From Naegleria gruberi (taxonomy: Eukaryota): a stretch of DNA of 64,000 nucleotides. How positions within the stretch are numbered: position 1 is the first letter of the stretch; the number at the start of each line of letters is the position of its first letter. A model generated the notes under the pieces. It searched no databases, was not told where the DNA came from, and worked only from the letters and a program-made list of their open reading frames with translations. The DNA lies in the NCBI GenBank assembly GCA_000004985.1, contig GG738933.1, one strand, 5' to 3'. Made by a program: the position numbers and the translations under genes. Below are positions 1-64,000 of the stretch, in pieces.

Positions 1-92
1 TTATCTATTTATACATTGGTATCAAGCTTGAAATTTATCTTTTGCAATTTTTCTTTTCATCTTTAAATTTCTGGCCGTTATATATAAAATGA

Positions 93-1052
93 AAAGCCAG
101 TAAAAAAATTTGTAGCAAATTTCTACATGCTTCATCAGCAACAGTTGAACAACAAGAACAAGAACAACATGAAGAAAGTATTTCAATCCTCTCATATAAT
201 GTAAATTTTGCTGGATGTGGACGTCAAACAGGAACCTACTCGAAGAGAAGAGGAGGTAAGAGAGTTGAGCAAGCCATCGAAGAGGCTATGCATCCACATC
301 CTCATCATAATCATCAAGCTGGTTGCGACTTGATTTGCCTGCAGGAAACTCATAAAGGATGGGAAAAGGCTCTAAATACATCTCTGATAATTTCCACTCA
401 TTTTCCTCATCAATATTGGGATCATTCCAATGTGGAGCAGTGCAAACCGAGTGGAGCTGCTGTGTTGGCTAGGAGTTATTTGGATATTAAGGTAAGTGTT
501 CTGGAGAGTGGTGTAGAGGGTTCTGTCTTTCCTGCCCTGCATGTTCTTGTGAAGGATAGGAGGAATGGCCACTCTTTTCAAGTGTTGAGTGTTCACTTGA
601 GACCACCTCTTGGATTTGATGATAACCAGAGGGCGAATATTGAACTGTCAGCTCTGTGGACAACTAGCTCAATACGTTTGAAGGAGATGCAGAGCTATTT
701 GGAACAAGCTCTCAGATTGAGTTCACTTCCCTTGTTAATTGTTGGAGATTTTAATGAATCTTTTGAATCTGGAAGTTGGCTCTCTCCATCCTATGCAGAT
801 TTCCTGATGGAAAAGAAGGTATGTTATTTAGAATTTGAATTGTCTTTTTCATTTGAATAGTTTGTTGATGCATTGGATAATGAAACGAGTTGGTATTGGC
901 CATTAAGATGGAATATTTCAATGTGGGCATCGTTTGATCACATTCTTTATAAGAAGGAGGAGTTTGAAGTGGTGGAAAAGAAGATATTGGTGGAATTTAA
1001 AGAGAATGCTTCAGACCATTTGCCTTGCTTGGCAAGATTGAAAACAAGGTGA
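93..1052 (+). CDS. Endonuclease/exonuclease/phosphatase (EEP) family protein. At least two exons; intron 819..860 (GTATGT...AG, 42 nt, phase 0). The frame is open from 93 with no ATG before 288, so the 5' end is unresolved.
   Basis: Motifs read from the translation: LSYNVNF, LICLQETHK, LIVGDFNE, and a C-terminal SDHLP. Exon 2 (861..1052) continues the fold after removal of the in-frame intron. Confidence 0.6.
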
Positions 1053-1118
1053 AAAATACAATCTCCCTTACAAATCTGTTTAAAATCAATTACGGTAATC
1101 TTTATTTATTGATAAGAA

Positions 1119-1191
1119 GCCGACATAGCTCAGTTGGGAGAGCGTAAGACTGAAGATCTTAAGGTCCCTGGTTCGATCCCTGGTGTCGGCA
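1119..1191 (+). tRNA. tRNA-Phe, anticodon GAA (1152..1154), 73 nt, no intron, CCA not encoded.
   Basis: Acceptor stem GCCGACA/TGTCGGC; A-box TAGCTCAGTTGG; B-box GGTTCGATCC; anticodon loop CTGAAGA. The sequence closely matches metazoan-type tRNA-Phe. Confidence 0.93.
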
Positions 1192-1193
1192 AA

Positions 1194-1197
1194 TTTT
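1194..1197 (+). terminator. Pol III T-run terminator (TTTT) immediately 3' of the tRNA.
   Basis: T4 run starts 3 nt after the discriminator base. Confidence 0.5.
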
Positions 1198-1420
1198 AGT
1201 TGCAAGATAAAGGCAATTTTTTGTGGATCCTTGGCTCTGTTAATTGTGGAGATTGAACATTATTCAAAATGATGTTTATTTTCTTGGTTTCTTTCTAGTT
1301 GTAAATCAAGTATTTTGTCTTCCAATGACTTTGGAAATAATCTCATCTACTTGATCATAATTCAAAAATTGTCTCCCACTCTTTAATCACAATTTTCTTT
1401 TATTTACTATTTACATGCAA

Positions 1421-2458
1421 CTACCTGTTCAAATACCATTCCAAGACAAGTCCTAAAACTAGTGAGGCCATTGAAAAAGCCAACATGTACCAGGTAATTT
1501 CCAAAAAGACATAGGCAAAGCCACCTACTGTTCTCTTTGCAATTCTGACCATGAGATACCTGAATATTTGAAACACCACCCTGATATAACTTGCCTTTGC
1601 TAGTCCTTCTCCATTTCTAAACATTTCTATCAAGTTTTTGTGAGCTATCGAATTGAATCTTACTTGTTTAAACAATTCTAAGGATTTGAATGGATTTTTA
1701 GAAATGACACCGTCAGGAGAACCACTTCTCAAGAGGAGTGCTTGTTCCAAGATTGCCTTCTTGTAGTTTCTTGAAGCAGCAACATTAAAATGATCCATTG
1801 CCCTTTCGTATTGTTTAGTTTTAAGGTAAAACTTTCCCAATGCATAGTGAGCAAAATTGGAATCAAATATTTCAACCAATTCAATCAAATAGGTTTCAAC
1901 AGTCGATTCAACAAGTTTCTGATTCGTCCAATCTCTGGATGCATCATATTTTGCAAGTAAGGTTTCGTATTTTCCAACTCTGACTGTCGAAACAAATCCC
2001 AAATAGGAAATAGTGGCCAGAAGTAATTGAGCTTGCTTTAATCCATTTTCAGAAGCCATTACAAGAGGTGACACATCATCAATAATTTGCTTTGAATCGA
2101 ACAATAGTAAGCTATGTAAATAGAGAGCAACTTGATTATTGTTTTGGAAAGTGTAGAATCCGAACCAATTTTTAGTAAATTCGCCAAGTTTCTTATTTGC
2201 ATAGGCATAGTTTTGTTTTCTCATTTCTGAGGATATTTCTTGTACTAGATAGTCAGGCATGGAATAGTTGTGATAGGATCGGAATGTAGATGATCCACTA
2301 GTAGTATTGGTGAATGAAATGTTGTGTGAAATAGGTTTCGTCGAGTTTCCTTTTTGTCCAAAGAAGATTAATCTCTTAACAAAGTTGAGAATAGGACCTG
2401 AACTTTCAGAAGCTTTGATTATATTTCTGACAATTGGTGTTGATGATCTTGATAACAT
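1421..2458 (-). CDS. Hypothetical protein with Sel1/TPR-like helical repeats in the C-terminal half.
   Basis: 345-aa ORF with an ATG start. Repeated A..Y.LG..Y....Y..A..WF..AA-like segments (HYALGKFYLKTKQYERAMDHFNVAA). Confidence 0.5.
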   Translation of the reverse strand: MLSRSSTPIVRNIIKASESSGPILNFVKRLIFFGQKGNSTKPISHNISFTNTTSGSSTFRSYHNYSMPDYLVQEISSEMRKQNYAYANKKLGEFTKNWFGFYTFQNNNQVALYLHSLLLFDSKQIIDDVSPLVMASENGLKQAQLLLATISYLGFVSTVRVGKYETLLAKYDASRDWTNQKLVESTVETYLIELVEIFDSNFAHYALGKFYLKTKQYERAMDHFNVAASRNYKKAILEQALLLRSGSPDGVISKNPFKSLELFKQVRFNSIAHKNLIEMFRNGEGLAKASYIRVVFQIFRYLMVRIAKRTVGGFAYVFLEITWYMLAFSMASLVLGLVLEWYLNR

Positions 2459-2724
2459 TTTTTTTGTGTTGTTTCGTATTCAAACTTTTTCAAACTATTT
2501 ATATTGTTTTTGGAATAGTTATAAATAAATCATTTTAATGATTGCAAGGACTTTCAATCAAAATCCTTTTTATAAAATTTCAACAAGTTATTTCTGTTTA
2601 ATCACCTTGAGAATCCAGAATACTAAATTTATCTCAGGTTTAGTATTTAAGTAAAAAGGAAATGAACATTTTCATCAAAATATTTATTTACAATACTTTA
2701 CAATGTTAATATTTTACATTCCTG

Positions 2725-3495
2725 CTATTTTCTAAAAACAGGTTTTTCCAGAACTTTGATTTTTGTAATGTGAATTTCTTCCTCTAGCGGATAAATATTT
2801 TCACATCTTGTTCGAATTTCATTGCTCATTCCACATTTGATAGCCATTCGTTCAACAAATTCAAGGATTTTCATTTGGGATATTTTCTTTGAAATGACAT
2901 CTGTCATAACAGTTCTGATTTTCTTGATTTGAGACTTGTTGGCATAGGATGTCTTTTTAAATTGCAAAGCTTTCATTCTTGTGCTTGCTATCATGAATAT
3001 TCTAATCTTGTATCCATCCAAACTCTTAAATTCATGATTCAAAGTGATGGTTGAGTGAAATCGTTTCGTCAAAGTTGCCAATTTATCTTTGGTCAATCTG
3101 AATCCATTAAATTCTGTGTCTGCATGTTGTGGTATCGGAATGTTATTGATCTTCAAGTTTACAATATTATAATTCATTTCCTCTTTGATTGATGGCATAA
3201 TGTCAGGAGCCGAAACTTCCAATGTTCGATTGAGCACTTTTTCAAACGTTGGTGTATGGTTGACAGTTTTTTTCAATTTTTCCTGCAAGTGAATAGTGTG
3301 CTTTGATTCTGTAATTGGTGTCACTAAAGGAGGATAGCTCCCTTGATTAGTGACAGTTGCAAATTCCATATACTTTGATTTTTCATAGCAAAGATATGGT
3401 GACTGGATGAGAAAGTATTGTTTTCTAAATTCAAATTGTGGTAATCTGTGCCTCACTTTCCTTCTAGATAGAAATGCGCTTTTTTTGGCAGGCAT
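2725..3495 (-). CDS. Hypothetical protein, 256 aa.
   Basis: Long ORF with an ATG start in an otherwise AT-rich region; no recognisable domain. Confidence 0.45.
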   Translation of the reverse strand: MPAKKSAFLSRRKVRHRLPQFEFRKQYFLIQSPYLCYEKSKYMEFATVTNQGSYPPLVTPITESKHTIHLQEKLKKTVNHTPTFEKVLNRTLEVSAPDIMPSIKEEMNYNIVNLKINNIPIPQHADTEFNGFRLTKDKLATLTKRFHSTITLNHEFKSLDGYKIRIFMIASTRMKALQFKKTSYANKSQIKKIRTVMTDVISKKISQMKILEFVERMAIKCGMSNEIRTRCENIYPLEEEIHITKIKVLEKPVFRK

Positions 3496-3853
3496 TTTTT
3501 TTTAATCTTCCAGTTCAAATTGCCAGTTTCTAATAATAAATTGAAACCATTTCGTAGTAATGGACGTATTTTCTGAAAATGAAAAGATAGTTTTTCGTTT
3601 GTTGTAATTTCTTATTGAGAACTCAGTAACAAAGATGTCCCTTAATGTTGTTGAGTGGTGAACAATATTCATTTTGCTTGACTTCAATTGATCGAACATG
3701 GTAACTATCGCTGTCACGCGTCAAGAATCTATTTCAAGAAATAATTGTTGACAGAAGAATATTCAAACAAATCACAAAAAAACAAAGCCAACTAACATTC
3801 TCCACAAACCACTTCCAAGATTGGCATGTTTGCATACCATCTAATAACTTCCC

Positions 3854-4315
3854 ATGCCACATCACACAAGACAGGATTTATCCGAATCTTGTGATTCATC
3901 CAATAATAACAATAACTCTTTCATTCCCTTCTATATGAGGGATGATTTACCAACCAACAGACAATCAAAAGCAAGAGTCAACCAGAGAAGAAGAAGAAAA
4001 ACCGTTCAAGATGTTCTCCAACAAAAGGTTTCTGCTTCTCCTTCGAATAATAATAATTTGATATCAGCTGCTGCTGGACCTAATATTCAACATCCTTCCT
4101 CTAATAATATTAATATTAATAATAATTTGAATAATAGTAATGGAGGTTTCTTGTCATCTCTTCAACAACAACAACAGAATAATAATAATAATAATTATAC
4201 ATCATCAACTAATATTCATCATCAACCTCCGTTGGCTCCCAAACCTCCTCAATTATTAAGTAATAATAATAATATTCTAATGGAATTCATTCGGTTGCAA
4301 CAAATACACCACTGA
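3854..4315 (+). CDS. Asn/Gln-rich low-complexity segment, probably the 5' part of the following gene, separated from it by an apparent frameshift.
   Basis: ATG at 3854; poly-N runs. The ORF stops at 4315, while a second frame opens at 4273 and runs into the 4336 ORF. Confidence 0.4.
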   Translation: MPHHTRQDLSESCDSSNNNNNSFIPFYMRDDLPTNRQSKARVNQRRRRKTVQDVLQQKVSASPSNNNNLISAAAGPNIQHPSSNNININNNLNNSNGGFLSSLQQQQQNNNNNNYTSSTNIHHQPPLAPKPPQLLSNNNNILMEFIRLQQIHH

Positions 4316-4335
4316 ATATTCTACCAAAGACTTTA

Positions 4336-6969
4336 ATGCAACAAACAAAACAAATTAATTCTCATCCTCATCCGCACCAACAACAACATCATCATCATGT
4401 ACCAATTCTTCCAAAGCAACAACCTTCCATATCACCTCGACCTCCTCCGACTGCGCATGTTAATCCAAATCAATATCCTCTACCATTCCCTCCTTCTCCC
4501 CTCACCTACCAACACTACTATCAACAACAACAACAATACGCTCTCAATCAAAACAGCAGCAACAATAATCAACAATCCGTAACGACACCTCCTCAAGGCA
4601 TTTTCCCCGCTCAAACTTTTACAGAAATTACAACAAAATTTGGCGGCAGTGTGCAATATAGAAATCGAAAAAGTTTGGGAAGCGAGCAAGAAAAATTGTC
4701 ATCGTCATCTTCCTCCTCGCACTCAGATGTGATTCATCACCATCATCACAACATTAATAGTAGTAGTAACAATTTTAGTGGTGGAGAGAAACAACGAATT
4801 CAATTAGGGCTACATCAACAACAACAACATCATGGAATTATTTCTACGAGTGCTGCCTCGAATAATATTGAAAGTAGTGTGGTAATTATTGGAGAGAGTA
4901 GGAGACCAACAATAGCAAATAGTATAAATAATAATGGAAAGGGTAGTGGAGAGGAAATGTTGATTGATTCAACTCCAACTCCAAAGGTATTTACACCAAG
5001 AACGACGAGTAGTAGCATGGTAAAGAAGGAAGAGCATGAAGGAAAGAAGCCATTGTCAATTTCATCATTTCTCTCTGCTCAATCTGGTAATCCTACGGCT
5101 TCAGCATCATCAGCAAGTAGAGCTCCAACTTCTCCACGTTCCAATTATATTAATGGAGTCAAGACTGTTTCTACAGCAGCTGTTCACAGATTGAAACGTT
5201 TGCAACAACAGATTCGTTCCTCTGATTTGCATGCTATCAACTCATCTGCACAAGTATTGAACTATTTAAAGATGGTACAACAACAGCAACAAGCTTATAT
5301 TCAACAAAGAATGATGCTTCAATCAAGTTCCATTCCTTCCCTGAATATTTCTGTCAATCATATTAAGAATCAATTGTACAATCCTAACTCTGTAACTCCA
5401 TCTTCCACAGCAACAAATGCTGCTGCCAACAATAATTCACAAGAATATTTACCATCTACCTTTATACCTTCCTATCAATTGGATCCAACTGTGGATATGA
5501 TGATTTCTAATTGGGAAAATCAAATCAGACAACGTCAACGACAACAGAAAATGCAAAAGTATAGAGTTCCAAATCTTCGTATTCCTCCACAAGATTTTGC
5601 CTCTAACTTTATGATTGATTCCTCATCGAGTGGAGGAAGCAGTAAGGGATCTCATTCAGATCGTTCTGAAGCTTGGATGAGTGCACGATTTGCAAGCTCC
5701 ACCATCAGTAGTGGAAGAGGAACACTAAGTAGTGGACTGGGAATTTCTCCACTCAATTCACCTAGTTCTTCTTGTGGAACTGTTAGTGACTGTGGTGTGC
5801 ACTATACTGCCGATCCAAATGATCTCATATCACCTAGGATTCAACATCATTCCAGACATAGTCACATGCTCATTACTGCCGAACAATTGTCTCCAGAGGA
5901 TGGAGACAATGATGACGAAGATGATGAGGATGGAGACACACTCATGATTGATGATTCTTCCCCAACAGCTCCTAACAAGGTTCTTCCACCAATTTCTACT
6001 TTGAATTTACCACCACTCAACTTGCTCTCTATTTCTCCTAGTACTGGTGATCATCAACAAGATCATTCTAAGAGTTGTCCAAATTCTGTCTCTAATAGGG
6101 AAAGTGACCAAGGAATTCAAACACTGTTTGGTTCAGGAAGTCACAAATCAGTTCAACCAAATCCAATTTCACTCAACAATACACCACCAGTGAGTCATGG
6201 TACTACATATAGACCAGAAGGATTCATTACACATCGTTCACATCAACAACACTATATCAATAATCATCATTCTAATTTAACATCATCGTCAGGAAAACAA
6301 ATTCATCACCAAGTTCATTCTACCCAACGAAGAGTTGATTCTCAACATGTTGAAAGTTTAATTTCCTCAACCAATGTATGTCCATCTCCAAAACGTTCAA
6401 ACCATCAATATCATCCATATCCTCTCACCAGTCCTAGATCTAAAAAGAAGAAGGTATCCACTCAAGATCAACCAACAGAGATTGAATCTATTTCATTCAA
6501 TTTCCCTCCACCTCCTACTTCAAATCCATCTGAGTCATCATCCAATGAACAAGTTGCCAATCAGGAAGAAATTCAACAACGTATGTCCATGCAACTTTTC
6601 CAAGCCATTTTCAGACATACACCTCTACCAATGTTCATTCTCAATTCCAAGGGTAAATTCATGTCTGTTAATCATGCCTTTGTTAACATGCTAGGTTATA
6701 ATCAAGAGGATCTCTTTTCCAACAAGTTTGCCTCTGAATTTGTTTCGAATGAACACGAATTGATGCAACAAATTCACAAATGCTCACACGAGGGAGGACT
6801 GAACAATGGAGTAGCAAATCAACAACACTATTCATTGTCTTTTAAGGATTATGAAGGATTGGAAATTCAAGCAGAAAATACCATTTACGTTCTCAGAGAT
6901 GTCATGTATGCAGGAGAATTCTTTGTATTCACAGTTACCAACTATCAATCTTCTGCCTCACGTGAATAA
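4336..6969 (+). CDS. Large Gln/His/Ser/Asn-rich protein with a C-terminal PAS-like domain.
   Basis: 877-aa ORF. C-terminal FQAIFRHTPLPMFILNSKGKFMSVNHAFVNMLGYNQEDL reads as a PAS fold; poly-Q, poly-H and poly-S tracts upstream. Confidence 0.55.
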   Translation: MQQTKQINSHPHPHQQQHHHHVPILPKQQPSISPRPPPTAHVNPNQYPLPFPPSPLTYQHYYQQQQQYALNQNSSNNNQQSVTTPPQGIFPAQTFTEITTKFGGSVQYRNRKSLGSEQEKLSSSSSSSHSDVIHHHHHNINSSSNNFSGGEKQRIQLGLHQQQQHHGIISTSAASNNIESSVVIIGESRRPTIANSINNNGKGSGEEMLIDSTPTPKVFTPRTTSSSMVKKEEHEGKKPLSISSFLSAQSGNPTASASSASRAPTSPRSNYINGVKTVSTAAVHRLKRLQQQIRSSDLHAINSSAQVLNYLKMVQQQQQAYIQQRMMLQSSSIPSLNISVNHIKNQLYNPNSVTPSSTATNAAANNNSQEYLPSTFIPSYQLDPTVDMMISNWENQIRQRQRQQKMQKYRVPNLRIPPQDFASNFMIDSSSSGGSSKGSHSDRSEAWMSARFASSTISSGRGTLSSGLGISPLNSPSSSCGTVSDCGVHYTADPNDLISPRIQHHSRHSHMLITAEQLSPEDGDNDDEDDEDGDTLMIDDSSPTAPNKVLPPISTLNLPPLNLLSISPSTGDHQQDHSKSCPNSVSNRESDQGIQTLFGSGSHKSVQPNPISLNNTPPVSHGTTYRPEGFITHRSHQQHYINNHHSNLTSSSGKQIHHQVHSTQRRVDSQHVESLISSTNVCPSPKRSNHQYHPYPLTSPRSKKKKVSTQDQPTEIESISFNFPPPPTSNPSESSSNEQVANQEEIQQRMSMQLFQAIFRHTPLPMFILNSKGKFMSVNHAFVNMLGYNQEDLFSNKFASEFVSNEHELMQQIHKCSHEGGLNNGVANQQHYSLSFKDYEGLEIQAENTIYVLRDVMYAGEFFVFTVTNYQSSASRE

Positions 6970-7206
6970 ATTGATGACTTTGAATTTCTCATTAGATCAT
7001 TTTACTGTTTGAACTAAGCGCTTGGATTGATTGGGAAAATAATAATTAGCCAGACATGTAATGAAGTATTTGAAAAAGCTACTTTAAGAAAGTTAGACGA
7101 AACTTGTACATTCTAAAATAGGAAAAACACTTGACAATTCAAACGCTTCTTTGATATTTAAACAATCACATGTGGGAAGAACCAACAACATCATTATCAA
7201 AAAAAA

Positions 7207-8649
7207 ATGTTTTTTCAATTGATTAACAACTTGCCCATCTATGCAAAAAACTTCATTTCTCTAATGGGACGCTCAAACGTTCTTCCAATTGACTTGATGG
7301 TTCTTGTCAAGGAATTTACAGAGGCACTCATTGTAACTATCTTCTATCCAGTTGTTACATTTGTTGGATTGTATCTCCAATTCATTAGATGGATTTGGGT
7401 CATGCTATTCAGAATGACAGTTCCAGCTCCTCAACAATTGGCATCTGGCATTCAAATCAAATCATGTATCATTACTGGTATTGCATCCAATGAAGAAATG
7501 GGTAGCAATCTATCCAACTCCAACACTGACAACACCATTGCCATGGCATACTCTTTGGCTAAGAGTTTGTGTTACAGTTGGATGAAAATCTTGGAACAAA
7601 ACATTGGAGCCGATCAGGAACATCGAATGATTACCTTGGTTGGACGTTCTGATGATTATTTGAGCGAGATGAGAGAAAGTTTGATTAAAGAGTTGGGAGA
7701 ATCTTTCGTAAAGAATATTGAGATTCGTATTAAGGTTGGAGATGCTTCAGATGAAGACAAGATTAGAAAGATTGTTACTGAGTATGATTATGATTTGGTA
7801 ATTGCTTGTCAACCTTGTGGATTTGTAACCACTGCAGAAGAAGGAAAATCAAGACAACCTGTCAGAAGACGTGACATTAAGGGAACTTCTTTCAAGCAAG
7901 GTGAAGATAAGAAAGTTTCTCCTCGTCGTACTAACTCTACATCTTCATCATCCTCATCAACTGATCAAGATAGAGAAATTGACAATTCTTTCACCAATTT
8001 GACAATTATTGGAGAAGAAACCATTCGTCAACAATTCGCCAACATTATTCAACCAACTTTGAACACCATCTTGCCAGCAATTAAGCAAGCCAACGAAAGA
8101 GGAGTGATCAACTCACCAAAACATGTCGTTGTTGGTTTAGTTAATGAAGTAGATCCAACAGTTTCTAATCATTTCGTCAATGAATTTGCTCTCCAATTGC
8201 CAAGAGTTGTCTTTACACAAATTTCCTCATTGGTCAACCGTTCTCTCTCCACCGAAACTCTCTTTGGAAATCAAACTATTAGAAACCAAATCGTCGAAAC
8301 TGACCTACCAACCAAATCTCAATTAGTTTTCCAAATGATTAATCCAATCACCAACATGACAGATAGGAGATTCAATCAATCTGTTTCCTCTACATATCAA
8401 TTCTCCACCTCTGCATCAACTTCTTCAACCTCTCAAAATGGTAAAGATAAGAGATCTCTCACCAATCCAATTCTTCCTCAATTCTTGGATAGGATTCCAT
8501 CTCAAATCTCCAATCAAATTCTTAAGGAAATTTACAAGGGAATTGAAGTGATTGATGTTAATCTTCCAATTCGATATGCCTCCGAAAGATTCCTCTCCGT
8601 ATTGCCTCATTCCATTGGTCAATTCACAAGAACTATTTTTAATTTGTAA
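7207..8649 (+). CDS. Hypothetical protein, 480 aa; N-terminal TM segment, then a possible Rossmann-like region.
   Basis: ATG preceded by an A-run; long ORF; a weak SDR-like pattern (ITGIAS...LVIACQP) that is not diagnostic. Confidence 0.45.
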   Translation: MFFQLINNLPIYAKNFISLMGRSNVLPIDLMVLVKEFTEALIVTIFYPVVTFVGLYLQFIRWIWVMLFRMTVPAPQQLASGIQIKSCIITGIASNEEMGSNLSNSNTDNTIAMAYSLAKSLCYSWMKILEQNIGADQEHRMITLVGRSDDYLSEMRESLIKELGESFVKNIEIRIKVGDASDEDKIRKIVTEYDYDLVIACQPCGFVTTAEEGKSRQPVRRRDIKGTSFKQGEDKKVSPRRTNSTSSSSSSTDQDREIDNSFTNLTIIGEETIRQQFANIIQPTLNTILPAIKQANERGVINSPKHVVVGLVNEVDPTVSNHFVNEFALQLPRVVFTQISSLVNRSLSTETLFGNQTIRNQIVETDLPTKSQLVFQMINPITNMTDRRFNQSVSSTYQFSTSASTSSTSQNGKDKRSLTNPILPQFLDRIPSQISNQILKEIYKGIEVIDVNLPIRYASERFLSVLPHSIGQFTRTIFNL

Positions 8650-8712
8650 TTTATATATAAAAAAAAATTTTGTAATTTCTAAATCCAAAAGCCTTAATAA
8701 GAAGTAAATGAC

Positions 8713-8734
8713 CAAATCAAATCAAATCAAATCG
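8713..8734. repeat. (CAAAT)n microsatellite, 4 perfect units.
   Basis: caaatcaaatcaaatcaaatcg read directly from the sequence. Confidence 0.6.
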
Positions 8735-8832
8735 CATTTTCGAGAAGGAGCAGAATCTTCTTGATAACTTCGATATGCGCGCGTTCACATTCAAATTGGT
8801 CTCTTGCGCTTAGATTCCCTTAGTAAAAAAAA

Positions 8833-9486
8833 ATGCCACCAAAACAAAATCTCTCACGGATGGGATCTCGGCGAATCGATTCAAACAATAATCTTCAAAT
8901 GCTATCTAATTTTAAACTTCCCTCAACGGCAACGCTTGGATCACTGCCCTCACAATATCATCAGAATAATCGATATGCTGTTTGCGATACTGATTCACAG
9001 TGTAGTGATGGAATGAGCATTGCTAGCTCTGAGGAATCATCACCTGTTCCTACCCGACATTCATCACCTTCTAATAATGCAGCTGCAGCAGCCATGAGAA
9101 GTAAATATAATGCATCACCTTTGCATAGTAGAACAGGAGGAGTATTGACCATGTCGATGAGTCCTTTGAATAATTTAAATAAGACTCCTCCACCTGGGAT
9201 ATTTATTGAGCAGAAATCATCAGCTGTCTTTTCAAAAACCAAGAACCTTAATACTAGTCCATCAAGCCCAAATACTTCTCCTCATAAGGATTTATCAAGT
9301 CCTTCCTTGTACTTTCAACGAAAACAATTATCACCCACACACCATCATCAGAGTCAGTATGTAAAGAAGGGATTGGAATTAGCCTCAGAGGTCTATCAAA
9401 TAGCCCCAAAACGAAACCGCAGTTCAAAAACCAGACTCGTCACCAGAAGAACCTCCATGCAAAGCAGCACCCTAACTACAAAGTGA
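8833..9486 (+). CDS. Ser/Thr/Pro-rich low-complexity protein, 217 aa.
   Basis: ATG after an A-run; open frame. The composition resembles disordered nuclear proteins, so it could still be a chance ORF. Confidence 0.4.
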   Translation: MPPKQNLSRMGSRRIDSNNNLQMLSNFKLPSTATLGSLPSQYHQNNRYAVCDTDSQCSDGMSIASSEESSPVPTRHSSPSNNAAAAAMRSKYNASPLHSRTGGVLTMSMSPLNNLNKTPPPGIFIEQKSSAVFSKTKNLNTSPSSPNTSPHKDLSSPSLYFQRKQLSPTHHHQSQYVKKGLELASEVYQIAPKRNRSSKTRLVTRRTSMQSSTLTTK

Positions 9487-9677
9487 GTGTCCATGTGGAA
9501 TGAGCTGTGATTTTGAGCTGAAGATATTGTTATTGTTGTGAAAAGTTCAAGAATGGGAACTATGAAAGAGCCTATTAAGTAAATTGCGGAGCGATAGAGG
9601 AGAAGATATTCTTAATAGATCCTGATGAATAAGATTTTCAGGAAATGCTAGAAATTGAGATCCAACTGTGAAATTTT

Positions 9678-10163
9678 TTAGTGTCTCTTTGAAGCACCAC
9701 TGACTGTAAAATTTTCAATGACGTGATTGGTTTGTTTCTTAACAAAGGAAACAACAGTATCCATTGCCATCTTATTTCCCTTGACTTGTGGCAGTTGAGT
9801 GACATACAAGAGATTGGCCTTGGTAGTGTTTTGTAAGAAACGATTCCATCCATAACCAATAATAGCATCTTCCACACGAGTAGCATGAGTAGGATCTGAA
9901 TTATAACTCATTGGTTGATTTGGAACCATATAAACAATGGCAGTAACACTTTTAGTCGAAACTGCAGTATCATATACGAAAGTAGGAACATGAATTGGAG
10001 AAGCAGTCAAATCAGTAGCACCAGGGACTGCCAAATTATTATCACCATTAGAAATAAAGAATAAACTTTCACGATTATTCTTATTCAAAGGAATAATTAA
10101 ATCTAAATTCATCATTGAATTCTTGTTCTTTAATACAAGACAACCAATTAAAAGACGGTACAA
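9678..10163 (-). CDS. Hypothetical protein. The track start is TTG and the first in-frame ATG codons are the Met-Met pair at about 10115. A hydrophobic, signal-like stretch upstream is in frame without an ATG, so a 5' exon may be missing.
   Basis: Open frame of 161 codons; start unresolved. Confidence 0.35.
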   Translation of the reverse strand: MYRLLIGCLVLKNKNSMMNLDLIIPLNKNNRESLFFISNGDNNLAVPGATDLTASPIHVPTFVYDTAVSTKSVTAIVYMVPNQPMSYNSDPTHATRVEDAIIGYGWNRFLQNTTKANLLYVTQLPQVKGNKMAMDTVVSFVKKQTNHVIENFTVSGASKRH

Positions 10164-10217
10164 GATAAGGAAAAGAATTTTAGCAAATCCACAAGTTCAA
10201 TTGAAATAGGAAGATGT

Positions 10218-10922
10218 TTAATTGCAAAGTGAAAGAGAATTATCATTTTGAGAACAAGCACCAATCTTACCAATTTGTTGACTATCAAAATTAGTGCATT
10301 GTGGACTTATATTACGAGGAGCATACTTAATAGAGGAGAAATCAGTTGAGTTGCATCTATACATTTGTGTATATTCATACATGTCAAAGCAAGAGTCAGT
10401 TCTATAAGCAGAAGCACCAACTAACATGTCATTACCTGTTCTTCCACATTGATTATCCTTTGCATTCAAGTGGAGTTGATAATTCAATGTCCACAACAAT
10501 TTAATTCCATACTTTTCTGAATTGACCACAAAATCAGGCAATTTACCACATCCATACATTTCATTGAGTGAATTACATTGATACAATTCGTAGCTACTAT
10601 TGTCGACACAATCCTTGCAACCTTTCTTACATAAATTCTTAATGGTGGCTGTTTTAGAACTGCATTCATATTTGGCATAACCATATTCATAGCCAGTTCT
10701 TTCGAAACATGATCCATTTAGTGGTTGTGATGGATTCAATGGTGAGATAATCTTATTTAAACCAATTGATTGAATAGTTTCTGGTTGACAAGTGGATGAA
10801 CTGAATGAGATAGAGTAGAAGAAATCACCTTCTAGTTCTCTGATACGAGCACATGCACACATACATGCGCACAATAATAGAAATGCGAATGCAACTAATG
10901 TTCTCGGTTGAATTGACTTCAT
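10218..10922 (-). CDS. Secreted cysteine-rich protein, 234 aa.
   Basis: N-terminal signal peptide MKSIQPRTLVAFAFLLLCACMCACA; more than 20 Cys spaced throughout. Confidence 0.55.
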   Translation of the reverse strand: MKSIQPRTLVAFAFLLLCACMCACARIRELEGDFFYSISFSSSTCQPETIQSIGLNKIISPLNPSQPLNGSCFERTGYEYGYAKYECSSKTATIKNLCKKGCKDCVDNSSYELYQCNSLNEMYGCGKLPDFVVNSEKYGIKLLWTLNYQLHLNAKDNQCGRTGNDMLVGASAYRTDSCFDMYEYTQMYRCNSTDFSSIKYAPRNISPQCTNFDSQQIGKIGACSQNDNSLSLCN

Positions 10923-11106
10923 TTTTTTTGATGAGAGAATTAGTCCATTCGAAATCTATGGACTGTTTTTTTAGACCTGTTTTTTACTCCGTATGGGCTC
11001 CGAAACAATCTCCTGGAAGTAACTTACAATGAATTAATTAGTGTGAAAAAAGAAAGGATTCGGCATTCTGACCAATTTATTGCGCACCATCAATTTTGTT
11101 TACAAT

Positions 11107-11805
11107 TCATTCCACCACTTTGTAAACTTCGAAATCTTCAACTAGGAAATTGAATCCTCCAAAATATTGTCTCTTTTCATCAGGGACAATATTATTAGGG
11201 AATTCATCATCAAATACTTGATTAATCTCTCTCTGTGGTAATTTGCACTCTGGTAAAATGTAATCCTGGGTGGCATTGTGTGAACTAGAATAGGTAGATG
11301 TATTTGCATCACCACACACCCAAAAGCAATAACCAAATGCAAACAAATACAATGAGCTATATCTGTACAATGCATGAATATTGTGGTCATGCATTAATCT
11401 GAAAATATACAATGTGTTATCGTCAAATCTAAACGTAAATGATTCCTCATCCTTTACATTACTTCCTCTTTGATCAAGTTTCAAAGTTTCTTTCGTATAT
11501 CCTCCAAATAAATCTCCTCCTTTAGATTTAACAATAATTACAATTTTCCCCTGATCTTCGCAACGTTTACGAAATTCCACCTCTGAAAATCCATCCCTAC
11601 TCGCTCTAAATATTAATTTTGGACTTCGATGAGTCTTCAATTCTCCTCTAAATAATTGATAATATTGAGTGAAGGAAATCAATGGACTTTGAAATTTGGC
11701 ATCATTCCGATAGAAATTAGTGAGTGAACGTGATCCGATGTGATGATCTAGCTTGATCACGACCGATTCTCCGATTGGTTCTTCGTAAAAGTTTGATTTT
11801 TGCAT
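11107..11805 (-). CDS. TLDc-domain protein (Oxr1/NCOA7-like fold).
   Basis: LIFRASRDGFS...IVIIVKSKGGDLFGGYT...SFTF matches the TLDc core motifs. Confidence 0.7.
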   Translation of the reverse strand: MQKSNFYEEPIGESVVIKLDHHIGSRSLTNFYRNDAKFQSPLISFTQYYQLFRGELKTHRSPKLIFRASRDGFSEVEFRKRCEDQGKIVIIVKSKGGDLFGGYTKETLKLDQRGSNVKDEESFTFRFDDNTLYIFRLMHDHNIHALYRYSSLYLFAFGYCFWVCGDANTSTYSSSHNATQDYILPECKLPQREINQVFDDEFPNNIVPDEKRQYFGGFNFLVEDFEVYKVVE

Positions 11806-11941
11806 TTTTTTTTTAAAATTGTAAAAAAACTAAAAATACAACAAGTTCAAATTTCATAATAATTTTACAAAAAAGTTCATTTATTGAATTTTTGTAAACT
11901 TTAGGGAAGATAGATTGAATTTTTTAAATGATTTGTTTTAT

Positions 11942-14095
11942 TTAAGGATCTACGTTGGCAGATTTGAAAGAACCCAATAATGGAGATTCGACAAGTTTAG
12001 TTTCACTTAGTTTTCTTTCTAACATTCGAATTTTAGCTTGCATGTTTAGAATAGTTTTTCCACTTTCTCTATTTTCAACTGCCTTTCTCAAATCTTTAAG
12101 GAATGCAATTCTAAACTGTGCTGTCAGTGTCGAATTTGCAGATCCAACAAAAGTTGCAGATAATGGATCTTGAAGTTTCATATTTCTTACACGAATGTCA
12201 GCTCCCAAATCAATTAGTTTCGTACAAATATCCTTTCTTCCAAGTTGTGAAGCTACATGAAGTGGCGTATCACTACTCAAATTCTTTTGATTCATCATGA
12301 CATGAACATCCATAGACGAATCTTCTGACATGTACGAAATGGCTATTTCCAACATTTCAACTCTTCCATAACCAGAAATCCAATGCAACATGTTATTCTT
12401 GTTCTTATCTCTCAAATTGGCAAGTTTTTGTCTATCAGAATAGAAATGATTCAAAATCCATTCGAATATTTGATCACAACCTTGTTTGTTTCCAATAGTT
12501 CTGATGGCAAACCAAATTGGTTCGTTCATGGTGATGGTTGTGTTGGTGGATGGGAAGGTTGGTTTGAAATCATAGTTGGAAATGAGTGATCCCAAAAAGT
12601 CTAATGTCTTTCGGCTAGTTTCTTGCTTGTCAGTACACAATAACATGCACAAGGTCAGTAAATTGTGAACTTCTTCCCGATCTTCCTTTGCTGCACACGA
12701 TGTTGATGGACTTGAAACACCAAAACTTGAATCTAATCCATGTCTATTTCCAAATAAAGCCTTATTAACCATTGGATCAGATGCCTCAATTGAGCTACCA
12801 TTGGAAGATGACATTTTACAAGTGGCATTCATGTTAGCTCCTCGAGAAATCAAGAAGTGAGCAATATCAAAGTGACCTCTCAATATAGCCAAATGTAAAG
12901 CACTTGGAAAATCTCTACGTGATTGAGTTTCTGATTCTCTTGCTTCAACATCAACTTTGACTTCATCAATTAGATATTTGACAACATTGAATGCACCACC
13001 GAGAACTGCACTTGTCAATGGAGTATGATAATAATTATCCACATGAAGATTAACATCAATATTTGACTTTTCCAGCATTTTCTTGACGAGATGTAATCTG
13101 TTATATTTACAGGCATAGTTAATGAGAGAAACTCCTTGGTGGGTGATTCTGGCAAGTTGATCACCAGTGAGACCCATCTTGTCAAAGATGAAATCCATGC
13201 ACTTGTCGTTTAATTCTTGCTCCTTTTGGACAGTTTCGAATGATTTGGACGAAAGGGAATTATGAGGTGTACTTGTAATGATTAATTTGAACATTAACAA
13301 GTACATGTTCTTCTTACATCTTGGATCGAGATTTTCATGTTGGAGAGAAATGACACTAGATTCGTATTGAGTTTCGTATTCGTCTTGTAATCGAATAAGT
13401 TCTCTAAATAATTCTTCACTTTCATTGAAGAAACAGGCTGTGTGAATTGGTTGTAAACCTCTTGAATTGGTTCCAAAAAGGGATTTCTTGACAAGATCTT
13501 TGACTGATGGCATTTCTTCTGATTTGAGAGTTTCTAATTTTTGTAAAGATTCGATTAATGATTTGAGGATTTTAGATTCTGCATTTGGAGTTTCACAAAG
13601 CAAGTGAACAATATTACCATCATCAAGATAACTTGACAAGCCTTTGATCATTATTGGAAAACATGAATATTCTGTATAAATTTGCAAGTACTGATTATTC
13701 GAAAGGTAATACGAAAGTCCACTACAATCATTCTCATCAAAATAATCTCTCAGCCTCTCTGTCATCTTTTTGGTAACATATCTTTCATCCAAATTCAAAG
13801 CATACGAAGGATTAGTCTCCAAAAAAACATCAATCATCTGTTTGACAGTCTTATTAAACGAAAGGTTTGAATTCGGCAATTGTTCACCAGTTGTTGGATT
13901 AGTCTGACGTCTAACTAACCATTCTTCAATAGCCTCTCTTTCAAAAGTATCACCAAGAGCAGTGACAACTGGATCACACATTATTCTTCTCGTAATTGGA
14001 CAATATATCAAATCTTTGATTGGATTCGAATCTGTTTGTTGCTGACCAAGTGATGGACTATTCATTCCTAAAGCAGGGCTGTTGCGATTTGACAT
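11942..14095 (-). CDS. U-box E3 ligase-like protein with ankyrin repeats. The track start is GTG; the first ATG (MSNRNSP...) is at 14095.
   Basis: U-box signature DLIYCPITRRIMCDPVVTALGDTFEREAIEEWL. Several ankyrin repeats, for example TPLHVASQLGRKDICTKLIDLGADIRVRN. Confidence 0.75.
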   Translation of the reverse strand: MSNRNSPALGMNSPSLGQQQTDSNPIKDLIYCPITRRIMCDPVVTALGDTFEREAIEEWLVRRQTNPTTGEQLPNSNLSFNKTVKQMIDVFLETNPSYALNLDERYVTKKMTERLRDYFDENDCSGLSYYLSNNQYLQIYTEYSCFPIMIKGLSSYLDDGNIVHLLCETPNAESKILKSLIESLQKLETLKSEEMPSVKDLVKKSLFGTNSRGLQPIHTACFFNESEELFRELIRLQDEYETQYESSVISLQHENLDPRCKKNMYLLMFKLIITSTPHNSLSSKSFETVQKEQELNDKCMDFIFDKMGLTGDQLARITHQGVSLINYACKYNRLHLVKKMLEKSNIDVNLHVDNYYHTPLTSAVLGGAFNVVKYLIDEVKVDVEARESETQSRRDFPSALHLAILRGHFDIAHFLISRGANMNATCKMSSSNGSSIEASDPMVNKALFGNRHGLDSSFGVSSPSTSCAAKEDREEVHNLLTLCMLLCTDKQETSRKTLDFLGSLISNYDFKPTFPSTNTTITMNEPIWFAIRTIGNKQGCDQIFEWILNHFYSDRQKLANLRDKNKNNMLHWISGYGRVEMLEIAISYMSEDSSMDVHVMMNQKNLSSDTPLHVASQLGRKDICTKLIDLGADIRVRNMKLQDPLSATFVGSANSTLTAQFRIAFLKDLRKAVENRESGKTILNMQAKIRMLERKLSETKLVESPLLGSFKSANVDP

Positions 14096-14420
14096 TCTTT
14101 GTGTTGTTTTTTTTGTGTCGATTAATTTGATTAACAGCTGACAGTTCCTTACCACTCATTATTTATAACAAACACACAAACAGTTGCAGTTAGCATGAAA
14201 AACGCTCGATGATGTGCTTGTGCAAACAAGTTTAAGTGGCAAGTAGAAAATGTGATGGAGAATTGAGAAGGTTGCCCTTTAAGGCAATAACAATTTTGGC
14301 GGGAAAGTTTGATGTGAGGTGAAGTGTTTGCCTAGACAAAATGTATTGAGGTGCGTCGAGTTGTTTCTTGTTGATTTTAAAAGGCTTGTTAGAGGTGGGT
14401 ATCTATCAGAAATCAAAGAT

Positions 14421-14437
14421 GCGAATGAAAGAAAAAT
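14421..14437. repeat. Target-site duplication (left copy), GCGAATGAAAGAAAAAT.
   Basis: Identical 17-mer at 19850..19866; the flanks outside the 17-mers differ. Confidence 0.7.
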
Positions 14438-14470
14438 CTTTTAATGCATTTTGGCGAATCTATTCAGATT

Positions 14471-17400
14471 CTATTTCTCACTTCGTTTGTAAATAGGTTT
14501 TGAATCAATTTGATAAATAAGGAAGGCTCTTCCAATAAATTTGGAAATAGCAGCTTGGATCTCTGGCCATTTCTTTAAGACGTTATGGTTGGGGATCTTA
14601 TCTATATATTCATTCTCAAAAAAGGTTATGCCTGAGTGATGGAAATATAGCACATATGAGTATTGGAAAGGAATTTCTTGGATAGGGGAGAGTGAACACT
14701 CAGGTCTATCAAGTATTTCTGTTAATCTATTTTGACAATATCTTCTTTGATTGTCTAGTCTGGGGCATTCATGTATGTAATGTTCTAAATTTGAGGGACA
14801 ATTACAATCTGAGCAGGTTGGATTCAATTCATCTTTCTTCTGTGTATATTTGATATGAGAATTTGAAGCGTTTCGCCAAATTTGATATTTGGTTTTAGGT
14901 GACAGTCGTGACTTGAGGTAGGCTACATTAATTGATGACCAGCTTTGGTTTGGAATAAAGTTGGGATTACTATCAATTGCTTCGTGCATCTCCTTAAGTT
15001 GGCGATTTACAGTCATTCTTTTGCAATCAAAGATCACAATATCGTTTTTCATAAGTAAATATTGGTTGGTTAGTAAGGATTTGATATCAAAGATCTTATC
15101 TCTTTCAGTTCCATCTTTCGCAAGGCGATCTACTATTATATTTTCCTTATCTTCATGTCCTTTAACTTTGATTATATAAACTGAAATATTCTTTTCTTTT
15201 TGGATATTGAAAAATTCAGTTTTGAAAGGGAGAAAGTTTCCTTTGTATTTTCTGGATAGGACATCTATTGCAACTTTGCTATCTGTGTGTATTCTAGCGG
15301 TTGTTCCATTTGGAAGTAGTTTCATTGCAGTGATAATTGCTCCTATTTCTGCAACATTGTTAGAGTATTCATTATTGATACGGAGTGAAAGGCTTTTACA
15401 AGGTGATAACCTTCCACCGGATTCATATATATTAATACCCATACCTGTTTTACCTGCAAGCTTGGATCCGTCTGTATGGATAATAAAGCATCTATTGGTT
15501 TCATTCACTTTCTTTAATCTGAATTTGGTATGATTCTTTTTGAAATCTAAATTATATTTCTGAAGTATTGACATCCATTGAATGAAAATGTTATTACTAT
15601 TATCATTGGTATGACTAATTCCAAATTTAAAAGCTTTCTGAACTAACTTGTTATTGGAATTTGCTATTAAGGAGAGAGTTCTTAAATTAAGTCTGTCTGT
15701 AAATTCTTCAATTGAGGGAACACCGAGTCCACCTTCTTCTAATGGTAGGTGGAAAAAAGCTGTTTTGGTGGTTCTGTCTAGTTTTAACTTTGTTCTGAGT
15801 ACATTTCTAATGCAAATATCTATTCTTGATACCAGTGATGGAGGAATGACATTAAGTTTGGATAGATGTGTAAATAAACTAATCACTTTAGCATGAAGGA
15901 CTTGTCTTAAATTATGGGGTTGAAGTTTGAGTATTGGGAAATATTTCAGTGATTCATTGAATTTAGCTATCTTGCTTTCAATATCTTCTTTGACCAATTT
16001 ATCTTCCCAAGGGTAGTGTCCGAGAACTCTAAGATTTTTCTGAATGGGAATTGGCACTTGTTTGATTTTTGGTATGATTTTGCTTTTTGTGGGAAGGAGA
16101 GTGGCAATTGACTTTTTTGCATTTAATTTGAAAAGCAATTGAGATAACCAGTCGTCGATGTTATCTAGTCTTCCATTATAATTTGTGAATCTGTCGCATA
16201 CTATATTCATATCGTCAGCGAAACAACAAAGACCAATTTCGTTTGCATTCAATTCAGATGGTTCTATTGGTAGTTGCCATTGGTCTATTGCTTTGTCTAT
16301 TATGAGTTGTGTAATACAATCGTAAATAAGAGGTGCTAATGGGCAACCTTGAGGAATTCCTCGTGTTTTTGTGAAGTTATTTGATAGATGTTTGTCAATT
16401 TCTAATTGTAAACTGTGATTGCTGTATGCATTAATTATAAAATCAGTTAGTGGTGTTGGGAATTTACAATGATTAAGGGCCATCCTAATAACCGGCATCT
16501 CCACTGCGTCGTAGGCACCTTCAATGTCAAGGTTGACTAATATAAATGTTCTTCGTCTAGTTTTCAAGGCCAGGGAGGAAAGTACTATTCCATGGTTCAT
16601 TGTATTTCTATTATTTATGAAGGCCTGTTGTCTCATATTAATCTGAGAGCTAGCCCATTCACATAATTTGTGGGCGATTAAATTAAAAAGGATTCTATAA
16701 AATATTGGTAGTATTGTGATGGGTCTAATATCTCCTAATGTTTTAACTTCTCGCTTTGGAATCAGTTTAACCCAACCGTGTTTCCATTCTTGGGGGATAT
16801 CTCCTTGTGTTAAACATTTGTTAAACTCTTCAACTATTAAAGCTAATTTCTCTAATTTTAAGCCCTTGATGATATCTAATGAAATTTCGTCTTGTCCTGG
16901 TGTATTCGATTTCATTCTTTTAATGGTTTCTTTTACATCTCTATATGAAATCCGACCTATATCTCTAGGACCTGAAGTGATAGTGGATGGACTTGGCATA
17001 AAGGTTGGTGTTTGATTGGAGGTTGTAAACTTTTTGGAAAAATAATCTAAAATTTCTTGTTCTCCAAATGGCAATTCTTTCCAGATAATTTCTTTAGAAT
17101 GCAGTTTTCTATCAAATTGATACATGTGGGAGGCGTGACTATTGTTATATTTGTCAGTTAATTGTTCTTTGATTTCTTTACATGATTGGATGTGAGTCTC
17201 TTTAAGAATTGTTTGTAGTTCTGATATTTCATCAAGTCCAACATTTGGGTCTTCTAATTTACCCATAATCTTATTTTCTAATTTACGAATTTTACCTTTA
17301 AATATGGAGGAAATAATGCTACCACCAAGTCTGTCAACTTTGGTTCCATATTTTGCAATGTTGTTTTGTATTTCTGCATTTAATTCTTGAAATGTATTGG

Positions 17401-18199
17401 CATTTGACGTATTTATCTCTTTGATCATTTCTTCTCTTTTCTTCTTACCAATATATGATCTCCAATTTAAATGTGATTTGAATTCAATATCAATGTAAAA
17501 AGGGATGTGATCATTACTTGTGAGCGGTGGAAGGAGTTCTTCTTTGATAACCTTAATATCTTTAGACACGAAAATGTGGTCTAATCTTGAAGTGGTGATT
17601 CTATTCTGTTGTCTTCTAATGTAAGTCTTATTATTAGTCTTATATTCTGTTAGTTGGAGTAGATTAAATAGCCAGCACCATTCTTTATCTCTACCGTTTG
17701 AAGGATTAATGGTATTGATATTAAGATCTCCATTAATTATGACATGTTCATCTCTACATGTCAGTACTGCATTTGTTATACTGTTCATGGCTTCAACATC
17801 ATTTTCTTTATCATCAACTCTTCCACTAAGATATGGAGTGAAAATATTAATTGGTATACCTTTGCTTTCGAATCGTGTCCATTGAAGAACACCTGGAATT
17901 AGATTGATATTAGTAATATTTCTCTTGTGAGGGTTGTTAAGGAAGTGCATAACAGCCGTCCCTTTTTTTCCTTTCGTTGTATTCATTAAGGAGTTAAATA
18001 ATATATAGCCTGTTCCTGAATTTTTAACTTTATATTCTAGATCAGGAGTATTTAAATGAGTTTCGGTTAACGAAATCATGTGTATTTTATGATGAAGACA
18101 CATTGATTTCACTTCTGGTGTAACCGATTTCTTACTAGCATGTTTATACAGGCCGTTTACATTGTAACACGCTAGTCGTAAATTACTATAATTACTCAT
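14471..18199 (-). CDS. Retrotransposon ORF2: apurinic-like endonuclease, reverse transcriptase, RNase H and a C-terminal zinc finger.
   Basis: N-terminal LACYNVNGL...LTETHL...SRLDHIFVS (EEP/APE). RT motif GLCCFADDMNIVCD. RNase H IHTDGSKLAGKTGMGI...VAEIGAII...IHTDSKVAI. C-terminal CSDCNCPSNLEHYIHECP. Confidence 0.9.
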   Translation of the reverse strand: MSNYSNLRLACYNVNGLYKHASKKSVTPEVKSMCLHHKIHMISLTETHLNTPDLEYKVKNSGTGYILFNSLMNTTKGKKGTAVMHFLNNPHKRNITNINLIPGVLQWTRFESKGIPINIFTPYLSGRVDDKENDVEAMNSITNAVLTCRDEHVIINGDLNINTINPSNGRDKEWCWLFNLLQLTEYKTNNKTYIRRQQNRITTSRLDHIFVSKDIKVIKEELLPPLTSNDHIPFYIDIEFKSHLNWRSYIGKKKREEMIKEINTSNANTFQELNAEIQNNIAKYGTKVDRLGGSIISSIFKGKIRKLENKIMGKLEDPNVGLDEISELQTILKETHIQSCKEIKEQLTDKYNNSHASHMYQFDRKLHSKEIIWKELPFGEQEILDYFSKKFTTSNQTPTFMPSPSTITSGPRDIGRISYRDVKETIKRMKSNTPGQDEISLDIIKGLKLEKLALIVEEFNKCLTQGDIPQEWKHGWVKLIPKREVKTLGDIRPITILPIFYRILFNLIAHKLCEWASSQINMRQQAFINNRNTMNHGIVLSSLALKTRRRTFILVNLDIEGAYDAVEMPVIRMALNHCKFPTPLTDFIINAYSNHSLQLEIDKHLSNNFTKTRGIPQGCPLAPLIYDCITQLIIDKAIDQWQLPIEPSELNANEIGLCCFADDMNIVCDRFTNYNGRLDNIDDWLSQLLFKLNAKKSIATLLPTKSKIIPKIKQVPIPIQKNLRVLGHYPWEDKLVKEDIESKIAKFNESLKYFPILKLQPHNLRQVLHAKVISLFTHLSKLNVIPPSLVSRIDICIRNVLRTKLKLDRTTKTAFFHLPLEEGGLGVPSIEEFTDRLNLRTLSLIANSNNKLVQKAFKFGISHTNDNSNNIFIQWMSILQKYNLDFKKNHTKFRLKKVNETNRCFIIHTDGSKLAGKTGMGINIYESGGRLSPCKSLSLRINNEYSNNVAEIGAIITAMKLLPNGTTARIHTDSKVAIDVLSRKYKGNFLPFKTEFFNIQKEKNISVYIIKVKGHEDKENIIVDRLAKDGTERDKIFDIKSLLTNQYLLMKNDIVIFDCKRMTVNRQLKEMHEAIDSNPNFIPNQSWSSINVAYLKSRLSPKTKYQIWRNASNSHIKYTQKKDELNPTCSDCNCPSNLEHYIHECPRLDNQRRYCQNRLTEILDRPECSLSPIQEIPFQYSYVLYFHHSGITFFENEYIDKIPNHNVLKKWPEIQAAISKFIGRAFLIYQIDSKPIYKRSEK

Positions 18200-19836
18200 T
18201 TAGAAAGAGTACAAGATGATGAGCTTTTTGATTCTTCATCATCTTGCATAATAGAATTATTAGTACTATTATTTATATAATGGGAGATTTTGTCAATAAG
18301 TTCCATTGTATCAGCTAATGCTTTCTTAAAATCACGCAGTTCAGTTTCAATATTAGATAGTCTAGTTTCAAATAGATTGGTTGTTGTATTAATAGTAGGA
18401 GTAACTACAGAATTAGTGGTTGAACTGGTATTATCGTTAGATTGTATAGGATTGATCATAGGATTAGTTACTTCCGGTAATTTAGAGTTAGTTAGAAATG
18501 GATATTGTTTTTGTTTTCTTTCAATTATTTCATCTAATTGTTTAATAGATGGTACGAAACAGTAACTGGTTCCATCAGTAATGTTTTGTTTGGTATTGAG
18601 AACAATTTTCTTGTCAATAAATAGATTCATTTCGTCAATATTTGAATGGACGACTTTACATAATTTAAAGGTAGTGGTATTGGATTTGTTTTTGGATTCA
18701 GTTATCATGCATTGGTTAGTATTGAAATCTTTTTTAATGCGTTCGTATACACGAGTAACACCATCGATGATTTCCTTGTTTGTAAAGGTAGGTGGAAATA
18801 AACATTCTGAAACATTAGTAGGAGTTTCATTACGCAATTGTTCAACAGATTTGTAATTAGTTAAATTAAGCTTCTTTCTAATAACTTCGCACACATCTTC
18901 GTTTTCGTATGAAACTCTAATTATATATTTACCATGTGATTGGTTTGTATACATTTGGGAGATAAGTATAGTATTATCGTTATTAACTGAGTGTTTGATT
19001 AGTGATTTAATCATATCAATGTGTTGTGAATATATGTGTGTAGAGTGAGTTAGAGCGTACAAGCTATGCTCGAATACAGCAGGTGATGGGAAGAATTTCA
19101 ATATTAAATCATTGTGTACACTATCAAGCATATCTTTGCAAAGAATATAATTGTCATTACTATTGCAATGAAGATTAATGACATTACTAGTTTGGGGTCT
19201 TATTTTAATGGTGGCAAATTCCCCAAAGATGTCCATAATTTGTTCCATGAATTTGTTATTAATTCTTTCATAGCAGATAATATTAAGTGAATGTGTCAAA
19301 TCGAATTTCTTATTTTGCTTGACTGGTTTTTTACCATAGAATGAAATTGAGCGTTTCATTTTGATTTGTTTTGCTATAGTTTGTTTGATACTTGGTTGAG
19401 CTTTTATAGGGTGATACTTCACCATATCCAAATATGGAGTAAGTTGTAGTTTGGTATTTTGCTCAATAGGGTTCTTACTACATTCATATTTTGGTTTAAT
19501 ATTACTAGTAATGGAATGAATTTGTTGATTTCTATTTTGGGGAGTTGACTTAATATTTTGGATTTCTGAAGTAGGTTTTTTAAATGAATCAGTAGAAATG
19601 TTAGTGGTAGAAGTATCTTCTTGATTAATATTATCAACTTTAACCTTTACATCTTTGTCTTGTACAAACTCGGATTTAAACATTATTTTGTCGTAAATCT
19701 TTTGCATAGTTTCCATGTATTTTTGAAGACGAATATTTTCAATCCGATATGAATCGACTGCTTGTTCTAACACAAGAATCCTGTTAGTCAGCTGCAGACA
19801 ATTTATTGGATCAGGAGGGCGGTCATGTAAAGGCAT
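18196..19836 (-). CDS. Retrotransposon ORF1, 546 aa, with an N-terminal coiled coil. Its stop overlaps the ORF2 start (ATGA).
   Basis: ATG at 19836..19834. Plus-strand tcat at 18196..18199 reads ATGA on the minus strand, giving ORF1's TGA over ORF2's ATG. Confidence 0.8.
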   Translation of the reverse strand: MPLHDRPPDPINCLQLTNRILVLEQAVDSYRIENIRLQKYMETMQKIYDKIMFKSEFVQDKDVKVKVDNINQEDTSTTNISTDSFKKPTSEIQNIKSTPQNRNQQIHSITSNIKPKYECSKNPIEQNTKLQLTPYLDMVKYHPIKAQPSIKQTIAKQIKMKRSISFYGKKPVKQNKKFDLTHSLNIICYERINNKFMEQIMDIFGEFATIKIRPQTSNVINLHCNSNDNYILCKDMLDSVHNDLILKFFPSPAVFEHSLYALTHSTHIYSQHIDMIKSLIKHSVNNDNTILISQMYTNQSHGKYIIRVSYENEDVCEVIRKKLNLTNYKSVEQLRNETPTNVSECLFPPTFTNKEIIDGVTRVYERIKKDFNTNQCMITESKNKSNTTTFKLCKVVHSNIDEMNLFIDKKIVLNTKQNITDGTSYCFVPSIKQLDEIIERKQKQYPFLTNSKLPEVTNPMINPIQSNDNTSSTTNSVVTPTINTTTNLFETRLSNIETELRDFKKALADTMELIDKISHYINNSTNNSIMQDDEESKSSSSCTLSK

Positions 19837-19849
19837 TTTTTTAAAAGTC

Positions 19850-19866
19850 GCGAATGAAAGAAAAAT
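19850..19866. repeat. Target-site duplication (right copy), GCGAATGAAAGAAAAAT.
   Basis: Identical to 14421..14437. Confidence 0.7.
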
Positions 19867-20712
19867 GATTGGAGGATAAAGTTTACAATATTTGAGGTAA
19901 TTTCAATGTTGTTGAAAGGGATCAAAAATAAGTATTTGGAGGTGATTTTGCTCCTATTGAAAAAGAGTGTTTACTTCCTGTTAAAAAAGAGTTTATTCCA
20001 ATTAGTGTTACTTATTAAAAAAATGTTTAATGAAACAATTGTTTCCTGTCACCTTAATCGCTCATCTTGCTCTTGCTGTCAAGATCATTAAAATTATAAT
20101 TTAGTGGTTGTGAAACAGCTACCATCCTCCTATTTATACTAGAATCTGCCTTGTGTATGTTCATGCTCTTTTAAGAACTTTTTTAAACAACGTGAATGAT
20201 CTAAACTTGAACAGAACTTTTTAAGATTTGTTTCAAATCAAATTACTCTTAATATTTAAAGCCCAAAAGCAATGGTTGTATATTGAAAGTTCAAAAATGT
20301 CTTTTAATATTACCGTTACAATCAACAATTTAATGAAAATTGTAAACCAAGTCCGTCAAGTTCCCAATCAATTTTACCAAAAAAGATGCCGAAGAGATCA
20401 AACCGACAAATTCATAAAAAAATCAAAAAAATTATCTCCACTCAATCAACCCACCCACCAACCTATCTTTTTTAATATTAACCTAACTTGCTCTCATAAA
20501 TACAGAATTTGAGAAAATATATTATTCGGTTAGGAAAGAAGATTATATATTGTACTATTATAAATATTATTGAAGCTCTATTATACTAACTTGCATATAT
20601 TGGGATTTATTGTTCGATCTAAATAGACACATATAATTCCTATCAAATATAATACAAAGGTTTAAATATATTGTAACATACCATTTAAGAAATATTGAAT
20701 ACTATTTAGAAA

Positions 20713-21330
20713 ATGCTTCGTTTTGCAAATCCAATAATAACAATTTCAACTCCTTCGAATTCACGAACGAATCCAGTCATTCAGTTAGCTCCTGGATCGA
20801 CTCTTTCGAATAATCAGCCGCAAATTTCTAATGAACAAATTGCCATGATCAATGCATTGGGTAATTATACAGGTGAATCTGAGGAGAAATGTCTTCGTTA
20901 TTTGATCTTTTTTGGTTGGAACTTTGAGTTGGCATATAAGGCAACTGTTTTATTGAGCCAAGAGCTGTGTGAAAGAACCAAATTGTCTAATTTGTTTCTT
21001 GCGAGAAGAATTTTAGAAGAAGCACAATTTGATGTGACGTTGTGTCATCAGCGAATGGAATTAGTCTTGTATTTGATGAATAGAACTAATTTGGTTCATG
21101 TATTTGCCTATGATTGCTTGCAACAATATCAATGGAATATCAACAGTGCTTTACAACGAGTTTTTGAGTTGGCTTCCATGAATAGATTACCTTCTCATGC
21201 ATTTTCAACAATTCCTAATTTGCAAGTGCAACAACAATCGAATAACAATCAACCAGATTCTGCCAGATCACTGCTTGCTCTTCAAACTGCTTACCATAAC
21301 CAATCGAGACACAATTTATTTAAATTGTAA
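20713..21330 (+). CDS. Protein with two UBA-like / TAP-C-like helical modules.
   Basis: EQIAMINALGNYTGESEEKCLRYLIFFGWNFELAYKATVLL and a second similar segment; weak, from motif memory. Confidence 0.45.
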   Translation: MLRFANPIITISTPSNSRTNPVIQLAPGSTLSNNQPQISNEQIAMINALGNYTGESEEKCLRYLIFFGWNFELAYKATVLLSQELCERTKLSNLFLARRILEEAQFDVTLCHQRMELVLYLMNRTNLVHVFAYDCLQQYQWNINSALQRVFELASMNRLPSHAFSTIPNLQVQQQSNNNQPDSARSLLALQTAYHNQSRHNLFKL

Positions 21331-21583
21331 TTGTAAATTATCAATCAATTGTAAATTATCAAAATATAAAAATGTAAATTACCAAATAAAAAATAATTAA
21401 CCGTGCAGGAAAGGTTGTAATCAAGAATAGGTTGGTTTCGTTTTGTTTAGGCAATCGAATCTGAATGATGGACCAATAATACATGTTTCCTTCCAACAAC
21501 TCTCCATTATGGGTCTACTCTGAATCAAATTGGAAGATATATTCGCCTTAATTCAAAAATTAGGAAAAAAAAACACAATCATC

Positions 21584-22297
21584 ATGGCTGAATGCTTGGA
21601 ATCCTTGTTATTAGCAGTGCAATGCTGTGCTGAAGTGGCAACTATTGTGCGGGAAATTGATGAAACAGATGGAGAAAATAGAAAGGAAATTGTTAAACTA
21701 AAGGCAAAGAAAATTGGCATACTGTTGGTGGTAATTAGTTCGTGTTTAGTTTGCTTTCTGTTAGGTGTTGGATCGTTGTATTTGGTCGCGACGAGGTTGA
21801 GTGAGCAAATAGATGTGCAATATGTTCATAATTGTTGTTTTGCTGTTGGAACGAGTTATTGTTATATGAATTCACATGATTCCAATTATGAATATTGTGA
21901 ATATAAAGTTTCGTATGCAAAATTGAGTCCAACAATTGTTTCAAATCCAAACCAGTTCAATTCATCATTCATTTCTGAGCAATGTCAGCAAATCATGCCC
22001 AGTAACACTCATGCCATCACCACTTTCAATTATTTAAAGAAATTCACACCAAACAATTCAACCATTTGCTATTCGAATGCTGAAGAAACAATATTTACCT
22101 TCAATGAGCCAATCCACACTACCACAATAAGCACTACTCAACAAGTGCTATTTTACTTCATCGTGATTTCAGTGTTAGCATTCTGTTTCTTTATGGTAAT
22201 GGTATTAGTGTTGGGATTTTATTTCGTAGAAAGAAAGGGCGAAAAGAAAGATAAATCTCAATACGAAGAAATAAAGGAGGGAGAAGATAATCTGTAA
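21584..22297 (+). CDS. Hypothetical membrane protein with two TM helices. The track start is TTG; the first ATG is at 21584.
   Basis: Hydrophobic segments IGILLVVISSCLVCFLLGVGSLYLV and FYFIVISVLAFCFFMVMVLVLGFYF. Confidence 0.45.
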   Translation: MAECLESLLLAVQCCAEVATIVREIDETDGENRKEIVKLKAKKIGILLVVISSCLVCFLLGVGSLYLVATRLSEQIDVQYVHNCCFAVGTSYCYMNSHDSNYEYCEYKVSYAKLSPTIVSNPNQFNSSFISEQCQQIMPSNTHAITTFNYLKKFTPNNSTICYSNAEETIFTFNEPIHTTTISTTQQVLFYFIVISVLAFCFFMVMVLVLGFYFVERKGEKKDKSQYEEIKEGEDNL

Positions 22298-22416
22298 TTG
22301 AGGCCTCAATGATCGCTCAATAAACAAATGTACATAGTCAACTTGTAGAAATTTTCAATTTCATCCAACTAATATTGAATATCTAGTTATCATATTATTT
22401 AATAACTAGATTGTAT

Positions 22417-23641
22417 TTACAAGAACATTGGGTTATAGGCATCTTTGGTTTCTTTTTGCTTTTCTAAAACTTCATTAAGCTTAATTCTGATAGCTTCTCC
22501 AGTCTTTTCAAGTTTATCAGTCTTGATAAATAATTCCTCTCCCAACAATTTATCGATTGCATGAACAATAGAAATGATTGGTTTGGTTGACAAAATTTCT
22601 TGAGTTAATGAAATTGGTGCAAATAATCCAACAACCACCAAATCAGTGAATGGAGCCTTTCCTAAAACAACAGAACTAATTCCACTTAGCACAATATTAT
22701 CCTTAATTGGGAAATGGCCATATTTCACCAAAGTATCAGCCATTTCTTGATCATTTGTAATAAAGTAAATGCTATCACTTTGGTCACTAGTATCTTCATT
22801 ACTAGCAGCTGTTAACAATTTCAATAATTCCTCACGGGATGGTGGATGAATTGGAGTTTGAATATCTTCATGTGTGTTAATAATAATTGGTGTGAAATTA
22901 AATTGCCATACCTTCAACATCTTCTCCTGCAATTAATCTCTTCTTCTTTTCATCCATTGGAATAGCTTCCAAACTAACAATACATTTACATCCATGTCTC
23001 TTTCCAAATTCAAACAAGGCATTCACCATTTGATGAGAAACGAATGGATCCTTTCTAATAATAATTTACAAAAATTATTCTCCACATTACAAGAAATACT
23101 TACAATTCATATTCACTTGTGAATACAACAATCTTGTTATTACCATATATTCTGACTCCACTTTGTGGTGTGTAATCTATTCATTGACGATAATATTAAA
23201 CCATTCAATTTGTCATTAATCCAAATTGTAAACTACATACTATTAATCAAACAAACAGGTGGAAATACCTCACTGATCACATCTCCAATCAATCTATCAT
23301 TCCATAAAATCATCAAATCATCATCCATATATTAATCATCATCAATTAAAAACCTACGGAAGATCCAATTGTTCAACCACATATCCAGCAGCAGTCGAAA
23401 TTGTAGTTGCCCCACTCGGAAAGCCTTCAATTAATACAGCACCCTATTTACAAGATTCTCAATCGTCATCATCATCATCAATTCATCAATTCGATCAAAA
23501 AATTACAAACCTTGAGATCAAACTCTCCAAATTCTCTCACGATCAAATTCTTCTCCGCACTCCCATAGGTAAAAGTTTGAGAGATTTGATAGCGTTGGGA
23601 GGAAATCTTCTTTCCGAGGCCAGCCTTTTGATTTTCTGCCA
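22417..23641 (-). CDS. PAC2-family (proteasome assembly chaperone 2-like) protein. It has several exons, with at least 3 short introns at about 22887..22932, 23130..23210 and 23300..23480; boundaries are approximate.
   Basis: Exon 1 MAENQKAGLGKKISSQRYQISQTFTYGSAEKNLIVREFGEFDLK ends in a GTTTGT donor. A later exon, GAVLIEGFPSGATTISTAAGYVVEQLDL, matches the PAC2-family N-terminal motif. The terminal exon is the track ORF 22417..22932. Confidence 0.5.
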
Positions 23642-23838
23642 TTTTTTTTGGTTAGTATTTTAGCGAGAAATCCTTTTTTGGTCCTGATTTCAGTTTGGAA
23701 AATTCAAAACGACCGAGAATGGAAAATTGGTTTTTTGTAAACAAATATTTTATTTATTTAGACATTACTTGAATAAAAATTAAAAGATGATTTGAAAAAT
23801 TAATATTTTATGGATATAGTTTATGAGTTTCGAATATT

Positions 23839-25015
23839 TTACAAATTGAAAGATAATCTTTCCCATTCACCAACAGCACTTCTATTGACAACAATATCTC
23901 CACTTGGTTCCACACAAACATAGGTATTATGTTCAGATTTCAATGCAATAGCTCCATTTCCATGCAATTCAACACTAAATTGTTCCCAAGGTCCAACAGC
24001 ATCACGATTAGCAACCAACAAACCACTTGGTTCAGCACACATCAATTTACCATGAGCAGATCTGAATGCATTCTTTCCAGCTCCATGATGTTCAACAGTG
24101 AATTGTTCCCAAGGACCAACTGCATCACGATTGGCAACCATTGAATGATTTGATTCAGCACACAACAATTTACCATGATGATGTCTCAATGAAATGCTCT
24201 GATTTGGAGCCAATGAAAATTGGAACTGTTCCCAAGGTCCCAAAGCATCTCTATTAGCAATAACTAATCCAGATGGCTCAGCACACAAGAATTTACCATG
24301 AGCTGATTTGAATGCCACTTGATTTCCAGATTGAACCAATGAGAAAGTTTCCCACGGACCCAAAGCATCTCTATTGGCAATAATTTCACCACTTGGTTCA
24401 GCACACATGAATTTTCCATGAGCTGATTTGAATGCATAATCATTTCCAGAAATGTGAATCAAAGTCATTGCTTCCCAAGCTCCACTGGCATCACGATTGG
24501 CGACAACTTGACCACTTGGTTCGATACAGAAGTATTTGGAATGACAAGATCTGAGATTGGCCAATAGGGAACGATGTTTGGCTGAGTGGATAGTGTAGGA
24601 TCCATGTGGACCAGAATAATTGGTTCCTGGATAGGACATGCCACCTCCAGTGACGAAAAGATAGACATTGATAAAGTCGGAGAGGGAAATGGACTTGCTC
24701 TTGGCATGATCAACGAGTTTAAATAAGAATCTAATGAAATTTTGATTATTCGAAAGTAAACTATTTCTGTACTTACTTGATTTCTTCCTTGGCGAGACCA
24801 ATATCTTGAGCAGCTTTCTTCCATTCCTTCTTATTCATGGAATTGGAGTGATCCTTGTCGTATTGTTGGAAAGTAGATTGTGCTTGAGAGATGAGTTGTT
24901 GATCTTGACCATGTTGAGGCTAAAGTAGAGTAAACTAGACGAAAGTATGAGAATGCGTACTTACAATTTGGAAACCAGAAGGTGCCCATGATGGTTGTTG
25001 TCCTTGATACCACAT
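23839..25015 (-). CDS. EF-hand protein with six hisactophilin/fascin-like beta-trefoil repeats (two trefoils). About 3 exons; the junctions of the 5' exons (24802..25015) are uncertain.
   Basis: Exon 1 MWYQGQQPSWAPSGFQI ends at a GTAAGT donor. An EF-loop DKDHSNSMNKKE lies in exon 2. Six repeats of ANRDA.GPWE.F......AFKSAHGK.C.AEPSG, compared with hisactophilin AFKSHHGHFLSAE. Confidence 0.6.
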
Positions 25016-25253
25016 TTTGTAGAGTTTCGAATGGATCTGTTGTGAATTTTTTTTTGAGTTTTGTGTGATTGGTTTTTGATGAGATTTATTTTAGGTAAGA
25101 GATGTTACTTTCAATGTTTAGGATAAGTTCATTCAGTGTTGCATCTTTGTGAAAGAAAGGGCAATCTCTCGAATCTCCACTATTCGAAATGTTTACAATA
25201 ATTAAGTTCCTATTCGAAAGGAATAGTTTCTCTCAGTTTTATTCAATTATTAA

Positions 25254-27923
25254 TTAGAATTTGAATGGAACAACAGTTTTGTTACTATAAGTCTTGATAG
25301 GTAATTGAGGATAAAGTGTTAAATCTGTTGTTGAATCTCCTTCTTGTTCAATGACAAGTCGTTTAACTTTTAAAATTTTCAAATTAGTTTCCAAATCCGA
25401 AAGTGGAAATTCGTCTGATAATAGATCAAATAGTCTCTCCTTGGATATTCCTTTTTGAGTTGTTTCCTTCTTCTTAATTTTGTAAATAGTTTGAATTATT
25501 CTAGTTTCGATTAAATTTTCCACAAAATTCGAATTCCTATATTCGTAATCCAGATAGGCATCTTGATACTTTTCATAACAATTCAATCGTTTCAAACATG
25601 ATAGACAGAGCGTATTAGTACTTGGATTAAAATTATCTTTTGTAATTTCCTTATTTTCCAAATATTGAATAATAAAATGTCCATTACAATCATTAATTAT
25701 TCTTTGTTTCCTTAATAGTAAAGAATTGAATGGAGAATAAAAGTAAGTAGAACAGTATTGGCAGCGTACAATGCTAAATTTGCAAACTAAATGTCCATAT
25801 GAATATTTAGATTTCACAAGATTTTGATTTTCTGGTAGAATTTGAAATAAATCTGAAGGTCTTTTCATAAATTCATATTCGTCAAGTTTCAATCGTTTGA
25901 GAATATCTGCTTCTGCTTCTGCTTCTTGTTCTGGTTCAAAGTTAAGAGATTGGTTACATTTTCTGCGTGATTGTTCCTTGACAGTAAATAGAATGCCATT
26001 TGTCAAACATTTTTCCACAAATTGAAAGGAAACACTCTTCAATACGACAGGATAAAGCAAATTGGATTCATCTATATCTTTCGAATTGTAGGCGTCTGGA
26101 ATATATCCTTCATTACCCTTCACAAATAATTCAACCAATGGATTATTTCCCATTATGATACCTTCAGTTTGAATTCGGTTTGCATATTTATCAATGAGTG
26201 ACTTTCGAATTCTTTCCACAATAAAATCACAATGCATTGCGTGAAAGAGAGGATGAAAGGAATCAGCAACAATGGTTAAGAAACCTCTTTTTCCATATTT
26301 CAAAGCTCTTTCGTGGTGGACTTCACTGGTTCCTCCTGATTCTCTATTGATGAAATTAATCTTATACTTGAGAGATCGCAAACATTCCAAAACTGTCAAT
26401 ATTCTCTCGCCATCATACACAAGTTTACAACAATCCAAATCAAAAAATAAAAGTAACTCCTCAATGGTCTCATAGTTCAGTAATACTATTTGAATATTTG
26501 CATTTCCTTCTTGGCAAATATTAATAGAAGCTTTGGAGCTCATCATATTGTACTTTAAATGTGAGGTTTTCTCTTCCAATTTCAATAAAACTTGTTTGAT
26601 TGCTTGACTGATAACCTCTGCCGATTCTCCATTATTAATGACAAATAAATCAAAATCACTGAAACCACAACCTGTCAATGTGTGAAGTAGAGATCCTCCT
26701 GAAATGACAAAACGTTCTCTTGTCTTGGTAGTTTTGTTATGTTCAAATGCACATTCATAGAATAAAATTCTAGCCAATTCGTAATCTTTCAAAATTTCAT
26801 TCTTGAATCGATGTTGAAAATCTGAAAATGTCATTTCATATGGATTCTTGAAAAATCTCACAATTCTTTCACATTTTGTGGCATTTGGACTTGTTTCTTT
26901 ATCCATATAATAATGATAATCACGAGCACGGTTGTTAAATTCGTATGAATATTCCAACATATTTGGAAGGATTACACAATCTACTTTTGGCAACCCAGAA
27001 ACCACATTATACCATGGTTTTTTATCAAAGTTCATAAATGAGCATCTTCTCTTGACCAATTCATCGAAAGTGAGATAATAAGTGTCTGGTTGAGTAAATA
27101 TTCCATAGGGAAATACTGGAATGGCTTCTTCCTGTATTTTAATAATCTCTTCAAATTCCTTATTCGAAAAAATTTTCGCCTCCTCAATGGCCTGTGAATT
27201 GATCGCATCAATCATTGGATCTCCCACCTTAAATGTTCTAAATTTCAAATGGTCATGAAAATACCTCACTGGCCACTTGACAGTACTCTTCATCCTAAAA
27301 TATTGATCATAGGTCATCATGACATTCTCATTCGAATCCTGATGATAAACTAAACTCTCATTCCAACACGGTTCTCGTACCGTATTGGAGAATAAATCCA
27401 CCAATCGATTCACATTCCTAATATCCCTTCTCTTATTGAGAATATCAATTCTTAATCTTTCAATACTTTCTCCATAAACTCGATCAAACAAATCATAAAC
27501 TCCACGACAAGTCTGAATGAAATTAAACAATGCATACTTGTCCATATAAAACATCAAATCGAGTAGAATTTCAGATGGAAGTAATTTGATTAAATTTCGA
27601 TTCGGATTTTGAAATTCTCTCAAAACATTTTGTCCATTATTTTCAACAAGTGAATTTTCATGACGATTTCCTGACCATGAATAAATATCTCGTTGTTTTC
27701 TTCTCTTTTCGTATCTATCACAAAAGTATGGATTTACAAGATTTTTAGAGGAAATTGATTCGGGTTGAATTTGATCGAATGTGAAAGTTGTGAATTCGTC
27801 GTTTTGGTTAGTGTCGAAACTTGGAACTAACAAGGCAACGGGTTGAGGTCCTCGAGGAGAATCGTAAAAGTTATTGGAAAGTGTGGCAGTTTCTAATAGA
27901 ATATCATCCCATGATCGTTTCAT
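25254..27923 (-). CDS. F-box protein, 889 aa, with a Pol-beta-type nucleotidyltransferase core motif and a C-terminal Cys-rich region.
   Basis: F-box LLPSEILLDLMFYMDKYALFNFIQTCRGVYDLF. NTase signature ISGGSLLHTLTGCGFSDFDLFVI (G[GS]-x10-SDhDh) plus a downstream acidic FFDLDCCK. C-terminal CKFSIVRCQYC...CNGH...CLSCLKRLNC. Confidence 0.6.
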   Translation of the reverse strand: MKRSWDDILLETATLSNNFYDSPRGPQPVALLVPSFDTNQNDEFTTFTFDQIQPESISSKNLVNPYFCDRYEKRRKQRDIYSWSGNRHENSLVENNGQNVLREFQNPNRNLIKLLPSEILLDLMFYMDKYALFNFIQTCRGVYDLFDRVYGESIERLRIDILNKRRDIRNVNRLVDLFSNTVREPCWNESLVYHQDSNENVMMTYDQYFRMKSTVKWPVRYFHDHLKFRTFKVGDPMIDAINSQAIEEAKIFSNKEFEEIIKIQEEAIPVFPYGIFTQPDTYYLTFDELVKRRCSFMNFDKKPWYNVVSGLPKVDCVILPNMLEYSYEFNNRARDYHYYMDKETSPNATKCERIVRFFKNPYEMTFSDFQHRFKNEILKDYELARILFYECAFEHNKTTKTRERFVISGGSLLHTLTGCGFSDFDLFVINNGESAEVISQAIKQVLLKLEEKTSHLKYNMMSSKASINICQEGNANIQIVLLNYETIEELLLFFDLDCCKLVYDGERILTVLECLRSLKYKINFINRESGGTSEVHHERALKYGKRGFLTIVADSFHPLFHAMHCDFIVERIRKSLIDKYANRIQTEGIIMGNNPLVELFVKGNEGYIPDAYNSKDIDESNLLYPVVLKSVSFQFVEKCLTNGILFTVKEQSRRKCNQSLNFEPEQEAEAEADILKRLKLDEYEFMKRPSDLFQILPENQNLVKSKYSYGHLVCKFSIVRCQYCSTYFYSPFNSLLLRKQRIINDCNGHFIIQYLENKEITKDNFNPSTNTLCLSCLKRLNCYEKYQDAYLDYEYRNSNFVENLIETRIIQTIYKIKKKETTQKGISKERLFDLLSDEFPLSDLETNLKILKVKRLVIEQEGDSTTDLTLYPQLPIKTYSNKTVVPFKF

Positions 27924-28670
27924 TTTTTTGGTTGACCAAAGATTGCAAGGATGGTGAGGAAATTAATAACTATCTTTTGCACGAAATTGTAACCTTTCTA
28001 ATAAACTTTCGAATAACAAATCATGCTAAAACTTTCTTCAACATTCTAACCAATACTAAAGCACCACCTCTTCATTATTTCCTTCCGATAATTTCTACCA
28101 TCACAGACATTATTTTTCTGTCAAACTTCAATTTATTCGATATCTTTCGTTCACACAAAATGTTCCCGCATCAATTAAACAATAAAAACATCCTTTTCCA
28201 CCAAATAAACAAAACCGGGAACGAAATCTACTTCCAAAACCATTTATTGAGCTTTAGTTTTTAGTAGTATTAGAACTTGGACCAACACTAAAGGTCAGTT
28301 TATTCACATTTTTCGAAAACCAACTTTCACAACAAAACACATCTGCATCCATTATGATGATGCCGTAGTACCATCAAACTTGTCAACCGCCACTTGTCAA
28401 AAATGCTCAAACAAGCAAAGAAGGGGTAACAAACAATGTTTTCAAGGCTTTGACCAAATTTCATTCATTTAGCAAACCATTTCTTTAGAATGTAACCAGA
28501 TTCGACAAAGTTTGGGAAAGGAGGTATTAAAGAGCACAACAAATGAATCTGAAAGGGCCATTTTTCGAAAGGTTATCCGAAACTTGAAACACAAAACAGC
28601 AAGAAATCAATAGATGTCATAACACAATTTAACAACAATTATTCACTTTCAAAAAAAACAAAACAACAAT

Positions 28671-29913
28671 ATGAAATCAATCTTTTTAACTGTCCTTCTC
28701 CTTGTACTTTCGTTTAGTTTCGTCCACTCACAAGTTTACGTTACTGAAAAGTATACATCTGCTGTCGATGCTGCCATCAAAACATTAGTCAACGATGTTG
28801 ATTTCCAAGCAATGATGCTCAATTTGACCTATACCCCAGTTCCAGTTTGTGGTGATGACTATGCCTATCCATCCACAAATCCAATTGCCTCTGGAAAGAC
28901 TGTTTGGAATATGTGTTATCAAGAAGCTGAATATATTACCTATCCTTGGGGTTACATTTATGAGTAAGTAGAATAGTTTCGGATAATTGTGTTCGAAACC
29001 TGTAACAGATATGTCGGTAATGGTATTGTTAAAAATATCAATAAGCAATATGGACTCGCTCTGACTGCCAAATTCTTTTCTATCAATACTACTGATGGTT
29101 TCTTTGAATCACTGAAGGCTGCTGTTGATAGTGGAAAATGTGACGTTGTCGTTGCTGATGGTAAGTTTGTGAAATTTTCAACAACAGATAGATTTTCTAA
29201 TTTATTCAAATGATGATTTGATTATTTAACTGACACTGATTTCATATTCACATTAATTTTACAATATATTGTTTATAACATTATAATTATTACAAAACAT
29301 TGTACACACAAAAACAGTTACTCCATCAACTGAAAGAACTACAAAGGTTCACTTCCAAGGTTGTCAATACGGAGCTGTTTCTGATGCCTATCTCCGTGGA
29401 CCATTGGCCAGTAATCTCACAATTAACAGACACACTGATTTGAATCGTACTGGAATTATCGTTGCCGTCTATCAGGGAACCACTCACGAAGAATATGCTC
29501 GTGCCAATTTCCAAGCTGCTACCATTCTTGCTGTTTCCTATGATGATGCTTTCTTATATGTTGCCAATAGTAAGGCCCATGCTATGATTGGTAATTTGTT
29601 GGATGTTAATGCTTGGCTTTCTAATAATCCAGGTGTTTGTAAATCTTGTAGTGTTAAGGTTTGTAATATATTTGAAGCAAATTGTGTTTCTGACCATTTT
29701 TATATATTAATTAATGATGATATCATATCAAAATGAATTATTTGAATTGTGTAATTATTTGGTGGAATTATAATAATATAGACATATGGTGCTCCAAGTC
29801 CTTTCGGAAGTTTCACAACAGCATATATCATTTCGAGTGGATCTGCATTGACCATGAATTGGCTCATGATTGGTTTGTCATTCATTGCCACAATGATTGC
29901 CTTCCTCTTGTAA
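28671..29913 (+). CDS. Secreted bacterial-type solute-binding protein fold (SBP_bac_3 / PBPb-like), paralog A. Four exons; introns 28964..29008, 29161..29316 and 29659..29789. C-terminal hydrophobic tail, GPI- or TM-like.
   Basis: Signal peptide MKSIFLTVLLLVLSFSFVHS. FESLKAAVDSGKCDVVVADG-VTPSTERTTKVHF and NRTGIIVAVYQGTTHEEYARAN...LLDVNAWLSNNP align to glutamine-binding-protein-like lobes. Exon junctions restore one continuous frame. Confidence 0.65.
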
Positions 29914-30171
29914 AACAAATCATTCTGCTGCAACGGATTTAAATTCGACTTGTCTCAAAAACTAAATATTGAGATAAAAATTTTGTAAAATCTATTTAAT
30001 TTATAACTTTTTCCACATTTTTGTTTTTTTTGCTAGAAGATAATTTGATGATTTAAATATTATGAACTTTACAATATTTAAATAGTTATTGTAAAAATAT
30101 TTAATAATTTCGGACAACAATAATCCAAAGAGGAGATGACAATGAGACGTGCACATTGACCAACACAAAAA

Positions 30172-33056
30172 ATGTCCACTAGTGATGGCATAATGTCATC
30201 ATCATCATCTTCCACTCCTAACAACAATCTTTCCCTCATCACCACAAACAACATCAACCCCAACAACAATACCATCCCTAGTACCATTTCCAATAATAAC
30301 AATACCATCAATGCATCTTCTTCTTCATCTCCACTGCAATTCTCTCCTTCCAATGCTTCATCTTCATATTTCCCGCGCACTCATTCTCAAACTCTTCTTG
30401 AACAACAGCAAGAACAATCATTAAAAAGAATACAAACGAGTGGTGTTGCTGCTACCGGGCAAGGAAATAGTAGAAATTCTTTAGAGGGTGGTGTGTTTGC
30501 CAAGACTACGAGCAATAGCAGTAGTAATAGTCTGAGTGAGCAGAGTACTATTGGAAGTTTGAGTACGAGTGGTAGTTGTTATGGAGGAAGACAATCATTG
30601 GAAGGAATTCAATATCAACAAACAATTATGAATAATAATAGTAATAACATGAATAATAGTGTAAATAATAATAGCAATAATAATAATATGAATATGAATA
30701 ATAATTCTAGTGTGGAAGGAGAGAGAAGGTCCATCACTCTCAAAAGGCAAAATAGTAATAATAATAATAACAAGGATGATGAAAATATATCAAATTCAAT
30801 TTCATTGGATAGGATTGTTGATAATGATACTCATCATGGTCATCATCATCATGTAGATTTTCATATTGATGATGATACACATCATCATTTTGAAAATCCC
30901 TTGCTCATGATGAGTAAGATGAATTCAATGCCGAGTATTGAGAGCAATCTTTCGAGGGTAGCTTCATCAGTACCTCTCAATGCTGGATATCATTCCGACA
31001 TCGATTCTGTGGAGGAACCACACAAAACAAGCCATCCTGCTCAATTCTTTGATCAACAATGTTTTATGGAATGGAAGAGTATCACCTTTCCGATGGGATC
31101 TCCAAAGCCAATTTTGAAGAATATTAATGGCTTTGTTGCTCCAGGTAAATTGACTGCAATTTTAGGACCTATGGGTATGTTTTGGGTTGTGAAAATTAAT
31201 TATCAATTTATAACAATATCAATGAATTTCAAATATTCATCACAAAAATAATTAATTACAAAGGAAGTGGAAAATCGACACTACTGAGAATTTTATCTGG
31301 ACGAGGAGCTAGGATTTATAGTGGAGATATTTATATTAATGGACAACTTGCAATGAATAGTGAGAAACAGTTCATTCGTATTGACTCTGGTCGATTCAAA
31401 TCCCTAGTTTCCTTTGTGGCTAAAGATTTTACACCTTCTAACATGTCTCTAACTGTTAAGGAAATTTTACAATTTGCTGTGAGACTGAAATTGCCATCCA
31501 AATCTCAAAATCCACTTTGGACAACAAGAGACGATCGTCTGGCATTACTATTATCGAGTTATGGATTGAGAGGTAAGGAACATAGTCTTTATTCTTCTCT
31601 CTCCTCTGGAGAAAAGAGAAGACTTACTATTGCCGTGCAGAATGTTCTCTTCCATAGAATTGTCTTGTTGGAATATCCTACAGAGTTTATGGAATTTGGT
31701 GAATCATTCCTATTATTGAAAAGAATGAAAAAATTGGCTGATTTGGGAGTTTCTATTGTTGTATGTTTGCACAAACCTTCAGTGCAAGAGATTGAAATTT
31801 TTGATTACGTATCAATTTTGAATAAGGGAAGACAATTATATTTTGGTAGACCTACAGAGATTGTCACCTATTTTAATACAATTGGAGTGAGATTTCCTCA
31901 TGATAGACAAAACACAATAGCAGCTGTTTTGGAGCTATTGCTGCTGAGTGACATGTACAATTCGAACAATGAGGATGATAAAAAGTATGCAATCAGACAC
32001 ATGACCGAAACCGAGCTAAAGAGGGTCGACACTCTCGATAAGGAGTATGAAGAAAAGCTGGATGAATATTACATCCCTCAAAAACATAGGGAAGAATTGC
32101 CATACTTACAAAATACCATAGAATCCATTCAAACAGAAAAGTACTATTCGAACTATTGGTTTTCAATACTGATTCTGTTACAAAGAATTTACACTGTCAA
32201 GTTTAGAAATTGGAAGACTGAAATATTGTCACCATTATTGGAAAAGGTTATTATTTCAGTAGTAATTGGAATTCTCTTCCTTCAAATCGATCCAACTAAT
32301 ATGAGTATGAAGGGTAAAATATTCTCCTTCTTGAATTTGAATATTTCGCTCACTTTTGGTCTTGGATTGAAAACACTTGTTGGACAAATACCCAACCTAA
32401 TGCAGGAACGAAATTCGACCAGCTATCGGGTTAGTGCATTTTTTATTGCAAAATCTATTGAGGATACTATTGATTTTACCGTTTATCCAACAGTATTTGG
32501 AATTATAGTTTATTTCATGTGTGGATTGGACTATGATCCAGGAAGAGTTTTCAGTTTCATCCTGATTTTTGCTCTGTTCAATTTGACTTCAATGAGTGTT
32601 GCTCAAGCTCTCGTCTCTCTAATTCCTGTCCCTTCATTCTTGAACTTTATTTCACCTGTAATCAGTTTGGTATTTATTCTCCTCTCTTCTGCTTATGGTA
32701 TTACTAAGACTGATTATATAACTTGGATGGGATACTTCTCGTACCTGTATTACGCTTTCAGAGCATTGGCAATCAATGAATTCAAAGGAGATATCATTGA
32801 CATTCCACCAAATCAGAATGGAACAATTATCATTCCATCAGGTCAATACACCAATGGCACTCTCTTCTTGGAAAAGGCATATGGAATTACTGAACCATAC
32901 TACATGATGTGGATTTATACAGCCATTCTCTTCTTGTACTTTATTTTTTGTAAGATATTGGCATATATTGGATTGAGATTTGTCTATGGAAAGAAATCAC
33001 CCAAGAGAACATTGAAGAATATTCTCTCCCATTTCAAGACTTGTTGTAAAAAATAA
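30172..33056 (+). CDS. ABCG-type half transporter (NBD then TMD). Intron 31175..31263. Asn/Ser/His-rich N-terminus. Walker B and D-loop are degenerate.
   Basis: Walker A GPMG|SGKST across the exon junction; Q-loop LTVKEILQFAVRLKLP; signature LSSGEKRRLTIA; Walker B IVLLEYPT instead of ILFLDEPT; H-loop CLHKPS; six C-terminal TM helices. Confidence 0.8.
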
Positions 33057-33113
33057 ATATTTCTTTCTTCAACAGGAATTAATTCCCGCCAAATACTGAA
33101 AAAAAATACCAAA

Positions 33114-35369
33114 ATGCAATCAGAGCCTTTAACGTATCAATTTTTTAATCAGTGCATTGATCTGCGGAGGGAGGATGATAAATTCTTCATGATTGATCTT
33201 TCCGATGCCGATAATATTGTTAAACGATTGGTCTTTAATATTATTGACAATAATGTGGAGACTGGATATTCGGTTGAACATTTGGTGTGGGATTGGGAGA
33301 GTGATTTGATGAATCAATTGTTGGATGGAACGAAGAGACCTATCAGAGCTTCTGCTAGGTATATAACCATGAAGAATAGATGTTGTTCTGGAGAGTATTG
33401 TCATTTCATGTGGAATGGTGTCGAAACATTTGATGAAATGTTACTTTCTCCAGTGCCAAAAGCTAATGAGAAGGGATCTGCATTTGTTGGTGATGGTGAA
33501 TTATTGATGATTTCCACAAGTGAAGTTCCATTTATTGAGAGAGGAAAGAGCAAAATTTTCACAATGGAGAAATGTACTGAGGTGCCAAGTGTCACATATA
33601 ACACGACTGATTTTTGCACTGTTATTACCATTCCATGCAGTAATGTTTTGGAACGAGATTATTCATTGACTGCCTTTTATGCAAGTTCAAATGTTTTTTT
33701 ATTTGATTTGAAGAGTGACAAGTTTTCAACTACACCAATTCAATTCATTCATCCAGACAATTTATTTTACTTTAAAGAGGCATTTATTGAATCATGCATT
33801 GTTCCATACTTGGAGGGGAGTAGAATGAGAGTTTTTGTTTGCCAAAAAGAAAGATTATTTGAATTAGTTTGGTCTGGAGAGGAATTTAAAAGTCCACTAC
33901 AAATGATTAGACATTTAGAATTTGTCCAATCAGTGTTTTCTATTACAAGGATGGACAATATTGGTCTTTTAGTTAGATCTAAAGATATTAATCAGAAAAT
34001 TCAATATCATATCTATGAACCAGAACTATACAACTCCAATCAATCTCAGAAGGAAGGTATTTGGAGATTTATCACAAATGTTGATGGAAATCTCTCCTCA
34101 TATCTGTATGCTCCAAAATCAAAATCACTTGTCTATAGGAAGGGCATTGAGTATACCAAATATTTATCGTTTGAGGAAATTATGAAAATGCCTTCTAATA
34201 GAATTAGAGAAGTTTTTGATGAAGAGAATTTTGAAAAATTCAAAGAATACGATGCCTCATTTAATGTTTACACACCACGTTGTAAAAGTAAAGCCATTGA
34301 AAAGGTTACCTTTGTTAAACCAAACCAGAGAATCAATGAGGCCTATCAAATCAAATTAGAACATATAGACCATATTGAAATAGTTGCAGGAATTAATTGT
34401 AAGGAGTTTGCGGAGAAACTTGGACAATTTATTTCAAAGGACTATGTGGAATTGACTCCAACAGACTTGGCTGATTATCTTGGAGCTCCATTAGTCTACC
34501 TCCATAAATGGGGAGGAAATAATTTAAGTCATGAATACTTTATTAGAGACATGCAATATCACAAAAGAACTAGCTCAGTTATTGAGCTAGGTAAATGTTT
34601 AAATGGGGGACTAGGAGGAAGTACAACAGACATTTCAAATCTCACATTCCTTGGAATCGTACAAGGTAAGCCATTTGATAGTTCTGAGGAGGATAATGCA
34701 GTTGAAGAAGAAGAAGAAGCTGAATATCAACAATTGTTTAAAAATACGCAATTTCGAATGGAGTCCAATACAATGCTCGCTACTGATCCCTTCCTTTCGG
34801 ATGGTGGCGTTTATTTTGAAAATGTAAGGGAAGGTCTGTGGCAATGGAATACCACAAACAAGCAACAGGGTTATTGTGATGGCGGATATTTCGACCCTAA
34901 TGTTACTGCTCAATTTGTTGCTGTACACACTGATTATTTGCATCTACTCAATACATCAAATATTTGGCTAATACCCAAAGATAGAACTGAAGAGTATGGT
35001 GGTGAGTATAACAGAAATGAATACCTTAATTATGAGATGGAGGGAGGATGGTTCCAAATGAGGTTGGGTGTTTCCTCAGATTGTGCAGTTGTTGGTCTAT
35101 TTGACCAAAAGTATTTTAATGATGAGAATGTTTTACCTGCCAGTAAGGTTAGACAAAAAAGTCTTCTCGAAGCTAATTTCAAGTTATGCTATGAACCTCC
35201 ATACCAAGAATATCTCACAAAGAAAATGGAGGAAGAAGGATTTCCTGATAAAATGGAAATGCCTTATGGTATCATTACATCATCAGGTTATGGAGATGGC
35301 TATTATCCAACATTGTTCAAAAAATCAGAGAAGGGAGATGTGATTGCTGTCAAGATATTCTTTGCTTAA
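33114..35369 (+). CDS. Hypothetical 751-aa protein. The C-terminal roughly 170 aa may be DUF4241-like (GDGYYP motif). It starts 58 bp after the ABCG stop.
   Basis: Long ORF with an ATG start. C-terminal CAVVGLFDQKYFND...GIITSSGYGDGYYPTLFKKSEKGDVIAVKIFF resembles the DUF4241 consensus recalled from memory; not searched. Confidence 0.5.
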   Translation: MQSEPLTYQFFNQCIDLRREDDKFFMIDLSDADNIVKRLVFNIIDNNVETGYSVEHLVWDWESDLMNQLLDGTKRPIRASARYITMKNRCCSGEYCHFMWNGVETFDEMLLSPVPKANEKGSAFVGDGELLMISTSEVPFIERGKSKIFTMEKCTEVPSVTYNTTDFCTVITIPCSNVLERDYSLTAFYASSNVFLFDLKSDKFSTTPIQFIHPDNLFYFKEAFIESCIVPYLEGSRMRVFVCQKERLFELVWSGEEFKSPLQMIRHLEFVQSVFSITRMDNIGLLVRSKDINQKIQYHIYEPELYNSNQSQKEGIWRFITNVDGNLSSYLYAPKSKSLVYRKGIEYTKYLSFEEIMKMPSNRIREVFDEENFEKFKEYDASFNVYTPRCKSKAIEKVTFVKPNQRINEAYQIKLEHIDHIEIVAGINCKEFAEKLGQFISKDYVELTPTDLADYLGAPLVYLHKWGGNNLSHEYFIRDMQYHKRTSSVIELGKCLNGGLGGSTTDISNLTFLGIVQGKPFDSSEEDNAVEEEEEAEYQQLFKNTQFRMESNTMLATDPFLSDGGVYFENVREGLWQWNTTNKQQGYCDGGYFDPNVTAQFVAVHTDYLHLLNTSNIWLIPKDRTEEYGGEYNRNEYLNYEMEGGWFQMRLGVSSDCAVVGLFDQKYFNDENVLPASKVRQKSLLEANFKLCYEPPYQEYLTKKMEEEGFPDKMEMPYGIITSSGYGDGYYPTLFKKSEKGDVIAVKIFFA

Positions 35370-35588
35370 TTTCAAATTTCACAAACCATATGATTTAACC
35401 ATTTGATGAAATGGATATGAACTAACCTCTCTTTTGTTGTGGTCATTTCACCGATTCACTGATTCACACCCTCATGGCTGCAAAACAAATGGTCGCTCCA
35501 CATCTTTAAAACCAAGCATGATCTAACCATCATTAAATTCCATAACAAAAAAAACAAATTTAATTCCCCAACAAAATAATCATCAACA

Positions 35589-35747
35589 ATGGCAAAGTGT
35601 GATTGGTGTTCGTTCAATGCTTCAACATTGTCTTCAATTAGCTGCAAGAATGGTTGCTCACACAAGGTTTGTCCTGGATGCAAGAGTTCTCCATCTGGAA
35701 AGGTCGGATTGAAATGTCCAACTTGTGGTAAGCCAGCTGGTTGGTAA
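35589..35747 (+). CDS. Small 52-aa zinc-ribbon-like protein with four Cys pairs (CDWC, CKNGC, CPGC, CPTC). It falls below the 60-aa cutoff of the ORF track.
   Basis: MAKCDWCSFNASTLSSISCKNGCSHKVCPGCKSSPSGKVGLKCPTCGKPAGW: 8 Cys in 52 residues with paired spacing. It overlaps the minus-strand track ORF 35456..35764, which I judge spurious. Confidence 0.4.
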   Translation: MAKCDWCSFNASTLSSISCKNGCSHKVCPGCKSSPSGKVGLKCPTCGKPAGW

Positions 35748-35935
35748 AAGTGATTCCTGCCCATTTCGTCTATTTGATATTGAACTATTTGATATCATTC
35801 ACAACATGAAATGTTTAATTTCTTCCACAAACTTGTAAATAAAATTTAATACATTATCCACAATTGATATTGAGCTATTATCAAAATTATTCAAAACATG
35901 AAATGTTTTATTTTCTTCCACAAACTAAGTAAAAA

Positions 35936-37024
35936 TTACCCCAAATTCAATACAAATGAAACAATGAATATAATCATAGAAATAAAGGTCAACTGAACAT
36001 TCCACTCAAACGAAGCATTTCCTCCAGAAGTTCCAGTAATATTCATAGTGATAAAAGTTCCAAATTGAGTTGAATCTCCAAAGAATGAAACCCTACATCC
36101 CTGACAAATATTTCTATTATTTCCAAGCCAAATAAACAAATCCAAAACATCAGCAATATAGGCATGGACAGTTCTATTCGAAACCATGGCCCATGCATCA
36201 TCGTAACCACCAATGACCTTGATAGTTGCCTTTTTAAAGGTGTTTTTCACGAAATTCTCATAGGAAGTATCAGCAGAAACGACAATAATAACTCCAGTGT
36301 TATCCAAATCTTCAATATTTTTGAAAATTAGAGTTTCGTTTTGGAGTTCACTTCTGAGCCAACCTTGATAACTAGTTCCATAAGCACCTGTGATAATTAT
36401 GATAAAATATAACAAATTTAGGTCAATCAAGTAGTAGTGAAAGTGAATTATTAACATGAATTTCACATTCATCCAAAAAAGGAAATGAATATCATATTAG
36501 AAACAAACCGAAACTTTTTGAAACCTACATTGAAAATGAGCCTGTGCCAATCTTTCTGCATTCCAATTCGTTGCTCCCACAATCACATCACACTCTCCAC
36601 TATCCACTCCCTTCTTCATAGTTGCAAAATATCCATTATCTGTTGGAAAGGTCTTGTAAACAGGATTCAATATTGGAATGTTATATTGTTTCTTGATGGT
36701 ATCCAACAGGAAAACACCTGAAGCTTTGTGGATTGTTATCCATGGCTCAAAAGCTTCGTAATCATAACAGAGATTCATAAAAGTTCTGTTAAAATCAAAA
36801 GTTTTAGGGAAATCAAGTTTTTGGCAGGTTGGGATTTTGACAAAGATGTTGTTTTTGGCGAGGACGTCTTGCCATTCTTTGGTTGCTACGTATTGACTAG
36901 TGGCAGCATCAATGACATCTGCAAAGTTTTTTGATACCTGACAGGTTATGAAATGATGAAGAGAAATAAGTAACAGTAGTGAAGAGACCACTAGTAAAGT
37001 GAGACTTTGAAATCTTGGTTTCAT
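35936..37024 (-). CDS. Secreted SBP_bac_3 / PBPb-like protein, paralog B, inverted relative to paralog A. Two exons; intron about 36399..36518 (GTAGGT donor). C-terminal hydrophobic tail.
   Basis: Signal peptide MKPRFQSLTLLVVSSLLLLISL. GVDSGECDVIVGATNW...AHFQ|C.AYGTSY and DNTGVIIVVSADTSYENF...IADVLDLFIWLGNNRN are collinear with paralog A. Confidence 0.65.
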
Positions 37025-38093
37025 GATTTTTTTTTCTGTTTGATTGGACCTGTCATGTCTACGATGATAATCATTGATTAGTGGCAGGTAGGGTGACTGG
37101 TTTTAAGTTGTTCCATAGCGAGTGTGCCCTTGGCTATTATTGAAAATAGTTTTACATCAATTAAAATGTATTTGAATATCATAACAAAGTTTCTAATATG
37201 GAATACTTTCTCCATTTCACAGCCACAGCAAAATTTTACCCGCCAATTTGAATGACATCTTTTTTGTGTTCACTTCTTACTGTAATTCATCTGTGTTTCA
37301 TCTCAACATCCTAAATCCTAATCATCTTATTTTGAACCAGCACACTATGTTTCGTCTCCTTTCCCTTAATATATGCGAACTAAACTTTTGGAAACCTGTC
37401 TTTCTGATGCTTTCTCCTCTTACGCTCATCAAACAGTGAAGGTGAATCATCTTCAGTTTGAGTTTCGTCTGTAAACAACTAAACTAATCTGCGGACTATG
37501 AAAATAGATGAAAAGATTGATGAAGTCTGTTATCTTTGAAACAGTTGAAGAAAAATAATGACCGTTCGAATGCTACCTTTAGAACTTGGCACCACATTCA
37601 GTTTCTCAGTTTCGAATAAATTTTATTGGACTACTAATTCGAATTGATTTGAGAATCATCATCTTAATGGATTCCGTTCAACATCAAATCGTTTTAACAG
37701 AACATCCTAAACCACTCCATTCTTAGGCTAACTATCTTATTTGAAACAGCATGAATCTGTCACCATTCAACTTTATGTCATCCTTCATTTGAACGTATGG
37801 TAAGATTTTCACCAAAACACACATCTCCTTGCACTATCCTTTCAAGTGTCTCCTTTCCATTCTCAGAAATTAAAAATCCTTTCACTGCAGAATTTCAAAA
37901 ACTTGAAAAAACTCGACAGTAAAAAATATTCAAAAAAAACACACAAACACCTGCAGCATCAACTTTGCTATCTTTGTTTTCCCTCCAAAATTTTCCCTCG
38001 CAAATTGTAGTTTTTTCAAGCCTTTCTTCTAATTTAATTGAGTTAAAGAACATCATTATCATCGAGAAGGCTTTTTAAAAGAAGAGAAGAAGG

Positions 38094-40427
38094 ATGTTTC
38101 TATCGGCAGCTGAAGGAAAATCGAGTAGTAAATCGGCTTCTCATGGTTCTCTTCATAATCAAGGTGGTAATAATAATAATGGAGGAGTAGTTGCCATGTC
38201 GAAATTAACTGTAATGAATTCTTCACGTGGTTTGGGATTATTATCCTCCTCGAAACGATCTTCGAGTTATGGTGATGAATTTTACAGACAATACGATCAG
38301 GATTCGAATAATTCGAATAATTTAATGATAACAACGACCACGACAAGTAATGTAGTTCCTGGATCTCCGAATATGAAGGGTAGTGTTGGAGTTGGAGGAT
38401 TGTATTATGCAAATTCTGTTTTGAATAATAATTTTGAATGGAGCTACAAAGTGGAGACACAGAAGGATGGTAGGAAACGGGCCAATAGTTTCAAAGATTT
38501 GTGTTTCATGTTACCGCTGCTTTCAATCATTAATACAAGTGCTTTCAATGTGGTGATGCAAAATGCTGGTCAACTGTTAGGAACAAATTCCGAAAATGGA
38601 AATATTTATACCAATGACAAAAGTTTATTTACAGTTTATCACCAAATAGATCGAGAGTTATCAAAATCATTAACTGGTGATGCTGTAAGTCCTGCAACAT
38701 CTTCTCCTATCAATGCCATTTTGATGCCGAATTCACCAGGCAGTTCACAAGATGTGTTGAGTGATTGCAATTCTGACTTGGTATTGTCGATACCAAATAG
38801 TCCTTCATCAGGTTCCTTACATCTCTATATGGAATCTCAACAAAAACAGCACTCACCAAGTGAATCTAACAGTAATATTCTAAATTTGAGAGAGAAATTC
38901 ATTCTTTTCATTGTAAATAATCACCCAAACCATTTAGGAAAACAATTTACCATGCATGCACACTTGAAAGAAGGTATAAGTGGTAAACAGTTGGCAGAAG
39001 TCTCTGTAAGAACCAAGCTCATGTTTCTCGACTTGTTTTATGGTTGCAGTAGAGTACATGCCAAGAAGCCAATTCAAAACTGTACAGATATTGTAGTATT
39101 GCTAGAGCAATTAACATACAATTTAGTTAGAACGAGTGGGGATGTAATTCTCGAAGAAATGGACATTGACATGATGAATCATATGGTTGAACAACAAACT
39201 TCATTGCCCTATTATAGACACATGTCTGAGGCAAAGAATTTCGACTGTGTGCAAAACGAAAGATTGAAAAACTTCCTAAACAATACTTTTTCCCGAATTT
39301 TCAAATCACCAGACGAATCAGAAAATCAAGATTCCATTTTTGCAGAACTTCTTTTAGAAATACGTTACATTTCTGATATGATTTATTTGGAAATGGAAGA
39401 CATTTATTCAATCTTTCAATCTATTGCACCATTCAAAGAAGCTGTAGAAGAATTTCTTGGCAAAGGAATTCAAGAAAATACACTTCCAATGCACATTGTT
39501 CAAATGTATAAGAAGAAACTAGAGGAAGAGAAAGCTTTCCAAACTGAAAAGAACCATCTCCTCTTAAGGGATCAAGATTTTCAAGCAAAGAACATTATCG
39601 ACAAGGATTGGAATTTGGTAAAGCACCTTTCGAGAGGACATGCCACCGATTGGAAGGTAGTTCACTCCCAAAGCCACAACGAATATAAGAAGAAACATTT
39701 GAAATCGCAAAACAATGATGAACAATTAATTAACCTATTCCCATACTCAATGATAGTGTACAATACCAAGCGACCATATCATACTGGAATAGATAGCAAG
39801 GATCTCAAGTCTAGTAAGATGGTTACAACTTTGGATTATTCGATTGAACAAGTGGCTAAAACATTTGGTCATGATTATGCTCTATCTGAAGAATTTTCAG
39901 AAGTGGAATTCACTGAATTCATTCCTCTCAATGAATCAAACTCACTACACAAATACCCTAGTTTTACCTTCAATGCCTCTGTTGAACTTGGATCCTCAAG
40001 TAAGAAGAAGAAAATGGAAGGAATCCTCTCTACCAAAATCTCCCTTGTAAATACACCAGGTAGAGGAAACGAATTGAATGAAATATGCTTTGTCTACAAG
40101 TCGTGTCAGGCCTCCTCGAATAAGAAGGAATCCATTATCATTTGGTGTGCCAGAGTTTTCACTAGAATCGACAATCATAGAACGAGACTATTCCAATTCA
40201 AGCTTTCGAATATTGGATCACTTTCATCCTCATTCCTCTCCTCCTCTAAGGCATTCCTTAAAAAGAATATATCTGAAGACCATTCTCGTATTCTAAAAGA
40301 ATTACAATCAGCTGAAAAGGATGAATTCCCAACTCCATCCGAATCAAATCACATCATGAGAACAATGCGAGATTATTGCCTGCATTATCACAACACGGAA
40401 CTCAAAGATTTAATTCGAAACAATTGA
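38094..40427 (+). CDS. Hypothetical 777-aa protein with an Asn/Ser-rich N-terminus and a helical C-terminal region.
   Basis: Long ORF with an ATG start; no domain recognised by eye. Confidence 0.5.
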   Translation: MFLSAAEGKSSSKSASHGSLHNQGGNNNNGGVVAMSKLTVMNSSRGLGLLSSSKRSSSYGDEFYRQYDQDSNNSNNLMITTTTTSNVVPGSPNMKGSVGVGGLYYANSVLNNNFEWSYKVETQKDGRKRANSFKDLCFMLPLLSIINTSAFNVVMQNAGQLLGTNSENGNIYTNDKSLFTVYHQIDRELSKSLTGDAVSPATSSPINAILMPNSPGSSQDVLSDCNSDLVLSIPNSPSSGSLHLYMESQQKQHSPSESNSNILNLREKFILFIVNNHPNHLGKQFTMHAHLKEGISGKQLAEVSVRTKLMFLDLFYGCSRVHAKKPIQNCTDIVVLLEQLTYNLVRTSGDVILEEMDIDMMNHMVEQQTSLPYYRHMSEAKNFDCVQNERLKNFLNNTFSRIFKSPDESENQDSIFAELLLEIRYISDMIYLEMEDIYSIFQSIAPFKEAVEEFLGKGIQENTLPMHIVQMYKKKLEEEKAFQTEKNHLLLRDQDFQAKNIIDKDWNLVKHLSRGHATDWKVVHSQSHNEYKKKHLKSQNNDEQLINLFPYSMIVYNTKRPYHTGIDSKDLKSSKMVTTLDYSIEQVAKTFGHDYALSEEFSEVEFTEFIPLNESNSLHKYPSFTFNASVELGSSSKKKKMEGILSTKISLVNTPGRGNELNEICFVYKSCQASSNKKESIIIWCARVFTRIDNHRTRLFQFKLSNIGSLSSSFLSSSKAFLKKNISEDHSRILKELQSAEKDEFPTPSESNHIMRTMRDYCLHYHNTELKDLIRNN

Positions 40428-40566
40428 ATCAACAATAACTCTGTAATTAAACAATATTTCAATACCTCAATACCTCCTTCAAGTACCAAGAATTCTTCTT
40501 CTCTATTTCCAACTTTACAACAATTTTATTGTAAAGTATAAATATTATTTAACCAATCAAAAAAAA

Positions 40567-42114
40567 ATGGGCAACAAACTATCATCACCACTCTCCTATT
40601 TTTCTAACGGCACAAATAATAATGATAGTAATGATAACAATGATGATAACGATGATGAATATTCATCAAGTTCCGATCATCATAAACGTCGTCAAAAAAT
40701 AGAAGCAAAAGGTGGTTATGTATCGGTTCTCTCATATCATGATCAATTATTATTGGATCATTCACAAGTGTTGCAATGTAAAGCATTATTTCAGGCATTT
40801 GGTGAACATCAATTTGAAATTCAGGGAAATATCAATGCAAATATTTCAAAATATGTGCAGGGAAGTGAATATATTGTGAAAATTGCAAGTGGTGGGCATC
40901 ATACTGTATTATTGACGAGTTTGGGAAGGATTTTATCATTTGGAAAGAATTTGGATGGTCAAGTTGGATGGAAAACTGAGCTCAATCATTCGAATGATAT
41001 TGGAGAAGCAAAACCACTTTACAAATATACAAATGAGTTTGCTGTGGATGTGTGTTGTGGAAATAATCATACTGTCATTTTGACTAATCTTGGAAATTTA
41101 ATGGGATGTGGTTGGAATGCATATGGTCAACTTGCAGAAGGTCCACACAGTTCTCAATCATTGGATTATATCAAATTTAAAGCAAAAATTAGAATGGTTA
41201 GAGCTGGTAATAATGCTACTTGTATTTTAGATGCGGATGGAAGACTTTATTTGAGTGGAACTTTGCACATGACAGAATGTAGACTTGGAGAATTTACTTT
41301 AATGGATGATTTCTCTGCCAAGCTGTCAAAACATGAAAAAATTGTGGATTTTCAAGTTGGTGGCAGACAGGTAGTGGCTGTCTCATCAAAAAATAAGGTT
41401 TTCATCTTGGGAGAGGATTATATTGACAGAGGAGGTTCCAATTATAAGAGATTTACCAATGTGACAAGCAAGTTAGGATTTGATCCAATAGAATTGAAAA
41501 GCTTTTCTGTTGGTCTCTATCATTGTCTGTTCCTCACACATTCTGGAAGAATGTATGCAACTGGCTATAATGGATATGGTCAACTTGGAACTGGTGATTT
41601 TCAAGATTTGAATACACCAAAAGAAATTACCAAATTTTACAAAGTTGACCCAGAAAGTATCAAGAAAGGCATCACTGCAGAACAAGATAAGATTGAATAT
41701 TATGAATGTGCAGTTGCAAAAGATCCTGAATTCTACTCTGATGTTCACTTTATTGAGAAGAATGAATTTATAACAAGTATTCTCGCTGGATCATGTCATA
41801 GTTTGTTTGTGAGTAATTTGGGAACTATTTACGGTTGTGGTTATAATGCTTATGGTCAATTGGTGCTTCCACTCGAAGTGGTGGATGAATATGACGATGA
41901 TGCCGTTCCAGAACCAAAGGAAAAGAATCCAGATGTGAAACAGTTATTAATCGATACCACCCGTTCCAGTAATTTCATACTCTTTTCAAACTCTGCTGCA
42001 AATATTACTATTTTGGCTGAGAAACAAGCTATTAATCTTTGGATGTACAAGTGCTTGAAAAACAGAGCTATTGGAGGGGAATTGGGCGATGTTGTCTTTT
42101 CTTTTGATCAATAA
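40567..42114 (+). CDS. RCC1-repeat (beta-propeller) protein with an N-terminal MGNKLS myristoylation-like motif.
   Basis: Repeats GGHHTVLLTSLGRILSFGKNLDGQVG, CGNNHTVILTNLGNLMGCGWNAYGQLAEG, YHCLFLTHSGRMYATGYNGYGQLGTGD and GSCHSLFVSNLGTIYGCGYNAYGQL. Confidence 0.7.
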   Translation: MGNKLSSPLSYFSNGTNNNDSNDNNDDNDDEYSSSSDHHKRRQKIEAKGGYVSVLSYHDQLLLDHSQVLQCKALFQAFGEHQFEIQGNINANISKYVQGSEYIVKIASGGHHTVLLTSLGRILSFGKNLDGQVGWKTELNHSNDIGEAKPLYKYTNEFAVDVCCGNNHTVILTNLGNLMGCGWNAYGQLAEGPHSSQSLDYIKFKAKIRMVRAGNNATCILDADGRLYLSGTLHMTECRLGEFTLMDDFSAKLSKHEKIVDFQVGGRQVVAVSSKNKVFILGEDYIDRGGSNYKRFTNVTSKLGFDPIELKSFSVGLYHCLFLTHSGRMYATGYNGYGQLGTGDFQDLNTPKEITKFYKVDPESIKKGITAEQDKIEYYECAVAKDPEFYSDVHFIEKNEFITSILAGSCHSLFVSNLGTIYGCGYNAYGQLVLPLEVVDEYDDDAVPEPKEKNPDVKQLLIDTTRSSNFILFSNSAANITILAEKQAINLWMYKCLKNRAIGGELGDVVFSFDQ

Positions 42115-42143
42115 ATGTACATATTTCAAGAATTGGTGCCGAA

Positions 42144-44903
42144 TCATTGTTGGTTTCCTTTATTCAATCTTCTCATAATCTTAACCAACAGTTTGGGTGA
42201 TACATGCTCAAAAGCTTCGTCTGGGTAGGTTTGCAAAATGATTGTGGCATATTTGCTGGCAAACTCTACCAAATGTTTTCCAAATAAAGTTACAAACTCG
42301 TCATTTTGATTTTCCTCTCTAGAATAACAGCTTGCCATCAATATAAAGCTCTCCACTGTGATATAACCCTCAATAGAATTAATAATATGATTTGATAATT
42401 CTGGAAATCCAAATATCCGCGACAAGTTCAGCAAGGGAAGTAAAAGATGAACTGGAGGATCTTCCCACAACCCATAACAAAATTTGAGTAAAATTGTGCA
42501 AATCTCCATCAAGGTATTTGGATCTATAGTTTTCCCATCAATACCATTAAGTTTTGCAATTTCTGGCTGTATGCAGTGGATCAAATTGAAATTTGTAGCG
42601 TGTATCATGGCTTTCAATTCAGAAAGTAATGAACAACGTGAACAAATAACTGTCTTGTGTAGTCTCATATGTTTTTCCTCGGTTAAGAATATATTAATGT
42701 CAGTATTTACAGCATTGTAGTGCAATTTTTGAAGAGCAATACGAACGTTTGGCTCACTCACAGGATTCAATATTGGAATGTTGAGCTTGAATTTTGATAA
42801 TTGATCGGCAGAGAGGAAGAATTTGAACTTGTTCAGCCTTCCAGCAAAGCAAATATGATTTTCACCATAGCATCTAACAATATCAAAACAATACTTTAGA
42901 GCATAGTGAAGCAATGCGTCGTCAGCTATTTGGACTTTCTCGTACAGGCATTCTATAGTTGTACTAATGTTAAGTGGTGAAAGCTTGTCAATTAGAATAT
43001 TTACAAGACAACTCTTGAGCTGAATAAATGTATCTCTGAAAAAGGATAATACATAGATGATTTCCACAATCTCCACAGTATCCAGAGTCATTATTGGTTT
43101 GGAATAGAGTAGAATATCTATCAAATTCTGCACATGTTTTAAATTGGATTCCTTATCATCTTTGACTAATTTTTCTAGAATTGATACAAAATCTGGTGCA
43201 ATAAAGGGAAGAATTGGGCCAAATGCTATACACTGCAATCTATCGTTAAAGTCCTGACTGTATTTGTGCAGAGGTATCGATGAATATCTACTAGAAGGAG
43301 AGTAGTATACCATTGGATTATTATCTTTGCATACTACACGATTAACATAAAAATTACCACTAGTGTCCACAACCTCAAACACTGATCTCTTCTTTTCTCC
43401 ACAACAAACAACTTCATGAAGACATGTTATAGCAAATGTACAATTTTTACCACTCGAAAAATCAATAAAAGGAATTCTCGAAGGAACCTTTTCAAAAGCT
43501 TCTCTATTGTTAAAATCTCCCAAACCTAGCTGTCCACACGAATTATCGCCACATACCCACAATTCTCCCATACTATTGAGAATGCATGTATTTGTCGTGC
43601 AGTCGATTTTTTGAATCGTGCCATACGTCCAGTTAATAACATTGGCCCCTGTTGTCATTGTTTGTTTACATGCAAGCTGTCCCAAATTGTTATTACCTCC
43701 CAAGACCAATTTTGTAGCTCCTTCTGCTGTTGTAATATGAACTACATAATGTTCCAATCCTAGATGAAAGTTTTCCACTCGATCATTCTTGGCTATATTT
43801 TCCAAGACCATAAATTCATTAGTTACACTAGTTTTCAAATAAATATGATTATTTTCAGTTAGAAAGGCAACATGGCCGTATCCAACAAATATTCTCTTTG
43901 GAATAATGTTTGGAGTTGGTAGGTCTTTCTTGGGCACTTTGGTAAATTTTCCAACACTGAAAGAAGCCCAAATTTCATCCTCTGTCGACAGGTAGTACCT
44001 AGTAACACCTCTTCCCTCTGCAATAATTTTCGGAGTAAATGGAAGAGTAATCTTTTTCAAGTTTTTCAAATCATTGTTCAATTCTTCCGATGAAATTGGA
44101 GTGCACTCAAAGAGCTCATTCTTAATTGTTTGAAGAAATATATAGGAAGAACTGTAAATTTCCTTAATTTCCTCTCCTTTTAAGATTTGTTTCAGGTTGA
44201 CACTTCTATTAATGGTTGGTCTACTTAGCCCTTTCAGTGTTTGTTTGGAACAACACATGATTGTGAAAGGACGTTCCAAATCATCAACTACCAATTGATT
44301 ACTATTTGTATTTACACCATTCGGATCCGAATCATCAGCTGTAGAGAAGGACGGAATAACAACATTCTGTCTTCCTTGTGAATTTTCTGATTTCATTTGG
44401 GAAGAACTGGACAAGATTGGACTCGAATTTGCTTCCACACCTCTCCTCGAAGAACTCCCTAGCGAAGGAGAACCATTCATCAGTACAGGACTGCTCACTG
44501 TAGTTGTTGCTGCTGATGTTTCCTTCATCTTCTTTGATGGTGTGCTGCTCTCCAATCGTTCTTGATGATTATTACTATTATTATCGGATGATGATGAAGG
44601 CAAGGATCTCTTTCTTGTATTCTCATGATTATTAAAAGAAGGAATAACAACAGGGGGAGTGTTATTAACTACAGCAGAAGTAGACGGAAGAATAGAAGAG
44701 GCTGATGATGAAGCCTTCTTCTTCTTTTCCTTTTGATGATCAATAACACCAATAATTTCAACACCCTGCGAGGATGAACAAATCTCATCGACATCATAAT
44801 CGTCCAAATTAATATCTAACTCATCTTCTTCATCTTCCAAATCAATTGTTGCTATAGGAGTTTGTGATTTTGTATTATTTAGTGATGATGAATGTGGTAG
44901 CAT
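42144..44903 (-). CDS. RCC1-repeat protein with a C-terminal BTB-like region (RCBTB-like architecture). The track start is TTG; the first ATG is at 44903.
   Basis: LVLGGNNNLGQLACKQ and WVCGDNSCGQLGLGDF are RCC1 blades. DINIFLTEEKHMRLHKTVICSRCSLLSEL is BTB-like. Confidence 0.6.
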   Translation of the reverse strand: MLPHSSSLNNTKSQTPIATIDLEDEEDELDINLDDYDVDEICSSSQGVEIIGVIDHQKEKKKKASSSASSILPSTSAVVNNTPPVVIPSFNNHENTRKRSLPSSSSDNNSNNHQERLESSTPSKKMKETSAATTTVSSPVLMNGSPSLGSSSRRGVEANSSPILSSSSQMKSENSQGRQNVVIPSFSTADDSDPNGVNTNSNQLVVDDLERPFTIMCCSKQTLKGLSRPTINRSVNLKQILKGEEIKEIYSSSYIFLQTIKNELFECTPISSEELNNDLKNLKKITLPFTPKIIAEGRGVTRYYLSTEDEIWASFSVGKFTKVPKKDLPTPNIIPKRIFVGYGHVAFLTENNHIYLKTSVTNEFMVLENIAKNDRVENFHLGLEHYVVHITTAEGATKLVLGGNNNLGQLACKQTMTTGANVINWTYGTIQKIDCTTNTCILNSMGELWVCGDNSCGQLGLGDFNNREAFEKVPSRIPFIDFSSGKNCTFAITCLHEVVCCGEKKRSVFEVVDTSGNFYVNRVVCKDNNPMVYYSPSSRYSSIPLHKYSQDFNDRLQCIAFGPILPFIAPDFVSILEKLVKDDKESNLKHVQNLIDILLYSKPIMTLDTVEIVEIIYVLSFFRDTFIQLKSCLVNILIDKLSPLNISTTIECLYEKVQIADDALLHYALKYCFDIVRCYGENHICFAGRLNKFKFFLSADQLSKFKLNIPILNPVSEPNVRIALQKLHYNAVNTDINIFLTEEKHMRLHKTVICSRCSLLSELKAMIHATNFNLIHCIQPEIAKLNGIDGKTIDPNTLMEICTILLKFCYGLWEDPPVHLLLPLLNLSRIFGFPELSNHIINSIEGYITVESFILMASCYSREENQNDEFVTLFGKHLVEFASKYATIILQTYPDEAFEHVSPKLLVKIMRRLNKGNQQ

Positions 44904-45212
44904 CTCTTTATCCTCCAACCTATTTAGTTTAATAGTAGCAGTACAACAACACAATAACAAGCCTGGAAATTACATGAGCGGCAAGGAGAACTAGCCGTTG
45001 CTTATTTTTGTTTGTTTTTTTATTAAAATTTTTTTAAATTCAAAAAAAATATCAGTACAATTGTCTTCCACTTCTTCGTCTCTTGATTGTCAACATGTAT
45101 TAGCTTACTAGAAGAAGTTTGCAGATTGGGATGTACTTTTGACATGATTCTCTTGTTGGAATTTTACCTTCTCAATTTTGATGTTTGTTGTTATCATCAA
45201 GATGGCAAATAA

Positions 45213-47044
45213 TTACTGGTCGGGCAGGAAGGAAATTGGTGAATCATATCTAATGTTGAACAATTGATGAATCTCCTCATAATTGATATATCCTTCAAAT
45301 GTATCGGCATTGGTTCCTTCCATTATTGGATGAGCAACATTATTAAAGTTTGTCAAAAAGCTATTCACATTATGTTCGTATTCCAATCTTTCCTTCTTCC
45401 TCTCTTCTGTATTAATGTTGGTTTCAGAGGCTCCATTTTGATTGTTGCCATTGGTTATGAATTGGAAAAAGTCCTTTGTTGTGGTCATGTTTTCAAACTC
45501 GGTGAAATCGTGATTATTGCTACTGGTCTCAGTGTTAGTGTTGGTTTTGGAGATTAGCTCAGATAGGGCATTATAAAATTGTTTTCTCTCAATGATGGCT
45601 TCCATTTCTTTCATCATTGATGCATGCACTAGATTGACCTTTTTGAAACGTTTGGCCATTGTTTTGATGGCTCTCAAATCCTTTGCCAATACTTGAAAGT
45701 AATCAATTGGTCCAAGAGGAGAAGCAGCATCACAATTCTTCCTCTCACCAAGTTCAATTGATTTAGCAATGTGGAGATGAACCTTACATGCTACTGCAAT
45801 TGGAGTTACAATAAATGAGGGACAAAAGATAAAGTGATCTGACTCGGATTTCATTGTAATTTTCATTGCTGAATCCTCAATCATATCCTTTCCACGATTG
45901 AGTTCGCTGAGAACCCTAATACGAATTCCATGATAAATATATTCAGCCAGCTCATCATATAATCTCAATCTCTTGATATTTCCAGAGTCTTTCAAGTGTA
46001 TTCTTCCAACAGAAATCATTGCATCAATCATGTTAATTACAACGAGGCAATTATCATAGGTAAGGTCTTGATTGATTAAATCTTTCCAAGCTAATGGAAG
46101 AGTAATTCCCAAATACTTTTCATAAATATCATACCAATCGTGAAGGATTGTTTTTAGAGAAGTTTCACTCCTCGATTCAGTTGTTAAAAATTGCTTGCAT
46201 TTCCTCAAATTCTTTTGATATTTAGTCATTGACTTTTCGTCTTCCTGCAATTCATCGAAATAAAAATCCAAACATCTCACATAGAATCGAGCATTTCTAA
46301 AACGTCCACATCCAATTTCATAACTTGCCAGATGTGCATACGCACACGCCACATAAAAATTAGATTCATCAAAGAGTTTGCTGAGCTCTTCTCTTGCTTG
46401 AACAGCAGTTTCTTCAGCTCCAGCAAAACACAAGCTTTGTTCTAATTGAGCTTTGAGACAAAGTGACATGGCAATAATTTCTCTCTTGTTGGGCAGATTT
46501 TCATCGGCATGGGAAAAGAGAAATCTCTCCAAATCATTTCTCTCAATCGTGTGACAATCATCAAACAAATCCGAATAATAAATATCCAATAATCTTGTCC
46601 AATTTAAATGAGTTTGATCCAATACAGGTCTTTGAACTGGTTCATAAGGAATAGCACCAGATGGAGTAGAATGTGAAGATCCACTCGATGGAGGAGATGA
46701 AACAATCTTTCCACTCGATTGACTCTTTTTCATTTCAAATTCCTTTCTCTTAGATACTCTTCCTTTCTTCTGTGGAGCATCATAAACACATTCTACACCT
46801 CTCCATTGGCACCCACTTGAAAAATTCAATATAATTTTCATCGTTGTAATGAAAAATCAAATTCCAACAATTTTACAAACCTGCATGCTGGTAATTCCTT
46901 ACTACAAACTTTATGCAACTTTTTACAGTGCCTACAACTGATTGGATGAAACTTGGCTTCATTCAATGTAACCTCTCCAGTGGCTGCAGGATTATCCAAT
47001 GAATCATGATCGGATAAAGAGGACGATGATTTATTTCCTTCCAT
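45213..47044 (-). CDS. Zn(II)2Cys6 (Gal4-type binuclear cluster) transcription factor. Two exons; intron 46816..46880 splits the zinc cluster.
   Basis: The spliced product gives CRHCKKLHKVCSKELPAC|SGCQWRGVECVY, which is C-x2-C-x6-C-x6-C-x2-C-x6-C, followed by basic GRVSKRKEFEMKK. Compare Gal4 [30 protein letters not shown]. Confidence 0.7.
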
Positions 47045-47891
47045 TTTCCATATAAAAATTTCCAACTCTAATTAAATCTAATTTATAATAAATTTTAACT
47101 GAAGGAATTGAAAAATAGTTAGAATAACAAGCTGGGACAAGAAGGAAAAGAAGAATCCCTCAGTGATGATTGTTTGGTTTTTTTTGTTTTGTTATTTGGA
47201 ACTTGTTTTGTGGCGGGTATATTCCAAAAGGAGGTTGGAGATTTTGAGCGGGTTCATTGGACGGATTGTTTTTTTAATCTCCTCGAATGGAATTGGAAGA
47301 TGAAAGAATGGATTCTGTTGACAGAATTCAGTGGTGATGTTGCTGATAATGTGTTGCACATTTCTTAATTCCTTGGTAGTCAATTTTGAGGAGAATTTGC
47401 AGTTTCGAATAATGATAAACTTGTTGAAAGAAAATGAAGAAAAGCGAAAATCAGTTCACTGTTCTAAACATTAAGCAACATATGATAAAATATAAAAGGA
47501 ACGACCTGGAGGAATGATTCCAGCACAGCAATCTTGGCCAGGTTTCCACTCAGCTATGAAAGCTGTTAACAATTTTAAATTTAAAGTGTTTGCCGATAGA
47601 TCACTAGAAACATTCCCAAATATCAATGATCCCAAACAACGATCATGAATGGCCAATATTAAAGTATATTGCTCAAGTTTTGGTTCCAAACAATTTGATA
47701 ATTATCTATTTTTACATATTATAATAATCCATTCAATTAATATATTGAGTTACATCCATGTTCCAATATTGTAAACAATTTAACAAGTTAATAAATTAAT
47801 TATTTGATCATCATCATTGTAGTGGTATTATAATTCTTATCAATTAAATTCTTTTAATTTTTTATTTTTTAAAATTCCTAATTTTCAAAAC

Positions 47892-48446
47892 TTATTTTGA
47901 TGGTTGTTTTGGTTCCTTTCCTTTCAAATTTTCACTCAAGAGTTTTGGCATTTTGAAAACAAGCCAATAATACATGACAGCATCCAAAATCCACAAAATA
48001 TAACTTCCAATTCCACCAACGAACTTTAACTTGGAATTTGGCCATTCTTGCATGGTTTCATGGAAGATAACAGCTGACACATAACCAACAATGAATTCAG
48101 TAACATATCCAGCAGTTCCAGTAATTACAAATCCCAACCAAATGTTAATCTTTTTTGGAATTAAGAAAAAGTAATAAATGGTGAAAAATAAAATTGGCAT
48201 TATGGCCCATGATTTGACAGAATCGAATGTAAAATAATTGTATGGAGAGGTTGGGTAGATCCATCCGTAACTATTAATGATCAATTTCATGTTAATTTGT
48301 TGTTAAATTGTTTACAATTATTGTAAATTATGTAATACAAACCTTCCAGTAACAAGGAGGTATAAATTGTTTTGGATCAACTCGACGAACCAATAGACGA
48401 ATGGAATGTAGGTAAGCTGGCAGAGAACTGAAGTGATGAAAGCCAT
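47892..48446 (-). CDS. Small multi-TM protein. Two exons; intron about 48291..48341 (GTTTGT...AG).
   Basis: Exon 1 MAFITSVLCQLTYIPFVYWFVELIQNNLYLLVTG splices in frame to SYGWIYPTSPYNYF.... Four hydrophobic helices. Confidence 0.45.
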
Positions 48447-48898
48447 TTTTTTTTGTGTTTTTTTTGTAAATATTTGTCAACACAATGTGAAAATGTCAAA
48501 AGTCGTGAATTAACACGATTCTTTTTGGACAAGTCTTTCCAAAACAACCAAGATTGCAGCCATCATACAATCACTGATAAATGGACCGCCTCTGTGAAAT
48601 ACAATATTTACAGGAAACTTTACAATGTTTAATACAACCATGATTAAATTACACAGTTGACTACAGTGCTCTTTACAATGACACATTGGCAACATGCAAC
48701 TTTCCAAATCAGCACATGTTTTTATGTTGTTCTTGTTAACTTCCACAGAAAATCAACAATAATGACGAAGAATAACATTCAAAAAAAAATAGACGAAATT
48801 GGCCTATTCTAATTCACGCTATTTTGTCAAACATTTATTAGGATTGGAAAACTATTCTAAAACAACATGATGGAAAGTAAGAAGGAAGTTTTCCCTGA

Positions 48899-50272
48899 TA
48901 TATCGTATTCGAAATAATTTCCTTTCTTTTCAATGATGACAATTTATATTGGAAAGAAAATTTATTAAATTGTGCATTAATTTCAAAACAATGGTTGAAA
49001 ATCATCAAGGAACGAAAAGATCTTTCTCTGATCATGATTGACAAACCAATTTCGAATCGATTAATGAATTTGACTAATAGTCAATTCTTGAAATGTTTTA
49101 CAAAAATTCAATTTATTTGTGTTTCGATAGAGATGATGAATTTTATGAAAGTTTTCGAAAGAATGGAAAGATTGAATGAACTTACACTTGAAACAAATGA
49201 TACTAGCAGTAGTATTGAGGCGATTAGTGAGATGAGACAGTTGACTAAATTGGGAATTAATGGAATTCAAGATAATGATATGAGACAGATTGGCATGATG
49301 AGTCAGTTGACTGAACTAGATATTGAGAGGTGTGATATTAGTGGAGAAGGAATCAAATTTTTGATTGTAATGCCTCAATTGACCAGTCTTAACGGTGGTT
49401 ACAATTATTTACAATGTGGTGATGCCAAGCTCATTAGTGAAATGAGCAAATTGACCAAATTAGATATCAACACAAACGAAATAGGTACGGAAGGTGCAAA
49501 ATATATATCCACATTGAACCAATTAACTGAGCTCGATATTGGAAACAATAATATTTTGAGTGAGGGAGCAAAATTTATTAGAAACTTGAAGAATTTGGTC
49601 AAGCTCAATGTGGAAAGAAACAACATTGGAGACGAGGGTGCTAATTACATAAGCGAAATGAAACAGTTGACTGCTCTTGACATTGGATTCAACATGTTTG
49701 GTTTTGAAGGAATTAAAGCTATCAGTCAATTGAACCATTTGATAGAACTTTCTATACAAGGCAATGAAATAACTATTAATGGAGTGAAATTGATTACTGA
49801 AAAGAAGAATTTAACCTCTCTTAACCTTGGAAATATTTTCTACGATACAAAAACTCCTGAACTTTCACAACTTGTAAGCCAAATGCACCAATTGACCACA
49901 TTGGACATTGAAAATAATAACATTGGACCAGAAGTAGCAAATTTATTAGCAGAAATGAAAAATCTCAAACATCTCAACATTGCATTCAATAATATTGAAA
50001 AGGAAGGTCTATCTCACATTACTCAATTGACACAATTAACATCTCTTAATGTTTGTGGAAATCAAATAGATGATGAAGGAGCTAAAATTGTGAGCTCAAT
50101 GAAACAACTCTTAAAATTGAATATTGAGGAGAATTTTCTAAATGAGGGCGGATGTGAAACAATTATTGAGATGCCTCAATTGACACAACTTTATATTTCT
50201 TCCAATCGAATTGGAGAAAAACAAGTGGAAATGATTTGTGGAAAGAAAAATTTGAGAGATATAAGGATATAG
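48899..50272 (+). CDS. Leucine-rich-repeat protein (RNI-like LRRs) with an F-box-like N-terminus. The start is unresolved; the frame opens at 48899 without an ATG, and a possible 5' micro-exon ATGATGGAAAG|GTAAGA lies at 48867.
   Basis: More than 12 LRRs of the form LT.LDI..N.I..EGAK.IS.M. N-terminal LLNCALISKQWLKII resembles an F-box. Confidence 0.55.
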   Translation, partial: YIVFEIISFLFNDDNLYWKENLLNCALISKQWLKIIKERKDLSLIMIDKPISNRLMNLTNSQFLKCFTKIQFICVSIEMMNFMKVFERMERLNELTLETNDTSSSIEAISEMRQLTKLGINGIQDNDMRQIGMMSQLTELDIERCDISGEGIKFLIVMPQLTSLNGGYNYLQCGDAKLISEMSKLTKLDINTNEIGTEGAKYISTLNQLTELDIGNNNILSEGAKFIRNLKNLVKLNVERNNIGDEGANYISEMKQLTALDIGFNMFGFEGIKAISQLNHLIELSIQGNEITINGVKLITEKKNLTSLNLGNIFYDTKTPELSQLVSQMHQLTTLDIENNNIGPEVANLLAEMKNLKHLNIAFNNIEKEGLSHITQLTQLTSLNVCGNQIDDEGAKIVSSMKQLLKLNIEENFLNEGGCETIIEMPQLTQLYISSNRIGEKQVEMICGKKNLRDIRI

Positions 50273-50364
50273 ACTGTGGGCAGTGCCATTTATGCGTTGT
50301 TCCAACCATATGTTCTAATAAAGATTTAGATTGATCAGAACTAATCTATCCTAAACTTTAAAAA

Positions 50365-52146
50365 ATGTTTAAACGAAAGTTTGGCGTTATTAAAAGTAAA
50401 ATTTTAAACAGTGAGGAGTCTCAACCTGCCATCACTGATCAACAAACAAATATTGTCGGAAAACAATCTGGAATAATTTCCAAAATGTTTGGTGGAAATG
50501 TTTCGAATAGAAACGTTTCGTATAGTAATTGGCATAATATTGAATTAATTATTTTAAATATTTTACAATTTATCGGAGAAGGATTAAGAATTGATGAAAT
50601 TCTTGACTTTTCTCAAGTGTGTTCTTGTTGGAGAACAGTTTGCAAATTAGAAACAGTTTCGTTAACATTTTCGAATAGATTTACATACCTTGTTACGAAA
50701 CCAGTCAAATGTTATTCACTGGAGGGCAATTTCCCTAATCTAGAGTTCATTCAATTCTTTTCCAAAGCAGTTATTGAATTAGAAAGAGATGTTTCAATTA
50801 AAATTATTGAAAAGTTTACAAAATGTAAAGAATTAGAAATTAGATTTAATTGGAAACTTGATTGGAATTCAATAGAAAATAGTTTGGAAAGAATCGAGTC
50901 GTTGAAACTTGTTTGTAAATTTTGTGAAACAAATGATTCATGGATGAATCAAGTCACAAGAATTTTTCCAAATTTGAGACATTTGACAGTCAAATATTTA
51001 TACATGTCGAATAGATCAGTTGAAGTTCTCATCAATGATTTGTATCCCAAGTTGGAAAGTTGCAAAATTTATATTCATCATCAAAATACCGAATGCCCAA
51101 TTGAGAAATTATTAGATTCGAATAGATTATGTGAAAAAATGAAAGATTTCGCTTGTGTGTTTGATGATGGTTCCAAGACGACCTTAAAAATTCCAAATGA
51201 GAAGTATTTTCCAAATCTTGAATGTCTCTCTACTCAAACATCCTCTTCCCCAATTTCATTTCAAAATTTGGTAAAATTGCGAGTTCATTGCATTTCAATT
51301 TTGGAAAAGAGTAATCTTCCAAATTTGGAAGAATTGGAATTGAGGCCACGATCTCTCCCATTGGATGAAATTATAATTCCAAAATCTATGAATGCACCAA
51401 AATTGAAATTTATTTACATGAAAACTTTGAATGGTGGCTTGAAGAATTTTGATCAATTTACAAATTTGGAAAAATTAATTATTCACAGTTCATCTTCATT
51501 AGGAAAAACTCCATTGACCATTCTTGAAAATTTACCAAAACTCAATGATATAAGAATTTATTCATATTTTGGAGGTAATTCATTTTCAAAACTTTCCAAA
51601 CAAATCAAATTTACCAAATTAGTAATTAAACCAAAGTATGGGTATGATGAAAAACCTTATTTGGACATGGAGGATGTGAAATACATTTCAAAATTGGAAT
51701 CCTTACAATATTTAGAATTGAATGTAGCGGATCAGGAACAATTTGATATTCTAATCAATGCAAATTTACCAAATTTAACACAACTCAATTTCAATAATCA
51801 TTTGACAAGTGAAAATATCATTTCAATTTTACAATCTAAATTTCACAAACTCAAAACGTTGGGGATTACTCAAGCTGATAAGCCAATGATGAAATTATTT
51901 AAAAAATATTCACTTCCTAATTTGGATACTGTGAAATTTAGAAAGAGAAGAGCTTGTACTCCATTTAAAGCTTTGAAACCATTGTTGAAATCAAATTATA
52001 TTCGAAACATTAAGTATTATTGTGGAAAACGAGATTTACTCAAGTTGGAAAAGTTTTGTGAAAGAAATCAGAGAATCAAATTGGAATTGTTTAGTGAGGC
52101 AACCTCTGTTTATCCAAATTTTATTTGTAAAATTACTAAGATTTAG
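50365..52146 (+). CDS. F-box-like / LRR protein, 593 aa.
   Basis: N-terminal ELIILNILQFIGEGLRIDEILDFSQVCSCWRTVC (F-box-like); irregular LRRs through the C-terminus. Confidence 0.55.
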   Translation: MFKRKFGVIKSKILNSEESQPAITDQQTNIVGKQSGIISKMFGGNVSNRNVSYSNWHNIELIILNILQFIGEGLRIDEILDFSQVCSCWRTVCKLETVSLTFSNRFTYLVTKPVKCYSLEGNFPNLEFIQFFSKAVIELERDVSIKIIEKFTKCKELEIRFNWKLDWNSIENSLERIESLKLVCKFCETNDSWMNQVTRIFPNLRHLTVKYLYMSNRSVEVLINDLYPKLESCKIYIHHQNTECPIEKLLDSNRLCEKMKDFACVFDDGSKTTLKIPNEKYFPNLECLSTQTSSSPISFQNLVKLRVHCISILEKSNLPNLEELELRPRSLPLDEIIIPKSMNAPKLKFIYMKTLNGGLKNFDQFTNLEKLIIHSSSSLGKTPLTILENLPKLNDIRIYSYFGGNSFSKLSKQIKFTKLVIKPKYGYDEKPYLDMEDVKYISKLESLQYLELNVADQEQFDILINANLPNLTQLNFNNHLTSENIISILQSKFHKLKTLGITQADKPMMKLFKKYSLPNLDTVKFRKRRACTPFKALKPLLKSNYIRNIKYYCGKRDLLKLEKFCERNQRIKLELFSEATSVYPNFICKITKI

Positions 52147-52164
52147 TTTACTTTCTATTCGATT

Positions 52165-53306
52165 TTAAATTTCAAATATTTCATTCAGCATTTGATAAAC
52201 TTGTTCAGTTTTAAATGCAGATATTACATAATACTTGACAACTCTCCTCTTCACATCCAATTCCAAATACTTTTTCACGATAAACTCAACAATGCTTTCA
52301 ATACTCGTTTCGTCTCCTTTAAATTCTGAAACAAATCTCGAAAAGGAAATTCCCTTTTTAATCTTTTCTTCCAATACTTCAAATTTACTGAATATCAAAT
52401 AGAGTGTATGCTCTGAAACCAATGGGGATCCATACCATTCCTCAAAATTCGATAATCCTTCATTGAATCTTGGAGTAATGTCATCTTCATAACACAACTC
52501 ATCAAATTCACTTAGAGAAATGACGAATCCAATGTGGAGTTTTTGAGAGTAAGTATTATGGAGTCTGTTCCATTTGGAACGTTCGGTACGTTGTCCACCT
52601 GTTAGAGTATTCGAATTGTTGAGTTCATTAAAAATGTCAACTTACCAGTGTCAATAATTGCCTTTTTGTGATTGTTGACATATTTGAAGGGTGAAATTCC
52701 AGTTGTTTTGCGAGAAGCAAAGAAGAAATCATCAAAATTGAGTTGAAAATCATTTTTTAACAATCTTGAAGAGTTTTTCTTGTCAGTAAAATAATTAATA
52801 CTTTCCAAAAATGGAATTCTTTGCCTATTCTGGAATAATTCATTTTGAAATCCTTCATCTTGATACATTTGAAATATCAATTTTGCTAATTCATTGTTCC
52901 ACACACTCTCTGGAAAAAGAGAATACTCCTGACCAGAGAGTAGTTTCACCCTATTCAAATAATTATTCGAATTTTCCTTTTCCTTAAATTTCATTTCTAA
53001 TCCTTCAAAATTCAATAAACAAGATAAAAGCAACGAGTAAATATTTCTATTAAATCGATTAATATTACTTTCAATCCCAGCTCTCTTCAATATCGAAGCT
53101 GTCAAAAATCAAGTTCACCAAATGTGTCAATAATTCAACAACCTACTCTTTCCACACCCACCAGTCCCTATCAATGCCAAAATACAATCCGTTTCAGCAA
53201 TCACATTCTCAACAAGTGGTGATTTCACTTCAGGTTCCTCCACCATTGAAAAAACTTCACTTTCTGAACTTGGAAAGAATTTCAAGAGTTTTGTGAGTTG
53301 TTTCAT
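52165..53306 (-). CDS. Heterotrimeric G-protein alpha-subunit-like protein with degenerate guanine-specificity motifs. Three exons: 53147..53306, 52646..53098 and 52165..52598; introns 53099..53146 and 52599..52645.
   Basis: P-loop LIGTGGCGK|TSILK; switch I SRKTTGI; switch II IIDTG|GQRTERSKW (split across an intron); FLNKKD replaced by LIFSKFEVLEEKIKK; TCATDT replaced by ISAFKT. Junctions have GTAGGT and GTAAGT donors and preserve the frame. Confidence 0.7.
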
Positions 53307-53525
53307 TTTTTTTATTGCATTTTGTTAGGCGGTTAGTGCTGTTGTTGATGTGTAGTGAGAGAGATGAAATTTTTAAGTTTTTTCAGTGAAGATTTTTGTA
53401 GTTCAGTTCCATCACTGAACAGCAGACCCAAAAAAGGAAAAGTTTGACAAATAAAATGTTCATGTTTAAACAATTGTTTAAATTTATTACAATAATTGAT
53501 GGTTGTTTAAAAATTTATTAATTAT

Positions 53526-54608
53526 CTAATATAGAAAGTTGGGATTGAAGACGCCAGGTAAAAGAGATGAACAGTACATGACCGGAGTTATGTCATGATC
53601 TCTTTCGAATAGATGATCTTTCCATAGAGAGTGAATATTCTCAACAATTCGTCTAGTTTCTCCATCTTTTTCATTTTCTGGAATAGTTTGCAATCCAATC
53701 GAAACACCAAAGTCTCTGAAACCTAATCTTCTTCTAGTACTCTTAATCGTGCTTTCGAATATCTCTTCAATATTAGAAATGGCAACTTTTCTCATATGAT
53801 TCGCCCAATCTTCATCAGGAAACCAACTGGTCAACCAAAGAGTTTCTCCCAAATCCAGAGGATCCGAACTCTGATACATTAAATACTTTCCCATCACCAT
53901 TCCCTTCATTTCTTCAATTTCTCTATTCAAAACACTTCCATCCACATTCTTTCCTTCTTTTAATTGCTGGTTGACCAATTGTAAAAGTCTATAAGTAACA
54001 TAACCATCATACGGATCCAAATTTCCTTCAGATCTCACAACTGGTCTCGAGCCATCAATGGAAATCTTCCAGAACATCCTCAATCCACGTGAAGAACTAT
54101 GATTGATAAACTTGTTATGCATGGATTGAGCCATTTCAATTGCCCATTCATTGTATTTCACATCTCGAGTGATTAGTGACGTTCTGTTGAGGGCAAACAT
54201 CCATTTGGTGAGATAGTGAAAGTATTGACCATCGCCATCTTCGTCATCTTCATCGGCTTCCTTGCCAATTCGTAAACCTCCCAACAGGGGATGTTCAGCA
54301 TTGGATTTTCCTTTCGAATAATTTAGTAGATTAGTTATTAGAAACTGCATGTACTTACCCAAATAATGTTGCAATGAACGATCCTTTCCAAGAACTTGAT
54401 GCACCTCTTCAATAAGTGCCTTAGCTTGTTCCAAATACGAATCTTGACCACTTTCCACATGCAACGAAAGGAAATTACAAACTGCAAACGCATCAGTCCA
54501 CAAGTATCGAGTTTGTGTTTCAGATTTCAATGGTTTGGGTTTGTAGTGTGCTCCACTGAAATTGCCATACACTTGTTCCATCACTTCAATGCATTTATCT
54601 TTTAACAT
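53526..54608 (-). CDS. Hypothetical 360-aa protein, possibly an (alpha/alpha)-barrel type enzyme.
   Basis: Long ORF with an ATG start; YLWTDAFAV and W-rich segments; no confident family assignment. Confidence 0.45.
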   Translation of the reverse strand: MLKDKCIEVMEQVYGNFSGAHYKPKPLKSETQTRYLWTDAFAVCNFLSLHVESGQDSYLEQAKALIEEVHQVLGKDRSLQHYLGKYMQFLITNLLNYSKGKSNAEHPLLGGLRIGKEADEDDEDGDGQYFHYLTKWMFALNRTSLITRDVKYNEWAIEMAQSMHNKFINHSSSRGLRMFWKISIDGSRPVVRSEGNLDPYDGYVTYRLLQLVNQQLKEGKNVDGSVLNREIEEMKGMVMGKYLMYQSSDPLDLGETLWLTSWFPDEDWANHMRKVAISNIEEIFESTIKSTRRRLGFRDFGVSIGLQTIPENEKDGETRRIVENIHSLWKDHLFERDHDITPVMYCSSLLPGVFNPNFLY

Positions 54609-54967
54609 TTTTTTTTTGAGAGTTGTTGTTTTTGATTTTGGAGAATTAGTAGAATTGCTTTAAAAGGAAATTTATAAAATATCAAATTACTTGATTTGGT
54701 AGAGTCTACAATTAGAATGAGAATATCAAAACCCAGTTTGTTTAAGGGTCCCTAGAGAGCGACGCTTATCTTCCTCACTTTAATGAATTTATCAAGTGTT
54801 GACAGAATTTCTTTAAATGTCAGTTATTTTTTTTGACAATTATGGAGAATCTTATGAGCTATGATATTCTTATTATGAAATACATAATATTGCTCATTAA
54901 AGAACTTGAGATTTTTGTAACCAAGTTCACAGTCAACTCAAAAACAAAAATTATCAAAAAAAAAAAA

Positions 54968-56152
54968 ATGCTCAAAATCTACCACCACGATCACGCCAAC
55001 GATAGATCATCAACCAATCACCAAGAACCCTTTCATATTGTAAATACGAACACTTGCAAAACCATTAACATTCCCAATTTTGAGAGAATTAAAAAAGTTG
55101 TAATCAATCAGACAAGTGTACATGTCCTATCGGAGAGTGGTCAGGTTTATATTTTTAAAGATGGTTTTGATAGTAGTAGTAGCAGTAGTAACATAACAAT
55201 TCAAGTTCCTTATCTTCTCGACACTACAACAAATGGAAAATTATTGATTGAAGATGTTTCGACATTTTCGGAGGGATCAACACTTTATTTGGTTCGTGAT
55301 GAGATGAATAATACATTTCTCTATGGAAGTGGCAGTACGGCCTATGATTGTTTTGGAGGTAATCGTCAGTGTATGAATGAGGATGGTACGGAGAAATTTA
55401 CTCTCCTTTACACTCCTCCGACCGTAAATGGATACAGACATCAAATTACACATATTGCATCATGTTATTCCTTTACAATAATCGTTTTGGATTACTGTGA
55501 TATTAGAATTTCAGGTCAGGATTGGGTGAATTCTGTTCACACGGTAATGGGTTGGCATGTAAGCCAGTTTTATTGTGAAAAGAAAATTAAGAAAATTGAA
55601 TGTGGAAGCTTTCAATTTTTTGTAATATTTGAAGATGATACTGTAATGTTTTGTGGAGATAATGGAAGTAATCAGATGCCACATACTGAAGGTACCGCAC
55701 ATTTTTCTGTGGATTATGAAATGAAAATTTCTGAAGCTTTTGGAGGATACGATTGCTCGGTAGTGAGATTTGCAAACACTACTCCAACTTATGAGAATTA
55801 CATGTTATATGGAAGTGCAATGCTGGAATATAAGAATTTGAAACAGTTTTTGAGCTGTTATCCAAAATTTTCTGAATCCAATTCAGACAATGCAAAGATT
55901 AGATATATTAAGGATATATTCTTTATTGAATTCAATGGCTTATTTTATGCGATAAGCAATAGTCATAATATGAGATTTGTGGTGGATGCTTCAAAAGAAT
56001 TTGATGGAATTCCTGGAAACAATTATCAAATTACTGCACATTCAAGTACAGTTGTTTTTTACAAAACATTTTCAGCAGTCATTTATCCCAAGTTAGCTAC
56101 TTATCTTAGAAATCAATCAATACTCACTGATTGCTATTTTCAGTTTGAATGA
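54968..56152 (+). CDS. RCC1-like repeat protein. The start was placed at the ATG after the A14 tract; the track's upstream extension merely translates the A-run.
   Basis: HVLSESGQVYIF, LYGSGSTAYDCFGG and FCGDNGSNQMPH are RCC1-blade-like. Confidence 0.45.
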   Translation: MLKIYHHDHANDRSSTNHQEPFHIVNTNTCKTINIPNFERIKKVVINQTSVHVLSESGQVYIFKDGFDSSSSSSNITIQVPYLLDTTTNGKLLIEDVSTFSEGSTLYLVRDEMNNTFLYGSGSTAYDCFGGNRQCMNEDGTEKFTLLYTPPTVNGYRHQITHIASCYSFTIIVLDYCDIRISGQDWVNSVHTVMGWHVSQFYCEKKIKKIECGSFQFFVIFEDDTVMFCGDNGSNQMPHTEGTAHFSVDYEMKISEAFGGYDCSVVRFANTTPTYENYMLYGSAMLEYKNLKQFLSCYPKFSESNSDNAKIRYIKDIFFIEFNGLFYAISNSHNMRFVVDASKEFDGIPGNNYQITAHSSTVVFYKTFSAVIYPKLATYLRNQSILTDCYFQFE

Positions 56153-56417
56153 TTTGTTATGTGAATATTGCAATCATGTCTTTAATTATGAATACTAATG
56201 AAACACTCTATTTCATGTGGAAAAACCCTTTCTTCTTGCAGCATCCAATACCTGTGTAATGGTTTCCACTTTAAGTACATATTTAATTCAATTTTATTAA
56301 TTAAGTATTTAATTGGCAGTTTATGTTAATTGCCATGTAGAATTGTTCAACTCAGCTTTCCAATCATCAGGAGTGAATTGGCTTCCAATTAAACATTGCA
56401 ATAATTCACCAAAAAAA

Positions 56418-56888
56418 ATGCAAGCCCTCATTCCTTTCGATAGATCTGCAAAGCAATTTACCAGCGAATTTCCTTCCCAGTTTTCAAGCATTCTCGCTCC
56501 AGAGACCTTCGACTCACACTTGGAACAAATTAATAAGTGTGCCATAAAACATGTTGGGCCAATTACAATTCAAACAATATCGGTTTCCACCCTCGTGACA
56601 ATTAATTCTCTCGCTTTGATGGCTGCTGTTAGTGGTTTTTCTACCTTGAAGAAGTATGATACTTCACAACCAATTTTGGTCGGTTCTCTATTGGCAATAG
56701 GTATTTCCTTGCTTTTAATTGCTCACTCTATTGCTCTCATTTTAATGTCAATTAAATATAAACAAGAATTGAGAAGTGTTTTACAGAGATTATCTCAAGA
56801 GTCTGATGTTACTTATGTATTAGAGAATTCATGGTTTTCCCAAAAGATTAGAATGGAAGGAAATCAATATTCAGCTCATGAAGTTTAG
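56418..56888 (+). CDS. Small membrane protein with two TM helices.
   Basis: ATG after an A8 run; hydrophobic ISVSTLVTINSLALMAAVSGF and ILVGSLLAIGISLLLIAHSIALILM. Confidence 0.45.
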   Translation: MQALIPFDRSAKQFTSEFPSQFSSILAPETFDSHLEQINKCAIKHVGPITIQTISVSTLVTINSLALMAAVSGFSTLKKYDTSQPILVGSLLAIGISLLLIAHSIALILMSIKYKQELRSVLQRLSQESDVTYVLENSWFSQKIRMEGNQYSAHEV

Positions 56889-56960
56889 AAACAATAAAAT
56901 AACAATTAAAAGAATATAAAATCAAAAATATAGAATTTCTATAATGTAATATTTAATAAT

Positions 56961-59894
56961 TTACTTAATTTGGTAGAGTCTCCAATCGATTAAAGTACTT
57001 GTGTTGATTGAATGCCAGATCCACTCAGAAGAAACTACATTGACTTGTGGATTTTCTGAAACAAGTTTGGCAATCTCTGGTGTAATTCTCGATGATGATG
57101 TGATAATATGAGTGATATCATCACTAAATGATGATTCTACAATTCCATCAAATGCAATAATATATCTAGTGTGCATCTTGAGAGCAGGAACATCCTTATG
57201 AATGTACATGACCATATCAGTGAATAAATCACACAATGAAGTAAGTTCTGGTGGTGCAGTGAGAGAGGAGCTTTCTGCTTTCACTATTGTTGGTTTAACA
57301 AGTTGAGCCTTCTTGGTAGGATAATGATATGGTAATGTATCAACCAAATATCCTTTGGTGGCACATTCAAAGACCCAATATTTGGTAACAATGAGAGATC
57401 CAAGATTGAAACAATGTTTAAAATCTTCAGTTTCTGATTCACAAATGAGGTGAGTATTTGCATTTCCAATAATGTTCCAATTATTTGTTACACTTCCTCC
57501 ATTGTTGGTGATAAACTTGCTAATTGCCTCCTTCTCAGAATTGCTGTAACCAGAAATTAAAGCAACAACATTTCTGAAAAAAGTGTTATTGCTGGAACTA
57601 TCTTGCTCTTCAACTTTGATTGATGTTTGTGAAGATGATTTGGTCATCTTATTTGTTGATGTTGTTGGAGCATTATCATCAGATGTATCCATCTTATGAG
57701 ATGAATCTGAGGCAGCAGCCGAGTTATCAGTTGTAGGTCTATTAGCCAACTTATTTTTTGATTCATTAACTCTATCCTTATCATCTCTATCCTTTGTATA
57801 GATGAAAACAGCAAATCCCTTGTTTGAAAGATTTTCCTTCAAAAGTTGTTCAACTCTATTCCAATCCAAACCAGAAATGGCGTGATGCAATCTATATAAA
57901 TGGAATGTACCAATCTTTTTTTGATTCATGTAGGTAGCACATTTCTTTAAACATTCATCCAAAGCATGATAGTCAACTTTTGGTGCAGATCCTTTCTTGA
58001 CAAATTGAAGACATACCATATTACATAAATGATTTGGTAATGCTACAACAATTTGAGCATCACCAATTATGTTCATATCATCAGTGTAAGCCTTCTTAAT
58101 ATCTTCACCATACAAGAGTTCAATATTTCCCATTGATCCTTTATCTGACCATCTACTAGAGTCATCTACACAATGTGAAATTAGTTTTTCTTCCTTATTC
58201 ATTGGCATTTTCATAAAATCACCATAAATGTAATAGATTTGTTCTGGAGTAGAAGAGTTATTAATAGTATCAATATCAGATAATTTGATACCAATAGTTG
58301 ACTTTTTAGCTTTCTTTGCTTTTGGATCATCATCATCATCAGAATTATCTGAGGATTTTGATTTTTTCTTATCATTAGGCTTTTTAGCTGACTTTTTATC
58401 ATCCTCATCATCTTCATCATCTGAGGAATTTATCTTCTTCTTTCTTGAATTTTTCTTTTTCTTTGAGCTTGAATCTGATTCATCATCTTCATCATCAGAT
58501 TTTGACTTTTTAGCTCTGGAACGTTTCTTTTTATCTTTTACATCTACACTTTCATCAGAATCATCTCCTGCATCTCCATCTCCAAAAATAGGTACTAAAC
58601 CTTTTCTATTACTTTCATTTTTCAATTTGATAATTTCTTGATAATTGGTATGATCTAAAACATCCTTATCATCTCTAATTTTTGTAACTCTAGGGAATCT
58701 GACAGAAATTGGTCTGTCTTTTCTTGAGGAAACTGAAAATTCAGCTCCTTGAATTTCCCAAACAACACTCTTTTTTGGATCTTTAACAATAAAATCAGGT
58801 ACAAGAGCATTAGTATGAATATCAATATCATCTGGAACCAATGAAGGATCCTTACTGATTCTTTTCATATTTGATTTCAATTCTTCATTCAATGTTTCAA
58901 TAGTTTGATCATCGTGTCCGTTACCACATTTACAAATAATTCTCCACTTTCCTAATTTCTTGTCAAAAGAACCCATCATGAATACAGACATTAAACCACC
59001 TTTACTACCTGTACCAAGATAAGCTCCTAGAACAACAAGATCTACACTATCTGCCATACCTTTCAAGTAATCTTTTTTCATTTTAAGCCAATGTCTAGCA
59101 TTAGGTTCATATGGAGAACATAAATCTTTTAACTAATATGTAAAATTGTTAATAAAAAAATTAATAATAAATTTGAAAATAATACATACCACTAAACCTT
59201 CTTCACCCTTCTTAATCATTGCACTCATTTCAGCAGAAACAATAGCTTCTCTTGTTTGTTTTGAACCCTTTACAACCAAATATTCACCTAACATTACTCT
59301 ATGTTTGATTGGATTTACAATTTTAGTCATTAATGCCTTTCTCTTATATAAAGGAACTGAAAGGAGTGATTTACCATTATAATACAATATATCAAATAAA
59401 AATATAGTTGTTACAGCATCTTTGTGATCTTGTCTAACATTTTTACCAAGTGTACCAAATGGAAGAATCTTATTTGTCTTTGTATCCATCATTAAAATTT
59501 CACCATCTAAAATTACAGATTCAACCTTTTCCTTAATAGCTTTAGAAATATACTTTTTTACAGATTTGATCTTATACTCTTGAACATCTTTCAAATTTCT
59601 ACTAAAATATTTGATTTCATCATTTTTTCTATCATAGTGAATTTGAATTCTTTCACCATCATATTTAAGTTCAGAATAAAAACCATTTGGACAACGAGCA
59701 ATAACATCATCATAAGTCTTACTTGGACGAGCAAGCATTGGTTTGACAGGATGGAAAAGTTTCATCTTGGTTGATATTTTAATCTTCTTAGGAGCCTTCT
59801 TATTCTTCTTTTTCTTTTTAGAATCATCCTCTGATTCTTCATCTACAAGTTCATCATCCCATGATGAAGATGTCACCAAAACAGATAAATCCAA
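56961..59894 (-). CDS. ATP-dependent DNA ligase with an adenylation (NTase) domain, OB domain, acidic/Lys-rich linker, TARG1-like macro domain and two BRCT domains. Intron 59133..59189. No DNA-binding domain is encoded upstream; the first in-frame ATG is at 59765 and the open frame continues to 59894 without an ATG.
   Basis: KPMLA; motif I ELKYDGERIQIH; motif IV EGLVVK; motif V DLVVLGAYLGTGSKGG; motif VI ISVRFPRVTKIRDDKD. Macro domain GDFMKMP...LISHCVDDSSRW..GSMGNIE...HHAISGLDWNRVEQLLKE, compared with TARG1 GDLF...LAHCISEDCRMGAGIA...IGCGLDRLQWENV. BRCTs VALISGYSNSEKEAISKFITNNGG...W and LFTDMVMYIH....W. Confidence 0.8.
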
Positions 59895-60187
59895 TGTAGG
59901 TTGTATTTAAATCAATTAATTAACTTTTCAAAAGGATGTTCGACATCCAAACAATTTGATTGTGGAAGTATACAAACATGATGATCCTAATGTTTTCAAA
60001 TTATTGGAAGAAAATACGAAGAGAGAGAACAAGCCTTCCTCTACAATTAAAATTGACTGGGATAAATTCAAGTTTGTTCCAAATAATAATTCAATTCCCA
60101 AAAATCAAAACAAGATGAAGAGAAATATTAAATAAATCAAATAATATTAATTCACTGCACTATTGATTTACTCAACCCAACTAAAAA

Positions 60188-61645
60188 ATGACCAGTAAGC
60201 AATCCTCCAATCCGTTGATGAAAGAATACAAGCTCTTTGTAAATGCCAAGGCTAAGAACTTGCTTATAGAAGGTGTCTTGTATTCACTGGATCCATCAGT
60301 TCCGATACAGGTTACAAAAGTAAGTTTAAAGAGTTTGAAAGTATTAATATGTTGAAGGTTGGTTCCAAGAAGAAGTCTTCTCCAATTGAAAAGAAGGAGG
60401 GAAAGTCATCAAGAGAGAATAGATCAGGTAAGGCATCCTCAAGCAGGAGAAATCAAAAAGAAGAAGAGGAATTATCCATTGAGGAGGAAGATGATGTATT
60501 CTCTGAGGAAGATGAGATCATTTCAAGCAAATTAGGTAAAGTTTCCAAGAAGAAGCCCTCTTCAGGTAGTAAGGAGGTAAGTTTCATTTTTGAGGGAGCC
60601 TCAATTATTGTTTTTCATTTTTGTGATAAGAGATTGAATGGTATAGGTAAGGTGTCTGAGAAGAAGCCCTCTTCAGGTAGTAAGGAGGTAAGTTTTATTT
60701 TTGAGGGAGCCTCAATTATTGTTTTTCATCCATGTTGATGAAGAAGAAGAAGAAGAAGACCATTGCCCCAAGTAATGTTCCTCCTTCTAGTAAGACCTCT
60801 ATTAAGAGAAAGGTAAGTTATCATTTGATTGGTATATAAATTAACCGTGCTAGAATCAACAAGAAGGTGAATTGGCCAAGGAAGGGAGTGATGGCATCCA
60901 ATTTGACTCTGAAGAATCAGAGCCATCACAAAAGAAGAAAAAGAAGGATGGTGAATTAGAGGATTGGAGGAAGGACAAGGTAAGTTGTACATTGTTGATC
61001 ATTTGTTAAAATAACACAACTCCCAAGAGATTAACTTCTCTGAAAGCAAAGCTACTGGAATCTATGCATCACTTTCCAACCATTAAAGAGATTTCAAATT
61101 TCTTATTGAAGGAGCGTCCTACTGGTTTGGCAGACATTTTTTTGGGCTCATTGAAGGTGGTGGATGGGTTAGCATCACTTCACATCATGATGCAAAACCT
61201 CTCATATTTGAGACTCTTCATGGATTTGGGAGACCAGTACTTTAAGAGTACTTTGCACGGCAAGAAGGGAGATTTTATAAGGGAGCATTGCCCTCACATG
61301 AATCCCACAAAAGCAGTGAAGGTTTTGTTTTTAGGCATGTTGTTAGATAGATTTCCACTGTTGCTGCCAGTATCCCTCGATTACTCCCTGTTCGGATCTG
61401 AGAAGATGGTGAAGAATATTACCATCTACTTTTTGGAACAAAACTTTGGGAGGGAAGAGTCTGGCAAGTTTTGGAATGAATTGAAAAAAGCTGTTGTGAG
61501 CTCAAGTTCTGAAAATCGTTCTGAAAATCCAGTTGGTTCTGCATCGGATGGCACTACTGATATTCCTCCAATTATTGAGGATGATGAGATTGATATTGAT
61601 TGGGAAGATCTCAACATGTTGGATGACATGGAACAAGAAGAATAA
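60188..61645 (+). CDS. Lys/Glu/Ser-rich nuclear-type protein with a conserved acidic-tailed C-terminal domain. At least 6 exons, for example 60188..60319, 60358..60577 and 60647..60688, with a terminal exon ending at 61645. Family not identified.
   Basis: Series of GTAAGT donors with in-frame junctions. C-terminal exon LLESMHHFPTIKEISNFLL...IDIDWEDLNMLDDMEQEE. Confidence 0.55.
60535..60729 (+). repeat. Tandem duplication, about 112-bp period, of a 42-nt micro-exon plus the start of its intron (units 60535..60618 and 60647..60729).
   Basis: ggtaa[ag]gt[tg]tc[ct]?agaagaagccctcttcaggtagtaaggaggtaagttt[ct]atttttgagggagcctcaattattgtttttcat occurs twice. Confidence 0.7.
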
Positions 61646-61788
61646 TTACTTTGTTGTTCTTCGTTTTGTTGAGATACTTCATTGTATAAATTATTATCTT
61701 GTGTAGTCTTTCGCTTTCTTCCTCCAGAGTTTCTATCTTGTGTGGAAGACTTCCGTTTATTTCCTGTCATAATTTTAAAAAATGTTTA

Positions 61789-62892
61789 TTAAATAAAGTC
61801 AATAATATTTTGTTCAAATTGAAATTTTTGTTCAAGATTATTTGAAAATAAATTGATAATATTTGTCAAGTTTTGTACTAATAACTTTTTTAAAGTTATT
61901 GGATATAAAACTAAAATTGGAAACTTAACAATTAAATATCCAATTTGGCTCTCGTTTTTGTAATTACCATATTGTTTACCATCAAAGCCTGCTTCTTCAA
62001 AAGCTTTCTTTTTCTTACCATGATCTAGAGACTTAATTTTCGTAAATAAAATATAAAGTAATATATATCTTGCATTAGTTAAAATATTCATATTATCATC
62101 CATTGTGTTTGAAAATTCTCTAATAATGTCAGTACAATTCTGACGAGTCATAGTTAATATCTTTTGTTTGACTGAATGAATATTAATGCTTTTAAGTGAT
62201 GCTATTTTGTTAACAATATCTTCAAAAGTAATTGTTTCCTTGTTAATATCTTGGATTAGATTATAATAGTATTGTTCATATTCTGGTTTCTTATTTGCTT
62301 TAGAATTATTAAATTCTTGAATTAACTCTTCTGCATCTACATCTGATGTCCAAGAATTTTCACTTTCTGGAAAATCCTTCCATTTGACCAAATAATTAGT
62401 TTTTCCATTAATATCTTTTGAATCTAAAATTTTTTCAATTTCATATACATCCACAGGTTCACTATTAGTATTCTTTTGCTTCTTTCTTCTATTAGTAGAA
62501 TATTTCTTCTTTTTTGCGACTCTTGGTTTTTCATTTTTACTCTTTTCACTATTGTCATCAACTTGTTGTTCATTATTTTCAGCTTTCTTTTTATCATCGT
62601 CATCAAATTTCTCTTCATCTTCATCAACTTTTGGTTCACTATTTTTATCTTTCTTTTTATCATTCTCATCAAATTTCTCTTCATCTTCATCAACTTTTGG
62701 TTCATTTTCATCAATTTTGTTGTTATGATCATTTTTTCTTTTCTTGTTGTTATTATTAGTACACAAGTAGATTACATCATCATTACATTGATAATTTTGT
62801 TTAAAGCAAATCTTTTTTTCGATACCTCGGAATGAAATTATTATTTCTTCATCGGAATCCATAGGACAGACTGTTGTTGTTTTTGGAGGCAT
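61789..62892 (-). CDS. Chromodomain protein. The start was placed at MPPKTTT (62892); the track's extension to 62943 translates an A/T run.
   Basis: Chromo motif EPVDVYEIEKILDSKDINGKTNYLVKWKDFPESENSWTSDVD; acidic/Lys-rich N-terminal half containing a 22-aa tandem repeat. Confidence 0.65.
   Translation of the reverse strand: MPPKTTTVCPMDSDEEIIISFRGIEKKICFKQNYQCNDDVIYLCTNNNNKKRKNDHNNKIDENEPKVDEDEEKFDENDKKKDKNSEPKVDEDEEKFDDDDKKKAENNEQQVDDNSEKSKNEKPRVAKKKKYSTNRRKKQKNTNSEPVDVYEIEKILDSKDINGKTNYLVKWKDFPESENSWTSDVDAEELIQEFNNSKANKKPEYEQYYYNLIQDINKETITFEDIVNKIASLKSINIHSVKQKILTMTRQNCTDIIREFSNTMDDNMNILTNARYILLYILFTKIKSLDHGKKKKAFEEAGFDGKQYGNYKNESQIGYLIVKFPILVLYPITLKKLLVQNLTNIINLFSNNLEQKFQFEQNIIDFI
62594..62710. 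repeat. Tandem duplication of about 66 bp inside the chromodomain coding region (EPKVDEDEEKFD.DDKKK twice).
   Basis: tcatcaaatttctcttcatcttcatcaacttttggttcac repeated at 66-bp spacing. Confidence 0.5.
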
Positions 62893-63082
62893 TTTTTTTA
62901 AAAAATTTTTTAAAAAATTATTAAAAAATTTTATGCCGGGCATAAAAATATTTTATTAAAAAATTAAAAAATCTAAATGGAAAAAAATTACTAACTATAC
63001 GTTTTTAACATTCACTTTATTTTGTAATTTACAAGGAAACTATTATTTTTCTAACCGTGCAACAGTTGCAGAACAGTTCCAC

Positions 63083-63577
63083 TTATTTAGAGTGCTCCTT
63101 TATCATCTTTTGAACGTCTTTTCTTGAATAATACTTTCCATCTTCGAAATGAGTACTGGAAATTGTAATTTTGCAAGCTATTTCTTCTTGTTCAAGATCT
63201 CTTGGCGATCTAATACAGTCCAACACTGTTCTAAAGTAAGAAAGAGTTTCATTTTTATCATTCCCCTTCTTTCTGAAAATCATTTCTATTCTTCCAATCA
63301 GTAAATTCATCTTAAATGAACAGAATGAACGGAAATATGCGACCTTATGACCATTGACATTCACTTCCATGTGATCAGCAGAAACCTTGTCTTCTGATAT
63401 CAACGGTCTATTGGTAAACTGACACTTTAACTTGTTTGACTCAACCAGTTGAGCCAACTTGGAATTGTCATACTTTGGTGCCATTTCCTGATTACTGTTC
63501 TTCTTGGGAAAAAACGTGACCTCGATTCCATGTGAATTTGCTAATTGATTTTTGTTGTAACATTTATCGTGATCCAC
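63083..63577 (-). CDS. Hypothetical small protein. The track start is GTG; the first ATG gives about 134 aa (MAPKYDNSKL...).
   Basis: Open frame with a coding-like composition; no family recognised. Confidence 0.35.
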   Translation of the reverse strand: MDHDKCYNKNQLANSHGIEVTFFPKKNSNQEMAPKYDNSKLAQLVESNKLKCQFTNRPLISEDKVSADHMEVNVNGHKVAYFRSFCSFKMNLLIGRIEMIFRKKGNDKNETLSYFRTVLDCIRSPRDLEQEEIACKITISSTHFEDGKYYSRKDVQKMIKEHSK

Positions 63578-63657
63578 TCATGCAAAAAAAAACAAACAAT
63601 AACATGATTCACCTTAATGAATCCAACAACAATCATCAATACATTCATTGTATTGAA

Positions 63658-63673
63658 TTTCACTTGAGTGAAA
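63658..63673. promoter_or_regulatory. 16-bp palindrome TTTCACTTGAGTGAAA about 60 nt downstream of the DNA-binding-fragment stop; a possible hairpin or binding site.
   Basis: Perfect 7-bp arms with a 2-nt spacer. Confidence 0.3.
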
Positions 63674-63735
63674 CATTTCAAGGCTTTGAAATTTTGAAGG
63701 CTGATTTTATTATTTTACAAAATTTTGAATTATCA

Positions 63736-64000
63736 TTAGTTTATCAACGATTGTTTATTGCTTTGTTTGATCTTGTCAGTATCTCTCCACAAGTAGAGTC
63801 TTCCAACAATTTGTTTCAAATCATGTGTTAAAATATAGGATTGATAAGCATCAGAATGAAGTGCTGCTAATAAATATTTTGGTCCAGCTCTAATCTTTAA
63901 ATCTTTACAAATTATTCTACATATAAATTTCAATTCATCTCCAGTTAACTTATCATTTACAAATTTCTTAAAAGCACGAATTTGATCTTCTTTCTTTGAT
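63736..64000 (-). CDS. Partial CDS (N-terminus lies beyond the window): ATP-dependent DNA ligase N-terminal DNA-binding-domain fragment, LIG4-like. It ends at a stop at 63736.
   Basis: LTGDELKFICRIICKDLKIRAGPKYLLAALHSDAYQSYILTHDLKQIVGRLYLWRD aligns with human LIG4 [50 protein letters not shown], the segment immediately before KPMLA. Confidence 0.6.
   Translation of the reverse strand, partial: SKKEDQIRAFKKFVNDKLTGDELKFICRIICKDLKIRAGPKYLLAALHSDAYQSYILTHDLKQIVGRLYLWRDTDKIKQSNKQSLIN

Follow-up and report, generated by a model that had tools for sequence, protein, structure and literature searches.

The stretch of Naegleria gruberi NEG-M DNA analyzed here, which we call the window (64 kb in all), very probably carries on its minus strand an APE-type non-LTR retrotransposon (LINE) that is full length, has intact coding regions and was inserted recently. 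Judged from its sequence, it is a genuine, young and probably autonomous LINE. The type of element is ordinary, but its family stands out by an unusually short leader and by insertion at a fixed motif. The coordinates of the element and its parts are collected in Table 1.

Table 1. Features of the retrotransposon and its borders, in window coordinates
Feature	Position	Strand	Details
Complete non-LTR retrotransposon, 5412 bp	14438..19849	- (sense strand)	17-bp duplication at the borders; whole block missing from the orthologous site in L005
Target-site duplication, element 5' side	19850..19866	.	Reads ATTTTTCTTTCATTCGC on the element sense strand
Inferred first-strand nick motif AAAAAT^G	19861..19867	+	Strand opposite the element sense strand
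5' UTR, 13 nt	19837..19849	-	GACTTTTAAAAAA; directly before the ORF1 ATG
ORF1, 546 aa, uninterrupted	18196..19836	-	Identical to GenBank EFC36307
ATGA overlap, ORF1 stop/ORF2 start	18196..18199	-	Junction reads CTTTCTAAATGAGTAAT
ORF2, 1242 aa, uninterrupted	14471..18199	-	APE, reverse transcriptase, RNase H, CCHC
APE-type endonuclease	17498..18166	-	aa 12-234; Pfam Exo_endo_phos/Exo_endo_phos_2, below Pfam cut-offs
Reverse transcriptase	16016..16762	-	aa 480-728; Pfam RVT_1, E 2.9e-26; FADD at aa 660
RNase H	15107..15487	-	aa 905-1031; Pfam RNase_H, E 6.4e-14
C-terminal CCHC motif (CX2CX7HX4C)	14765..14815	-	CSDCNCPSNLEHYIHEC; aa 1129-1145
3' hairpin GAATCT-GAAT-AGATTC	14456..14471	-	Ends 18 nt before the 3' terminus
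3' UTR, 33 nt	14438..14470	-	Ends ...ATTAAAAG (AAAAG) directly before the duplication
Target-site duplication, element 3' side	14421..14437	.	Exact 17-mer match to 19850..19866

The element lies upstream of a U-box/ankyrin gene, with its 3' end 343 bp from the ATG at 14095, and the sole tRNA gene of the window, a tRNA-Phe at 1119-1191, is 13 kb away. Both observations agree with an earlier note on this DNA, which had placed the element about 340 bp upstream of that ATG with no tRNA gene next to it. The same note had discussed the insertion with reference to the TRE elements of Dictyostelium, which integrate within about 50 to 100 bp of a tRNA gene. This framing, the sole support for regarding the element as a TRE-like, tRNA-gene-targeted retrotransposon away from its usual target, is inapplicable, the host being Naegleria and not the Dictyostelium implied there. 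GenBank has identical N. gruberi proteins for both ORFs and for the flanking genes, the GC content is about 33%, and the element family has a target motif of its own, which together with the distance to the nearest tRNA gene refutes a TRE-like element.

As the earlier note had described, perfect 17-bp copies flank the 5412 bp. The 17-mer GCGAATGAAAGAAAAAT occurs in the window at these two borders only, even with two mismatches allowed, and no direct or inverted repeats (LTR or TIR) other than this 17-mer were found at the element ends. An A/T-rich 17-mer makes short chance matches easier, and the pair might in principle be a chance or pre-existing repeat, with the real element borders elsewhere. 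However, two matches did not arise in any of 100 shuffles that preserved the dinucleotides, and in a contig from environmental Naegleria (L005) the orthologous site is empty, with the 17-mer present once. Positions 1-721 of this contig align with window positions 13710-14429 at 98.6% identity and positions 707-971 align with 19844-20106, so that collinearity on either side stops at just the boundaries predicted for the element. The empty site reads AAAGAT-GCAAATGAACTTAAAAT-GATTGG, with the target present once; strain polymorphisms aside, this is the sequence that the earlier note had predicted for an uninterrupted allele. This empty site in a related strain proves that the repeat is a true target-site duplication, and a chance or pre-existing repeat is effectively refuted.

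All domains that had previously been read from the ORF2 sequence (APE, reverse transcriptase with FADD, RNase H and a Cys/His finger) were recovered by Pfam, profile or motif comparison. The APE assignment is supported because the ORF2 family profile matches the human L1 endonuclease 2v0r (E 7e-11); exonuclease III was also matched, and the endonuclease motifs NVNG, TETH, GDLN and SRLDH are all present. The ADD residues of the FADD motif are invariant in the ORF2 family alignment, and the reverse transcriptase of the family profile scored equally against R2 (1e-38) and human L1 ORF2p (2e-37). The RNase H residues TDGS, E951, D973 and D1024 are likewise invariant in the family, with a profile match to E. 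coli RNase HI at E 2e-9, and the CCHC residues C1129, C1132, H1140 and C1145 are invariant across six family members. The public annotation is in error here: the gene models EFC36306 and EFC36780 splice the reverse transcriptase core away, and the element has therefore been labelled only “predicted protein.”

The two intact minus-strand ORFs and their ATGA overlap are as first reported. The overlap also occurs in the related elements L003 and L007, and L001 has a 20-nt spacer instead. Translation of ORF2 would probably proceed by termination-reinitiation at the AUGA overlap. L001 and both N. fowleri families have ORF1 homologues that are 19 to 28% identical. No Pfam family matched ORF1 even at E values up to 10, Transposase_22 and RRM-type domains included, and no PDB sequence match was obtained. 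A CCHC knuckle (CX2CX4HX4C) is absent, the 11 cysteines of the protein being scattered. The ORF1 structure model has a pLDDT of 35.6, and the lack of resemblance to L1-type ORF1p holds at the sequence level only.

Upstream of ORF1, the roughly 13 nt counted in the earlier note proved to be a 5' UTR of exactly this length. Four related Naegleria families, that of the window included, start with G...AAAAAA-ATG and have leaders of 12 to 14 nt, namely, GACTTTTAAAAAA-ATG in the window element, GTCTTCAAAAAAA-ATG in L001, GACGCAAAAAAA-ATG in N. fowleri family 1 (three copies at different loci, 99.5 to 99.7% identical), and GAAGCCCTTAAAAA-ATG in N. fowleri family 2. These families share only 35 to 52% ORF2 identity, and the upstream flanks are different at every copy. 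Because the leader layout is common to all four, the tiny 5' UTR is a trait of the lineage rather than a truncation. Transcription of the element may begin with the conserved initial G, 13 nt upstream of the ORF1 AUG; with such a start, the promoter would have to be downstream of the start site, within the ORF1 coding sequence. A precise 5' end combined with a downstream or internal promoter was the first of the options raised previously for the short 5' UTR. The precise end is conserved in four families, and the internal promoter, like the RNA start site, is a prediction from the leader layout.

Two other accounts of the 5' end were considered. LINEs are commonly truncated at the 5' end, and a slight truncation that kept the ATG by chance, from master copies with a longer 5' UTR and a conventional promoter, would fit the five to seven extra nucleotides before the shared G in L001 (ATTTC) and L004 (TAATTTC). 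We consider this very unlikely, given that four such divergent families all have 12 to 14 nt with G...AAAAAA before the ORF1 ATG and that the three N. fowleri copies, although inserted in unrelated places, share one and the same first nucleotide, each immediately next to its own duplication. The element might instead lack a promoter of its own and depend on host read-in transcription, its 5' end being formed by RNA processing, for example by an HDV-like self-cleaving ribozyme such as those of R2 and L1Tc. This route is taken by R2 and other LINEs whose 5' UTR is minimal or absent, and the window copy lies between two divergently oriented genes. Nevertheless, an Rfam search of positions 14000-20400 returned no family, HDV-like ribozymes included, at E values up to 5, and the first 200 nt of the element are no more structured than shuffles (folding z = -0.51). 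In addition, the DNA upstream of the N. fowleri copies is host coding sequence in antisense orientation, and so no host promoter points into them. Read-in transcription is thus an improbable account, and we favor a conserved 5' end with a promoter inside ORF1.

LINEs typically, if not universally, carry a 3' poly(A) or simple-repeat tail. Such a tail is absent from the window element, where the AAAAG noted previously as all that stands before the duplication closes a 33-nt 3' UTR; the N. fowleri relatives end in ...CTAATTAG. The 3' hairpin is identical in L001 (21 of 24 nt match there) and ranks second in conservation among the 24-nt windows of these two elements, which are 58.7% identical overall. 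A different, perfect 6-bp hairpin lies 17 nt from the end in N. fowleri family 1, and the hairpin of family 2 is imperfect. By chance, a 6-bp hairpin near the 3' end is expected at about 0.01 per family. This conservation suggests that the hairpin is probably a cis-element for recognition by the reverse transcriptase.

The sequence C/ATTTTT (slash, start of the duplication) was present in five of five insertions with both junctions (window, L004, L006, L007 and L008), and ATTTTT also directly follows the 3' end in L001 and L002. These junctions, a small sample of five complete pairs and two 3' ends, imply a bottom-strand nick at AAAAAT^G, a family motif that had escaped the earlier note. The duplications measured 17, 17, 16 and 16 bp in four insertions, with L004 as an exception that has only a 9-bp duplication and then 7 extra nucleotides. 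We propose that the ORF2 endonuclease would nick the strand opposite the element sense strand at 5'-AAAAAT^G-3' and that the freed 3'-OH would serve as the primer for copying the element RNA into cDNA from its 3' end (target-primed reverse transcription). This template, which has no poly(A), would probably be recognized via the short hairpin 17 to 18 nt from its end. A cut in the second strand 16 to 17 bp away would then produce the target-site duplication.

The 7-nt motif is dispersed over 46 sites in the window. It is also the context of Naegleria start codons, and as a result three to four N. fowleri copies lie exactly on host start codons. It is conceivable, if rather doubtful, that the endonuclease evolved toward AAAAAT^G as the host start-codon context, so that copies insert head-to-head on host ATGs and leave 16 to 17 bp of the native leader. 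If this were true, the short A/T-rich 5' end would serve as a compact bidirectional promoter for the element RNA and the displaced host gene, and start-codon-targeted retrotransposition would be a target class undescribed for LINEs. The coincidence of the motif with start codons by itself implies that gene starts would often be struck by new insertions.

From the sequence comparisons, the lineage appears so far only in Heterolobosea (Naegleria and Willaertia), the closest relatives outside this group being only 25 to 27% identical. The element resembles the RNase H-bearing APE-type LINEs (I/Tad1/LOA/Ingi) in its two ORFs, in an ORF2 that encodes APE, reverse transcriptase and RNase H and has a Cys/His motif after them, and in its predicted insertion by target-primed reverse transcription with a target-site duplication. 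In the I clade, ORF1 carries CCHC zinc knuckles, whereas the Naegleria ORF1 has neither these nor any recognizable domain. With L1 it shares APE and reverse transcriptase, a C-terminal CX2-3CX7HX4C motif and a bicistronic ORF1/ORF2 arrangement, and the alignment of ORF2 with human ORF2p begins in the endonuclease and extends across the reverse transcriptase (E 2e-37), a score equaled by the R2 reverse transcriptase. In contrast to L1, the Naegleria element lacks poly(A), has RNase H, and would be nicked in at AAAAAT^G instead of TTTT^AA; L1 ORF1p is of the coiled-coil/RRM/CTD type (Pfam Transposase_22), and the Naegleria ORF1 gives no Transposase_22 or RRM-type match.

Other likenesses are to LINEs of the “stringent type” (eel UnaL2, Bombyx SART1 and R2), in which a 3' stem-loop is recognized and, in SART1, ORF1 and ORF2 are coupled by an overlapping stop and start. 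The Naegleria element has the same lack of an A-tail and a short conserved 3' hairpin, but its hairpin recognition is predicted from conservation alone, and the known cases come from different clades and hosts. Sequence-specific LINEs (R1, R2, TRAS/SART, NeSL/CRE/SLACS and TRE) are similar in having one short target and a precise junction. They differ in the nature of the target, which in Naegleria is a dispersed 7-nt motif and not a multicopy RNA gene, a telomere or a tRNA gene.

Two copies of the element were detected in N. gruberi, none besides the one described here being found within the window. The second copy is on a 182,562-bp scaffold and the genes flanking the window copy are on a 99,287-bp scaffold; no cluster mates of these flanking genes were found on the former. 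Compared through protein gene models only, EFC36780 and EFC36779 of the second copy are identical to the window element at 812 of 813 and 386 of 387 residues, respectively, giving 2 differences in 1200 modelled residues. The ORF1 gene model of the second copy begins only at M160. This near-identical copy on a different scaffold supports the recent mobilization proposed in the earlier note, and the element may still be mobile.

Transposable elements are very few in Naegleria genomes, at about 0.28% in one survey (bioRxiv 10.64898/2026.06.24.734286), and LINEs account for 0.25% in N. lovaniensis (PMC6125883). We found no description of Naegleria LINEs in the searchable literature. The element is a source of recent mobility in a genome poor in transposable elements, and the presence of an intact, very recent copy that a related strain seems to lack suggests that insertions still give rise to variation in this amoeba, a free-living model organism. 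Its compact build, with a 13-nt leader, the AUGA overlap, a 3' UTR of 4 to 33 nt and a 3' hairpin, offers a tidy system for the study of LINE promoters and template recognition. A larger set of relatives, 99.5 to 99.7% identical, is present in N. fowleri, which is a human pathogen.

The sequence at 14438-19849 is a young and intact non-LTR retrotransposon and probably an autonomous one. The earlier note had proposed this reading, citing a perfect 17-bp duplication around 5412 bp, two intact minus-strand ORFs of 546 and 1242 aa that overlap as ATGA, APE, RT (FADD), RNase H and finger regions in ORF2, a 5' UTR of about 13 nt, an AAAAG end, a distance of ~340 bp to the ATG of the U-box/ankyrin gene, and the lack of an adjacent tRNA gene. 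All of these points were borne out by our analysis. Exactly two copies of the 17-mer GCGAATGAAAGAAAAAT are present in the window (14421-14437 and 19850-19866), with the same count when two mismatches are allowed, and two matches were reached in 0 of 100 dinucleotide-preserving shuffles. The element has a 5' UTR of 13 nt and a 3' UTR of 33 nt that ends in AAAAG without an A-tail, and the U-box/ankyrin ATG lies 343 bp downstream of its 3' end. The sole tRNA gene of the window, tRNA-Phe (GAA) at 1119-1191, is 13 kb away and unrelated to the element.

Features of the window element and of related elements (nucleotide positions refer to the window or to the named locus)
Feature	Location	Strand	Details
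ORF1	18196-19836	minus	546 aa, uninterrupted
ORF2	14471-18199	minus	1242 aa, uninterrupted
Exo_endo_phos in ORF2	aa 12-234		Pfam, sub-threshold
RVT_1 in ORF2	aa 480-728		Pfam, E 2.9e-26
FADD in ORF2	aa 660		
RNase_H in ORF2	aa 905-1031		Pfam, E 6.4e-14
CCHC motif in ORF2	aa 1129-1145		CSDCNCPSNLEHYIHEC
5' end, window			GACTTTTAAAAAA-ATG
5' end, L001			GTCTTCAAAAAAA-ATG
5' end, N. fowleri family 1			GACGCAAAAAAA-ATG
5' end, N. fowleri family 2			GAAGCCCTTAAAAA-ATG
Duplication, window		sense	ATTTTTCTTTCATTCGC, 17 bp
Duplication, L006		sense	ATTTTTTTTTGATATTA, 17 bp
Duplication, L008		sense	ATTTTTATTCTTGTTG, 16 bp
Duplication, L007		sense	ATTTTTTTTGTTGTTC, 16 bp
Duplication, L004		sense	ATTTTTTTT, then 7 extra nt; 9 bp
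L001 element	Logan contig		ORF2 52% identical to the window's
N. fowleri family 1	L004 (~2004-7625), L006 (~2372-7996), L008 (~3973-9603)		mutual identity 99.5-99.7% over 5.6 kb
N. fowleri family 2	L007 (~2370-7567)		

Beyond the Pfam matches, endonuclease motifs were found in ORF2, and a profile of six ORF2 family members searched against the PDB matched E. coli RNase HI (2e-9), the human L1 endonuclease (2v0r, E 7e-11), and the RTs of R2 (1e-38) and L1 (2e-37). In the family alignment, no variation occurs at the RT, RNase H, or CCHC residues. For ORF1, a Pfam search up to E 10 returned only noise, and a profile of its own family had no match in the PDB. An AlphaFold model of ORF1 from a single sequence (pLDDT 35.6) was too poor for a fold search.

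The paired 17-mers could in principle be a repeat that was present before the element arrived. This explanation is refuted by a 4007-bp metagenome contig from ENA (L005, environmental Naegleria), which was identified through a protein in the same cluster as the Mex67-like one. Positions 1-721 of this contig align to window 13710-14429 (98.6% identity) and positions 707-971 to window 19844-20106, with an overlap of 15 nt between the two alignments. At the insertion site, the contig reads AAAGAT GCAAATGAACTTAAAAT GATTGG, a single target copy with four substitutions, and is collinear with the left flank of the window element on one side and the right flank on the other. An empty site, which the earlier note had suggested seeking in other strains, was thus found, and the 17-mer pair is a true target-site duplication. 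Chance truncation, as a source of the short 5' UTR, is likewise disfavored. When 5' ends were read on the sense strand, directly after the element's own duplication where visible, leaders of 12 to 14 nt recurred in four families whose ORF2 sequences are only 35-52% identical, which argues against a chance event and for the precise 5' end that had been one of the options raised from the window copy.

The flanks upstream of these 5' ends are unrelated from copy to copy and, in N. fowleri, consist of host coding sequence in antisense orientation. The most economical interpretation would have transcription start at the first G, driven by a promoter downstream of the start. A search of Rfam, including HDV-like ribozymes, gave no match to the element, and the fold of the first 200 nt is not unusual (z = -0.51). 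In two unrelated copies, extra nucleotides precede the conserved first G, namely, ATTTC in L001 (1-5) and TAATTTC in L004 (2013-2019), and the Willaertia magna locus L009 has ATTTCG at a similar place (~3260-3265). These nucleotides could be any of three things: more of the true 5' end, untemplated addition, or coincidence.

A C precedes each of the five duplications (window, L004, L006, L007, and L008), and ATTTTT follows it; ATTTTT also lies directly after the 3' end in L001 and in the L002 copy, which is 5'-truncated. This shared junction would place the first nick at 5'-AAAAAT^G-3' on the complement of the element's sense strand, with the second cut 16 to 17 bp away. AAAAATG is also the start-codon context of Naegleria. 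Each of the five insertions is in a divergent intergenic region, in the same orientation as the downstream gene, and the four N. fowleri relatives sit head-to-head on a host-gene ATG. In L004 (a Nas2_N/PDZ gene), L006 (a TELO2 gene), and L007, a long host ORF has its first ATG at the nick; L008 is ambiguous, and at the window element the ATG there opens a 4-codon ORF only. Because 13 of the 45 AAAAATG sites in the window already coincide with the initial ATG of an ORF of 100 aa or more, the start-codon hits are largely explained by the motif itself. A binomial estimate gave a P value of ~0.15 for at least three hits in five and ~0.03 for at least four, and start-codon targeting as a significant excess was rejected, since three to four hits in five are not clearly above this background. 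It is conceivable, though the evidence so far does not rise above the motif background, that insertion at start codons is functional, with the 5' end of the element serving as a bidirectional promoter.

No poly(A) tail was found in any family member. Instead, the window element and L001 have in common a perfect hairpin, GAATCT-GAAT-AGATTC, with 18 nt between its end and the 3' terminus. Overall identity between the two elements is 58.7%, and the 24-nt segment around this noncoding hairpin, with 21 matches, ranks second in conservation across the element, after only the RT core. In N. fowleri family 1, a 6-bp hairpin of different sequence but likewise perfect, AGCACC-AGT-GGTGCT, lies 17 nt from the end and inside the last ORF2 codons, the 3' UTR there being 4 nt, while family 2 has only an imperfect one. 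By chance, such a hairpin would occur at that position with a probability of ~0.01 per family. The hairpin is probably the cis-element by which the RT recognizes its template, as proposed by likeness to stringent-type LINEs, in which template recognition occurs via a 3' hairpin. Every insertion restores the target motif immediately beyond the copy's 3' end, so that read-through transcripts with an AUUUUU end could, speculatively, pair with the AAAAAT-3' primer.

A second N. gruberi copy is annotated on a 182,562-bp scaffold. Its ORF2 model (EFC36780) is identical to that of the window copy at 812 of 813 positions and its ORF1 model (EFC36779), which begins only at M160, at 386 of 387. None of the genes flanking the window element has a cluster mate on that scaffold, and the second copy is therefore a separate locus. 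Both flanking genes have near-identical mates on an 18,095-bp N. gruberi scaffold (EFC35995 and EFC36000), with 565/569 identity for the U-box mate, whose model begins only at M149, and 100% for the Mex67-like mate; the ORF1 and ORF2 clusters have no gene model on this scaffold. Judged by these gene models, it may be an alternative haplotype without the element. Were it to carry the empty site, NEG-M would be hemizygous for the insertion.

ORF1 is identical to GenBank EFC36307. Exact N. gruberi protein matches were obtained for the U-box/ankyrin flank (EFC36305), the Mex67/TAP_C-like flank (EFC36280), and four further window ORFs, all six on one 99,287-bp scaffold. Given these matches and a GC content of ~33%, the host is N. 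gruberi, and the contrast with Dictyostelium TRE elements drawn in the earlier note is therefore inapplicable. The public ORF2 models EFC36306 and EFC36780 (813 aa) join ...QEWKH straight to EEGGLGVP..., treating the whole RT core as an intron. With the core removed, the annotation of the element is limited to "predicted protein" and an RNase H match. Elsewhere in the window, tandem or near-tandem direct repeats with no relation to the element occur at 23972-24450 (four units spaced 120 to 123 nt), 60533-60729 (two 86-nt units, 94% identity), and 62555-62752 (66-nt units, in a minus-strand ORF with many acidic and lysine codons). The intergenic stretch just past the insertion site (L005 971-1143, window 20106-20266) is far more diverged between the environmental contig and NEG-M than its surroundings, one part being 89% identical and ~170 bp unaligned, compared with 97-98.6% identity in the surrounding DNA.

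The lineage includes several N. gruberi families (P0004 and P0045), the two N. fowleri families, environmental Naegleria-like contigs, and W. magna (26% identity), and the next matches are arthropod RT proteins at 25-27% identity. Word-indexed searches gave hardly any named relative. Among ten representatives looked up from an exhaustive search, the named ones were N. fowleri, W. magna, and arthropod proteins without clade labels, and R2 and L1 scored alike in the PDB profile search. A metagenome scan for further insertion sites yielded only relatives at 21-26% identity, and no duplication was found at the W. magna locus. The APE-RT-RNase H-CCHC layout resembles that of the I/Tad1/Ingi group, from which the window element differs in that its ORF1 lacks zinc knuckles. 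We found no paper describing Naegleria LINEs, and surveys give totals only (PMC6125883; bioRxiv 10.64898/2026.06.24.734286; PMC12344493). Each feature described here is known singly in other LINEs; in this lineage, they are combined in an unusually compact element.

The ATGA overlap between the ORF1 stop and the ORF2 start is found in the window element, in the related element at L003 (CAATGAGT), and in L007. L001 has a 20-nt spacer in place of the overlap, and in N. fowleri family 1 the ORF2 start is shifted out of frame by one base (ATG-T-AAT). Termination-reinitiation is known in other LINEs and is a plausible mode of ORF2 translation here. In family 1, ORF1 is frameshifted in every copy despite the 99.5-99.7% identity among them, and in L004 the ORF1 ATG is replaced by TTG; the frameshifts, the junction shift, and the TTG could reflect long-read homopolymer errors or real decay.

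Follow-up and report, generated by a model that had tools for sequence, protein, structure and literature searches.

The window analysed here is a 64,000-nucleotide stretch of Naegleria gruberi contig GG738933.1 (assembly GCA_000004985.1), AT-rich at about 33% G+C. Its minus strand carries a G-alpha-like gene (53306-52165) with the ATG at 53306 and the stop codon TAA at 52167-52165. The three exons and gene ends proposed in the first-pass annotation were confirmed, with GT..AG introns of 48 and 47 nt, and the spliced product has 348 aa. Exon 1 (53147..53306) starts at Met1, stops after the first base of the Thr54 codon and encodes the P-loop GTGGCGK at 53168-53148. Intron 1 (53099..53146, 48 nt, GT..AG) lies in phase 1 in the Thr54 codon. 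Exon 2 (52646..53098) encodes the rest of helix alpha-1, the helical domain and switch I (ASRKTTGI); its last codons are Asp203-Thr204, followed by the first base of Gly205. Intron 2 (52599..52645, 47 nt, GTAAGT..AG) interrupts Gly205 of DTG^GQR, also in phase 1. Exon 3 (52165..52598) is one uninterrupted ORF that holds the rest of switch II (Gln207, 52593-52591), the G4 and G5 base-recognition motifs and the stop codon. No second G-alpha gene was found in the 64-kb window.

The nearest database protein is a 316-aa 'predicted protein' of N. gruberi (P0001), so that the window protein is already public as an uncharacterised, mis-spliced model. P0001 uses the identical intron 1 donor with an acceptor 96 nt further on (53003-53146, a 144-nt intron) and thereby lacks 32 aa (TSILKRAGIES...NFEG) comprising the P-loop Ser/Thr and helix alpha-1. 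Because these 32 aa line up, position for position, with the GK[ST] and helix alpha-1 found in other G-alpha proteins, and because a relative on an environmental contig (L004) has an intron at the position of intron 1, we prefer the three-exon model with its 48-nt intron; the alignments indicate that P0001 is mis-spliced at intron 1. The phase-1 intron in the Gly codon of DTG^GQR is common to the window gene and three relatives on environmental contigs (L001, L004, L005), and is absent at the locus of paralogue P0002 (L002).

Two LRR genes adjoin the G-alpha-like gene (48995-50272 and 50365-52146, both plus strand) and are the only LRR genes among the 28 large ORFs of the window. The nearer one, at 50365-52146, is convergent with the G-alpha-like gene and has an LRR_14 match, an F-box-associated LRR match and a weak F-box-like match. 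Directly upstream on the same strand lies a 360-aa ORF (53526-54608, minus strand) with no significant Pfam match, and three RCC1-like repeat genes flank the gene within 16 kb (40567-42111, plus; 42147-44960, minus; 54833-56149, plus). Further away, an ATP-dependent DNA ligase (adenylation, C-terminal, BRCT and LIG3-type BRCT domains) spans two adjacent minus-strand ORFs (56964-59081 and 59136-59894), presumably one gene with a short intron. A putative E3 ligase at 11945-14155 (minus) combines a U-box with ankyrin repeats. The 1242-aa ORF at 14474-18199 (minus; adjoining ORF 18199-19836, minus) has endonuclease/exonuclease/phosphatase, reverse transcriptase and RNase H domains, and is a non-LTR (LINE-like) retrotransposon, apparently intact.

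Family membership and motif register

The Pfam G-alpha alignment that the first-pass annotation had suggested as a check gave a full-length match of the 348-aa protein to PF00503 (E = 1.6e-59; 202 bits, cut-off 48.8; profile positions 18-331 of 333). Its architecture is that of a complete G-alpha, with a helical domain inserted into the Ras-like domain; only 46 residues precede the P-loop, and the protein has no other Pfam domain. Of the solved structures, Naegleria fowleri G-alpha-7 (PDB 6NE6, E = 7.6e-32, colinear over residues 44-345) is the best relative; mammalian G-alpha-13, Go and Gq come next among the PDB matches. G-alpha-7 comes from the same genus, shares the Ras-like and helical architecture and aligns without gaps around G4 and G5. 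G-alpha-7, a self-activating G-alpha, differs in having NKHD at G4, the catalytic Arg181 and an acidic P-loop residue (GAGDSGKS), whereas in the window protein these are SKFE, Ser182 and GTGGCGKT, and the C-terminus is shorter.

Motif register was taken from three agreeing alignments: phmmer alignments to 6NE6 and G-alpha-13, a MAFFT alignment with 142 other homologues, and an alignment of the clade described below. The 142 homologues were drawn from an exhaustive HMMER search of representatives, run with the mis-spliced P0001 as query. The P-loop GTGGCGKT was confirmed at residues 47-54, with Thr54 split by intron 1, as was switch II DTGGQRTERSKW with the catalytic Gln207, in which Gly205 is split by intron 2. 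The Mg-binding Thr185 (52706-52704, exon 2) is present, as in other homologues.

The first-pass annotation took the Arg of RKTTGI for the catalytic arginine of switch I, a placement that proved out of register by one. The spacing from Asp177 to Lys184 equals that of 6NE6 (D-FFFASR-K against D-VVRARI-K), and therefore Ser182 (52715-52713, exon 2) falls in the catalytic-Arg column. This column is Arg in 122/140 other homologues; Arg183 (52712-52710, exon 2) sits in the next, variable column. The window protein thus lacks the arginine finger; Arg183, one position after the canonical column, might partly substitute for it. The P-loop acidic residue that pairs with the catalytic Arg in G-alpha-i1 (the Glu43 position) is Gly50 here. 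Across the alignment, Gly at this position and absence of the Arg tend to occur together (Fisher 4e-5, uncorrected for phylogeny). The catalytic motifs are thus not intact, contrary to the first-pass annotation: the arginine finger of switch I and its acidic partner in the P-loop are both gone.

The G4 motif, SKFE, is encoded by AGT AAA TTT GAA at 52378..52389 (residues 275-278). All three alignments bear out the earlier claim that it occupies the NKxD columns, opposite NKHD of 6NE6 and NKTD of G-alpha-13, which disposes of a misassigned motif position as an explanation. Relative to NKxD, the canonical form in G-alpha proteins, the Lys is kept while Asn is replaced by Ser and Asp by Glu. The first position, Ser275, is N in 128, T in 13 and S in 1 of the 142 other homologues; the fourth, Glu278, is D in 140, A in 1 and N in 1.

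The G5 motif, ISAF (52213..52224, residues 330-333), was correctly placed in the TCAT columns by the first-pass annotation, and its description there as degenerate was overstated, the Ser-Ala core being kept. The published G5 consensus is (T/G)(C/S)A (PMC11594714), and the Ser-Ala of ISAF agrees with it; paralogue P0002, whose NKMD is intact, reads ISAN. Among the other homologues, 117/139 have the Ala, 18/138 have Ser in place of the Cys, and 17/137 begin the motif with Ile. Since the Ala is kept and both Ser and Ile are common variants at the preceding positions, we do not regard ISAF as a degenerate G5. Of the two base-recognition motifs, G4 alone is atypical.

The termini also depart from the usual G-alpha pattern. 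Beginning with MKQLTK, the protein offers neither a Gly2 nor an early Cys for lipidation; an MG start occurs in 70 of roughly 112 other homologues whose N-terminal region aligns up to the P-loop. An N-terminal M[KR]xLxKL is common to the window protein, the L004 product (L004g) and P0002. At the other end, the G5 Ala is followed by only 16 residues, where other homologues have a median of 28; the C-terminal helix (alpha-5) is about 12 residues shorter than usual and has lost its receptor-contacting end. The protein has neither the lipidation site nor the full-length alpha-5 tail of G-alpha proteins.

Conservation between strains

Metagenome assembly ERZ929261 carries the same gene (L006) from a strain 97.8% identical in DNA. 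The two coding sequences differ at 10 sites, of which 9 are synonymous and one is a conservative Ser75Thr replacement (pN/pS 0.027; binomial P = 3e-6 for so few replacements). Introns have diverged further, with 5% substitutions and a 3-nt indel in intron 2 against 1% in the CDS, and indels are confined to the introns and the 5' flank, where there is one of 6 nt. SKFE, ISAF and both splice sites are unchanged. The gene is under strong purifying selection.

These data bear on whether SKFE could be an artefact or a sign of decay, that is, a sequencing error, a mis-modelled exon or a young pseudogene with an eroding G4. Errors do exist at this locus, since P0001 is mis-spliced at intron 1, and the changes of N to S and of D to E each need only a single base. 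SKFE is nevertheless identical in the independently assembled second strain, and the same type of G4 motif recurs in four other members of the clade. The first-pass annotation had allowed for a tiny missed exon or an alternative isoform that would restore NKxD; none was found, exon 3 being one ORF colinear with its homologues and aligned to 6NE6 without a gap at G4, and no [NT]KxD peptide is encoded on the gene strand between 50000 and 55500. A pseudogene is ruled out by the pN/pS. With SKFE kept in L006, the low pN/pS, the colinearity of exon 3 and the lack of an [NT]KxD peptide, we exclude sequencing error, pseudogene and missed exon, and give artefact or decay of any kind very little credence. 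The gene is a real, selectively maintained, atypical G-alpha.

A Naegleria-type clade of relatives

The exhaustive search returned few close relatives, and the clade that they form with the window protein comprises seven sequences. Three are N. gruberi paralogues, namely P0002/P0003 (G4 NKMD), D2VHI5 (P0008; TKYE) and D2VY36 (P0015; TKFE). The other three lie on environmental contigs: L004 (NKKD), a complete three-exon gene with both introns at the positions of those in the window gene, L005 (SKYE) and L001 (SKHQ). The N. gruberi paralogues are 34-38% identical to the window protein. Like it, they have DTGGQR, no Arg in switch I, SLSEFDELCYED following switch II and a G5 that is Ser-Ala or similar. 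None of the 6 members that cover the region has Arg in the Arg column (S, A, S, M, M, Y), and the columns D203, G205, G206, Q207, R208, E210, R211, W214 and K276 are invariant.

Clade members differ at the C-terminus. The three N. gruberi paralogues (P0003 for the P0002/P0003 pair) and the L001 product (L001g) have tails of about 200 aa with F-box or F-box-like and LRR matches that are consistent in position and below threshold. The window protein, which stops 16 residues past the G5 Ala, and the L004 and L005 products (L004g, L005g) end soon after G5 and have no such tail. We considered the neighbouring gene at 50365-52146 as a detached copy of the fused tails and rejected this, as pairwise BLASTP gave only E = 0.05-0.14; a tblastn extension past the stop codon of the G-alpha-like gene, searched for a tail remnant, returned noise. 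At the P0002 locus (L002, 1560-2195) the public model P0002 loses the reading frame at a splice after ...IDER. P0003, a read-through of the same locus, has an in-frame F-box-like/LRR tail whose frame is conserved in another species (L001), and the fusion of G-alpha to an F-box-like/LRR tail is probably the true gene there. A literature search found no description of G-alpha/F-box fusions in Naegleria.

Neither a profile search with the clade alignment nor a scan of JGI metagenome contigs found further clade members; both returned only distant G-alpha proteins of the DTGGQR type, all with Asp in G4. Among the nearest outgroups, which also lack the Arg, Asp is retained at the end of G4 in P0017 of Willaertia magna (TKYD) and in P0053 of Naegleria lovaniensis (THLD), and Asn stands there in N. 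lovaniensis P0114 (TKRN). At the L004 locus the downstream neighbour is unrelated and there is no shared synteny with the window, so that orthologue and paralogue are indistinguishable.

Within the clade, G4 takes two forms, NKxD in 2 members and [ST]K[FYH][EQ] in 5. Its first and fourth positions covary, N occurring with D (2/2) and S or T with E or Q (5/5), and the x position is aromatic or His in 5/5 variants. No Glu or Gln was found in the Asp column of the 142 other homologues or of 21 further metagenomic loci, and its presence here is therefore not the usual drift among G-alpha proteins that bind guanine. By neighbour joining, the window protein (SKFE) and L004g (NKKD) are sisters with 100% bootstrap, from which it follows that, among these seven sequences, the motif changed as a block at least once.

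Such a pattern could mean that the variant G4 is an adaptive alternative pocket for ATP, XTP or several nucleotides, making these proteins non-guanine switches on a G-alpha scaffold. The restriction of E/Q to this clade, the covariation and the block switch between sisters all favour this, as does YchF/OLA1, which has NxxE and prefers ATP (PMC8779481). The SKHQ member (L001) points the same way, since Gln would suit adenine or xanthine better than guanine. Glu, on the other hand, keeps the carboxylate that accepts the N1 and N2 hydrogens of guanine, and bacterial EngA GD1 has G4 = NKxE (PMC10448771); the Ser-Ala of G5, whose backbone reads guanine O6, is kept, and there are only seven sequences, with every tree node weak apart from the sister pair. 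The covariation itself, N..D against [ST]..[EQ] with an aromatic x, fits a changed pocket and a compensated one equally well. We consider a change of base specificity unlikely. The more specific proposal of an adaptive second G4 form, toggled as a block with NKxD in one clade and conferring a different preference (ATP, XTP or promiscuous), we hold to be quite unlikely; were it true, these would be the first natural G-alpha-fold switches without guanine specificity.

Because the G4 departure is real, kept in a second strain and recurrent in paralogues, a changed relation to the base is a legitimate and possible hypothesis from these comparisons, but the case for it is weaker than, and different from, that made in the first-pass annotation, which had combined degenerate G4 and G5 motifs with an intact catalytic set.

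Nucleotide recognition and proposed function

Our leading reading, to which we assign a probability of roughly 0.45, is that the window gene encodes a functional, lineage-specific divergent G-alpha paralogue of N. gruberi that would act as a slow-hydrolysing guanine-nucleotide switch uncoupled from receptors. Retention of guanine binding is the alternative we favour for the base, at a little under even odds, because the pocket keeps the G4 Lys, a carboxylate and the G5 backbone, and Glu can replace Asp. EngA GD1 binds guanine nucleotides. A D/E-type guanine recognition has been described, with which Glu is compatible (PMC11594714). EngA/Der GD1 (NKxE) and YchF/OLA1 (NxxE) share with the window protein a P-loop GTPase fold and Glu in place of the G4 Asp (PMC8779481, PMC10448771). 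Both are GTPases of the translation-factor class (TRAFAC) and not G-alpha proteins, and the consequences of their Glu disagree (ATP in the one, guanine in the other), so they serve as precedents only.

Conservation of the P-loop, Thr185, DTGGQ and the G4 Lys, together with purifying selection, makes it probable that the protein binds a nucleotide and that its switch II machinery is important. The opposite view is that of a nucleotide-independent, G-alpha-like scaffold, resembling the plant XLG proteins, with an affinity too low for binding in the cell and a role in protein-protein contacts only; the first-pass annotation had likewise raised a pseudo-GTPase. Both the G4 Asn and Asp are replaced and the arginine finger is lost, and the closest solved relative, N. 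fowleri G-alpha-7, is stable without nucleotide (PMC9283941). XLG2 acts independently of nucleotide (PMC8584482), and a passage of the same review that cites Anantharaman et al. 2011 reports deviant catalytic motifs for some of the Naegleria G-alpha proteins. Yet a protein that never binds nucleotide would have no reason to keep its phosphate motifs, and here the P-loop, Thr185, DTGGQ, the Arg, Glu and Trp of switch II and the G4 Lys are conserved across the clade at a pN/pS of 0.03. The loss of phosphate-binding motifs that marks a pseudo-GTPase is not seen, the P-loop, Thr185 and Asp203 being present and clade-conserved, and a protein without nucleotide is hard to reconcile with the conserved P-loop, Thr185 and DxxGQ.

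Comparison with plant XLG1-3 leads to the same view. Like the window protein, these are G-alpha proteins of an atypical kind whose nucleotide motifs deviate, and they may work outside the classical GTP cycle (PMC8584482). They differ in that they are extended at the N-terminus by a long Cys-rich stretch and that their phosphate and catalytic motifs are degraded, whereas the window protein has no extension and motifs that are intact save for the arginine finger. The combination of long Cys-rich extension and degenerate G-alpha domain that defines the XLG type is absent, and the two are not related as a subfamily. We regard the scaffold explanation as quite improbable.

Returning to the guanine-nucleotide switch, its mechanism would be as follows. 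The set that holds the phosphates and positions the attacking water is kept (GxGxxGKT, Thr185, and DTGGQ with Gln207), and a guanine nucleotide would be held through Lys276, Glu278 and the backbone at Ala332. Because Ser replaces Asn and the longer Glu replaces Asp, binding would probably be looser and exchange faster. Intrinsic hydrolysis is expected to be slow because the arginine finger is missing; mutants of G-alpha-s R201 and G-alpha-i1 R178 are the basis for this expectation. The protein would not be driven by a 7TM receptor and, with slow hydrolysis, may be mostly triphosphate-bound unless kept in check by its abundance or by a GAP, of the RGS type or another. G-alpha-i1 R178C is still accelerated by RGS proteins. 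Naegleria has very many RGS proteins, and some of its G-alpha proteins activate themselves and are regulated by RGS (PMC9283941). A switch that loads itself, hydrolyses slowly and works without a receptor would thus make a coherent picture. The F-box-like/LRR tails of the relatives and the two adjoining LRR genes hint weakly that the protein may signal by way of LRR or F-box partners.

Few molecular switches are understood as well as the G-alpha proteins, whose NKxD Asp is regarded as nearly invariant, in keeping with its presence in 140/142 of the homologues compared here. Lineage-specific diversification of G-alpha in N. gruberi is known (PMC3971589), and the same passage of PMC8584482, citing Anantharaman et al. 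2011, gives about 44 G-alpha genes for this species. As that passage already has some of the Naegleria proteins deviating in catalytic motifs, the present finding is incremental and does not define a new category. Our literature search found no published description of the recurrent [ST]Kx[EQ] form of G4 and its covariation, of the arginine-finger loss common to the clade together with a Gly-type P-loop, or of the link to F-box-like/LRR tails. Practical value is modest: P0001 can be corrected, and the window gene (SKFE) and L004 (NKKD) form a natural pair for mutagenesis or binding comparison. With its phosphate and water machinery under purifying selection, the arginine finger lost and G4 alternating between NKxD and [ST]Kx[EQ], the clade constitutes a natural experiment. 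It could inform how base recognition and hydrolysis are re-tuned on the G-alpha fold, and what roles receptor-independent G-alpha proteins play in protists.

Follow-up and report, generated by a model that had tools for sequence, protein, structure and literature searches.

A ligase gene in which the DNA-binding domain (DBD) is detached from the catalytic body lies in the 64,000-nucleotide stretch of Naegleria gruberi DNA analysed here (the window), and it raises the question of whether one gene has been broken, whether it is spliced across a giant intron, or whether its two parts represent a new ligase design. We consider it probable that the window holds a recently rearranged duplicate or haplotype of the DNA ligase III (LIG3) gene, with a macrodomain that is a likely reader. 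This best reading leaves room for a partial assembly problem, but a giant intron or a novel ligase design has no place in it.

The annotated protein of the ligase body (P0001, 915 aa, "ATP dependent DNA ligase") is reproduced with 100% identity when 59765..59190 is joined to 59132..56961 on the minus strand of the window and translated. Its core is complete, as the preliminary description had proposed, with motifs I, III, IIIa, IV, V and VI all found (the motif I lysine is K34 within KYDGER, 59666..59649) and Pfam matches to DNA_ligase_A_M (E 1.4e-51; 59741..59076 on the window) and DNA_ligase_A_C (E 4.2e-11), and both BRCT domains that it had named are recovered (Table 1). The frame had been thought to have no ATG, but one lies in frame at 59765, 7 codons ahead of KPMLA, where the NCBI model starts. 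When compared with solved structures, the core scores 412 bits against LIG3 (3l2p) and about 160 against LIG1 and LIG4, and a LIG4 identity for the body was rejected on these scores. The C-terminal BRCT matches the human LIG3 BRCT (3pc7, 3qvg) and XRCC1 BRCT2 in the PDB. Judged by these likenesses, the locus is the N. gruberi orthologue of DNA ligase III. For DBD, adenylation domain and OB fold alike, human LIG3 is the closest among solved structures, and it shares with the N. gruberi protein all ligase motifs and the C-terminal LIG3-type BRCT; its N terminus carries a PARP-like zinc finger (PF00645) and it lacks a macrodomain, whereas the N. gruberi protein has a macrodomain, an extra BRCT and, in precomputed Pfam annotation, zero zinc fingers. 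The ancestral layout would have run from the DBD through an acidic/basic linker, nucleotidyltransferase, OB fold, low-complexity linker, ALC1-like macrodomain and BRCT to the LIG3-type BRCT.

Table 1. Features of the ligase locus and of the DNA between its two parts, in window coordinates
Feature	Position	Strand	Evidence and remarks
LIG3-type DBD, last 65 codons (SKKEDQ...THDLKQIV)	63805..63999	-	Pfam DNA_ligase_A_N 129-174/174, E 6.6e-8; ORF runs past window end
Left junction	63736..63804	-	KQIV gives way at once to 22 unrelated codons (GRLYLWRDTDKIKQSNKQSLIN), then a TAA stop
Gene 1: orphan 133-aa protein (P0122, XP_002669062)	63083..63484	-	Exact match to annotated N. gruberi protein, 99,287-bp contig
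Gene 2: chromodomain ORF, 384 aa	61789..62943	-	Pfam Chromo E 1.6e-11; publicly unannotated
Gene 3: Lys/Glu-rich P0123, 371 aa, six exons	60188..61645	+	Annotated N. gruberi protein, same contig as P0122
ATG-less open frame	59920..60135	+	Acceptor-like ttttcaaaAG ahead; adjoins right junction
Right junction, DBD-to-core linker remnant (D-ELVDEESEDDSKKKKKNKKAPKKIKISTK)	59766..59855	-	In frame, upstream of annotated start; tblastn
Ligase exon 1	59190..59765	-	From Met59765: motif I, motifs III and IIIa, first half of motif IV
Intron, 57 nt, GTATGT...TAG	59133..59189	-	Cuts motif IV as EGLV|LKD; read from sequence
Ligase exon 2	56961..59132	-	Motif V, OB fold, Lys/Asp/Ser-rich linker, macrodomain, BRCT, LIG3-type BRCT, stop; Pfam DNA_ligase_A_C, BRCT, LIG3_BRCT
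OB fold with motif VI	59000..58665	-	
ALC1-like macrodomain	57771..58253	-	P0001 residues 486-646; profile against PDB, AF2, Foldseek
BRCT domain 1	57363..57587	-	Pfam BRCT E 2.2e-12, also PTCB-BRCT
C-terminal LIG3-type BRCT	57000..57239	-	Pfam LIG3_BRCT E 2.1e-27

A second N. gruberi LIG3 protein, encoded on another scaffold (P0003), is 99% identical and, in a protein-level comparison, has the DBD, a 102-aa linker and the core uninterrupted. Its residues 135-199 are 100% identical to the DBD fragment and map to 63999-63805 of the window, and residues 302-984 map to 59855-57753. Identity to both P0003 and the Willaertia orthologue stops after KQIV at the left junction, where no consensus splice donor was found, and tblastn homology to P0003 resumes at residue 302 (window 59855), the open frame at 59894..59856 matching nothing in that protein. 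The linker between these segments (residues 200-301, 102 aa) is absent from the whole window. The fragment had been described as an orphan LIG4-like DBD followed by a stop, and the domain and the stop both stand; its type is that of LIG3, the P0003 DBD alone scoring 87 bits against LIG3 (3l2p) and 34 bits against LIG4.

In place of the linker there are about 3.95 kb of DNA with three lineage-specific genes, which had rightly been taken as bona fide: two are annotated, one of them (P0123) with five GTAAGT...AG introns of 38-132 nt, and the third carries a chromodomain. Homologues of P0122 are essentially zero among 1.84e9 representative proteins, and the exact sequence of the chromodomain ORF is absent from the protein collection searched. 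A 66-nt tandem repeat forms part of the coding sequence of the chromodomain ORF. The ATG-less frame next to the right junction is possibly a severed terminal exon; zero homologues and zero Pfam families were found for it in our searches. We looked in the block for terminal repeats, a tRNA gene and a second copy within the window, finding none, and Pfam detects no transposase, integrase or reverse-transcriptase domains in its proteins.

The split is specific to the window locus. In Willaertia the orthologous gene spans 3.7 kb in one piece, with an intron at the position matching that in N. gruberi motif IV and none at the break position; P0002, P0004, P0005 and P0007 have the DBD fused in one protein, as does P0003, and most of 120 LIG3 hits carry PF04675. 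The preliminary description had suggested examining synteny with relatives, and these all place DBD and core in one gene or protein. Because the 99%-identical copy and the orthologues of relatives are uninterrupted from DBD to core, the split is best read as the result of recent rearrangement in one duplicate or haplotype. Whatever the cause, the coding sequence is broken inside the DBD-to-core linker with the loss of 102 linker codons, and the block in their place is ordinary, lineage-specific cellular DNA. The DBD ORF that is left ends once it has run through 22 foreign codons, and the first usable start of the ligase body, Met59765, lies 7 codons ahead of the adenylation domain. This agrees best with the first of three origins proposed earlier, one gene broken by a rearrangement of 3.8-3.9 kb, as fragment and body (the latter from residue 302/303) are identical in register to P0003 with only the linker missing. 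Another, two paralogs of which one has decayed, holds in that a second copy exists on another scaffold, but decay is seen in neither: comparison over 653 aa gives 5 substitutions, 1 indel and zero frameshifts.

There is some chance, though clearly a minor one, that the arrangement is an assembly artefact, N. gruberi having one intact LIG3 gene, maybe with a partial duplicate, and the Sanger assembly having misjoined near-identical copies or haplotypes. Two 99%-identical copies do lie on different scaffolds, and their defects are complementary: the window copy has the BRCTs and a broken 5′ part, while P0003 has an intact 5′ part and a gene model that departs from the ligase right after the macrodomain, without BRCTs, to continue into a kinase lacking its N-lobe and then a truncated GST, a tail that resembles a gap-bridging model. 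Additionally, Naegleria has been described as a heterozygous diploid (PMC9928731), and an assembler could have swapped copies within the shared 2.1 kb. Such a swap, however, alters the 3′ end and leaves the block in place. The window is gap-free, with no N runs, and the stretches that meet at the junctions KQIV|GRLY and ...SSSWD|DELVDEE each occur only once in it; since assemblers err at repeats, these junctions are probably real DNA.

We regard as very unlikely a functional split, in which the cell makes the DBD as one protein and the ligase-macro-BRCT body as another, the two cooperating in trans or having distinct roles. In its favour, each ORF is intact and shows no degradation, the annotated model begins at Met59765, the Chlorella virus ligase works without a DBD, and Pascal and colleagues reportedly found in 2004 that the catalytic fragment of LIG1 is stimulated by its DBD supplied in trans. 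Against this, the DBD is fused in every relative inspected, the break interrupts coding sequence and leaves a nonsense tail of 22 residues, and there has been too little time for selection to show because the window copy is near-identical to the second. Hardly credible at all is a single LIG3 gene of conventional kind whose 3.95-kb intron would hold three nested genes, for although fragment and body are on the same strand in the right order, and a phase-0 GTTGGA donor after ...KQI with several phase-0 AGs in the Lys-rich stretch gives a formal in-frame join, the only GT sites from breakpoint to stop are GTTGGA, GTGGAG and GTTGAT whereas local introns (6/6) use GTAAGT or GTATGT and are all 38-132 nt; the gap is not spanned by any pair of consensus splice sites; the candidate acceptors lack a pyrimidine tract and all lie in purine-rich coding sequence; the join would skip the 102-aa linker of P0003 and Willaertia, absent from the window; and Willaertia has no intron at the break position.

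The ligase body carries a macrodomain, which the Pfam search of the ligase missed. A macro fold had been claimed at 57.6-58.2 kb, and a 24-sequence profile searched against the PDB matches solved macrodomains with E values from 1e-32 to 3e-9 (BT1257 1.5e-32; ALC1 6.7e-28; SCO6735 1.2e-25; TARG1 3e-9). The AF2 model (pLDDT 93.2) agrees, ranks 1-16 in Foldseek being all macrodomains (top TM about 0.75), and those below mostly macrodomains and macrodomain-derived scaffolds. In a single-sequence search ALC1 is the top match (E 2.5e-10). The TARG1-type label has to be amended: the fold is that of TARG1 too, but ALC1/CHD1L, SCO6735 and BT1257 are all nearer to the N. gruberi domain than TARG1 is. 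ALC1/CHD1L (7enn, 7otq, 7epu) is the closest characterised macrodomain by sequence, with the motifs GD, HCVDDS-W and HL-R--HA--G--W in common; in ALC1, however, the domain is joined to, and controls, a Snf2 ATPase, whereas here it is joined to a ligase, and an autoinhibitory role by analogy would be pure speculation. TARG1/OARD1 (4j5q, 4j5s) agrees with it in class and fold and aligns colinearly from end to end (Foldseek TM about 0.73-0.8), but its kinship is looser and its catalytic Lys84 and Asp125 are not kept. An earlier "GLD" match to TARG1 was out of register: in the profile alignment the K84 column is Leu567 and the D125 column Ser612, the LIG3 macro family mostly having Gln and Pro in the two columns. 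Asp497, which makes the adenine contact, is kept and aligns with ALC1 D723 and TARG1 D20.

The ligase-macrodomain fusion is not new, being already known for Dictyostelium ligase III from an earlier in silico report (Gunn et al. 2016, J Cell Sci, PMC5087659). We find the insert at the same place in 34 of 120 LIG3 homologues, Dictyostelium species among them, and the macro-insert profile (A1) has matches of E 1e-35 to 1e-50, equivalent in relative position, in LIG3 of D. purpureum, D. firmibasis, D. dimigraforme, Tieghemostelium, Heterostelium and Cavenderia; on this profile evidence the Dictyostelium and N. gruberi inserts are homologous. Both proteins have a LIG3 core and a macrodomain between OB fold and BRCTs, and both lack the PARP-like zinc finger. 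They differ in supergroup (Amoebozoa versus Heterolobosea) and in the DBD that the 3.95-kb block has detached in the N. gruberi window copy.

An enzymatic role like that of TARG1 or DarG, clearing ADP-ribose from proteins or DNA ends ahead of sealing, is an unlikely alternative to reading. The domain belongs to the same structural class as TARG1, DarG, SCO6735 and Poa1p, some members of which hydrolyse even without the TARG1 lysine, SCO6735 reportedly among them; TARG1-like removal is nonetheless weakened because the catalytic dyad is missing, and the nearest characterised relative is ALC1, a PAR binder that is not known to hydrolyse PAR. As a reader, the macrodomain would by homology bind ADP-ribose or poly(ADP-ribose) and would carry the ligase to PARP-marked breaks, a counterpart of the PARP-like zinc finger, PBZ motifs and XRCC1 in animal LIG3, while an XRCC1-like protein would be the partner of the C-terminal BRCT. 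PARPs and PARGs are present in N. gruberi (PMC4245714), and ADP-ribose-guided recruitment of its ligase III is plausible.

The ligase encoded in the window is the N. gruberi orthologue of LIG3, and it carries an ALC1-like macrodomain. A protein search with the spliced window sequence identifies it, at 100% identity and full coverage, with P0001 (XP_002669061), the ligase body of 915 residues annotated as "ATP dependent DNA ligase" on a 99,287-bp N. gruberi contig, and translation of the two exons gives P0001 exactly. The single intron of the body (57 nt, GTATGT...TAG) interrupts motif IV, a position that is also occupied by an intron in the Willaertia magna orthologue. The preliminary description had recognised an adenylation and OB-fold core followed by two BRCT domains, and the Pfam matches bear this out, with the complete set of motifs I, III, IIIa, IV, V and VI present in P0001, of which the motif I lysine (KxDGxR) and motifs III-V were found in the adenylation domain. 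Its further statement, that the frame upstream is open and has no ATG, stands in its first half only, as translation gives an in-frame ATG at 59765.

Features of the ligase locus and of the block that interrupts it, by position in the window
Feature	Coordinates	Strand	Evidence or content
Ligase body, two exons	59765..59190 + 59132..56961	minus	P0001
Adenylation domain			Pfam DNA_ligase_A_M, positions 1-204/204, E 1.4e-51
Adenylation motifs			KYDGER, ILDGEIL, FLFDILYYNG, EGLVLKD, WLKMKKDY
OB-fold domain			Pfam DNA_ligase_A_C, E 4.2e-11
Motif VI	58700..58665	minus	RFPRVTKIRDDK
Linker, OB fold to macrodomain	58254-58664	minus	Lys/Asp/Ser-rich, low complexity
First BRCT			Pfam BRCT, E 2.2e-12
C-terminal LIG3-type BRCT			Pfam LIG3_BRCT, E 2.1e-27, positions 1-77/78
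Open frame, 71 codons	59920-60135	+	No ATG; acceptor-like ttttcaaaAG ahead
Duplicated units in P0123 gene	60533-60618 and 60644-60729	+	Exon end plus intron, in tandem
P0123			Annotated six-exon gene, five GTAAGT introns
Chromodomain ORF, 384 aa	61789-62943	minus	Pfam Chromo, E 1.6e-11
Coding tandem repeat in chromodomain ORF	62555-62726		66-nt repeat
P0122	63083-63484	minus	Annotated orphan, 133 aa
DNA-binding domain fragment	63999..63805	minus	Last 46 positions of Pfam DNA_ligase_A_N, E 6.6e-8

Though the fragment of a DNA-binding domain (DBD) upstream of the body had been described as LIG4-like, the DBD alone gives 87 bits against LIG3 compared to 34 against LIG4, and the ligase core gives 412 bits against human LIG3 (PDB ID: 3l2p) compared to about 160 against both LIG1 and LIG4. 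The enzyme and its DBD are thus of the LIG3 type, and identity with DNA ligase IV, in which an XRCC4-binding linker lies between tandem BRCTs, can be rejected on the scores of both parts and on the LIG3-type last BRCT. A PDB search matches the C-terminal BRCT to the structures of the LIG3 BRCT and of XRCC1 BRCT2; in animals the LIG3-type domain is the XRCC1-binding module. Among the best 120 LIG3 matches there is no protein from N. fowleri or N. lovaniensis, both of which may have lost LIG3; the Willaertia orthologue is 74% identical.

At the window locus the DBD is not contiguous with the catalytic core: the fragment lies 3.95 kb upstream, continues for 22 unrelated codons and then stops, and its other end runs off the window. 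A second N. gruberi LIG3 protein, P0003 (XP_002669721, NAEGRDRAFT_75379, on a 326,815-bp scaffold), has a full DBD followed by a 102-residue linker and then the core, and is 99% identical to P0001 across the core and macrodomain. The Willaertia orthologue, one contiguous 3.7-kb gene whose introns are confined to the conserved site in motif IV and a site following the start codon, likewise has its DBD joined to the core, and three further LIG3 relatives (P0004, P0005 and P0007) have the DBD within one polypeptide. When P0003 is searched against the window by tblastn, residues 135-199 match 63999-63805 and residues 302-984 match 59855-57753, whereas no part of the window matches residues 200-301; the DBD fragment follows P0003 through KQIV and then diverges. 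Since the contiguous form is found in P0003, Willaertia and the other relatives, and the linker is missing from the window, about 306 bp of linker coding sequence have given way to the 3.95-kb block, and of the explanations offered earlier, that of a gene split by a rearrangement of roughly 3.8 kb fits best.

Across 653 residues, five substitutions and one indel separate the window copy from P0003, all of them between P0001 positions 378 and 484. Four of the substitutions and the indel fall in the low-complexity stretch that joins the OB fold to the macrodomain, and the remaining one, N484D, is located two residues ahead of the macrodomain. On the best reading the window copy has been rearranged recently, which makes the split an accident of this locus, or in part an assembly issue, rather than a new ligase design. 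As a result of the rearrangement the DBD has been detached and the annotated 915-residue product lacks it. A query of the P0003 DBD and linker found no DBD-only N. gruberi model, its sole match being P0121, a fragment with 83% identity that comes from a different organism. A scan of metagenomes with a degenerate 23-mer across the end of the DBD gave nine loci, none with LIG3 homology, which are chance matches. Comparison with Willaertia shows synteny at the ligase alone, and the flanks do not match.

The defects of the two copies are complementary, the window copy being broken in its 5′ part and P0003 having no ligase 3′ part after the macrodomain, which suggests that a gene model has bridged gaps or that the copies were switched inside their shared 2.1 kb. 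In keeping with this, P0003 leaves the ligase after the macrodomain (residues 985-1260) for a kinase without the N-lobe, followed by a truncated GST, and it is almost certainly a chimeric model or one spanning assembly gaps. An artefact at the block itself is countered by the window, which has no gaps, and by the two junctions (KQIV/GRLY on the left, SSSWD/DELVDEE on the right), whose joined sequences have no second copy in it. From this we infer that both junctions are probably real DNA. The split matters mainly as a warning about annotation and assembly, the public 915-residue model being a DBD-less fragment and the public P0003 model a chimera in which kinase and GST sequence follows the ligase.

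The three genes that had been placed between the DBD fragment and the body are indeed there: P0123 and P0122 are annotated, and the third carries a Pfam chromodomain. The exact sequence of this third frame is absent from the protein collection, where it returned no N. gruberi model, and the public annotation seems to have overlooked it; a coding tandem repeat lies within it. In the P0123 gene the duplicated units are 86 nt long, 94% identical and spaced at a period of 111 nt, each coding for GKVS-KKPSSGSKE and then entering a GTAAGT intron. The open frame that adjoins the right junction has no homologues that we could find; it may represent the terminal exon of a gene severed by the rearrangement. 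Apart from a generic chromodomain match, no homologues of the block's genes could be detected beyond N. gruberi: their concatenated sequences matched only P0123 itself and a generic chromodomain protein, and P0122 alone gave nothing meaningful against 1.84e9 representative proteins. As a candidate ADP-ribosyltransferase, which would be a curious neighbour for a ligase with a macrodomain, P0122 was rejected, the Pfam 2CompART match being below threshold and not significant (E 0.07) and a single-sequence AlphaFold2 model unusable (pLDDT 51).

Reading the block as one giant intron with nested genes, as had also been proposed, is formally possible but unsupported, since all six local introns are 38-132 nt long and start with GTAAGT or GTATGT, whereas the only GT sites from KQIV to the stop are GTTGGA, GTGGAG and GTTGAT, and every AG upstream of KPMLA, where the adenylation domain starts, sits in purine-rich coding sequence. 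A transposon is unsupported too: the block lacks terminal repeats, whether inverted or direct, as well as any tRNA gene and a second copy in the window, and Pfam recognises no transposase, integrase or reverse transcriptase domain in its proteins.

Pfam's own models find no macrodomain in the ligase. For 24 LIG3 homologues we aligned the region that separates the OB fold from the BRCTs (A1) and ran the resulting profile against solved structures, where it matched BT1257 (PDB ID: 2fg1; E 1.5e-32), the macrodomain of ALC1/CHD1L (E 6.7e-28), SCO6735 (PDB ID: 5e3b; E 1.2e-25), TARG1 (PDB ID: 4j5q; E 3e-9) and Poa1p (E 5e-7). An AlphaFold2 model built from A1 has a mean pLDDT of 93.2 and a pTM of 0.89, and the PDB entries that Foldseek matches to it best are 2fg1, 5e3b, ALC1, TARG1 and DarG (E 4e-12 to 1e-7, TM 0.7-0.8), the same macrodomains as in the profile search with the addition of DarG. 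Taken together these confirm the macro fold that had been proposed for the ligase, a three-layer alpha/beta/alpha arrangement, and place the domain in the ALC1-like class. The best single-sequence match of the N. gruberi macrodomain is also ALC1, with which it shares the motifs GD, HCVDDS-W and HL-R--HA--G--W.

The preliminary description had called the domain TARG1-type, a label to be corrected: TARG1 ranks below BT1257, ALC1 and SCO6735 in the profile scores, and its catalytic residues are not shared. In a profile-guided alignment, for which the TARG1 sequence was checked against 2lgr, the "GLD" block thought to match TARG1 is three residues out of register. Asp497 (YGDF) lies opposite ALC1 D723 and TARG1 D20, a conserved aspartate reportedly found by Ahel and by Gottschalk in 2009 to contact the adenine of ADP-ribose. 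TARG1 K84 and D125 lie opposite Leu567 and Ser612 in this sequence-based alignment, with Lys571/572 four to five residues downstream. The adenine-contacting aspartate is thus kept and the TARG1 catalytic pair absent, and homology accordingly favours a role in reading ADP-ribose or PAR rather than in hydrolysis of the TARG1 type. As N. gruberi possesses PARPs together with several PARGs (PMC4245714), there is a PAR signal for the domain to read, and the predicted reader would most likely bring the ligase to breaks. A bolder proposal is that the protist LIG3 macrodomain is catalytically active, removing ADP-ribose at a break from DNA ends or proteins modified by PARPs, immediately before the nick is sealed by the polypeptide that carries it, and that N. 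gruberi also expresses the DBD-less body from the window locus. Though the fold class includes hydrolases, some of them without the TARG1 lysine, and the DBD and body frames are both intact, we consider this combination very unlikely.

Fusion of a ligase to a macrodomain is already on record. Gunn et al. (2016) ran macrodomain profiles, with ALC1 among the seeds, on Dictyostelium and reported one unannotated macrodomain protein as the DNA ligase III orthologue (PMC5087659), an observation restated in a 2021 review (PMC8529158). By the A1 profile, the insert is present at the same relative position in 34 of the best 120 LIG3 homologues, including Dictyostelium species, other dictyostelids, Physarum, Acrasis and Willaertia, so that the fusion is known in kind, though uncharacterised. 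The present analysis extends it from Dictyostelium, the only prior mention, to Heterolobosea and many protist LIG3s, and assigns the LIG3 macrodomain to the ALC1-like class. Animal LIG3 has an N-terminal PARP-like zinc finger, whereas the protist members are without it: in precomputed Pfam lists the finger (PF00645) is absent from P0003, whose DBD begins at about residue 15, and from the relative P0002, and only one of the 34 insert carriers has it in addition to the macrodomain. In the same lists the animal LIG3s have a zinc finger, a PBZ or both in place of the macrodomain. Across the sample examined, we infer that the break-sensing or ADP-ribose-reading module of LIG3 differs by lineage, being a zinc finger or PBZ in animals and a macrodomain in protists. 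Such differences between lineages recommend LIG3 as a clean system in which to study the coupling of PAR signalling to the sealing of nicks.
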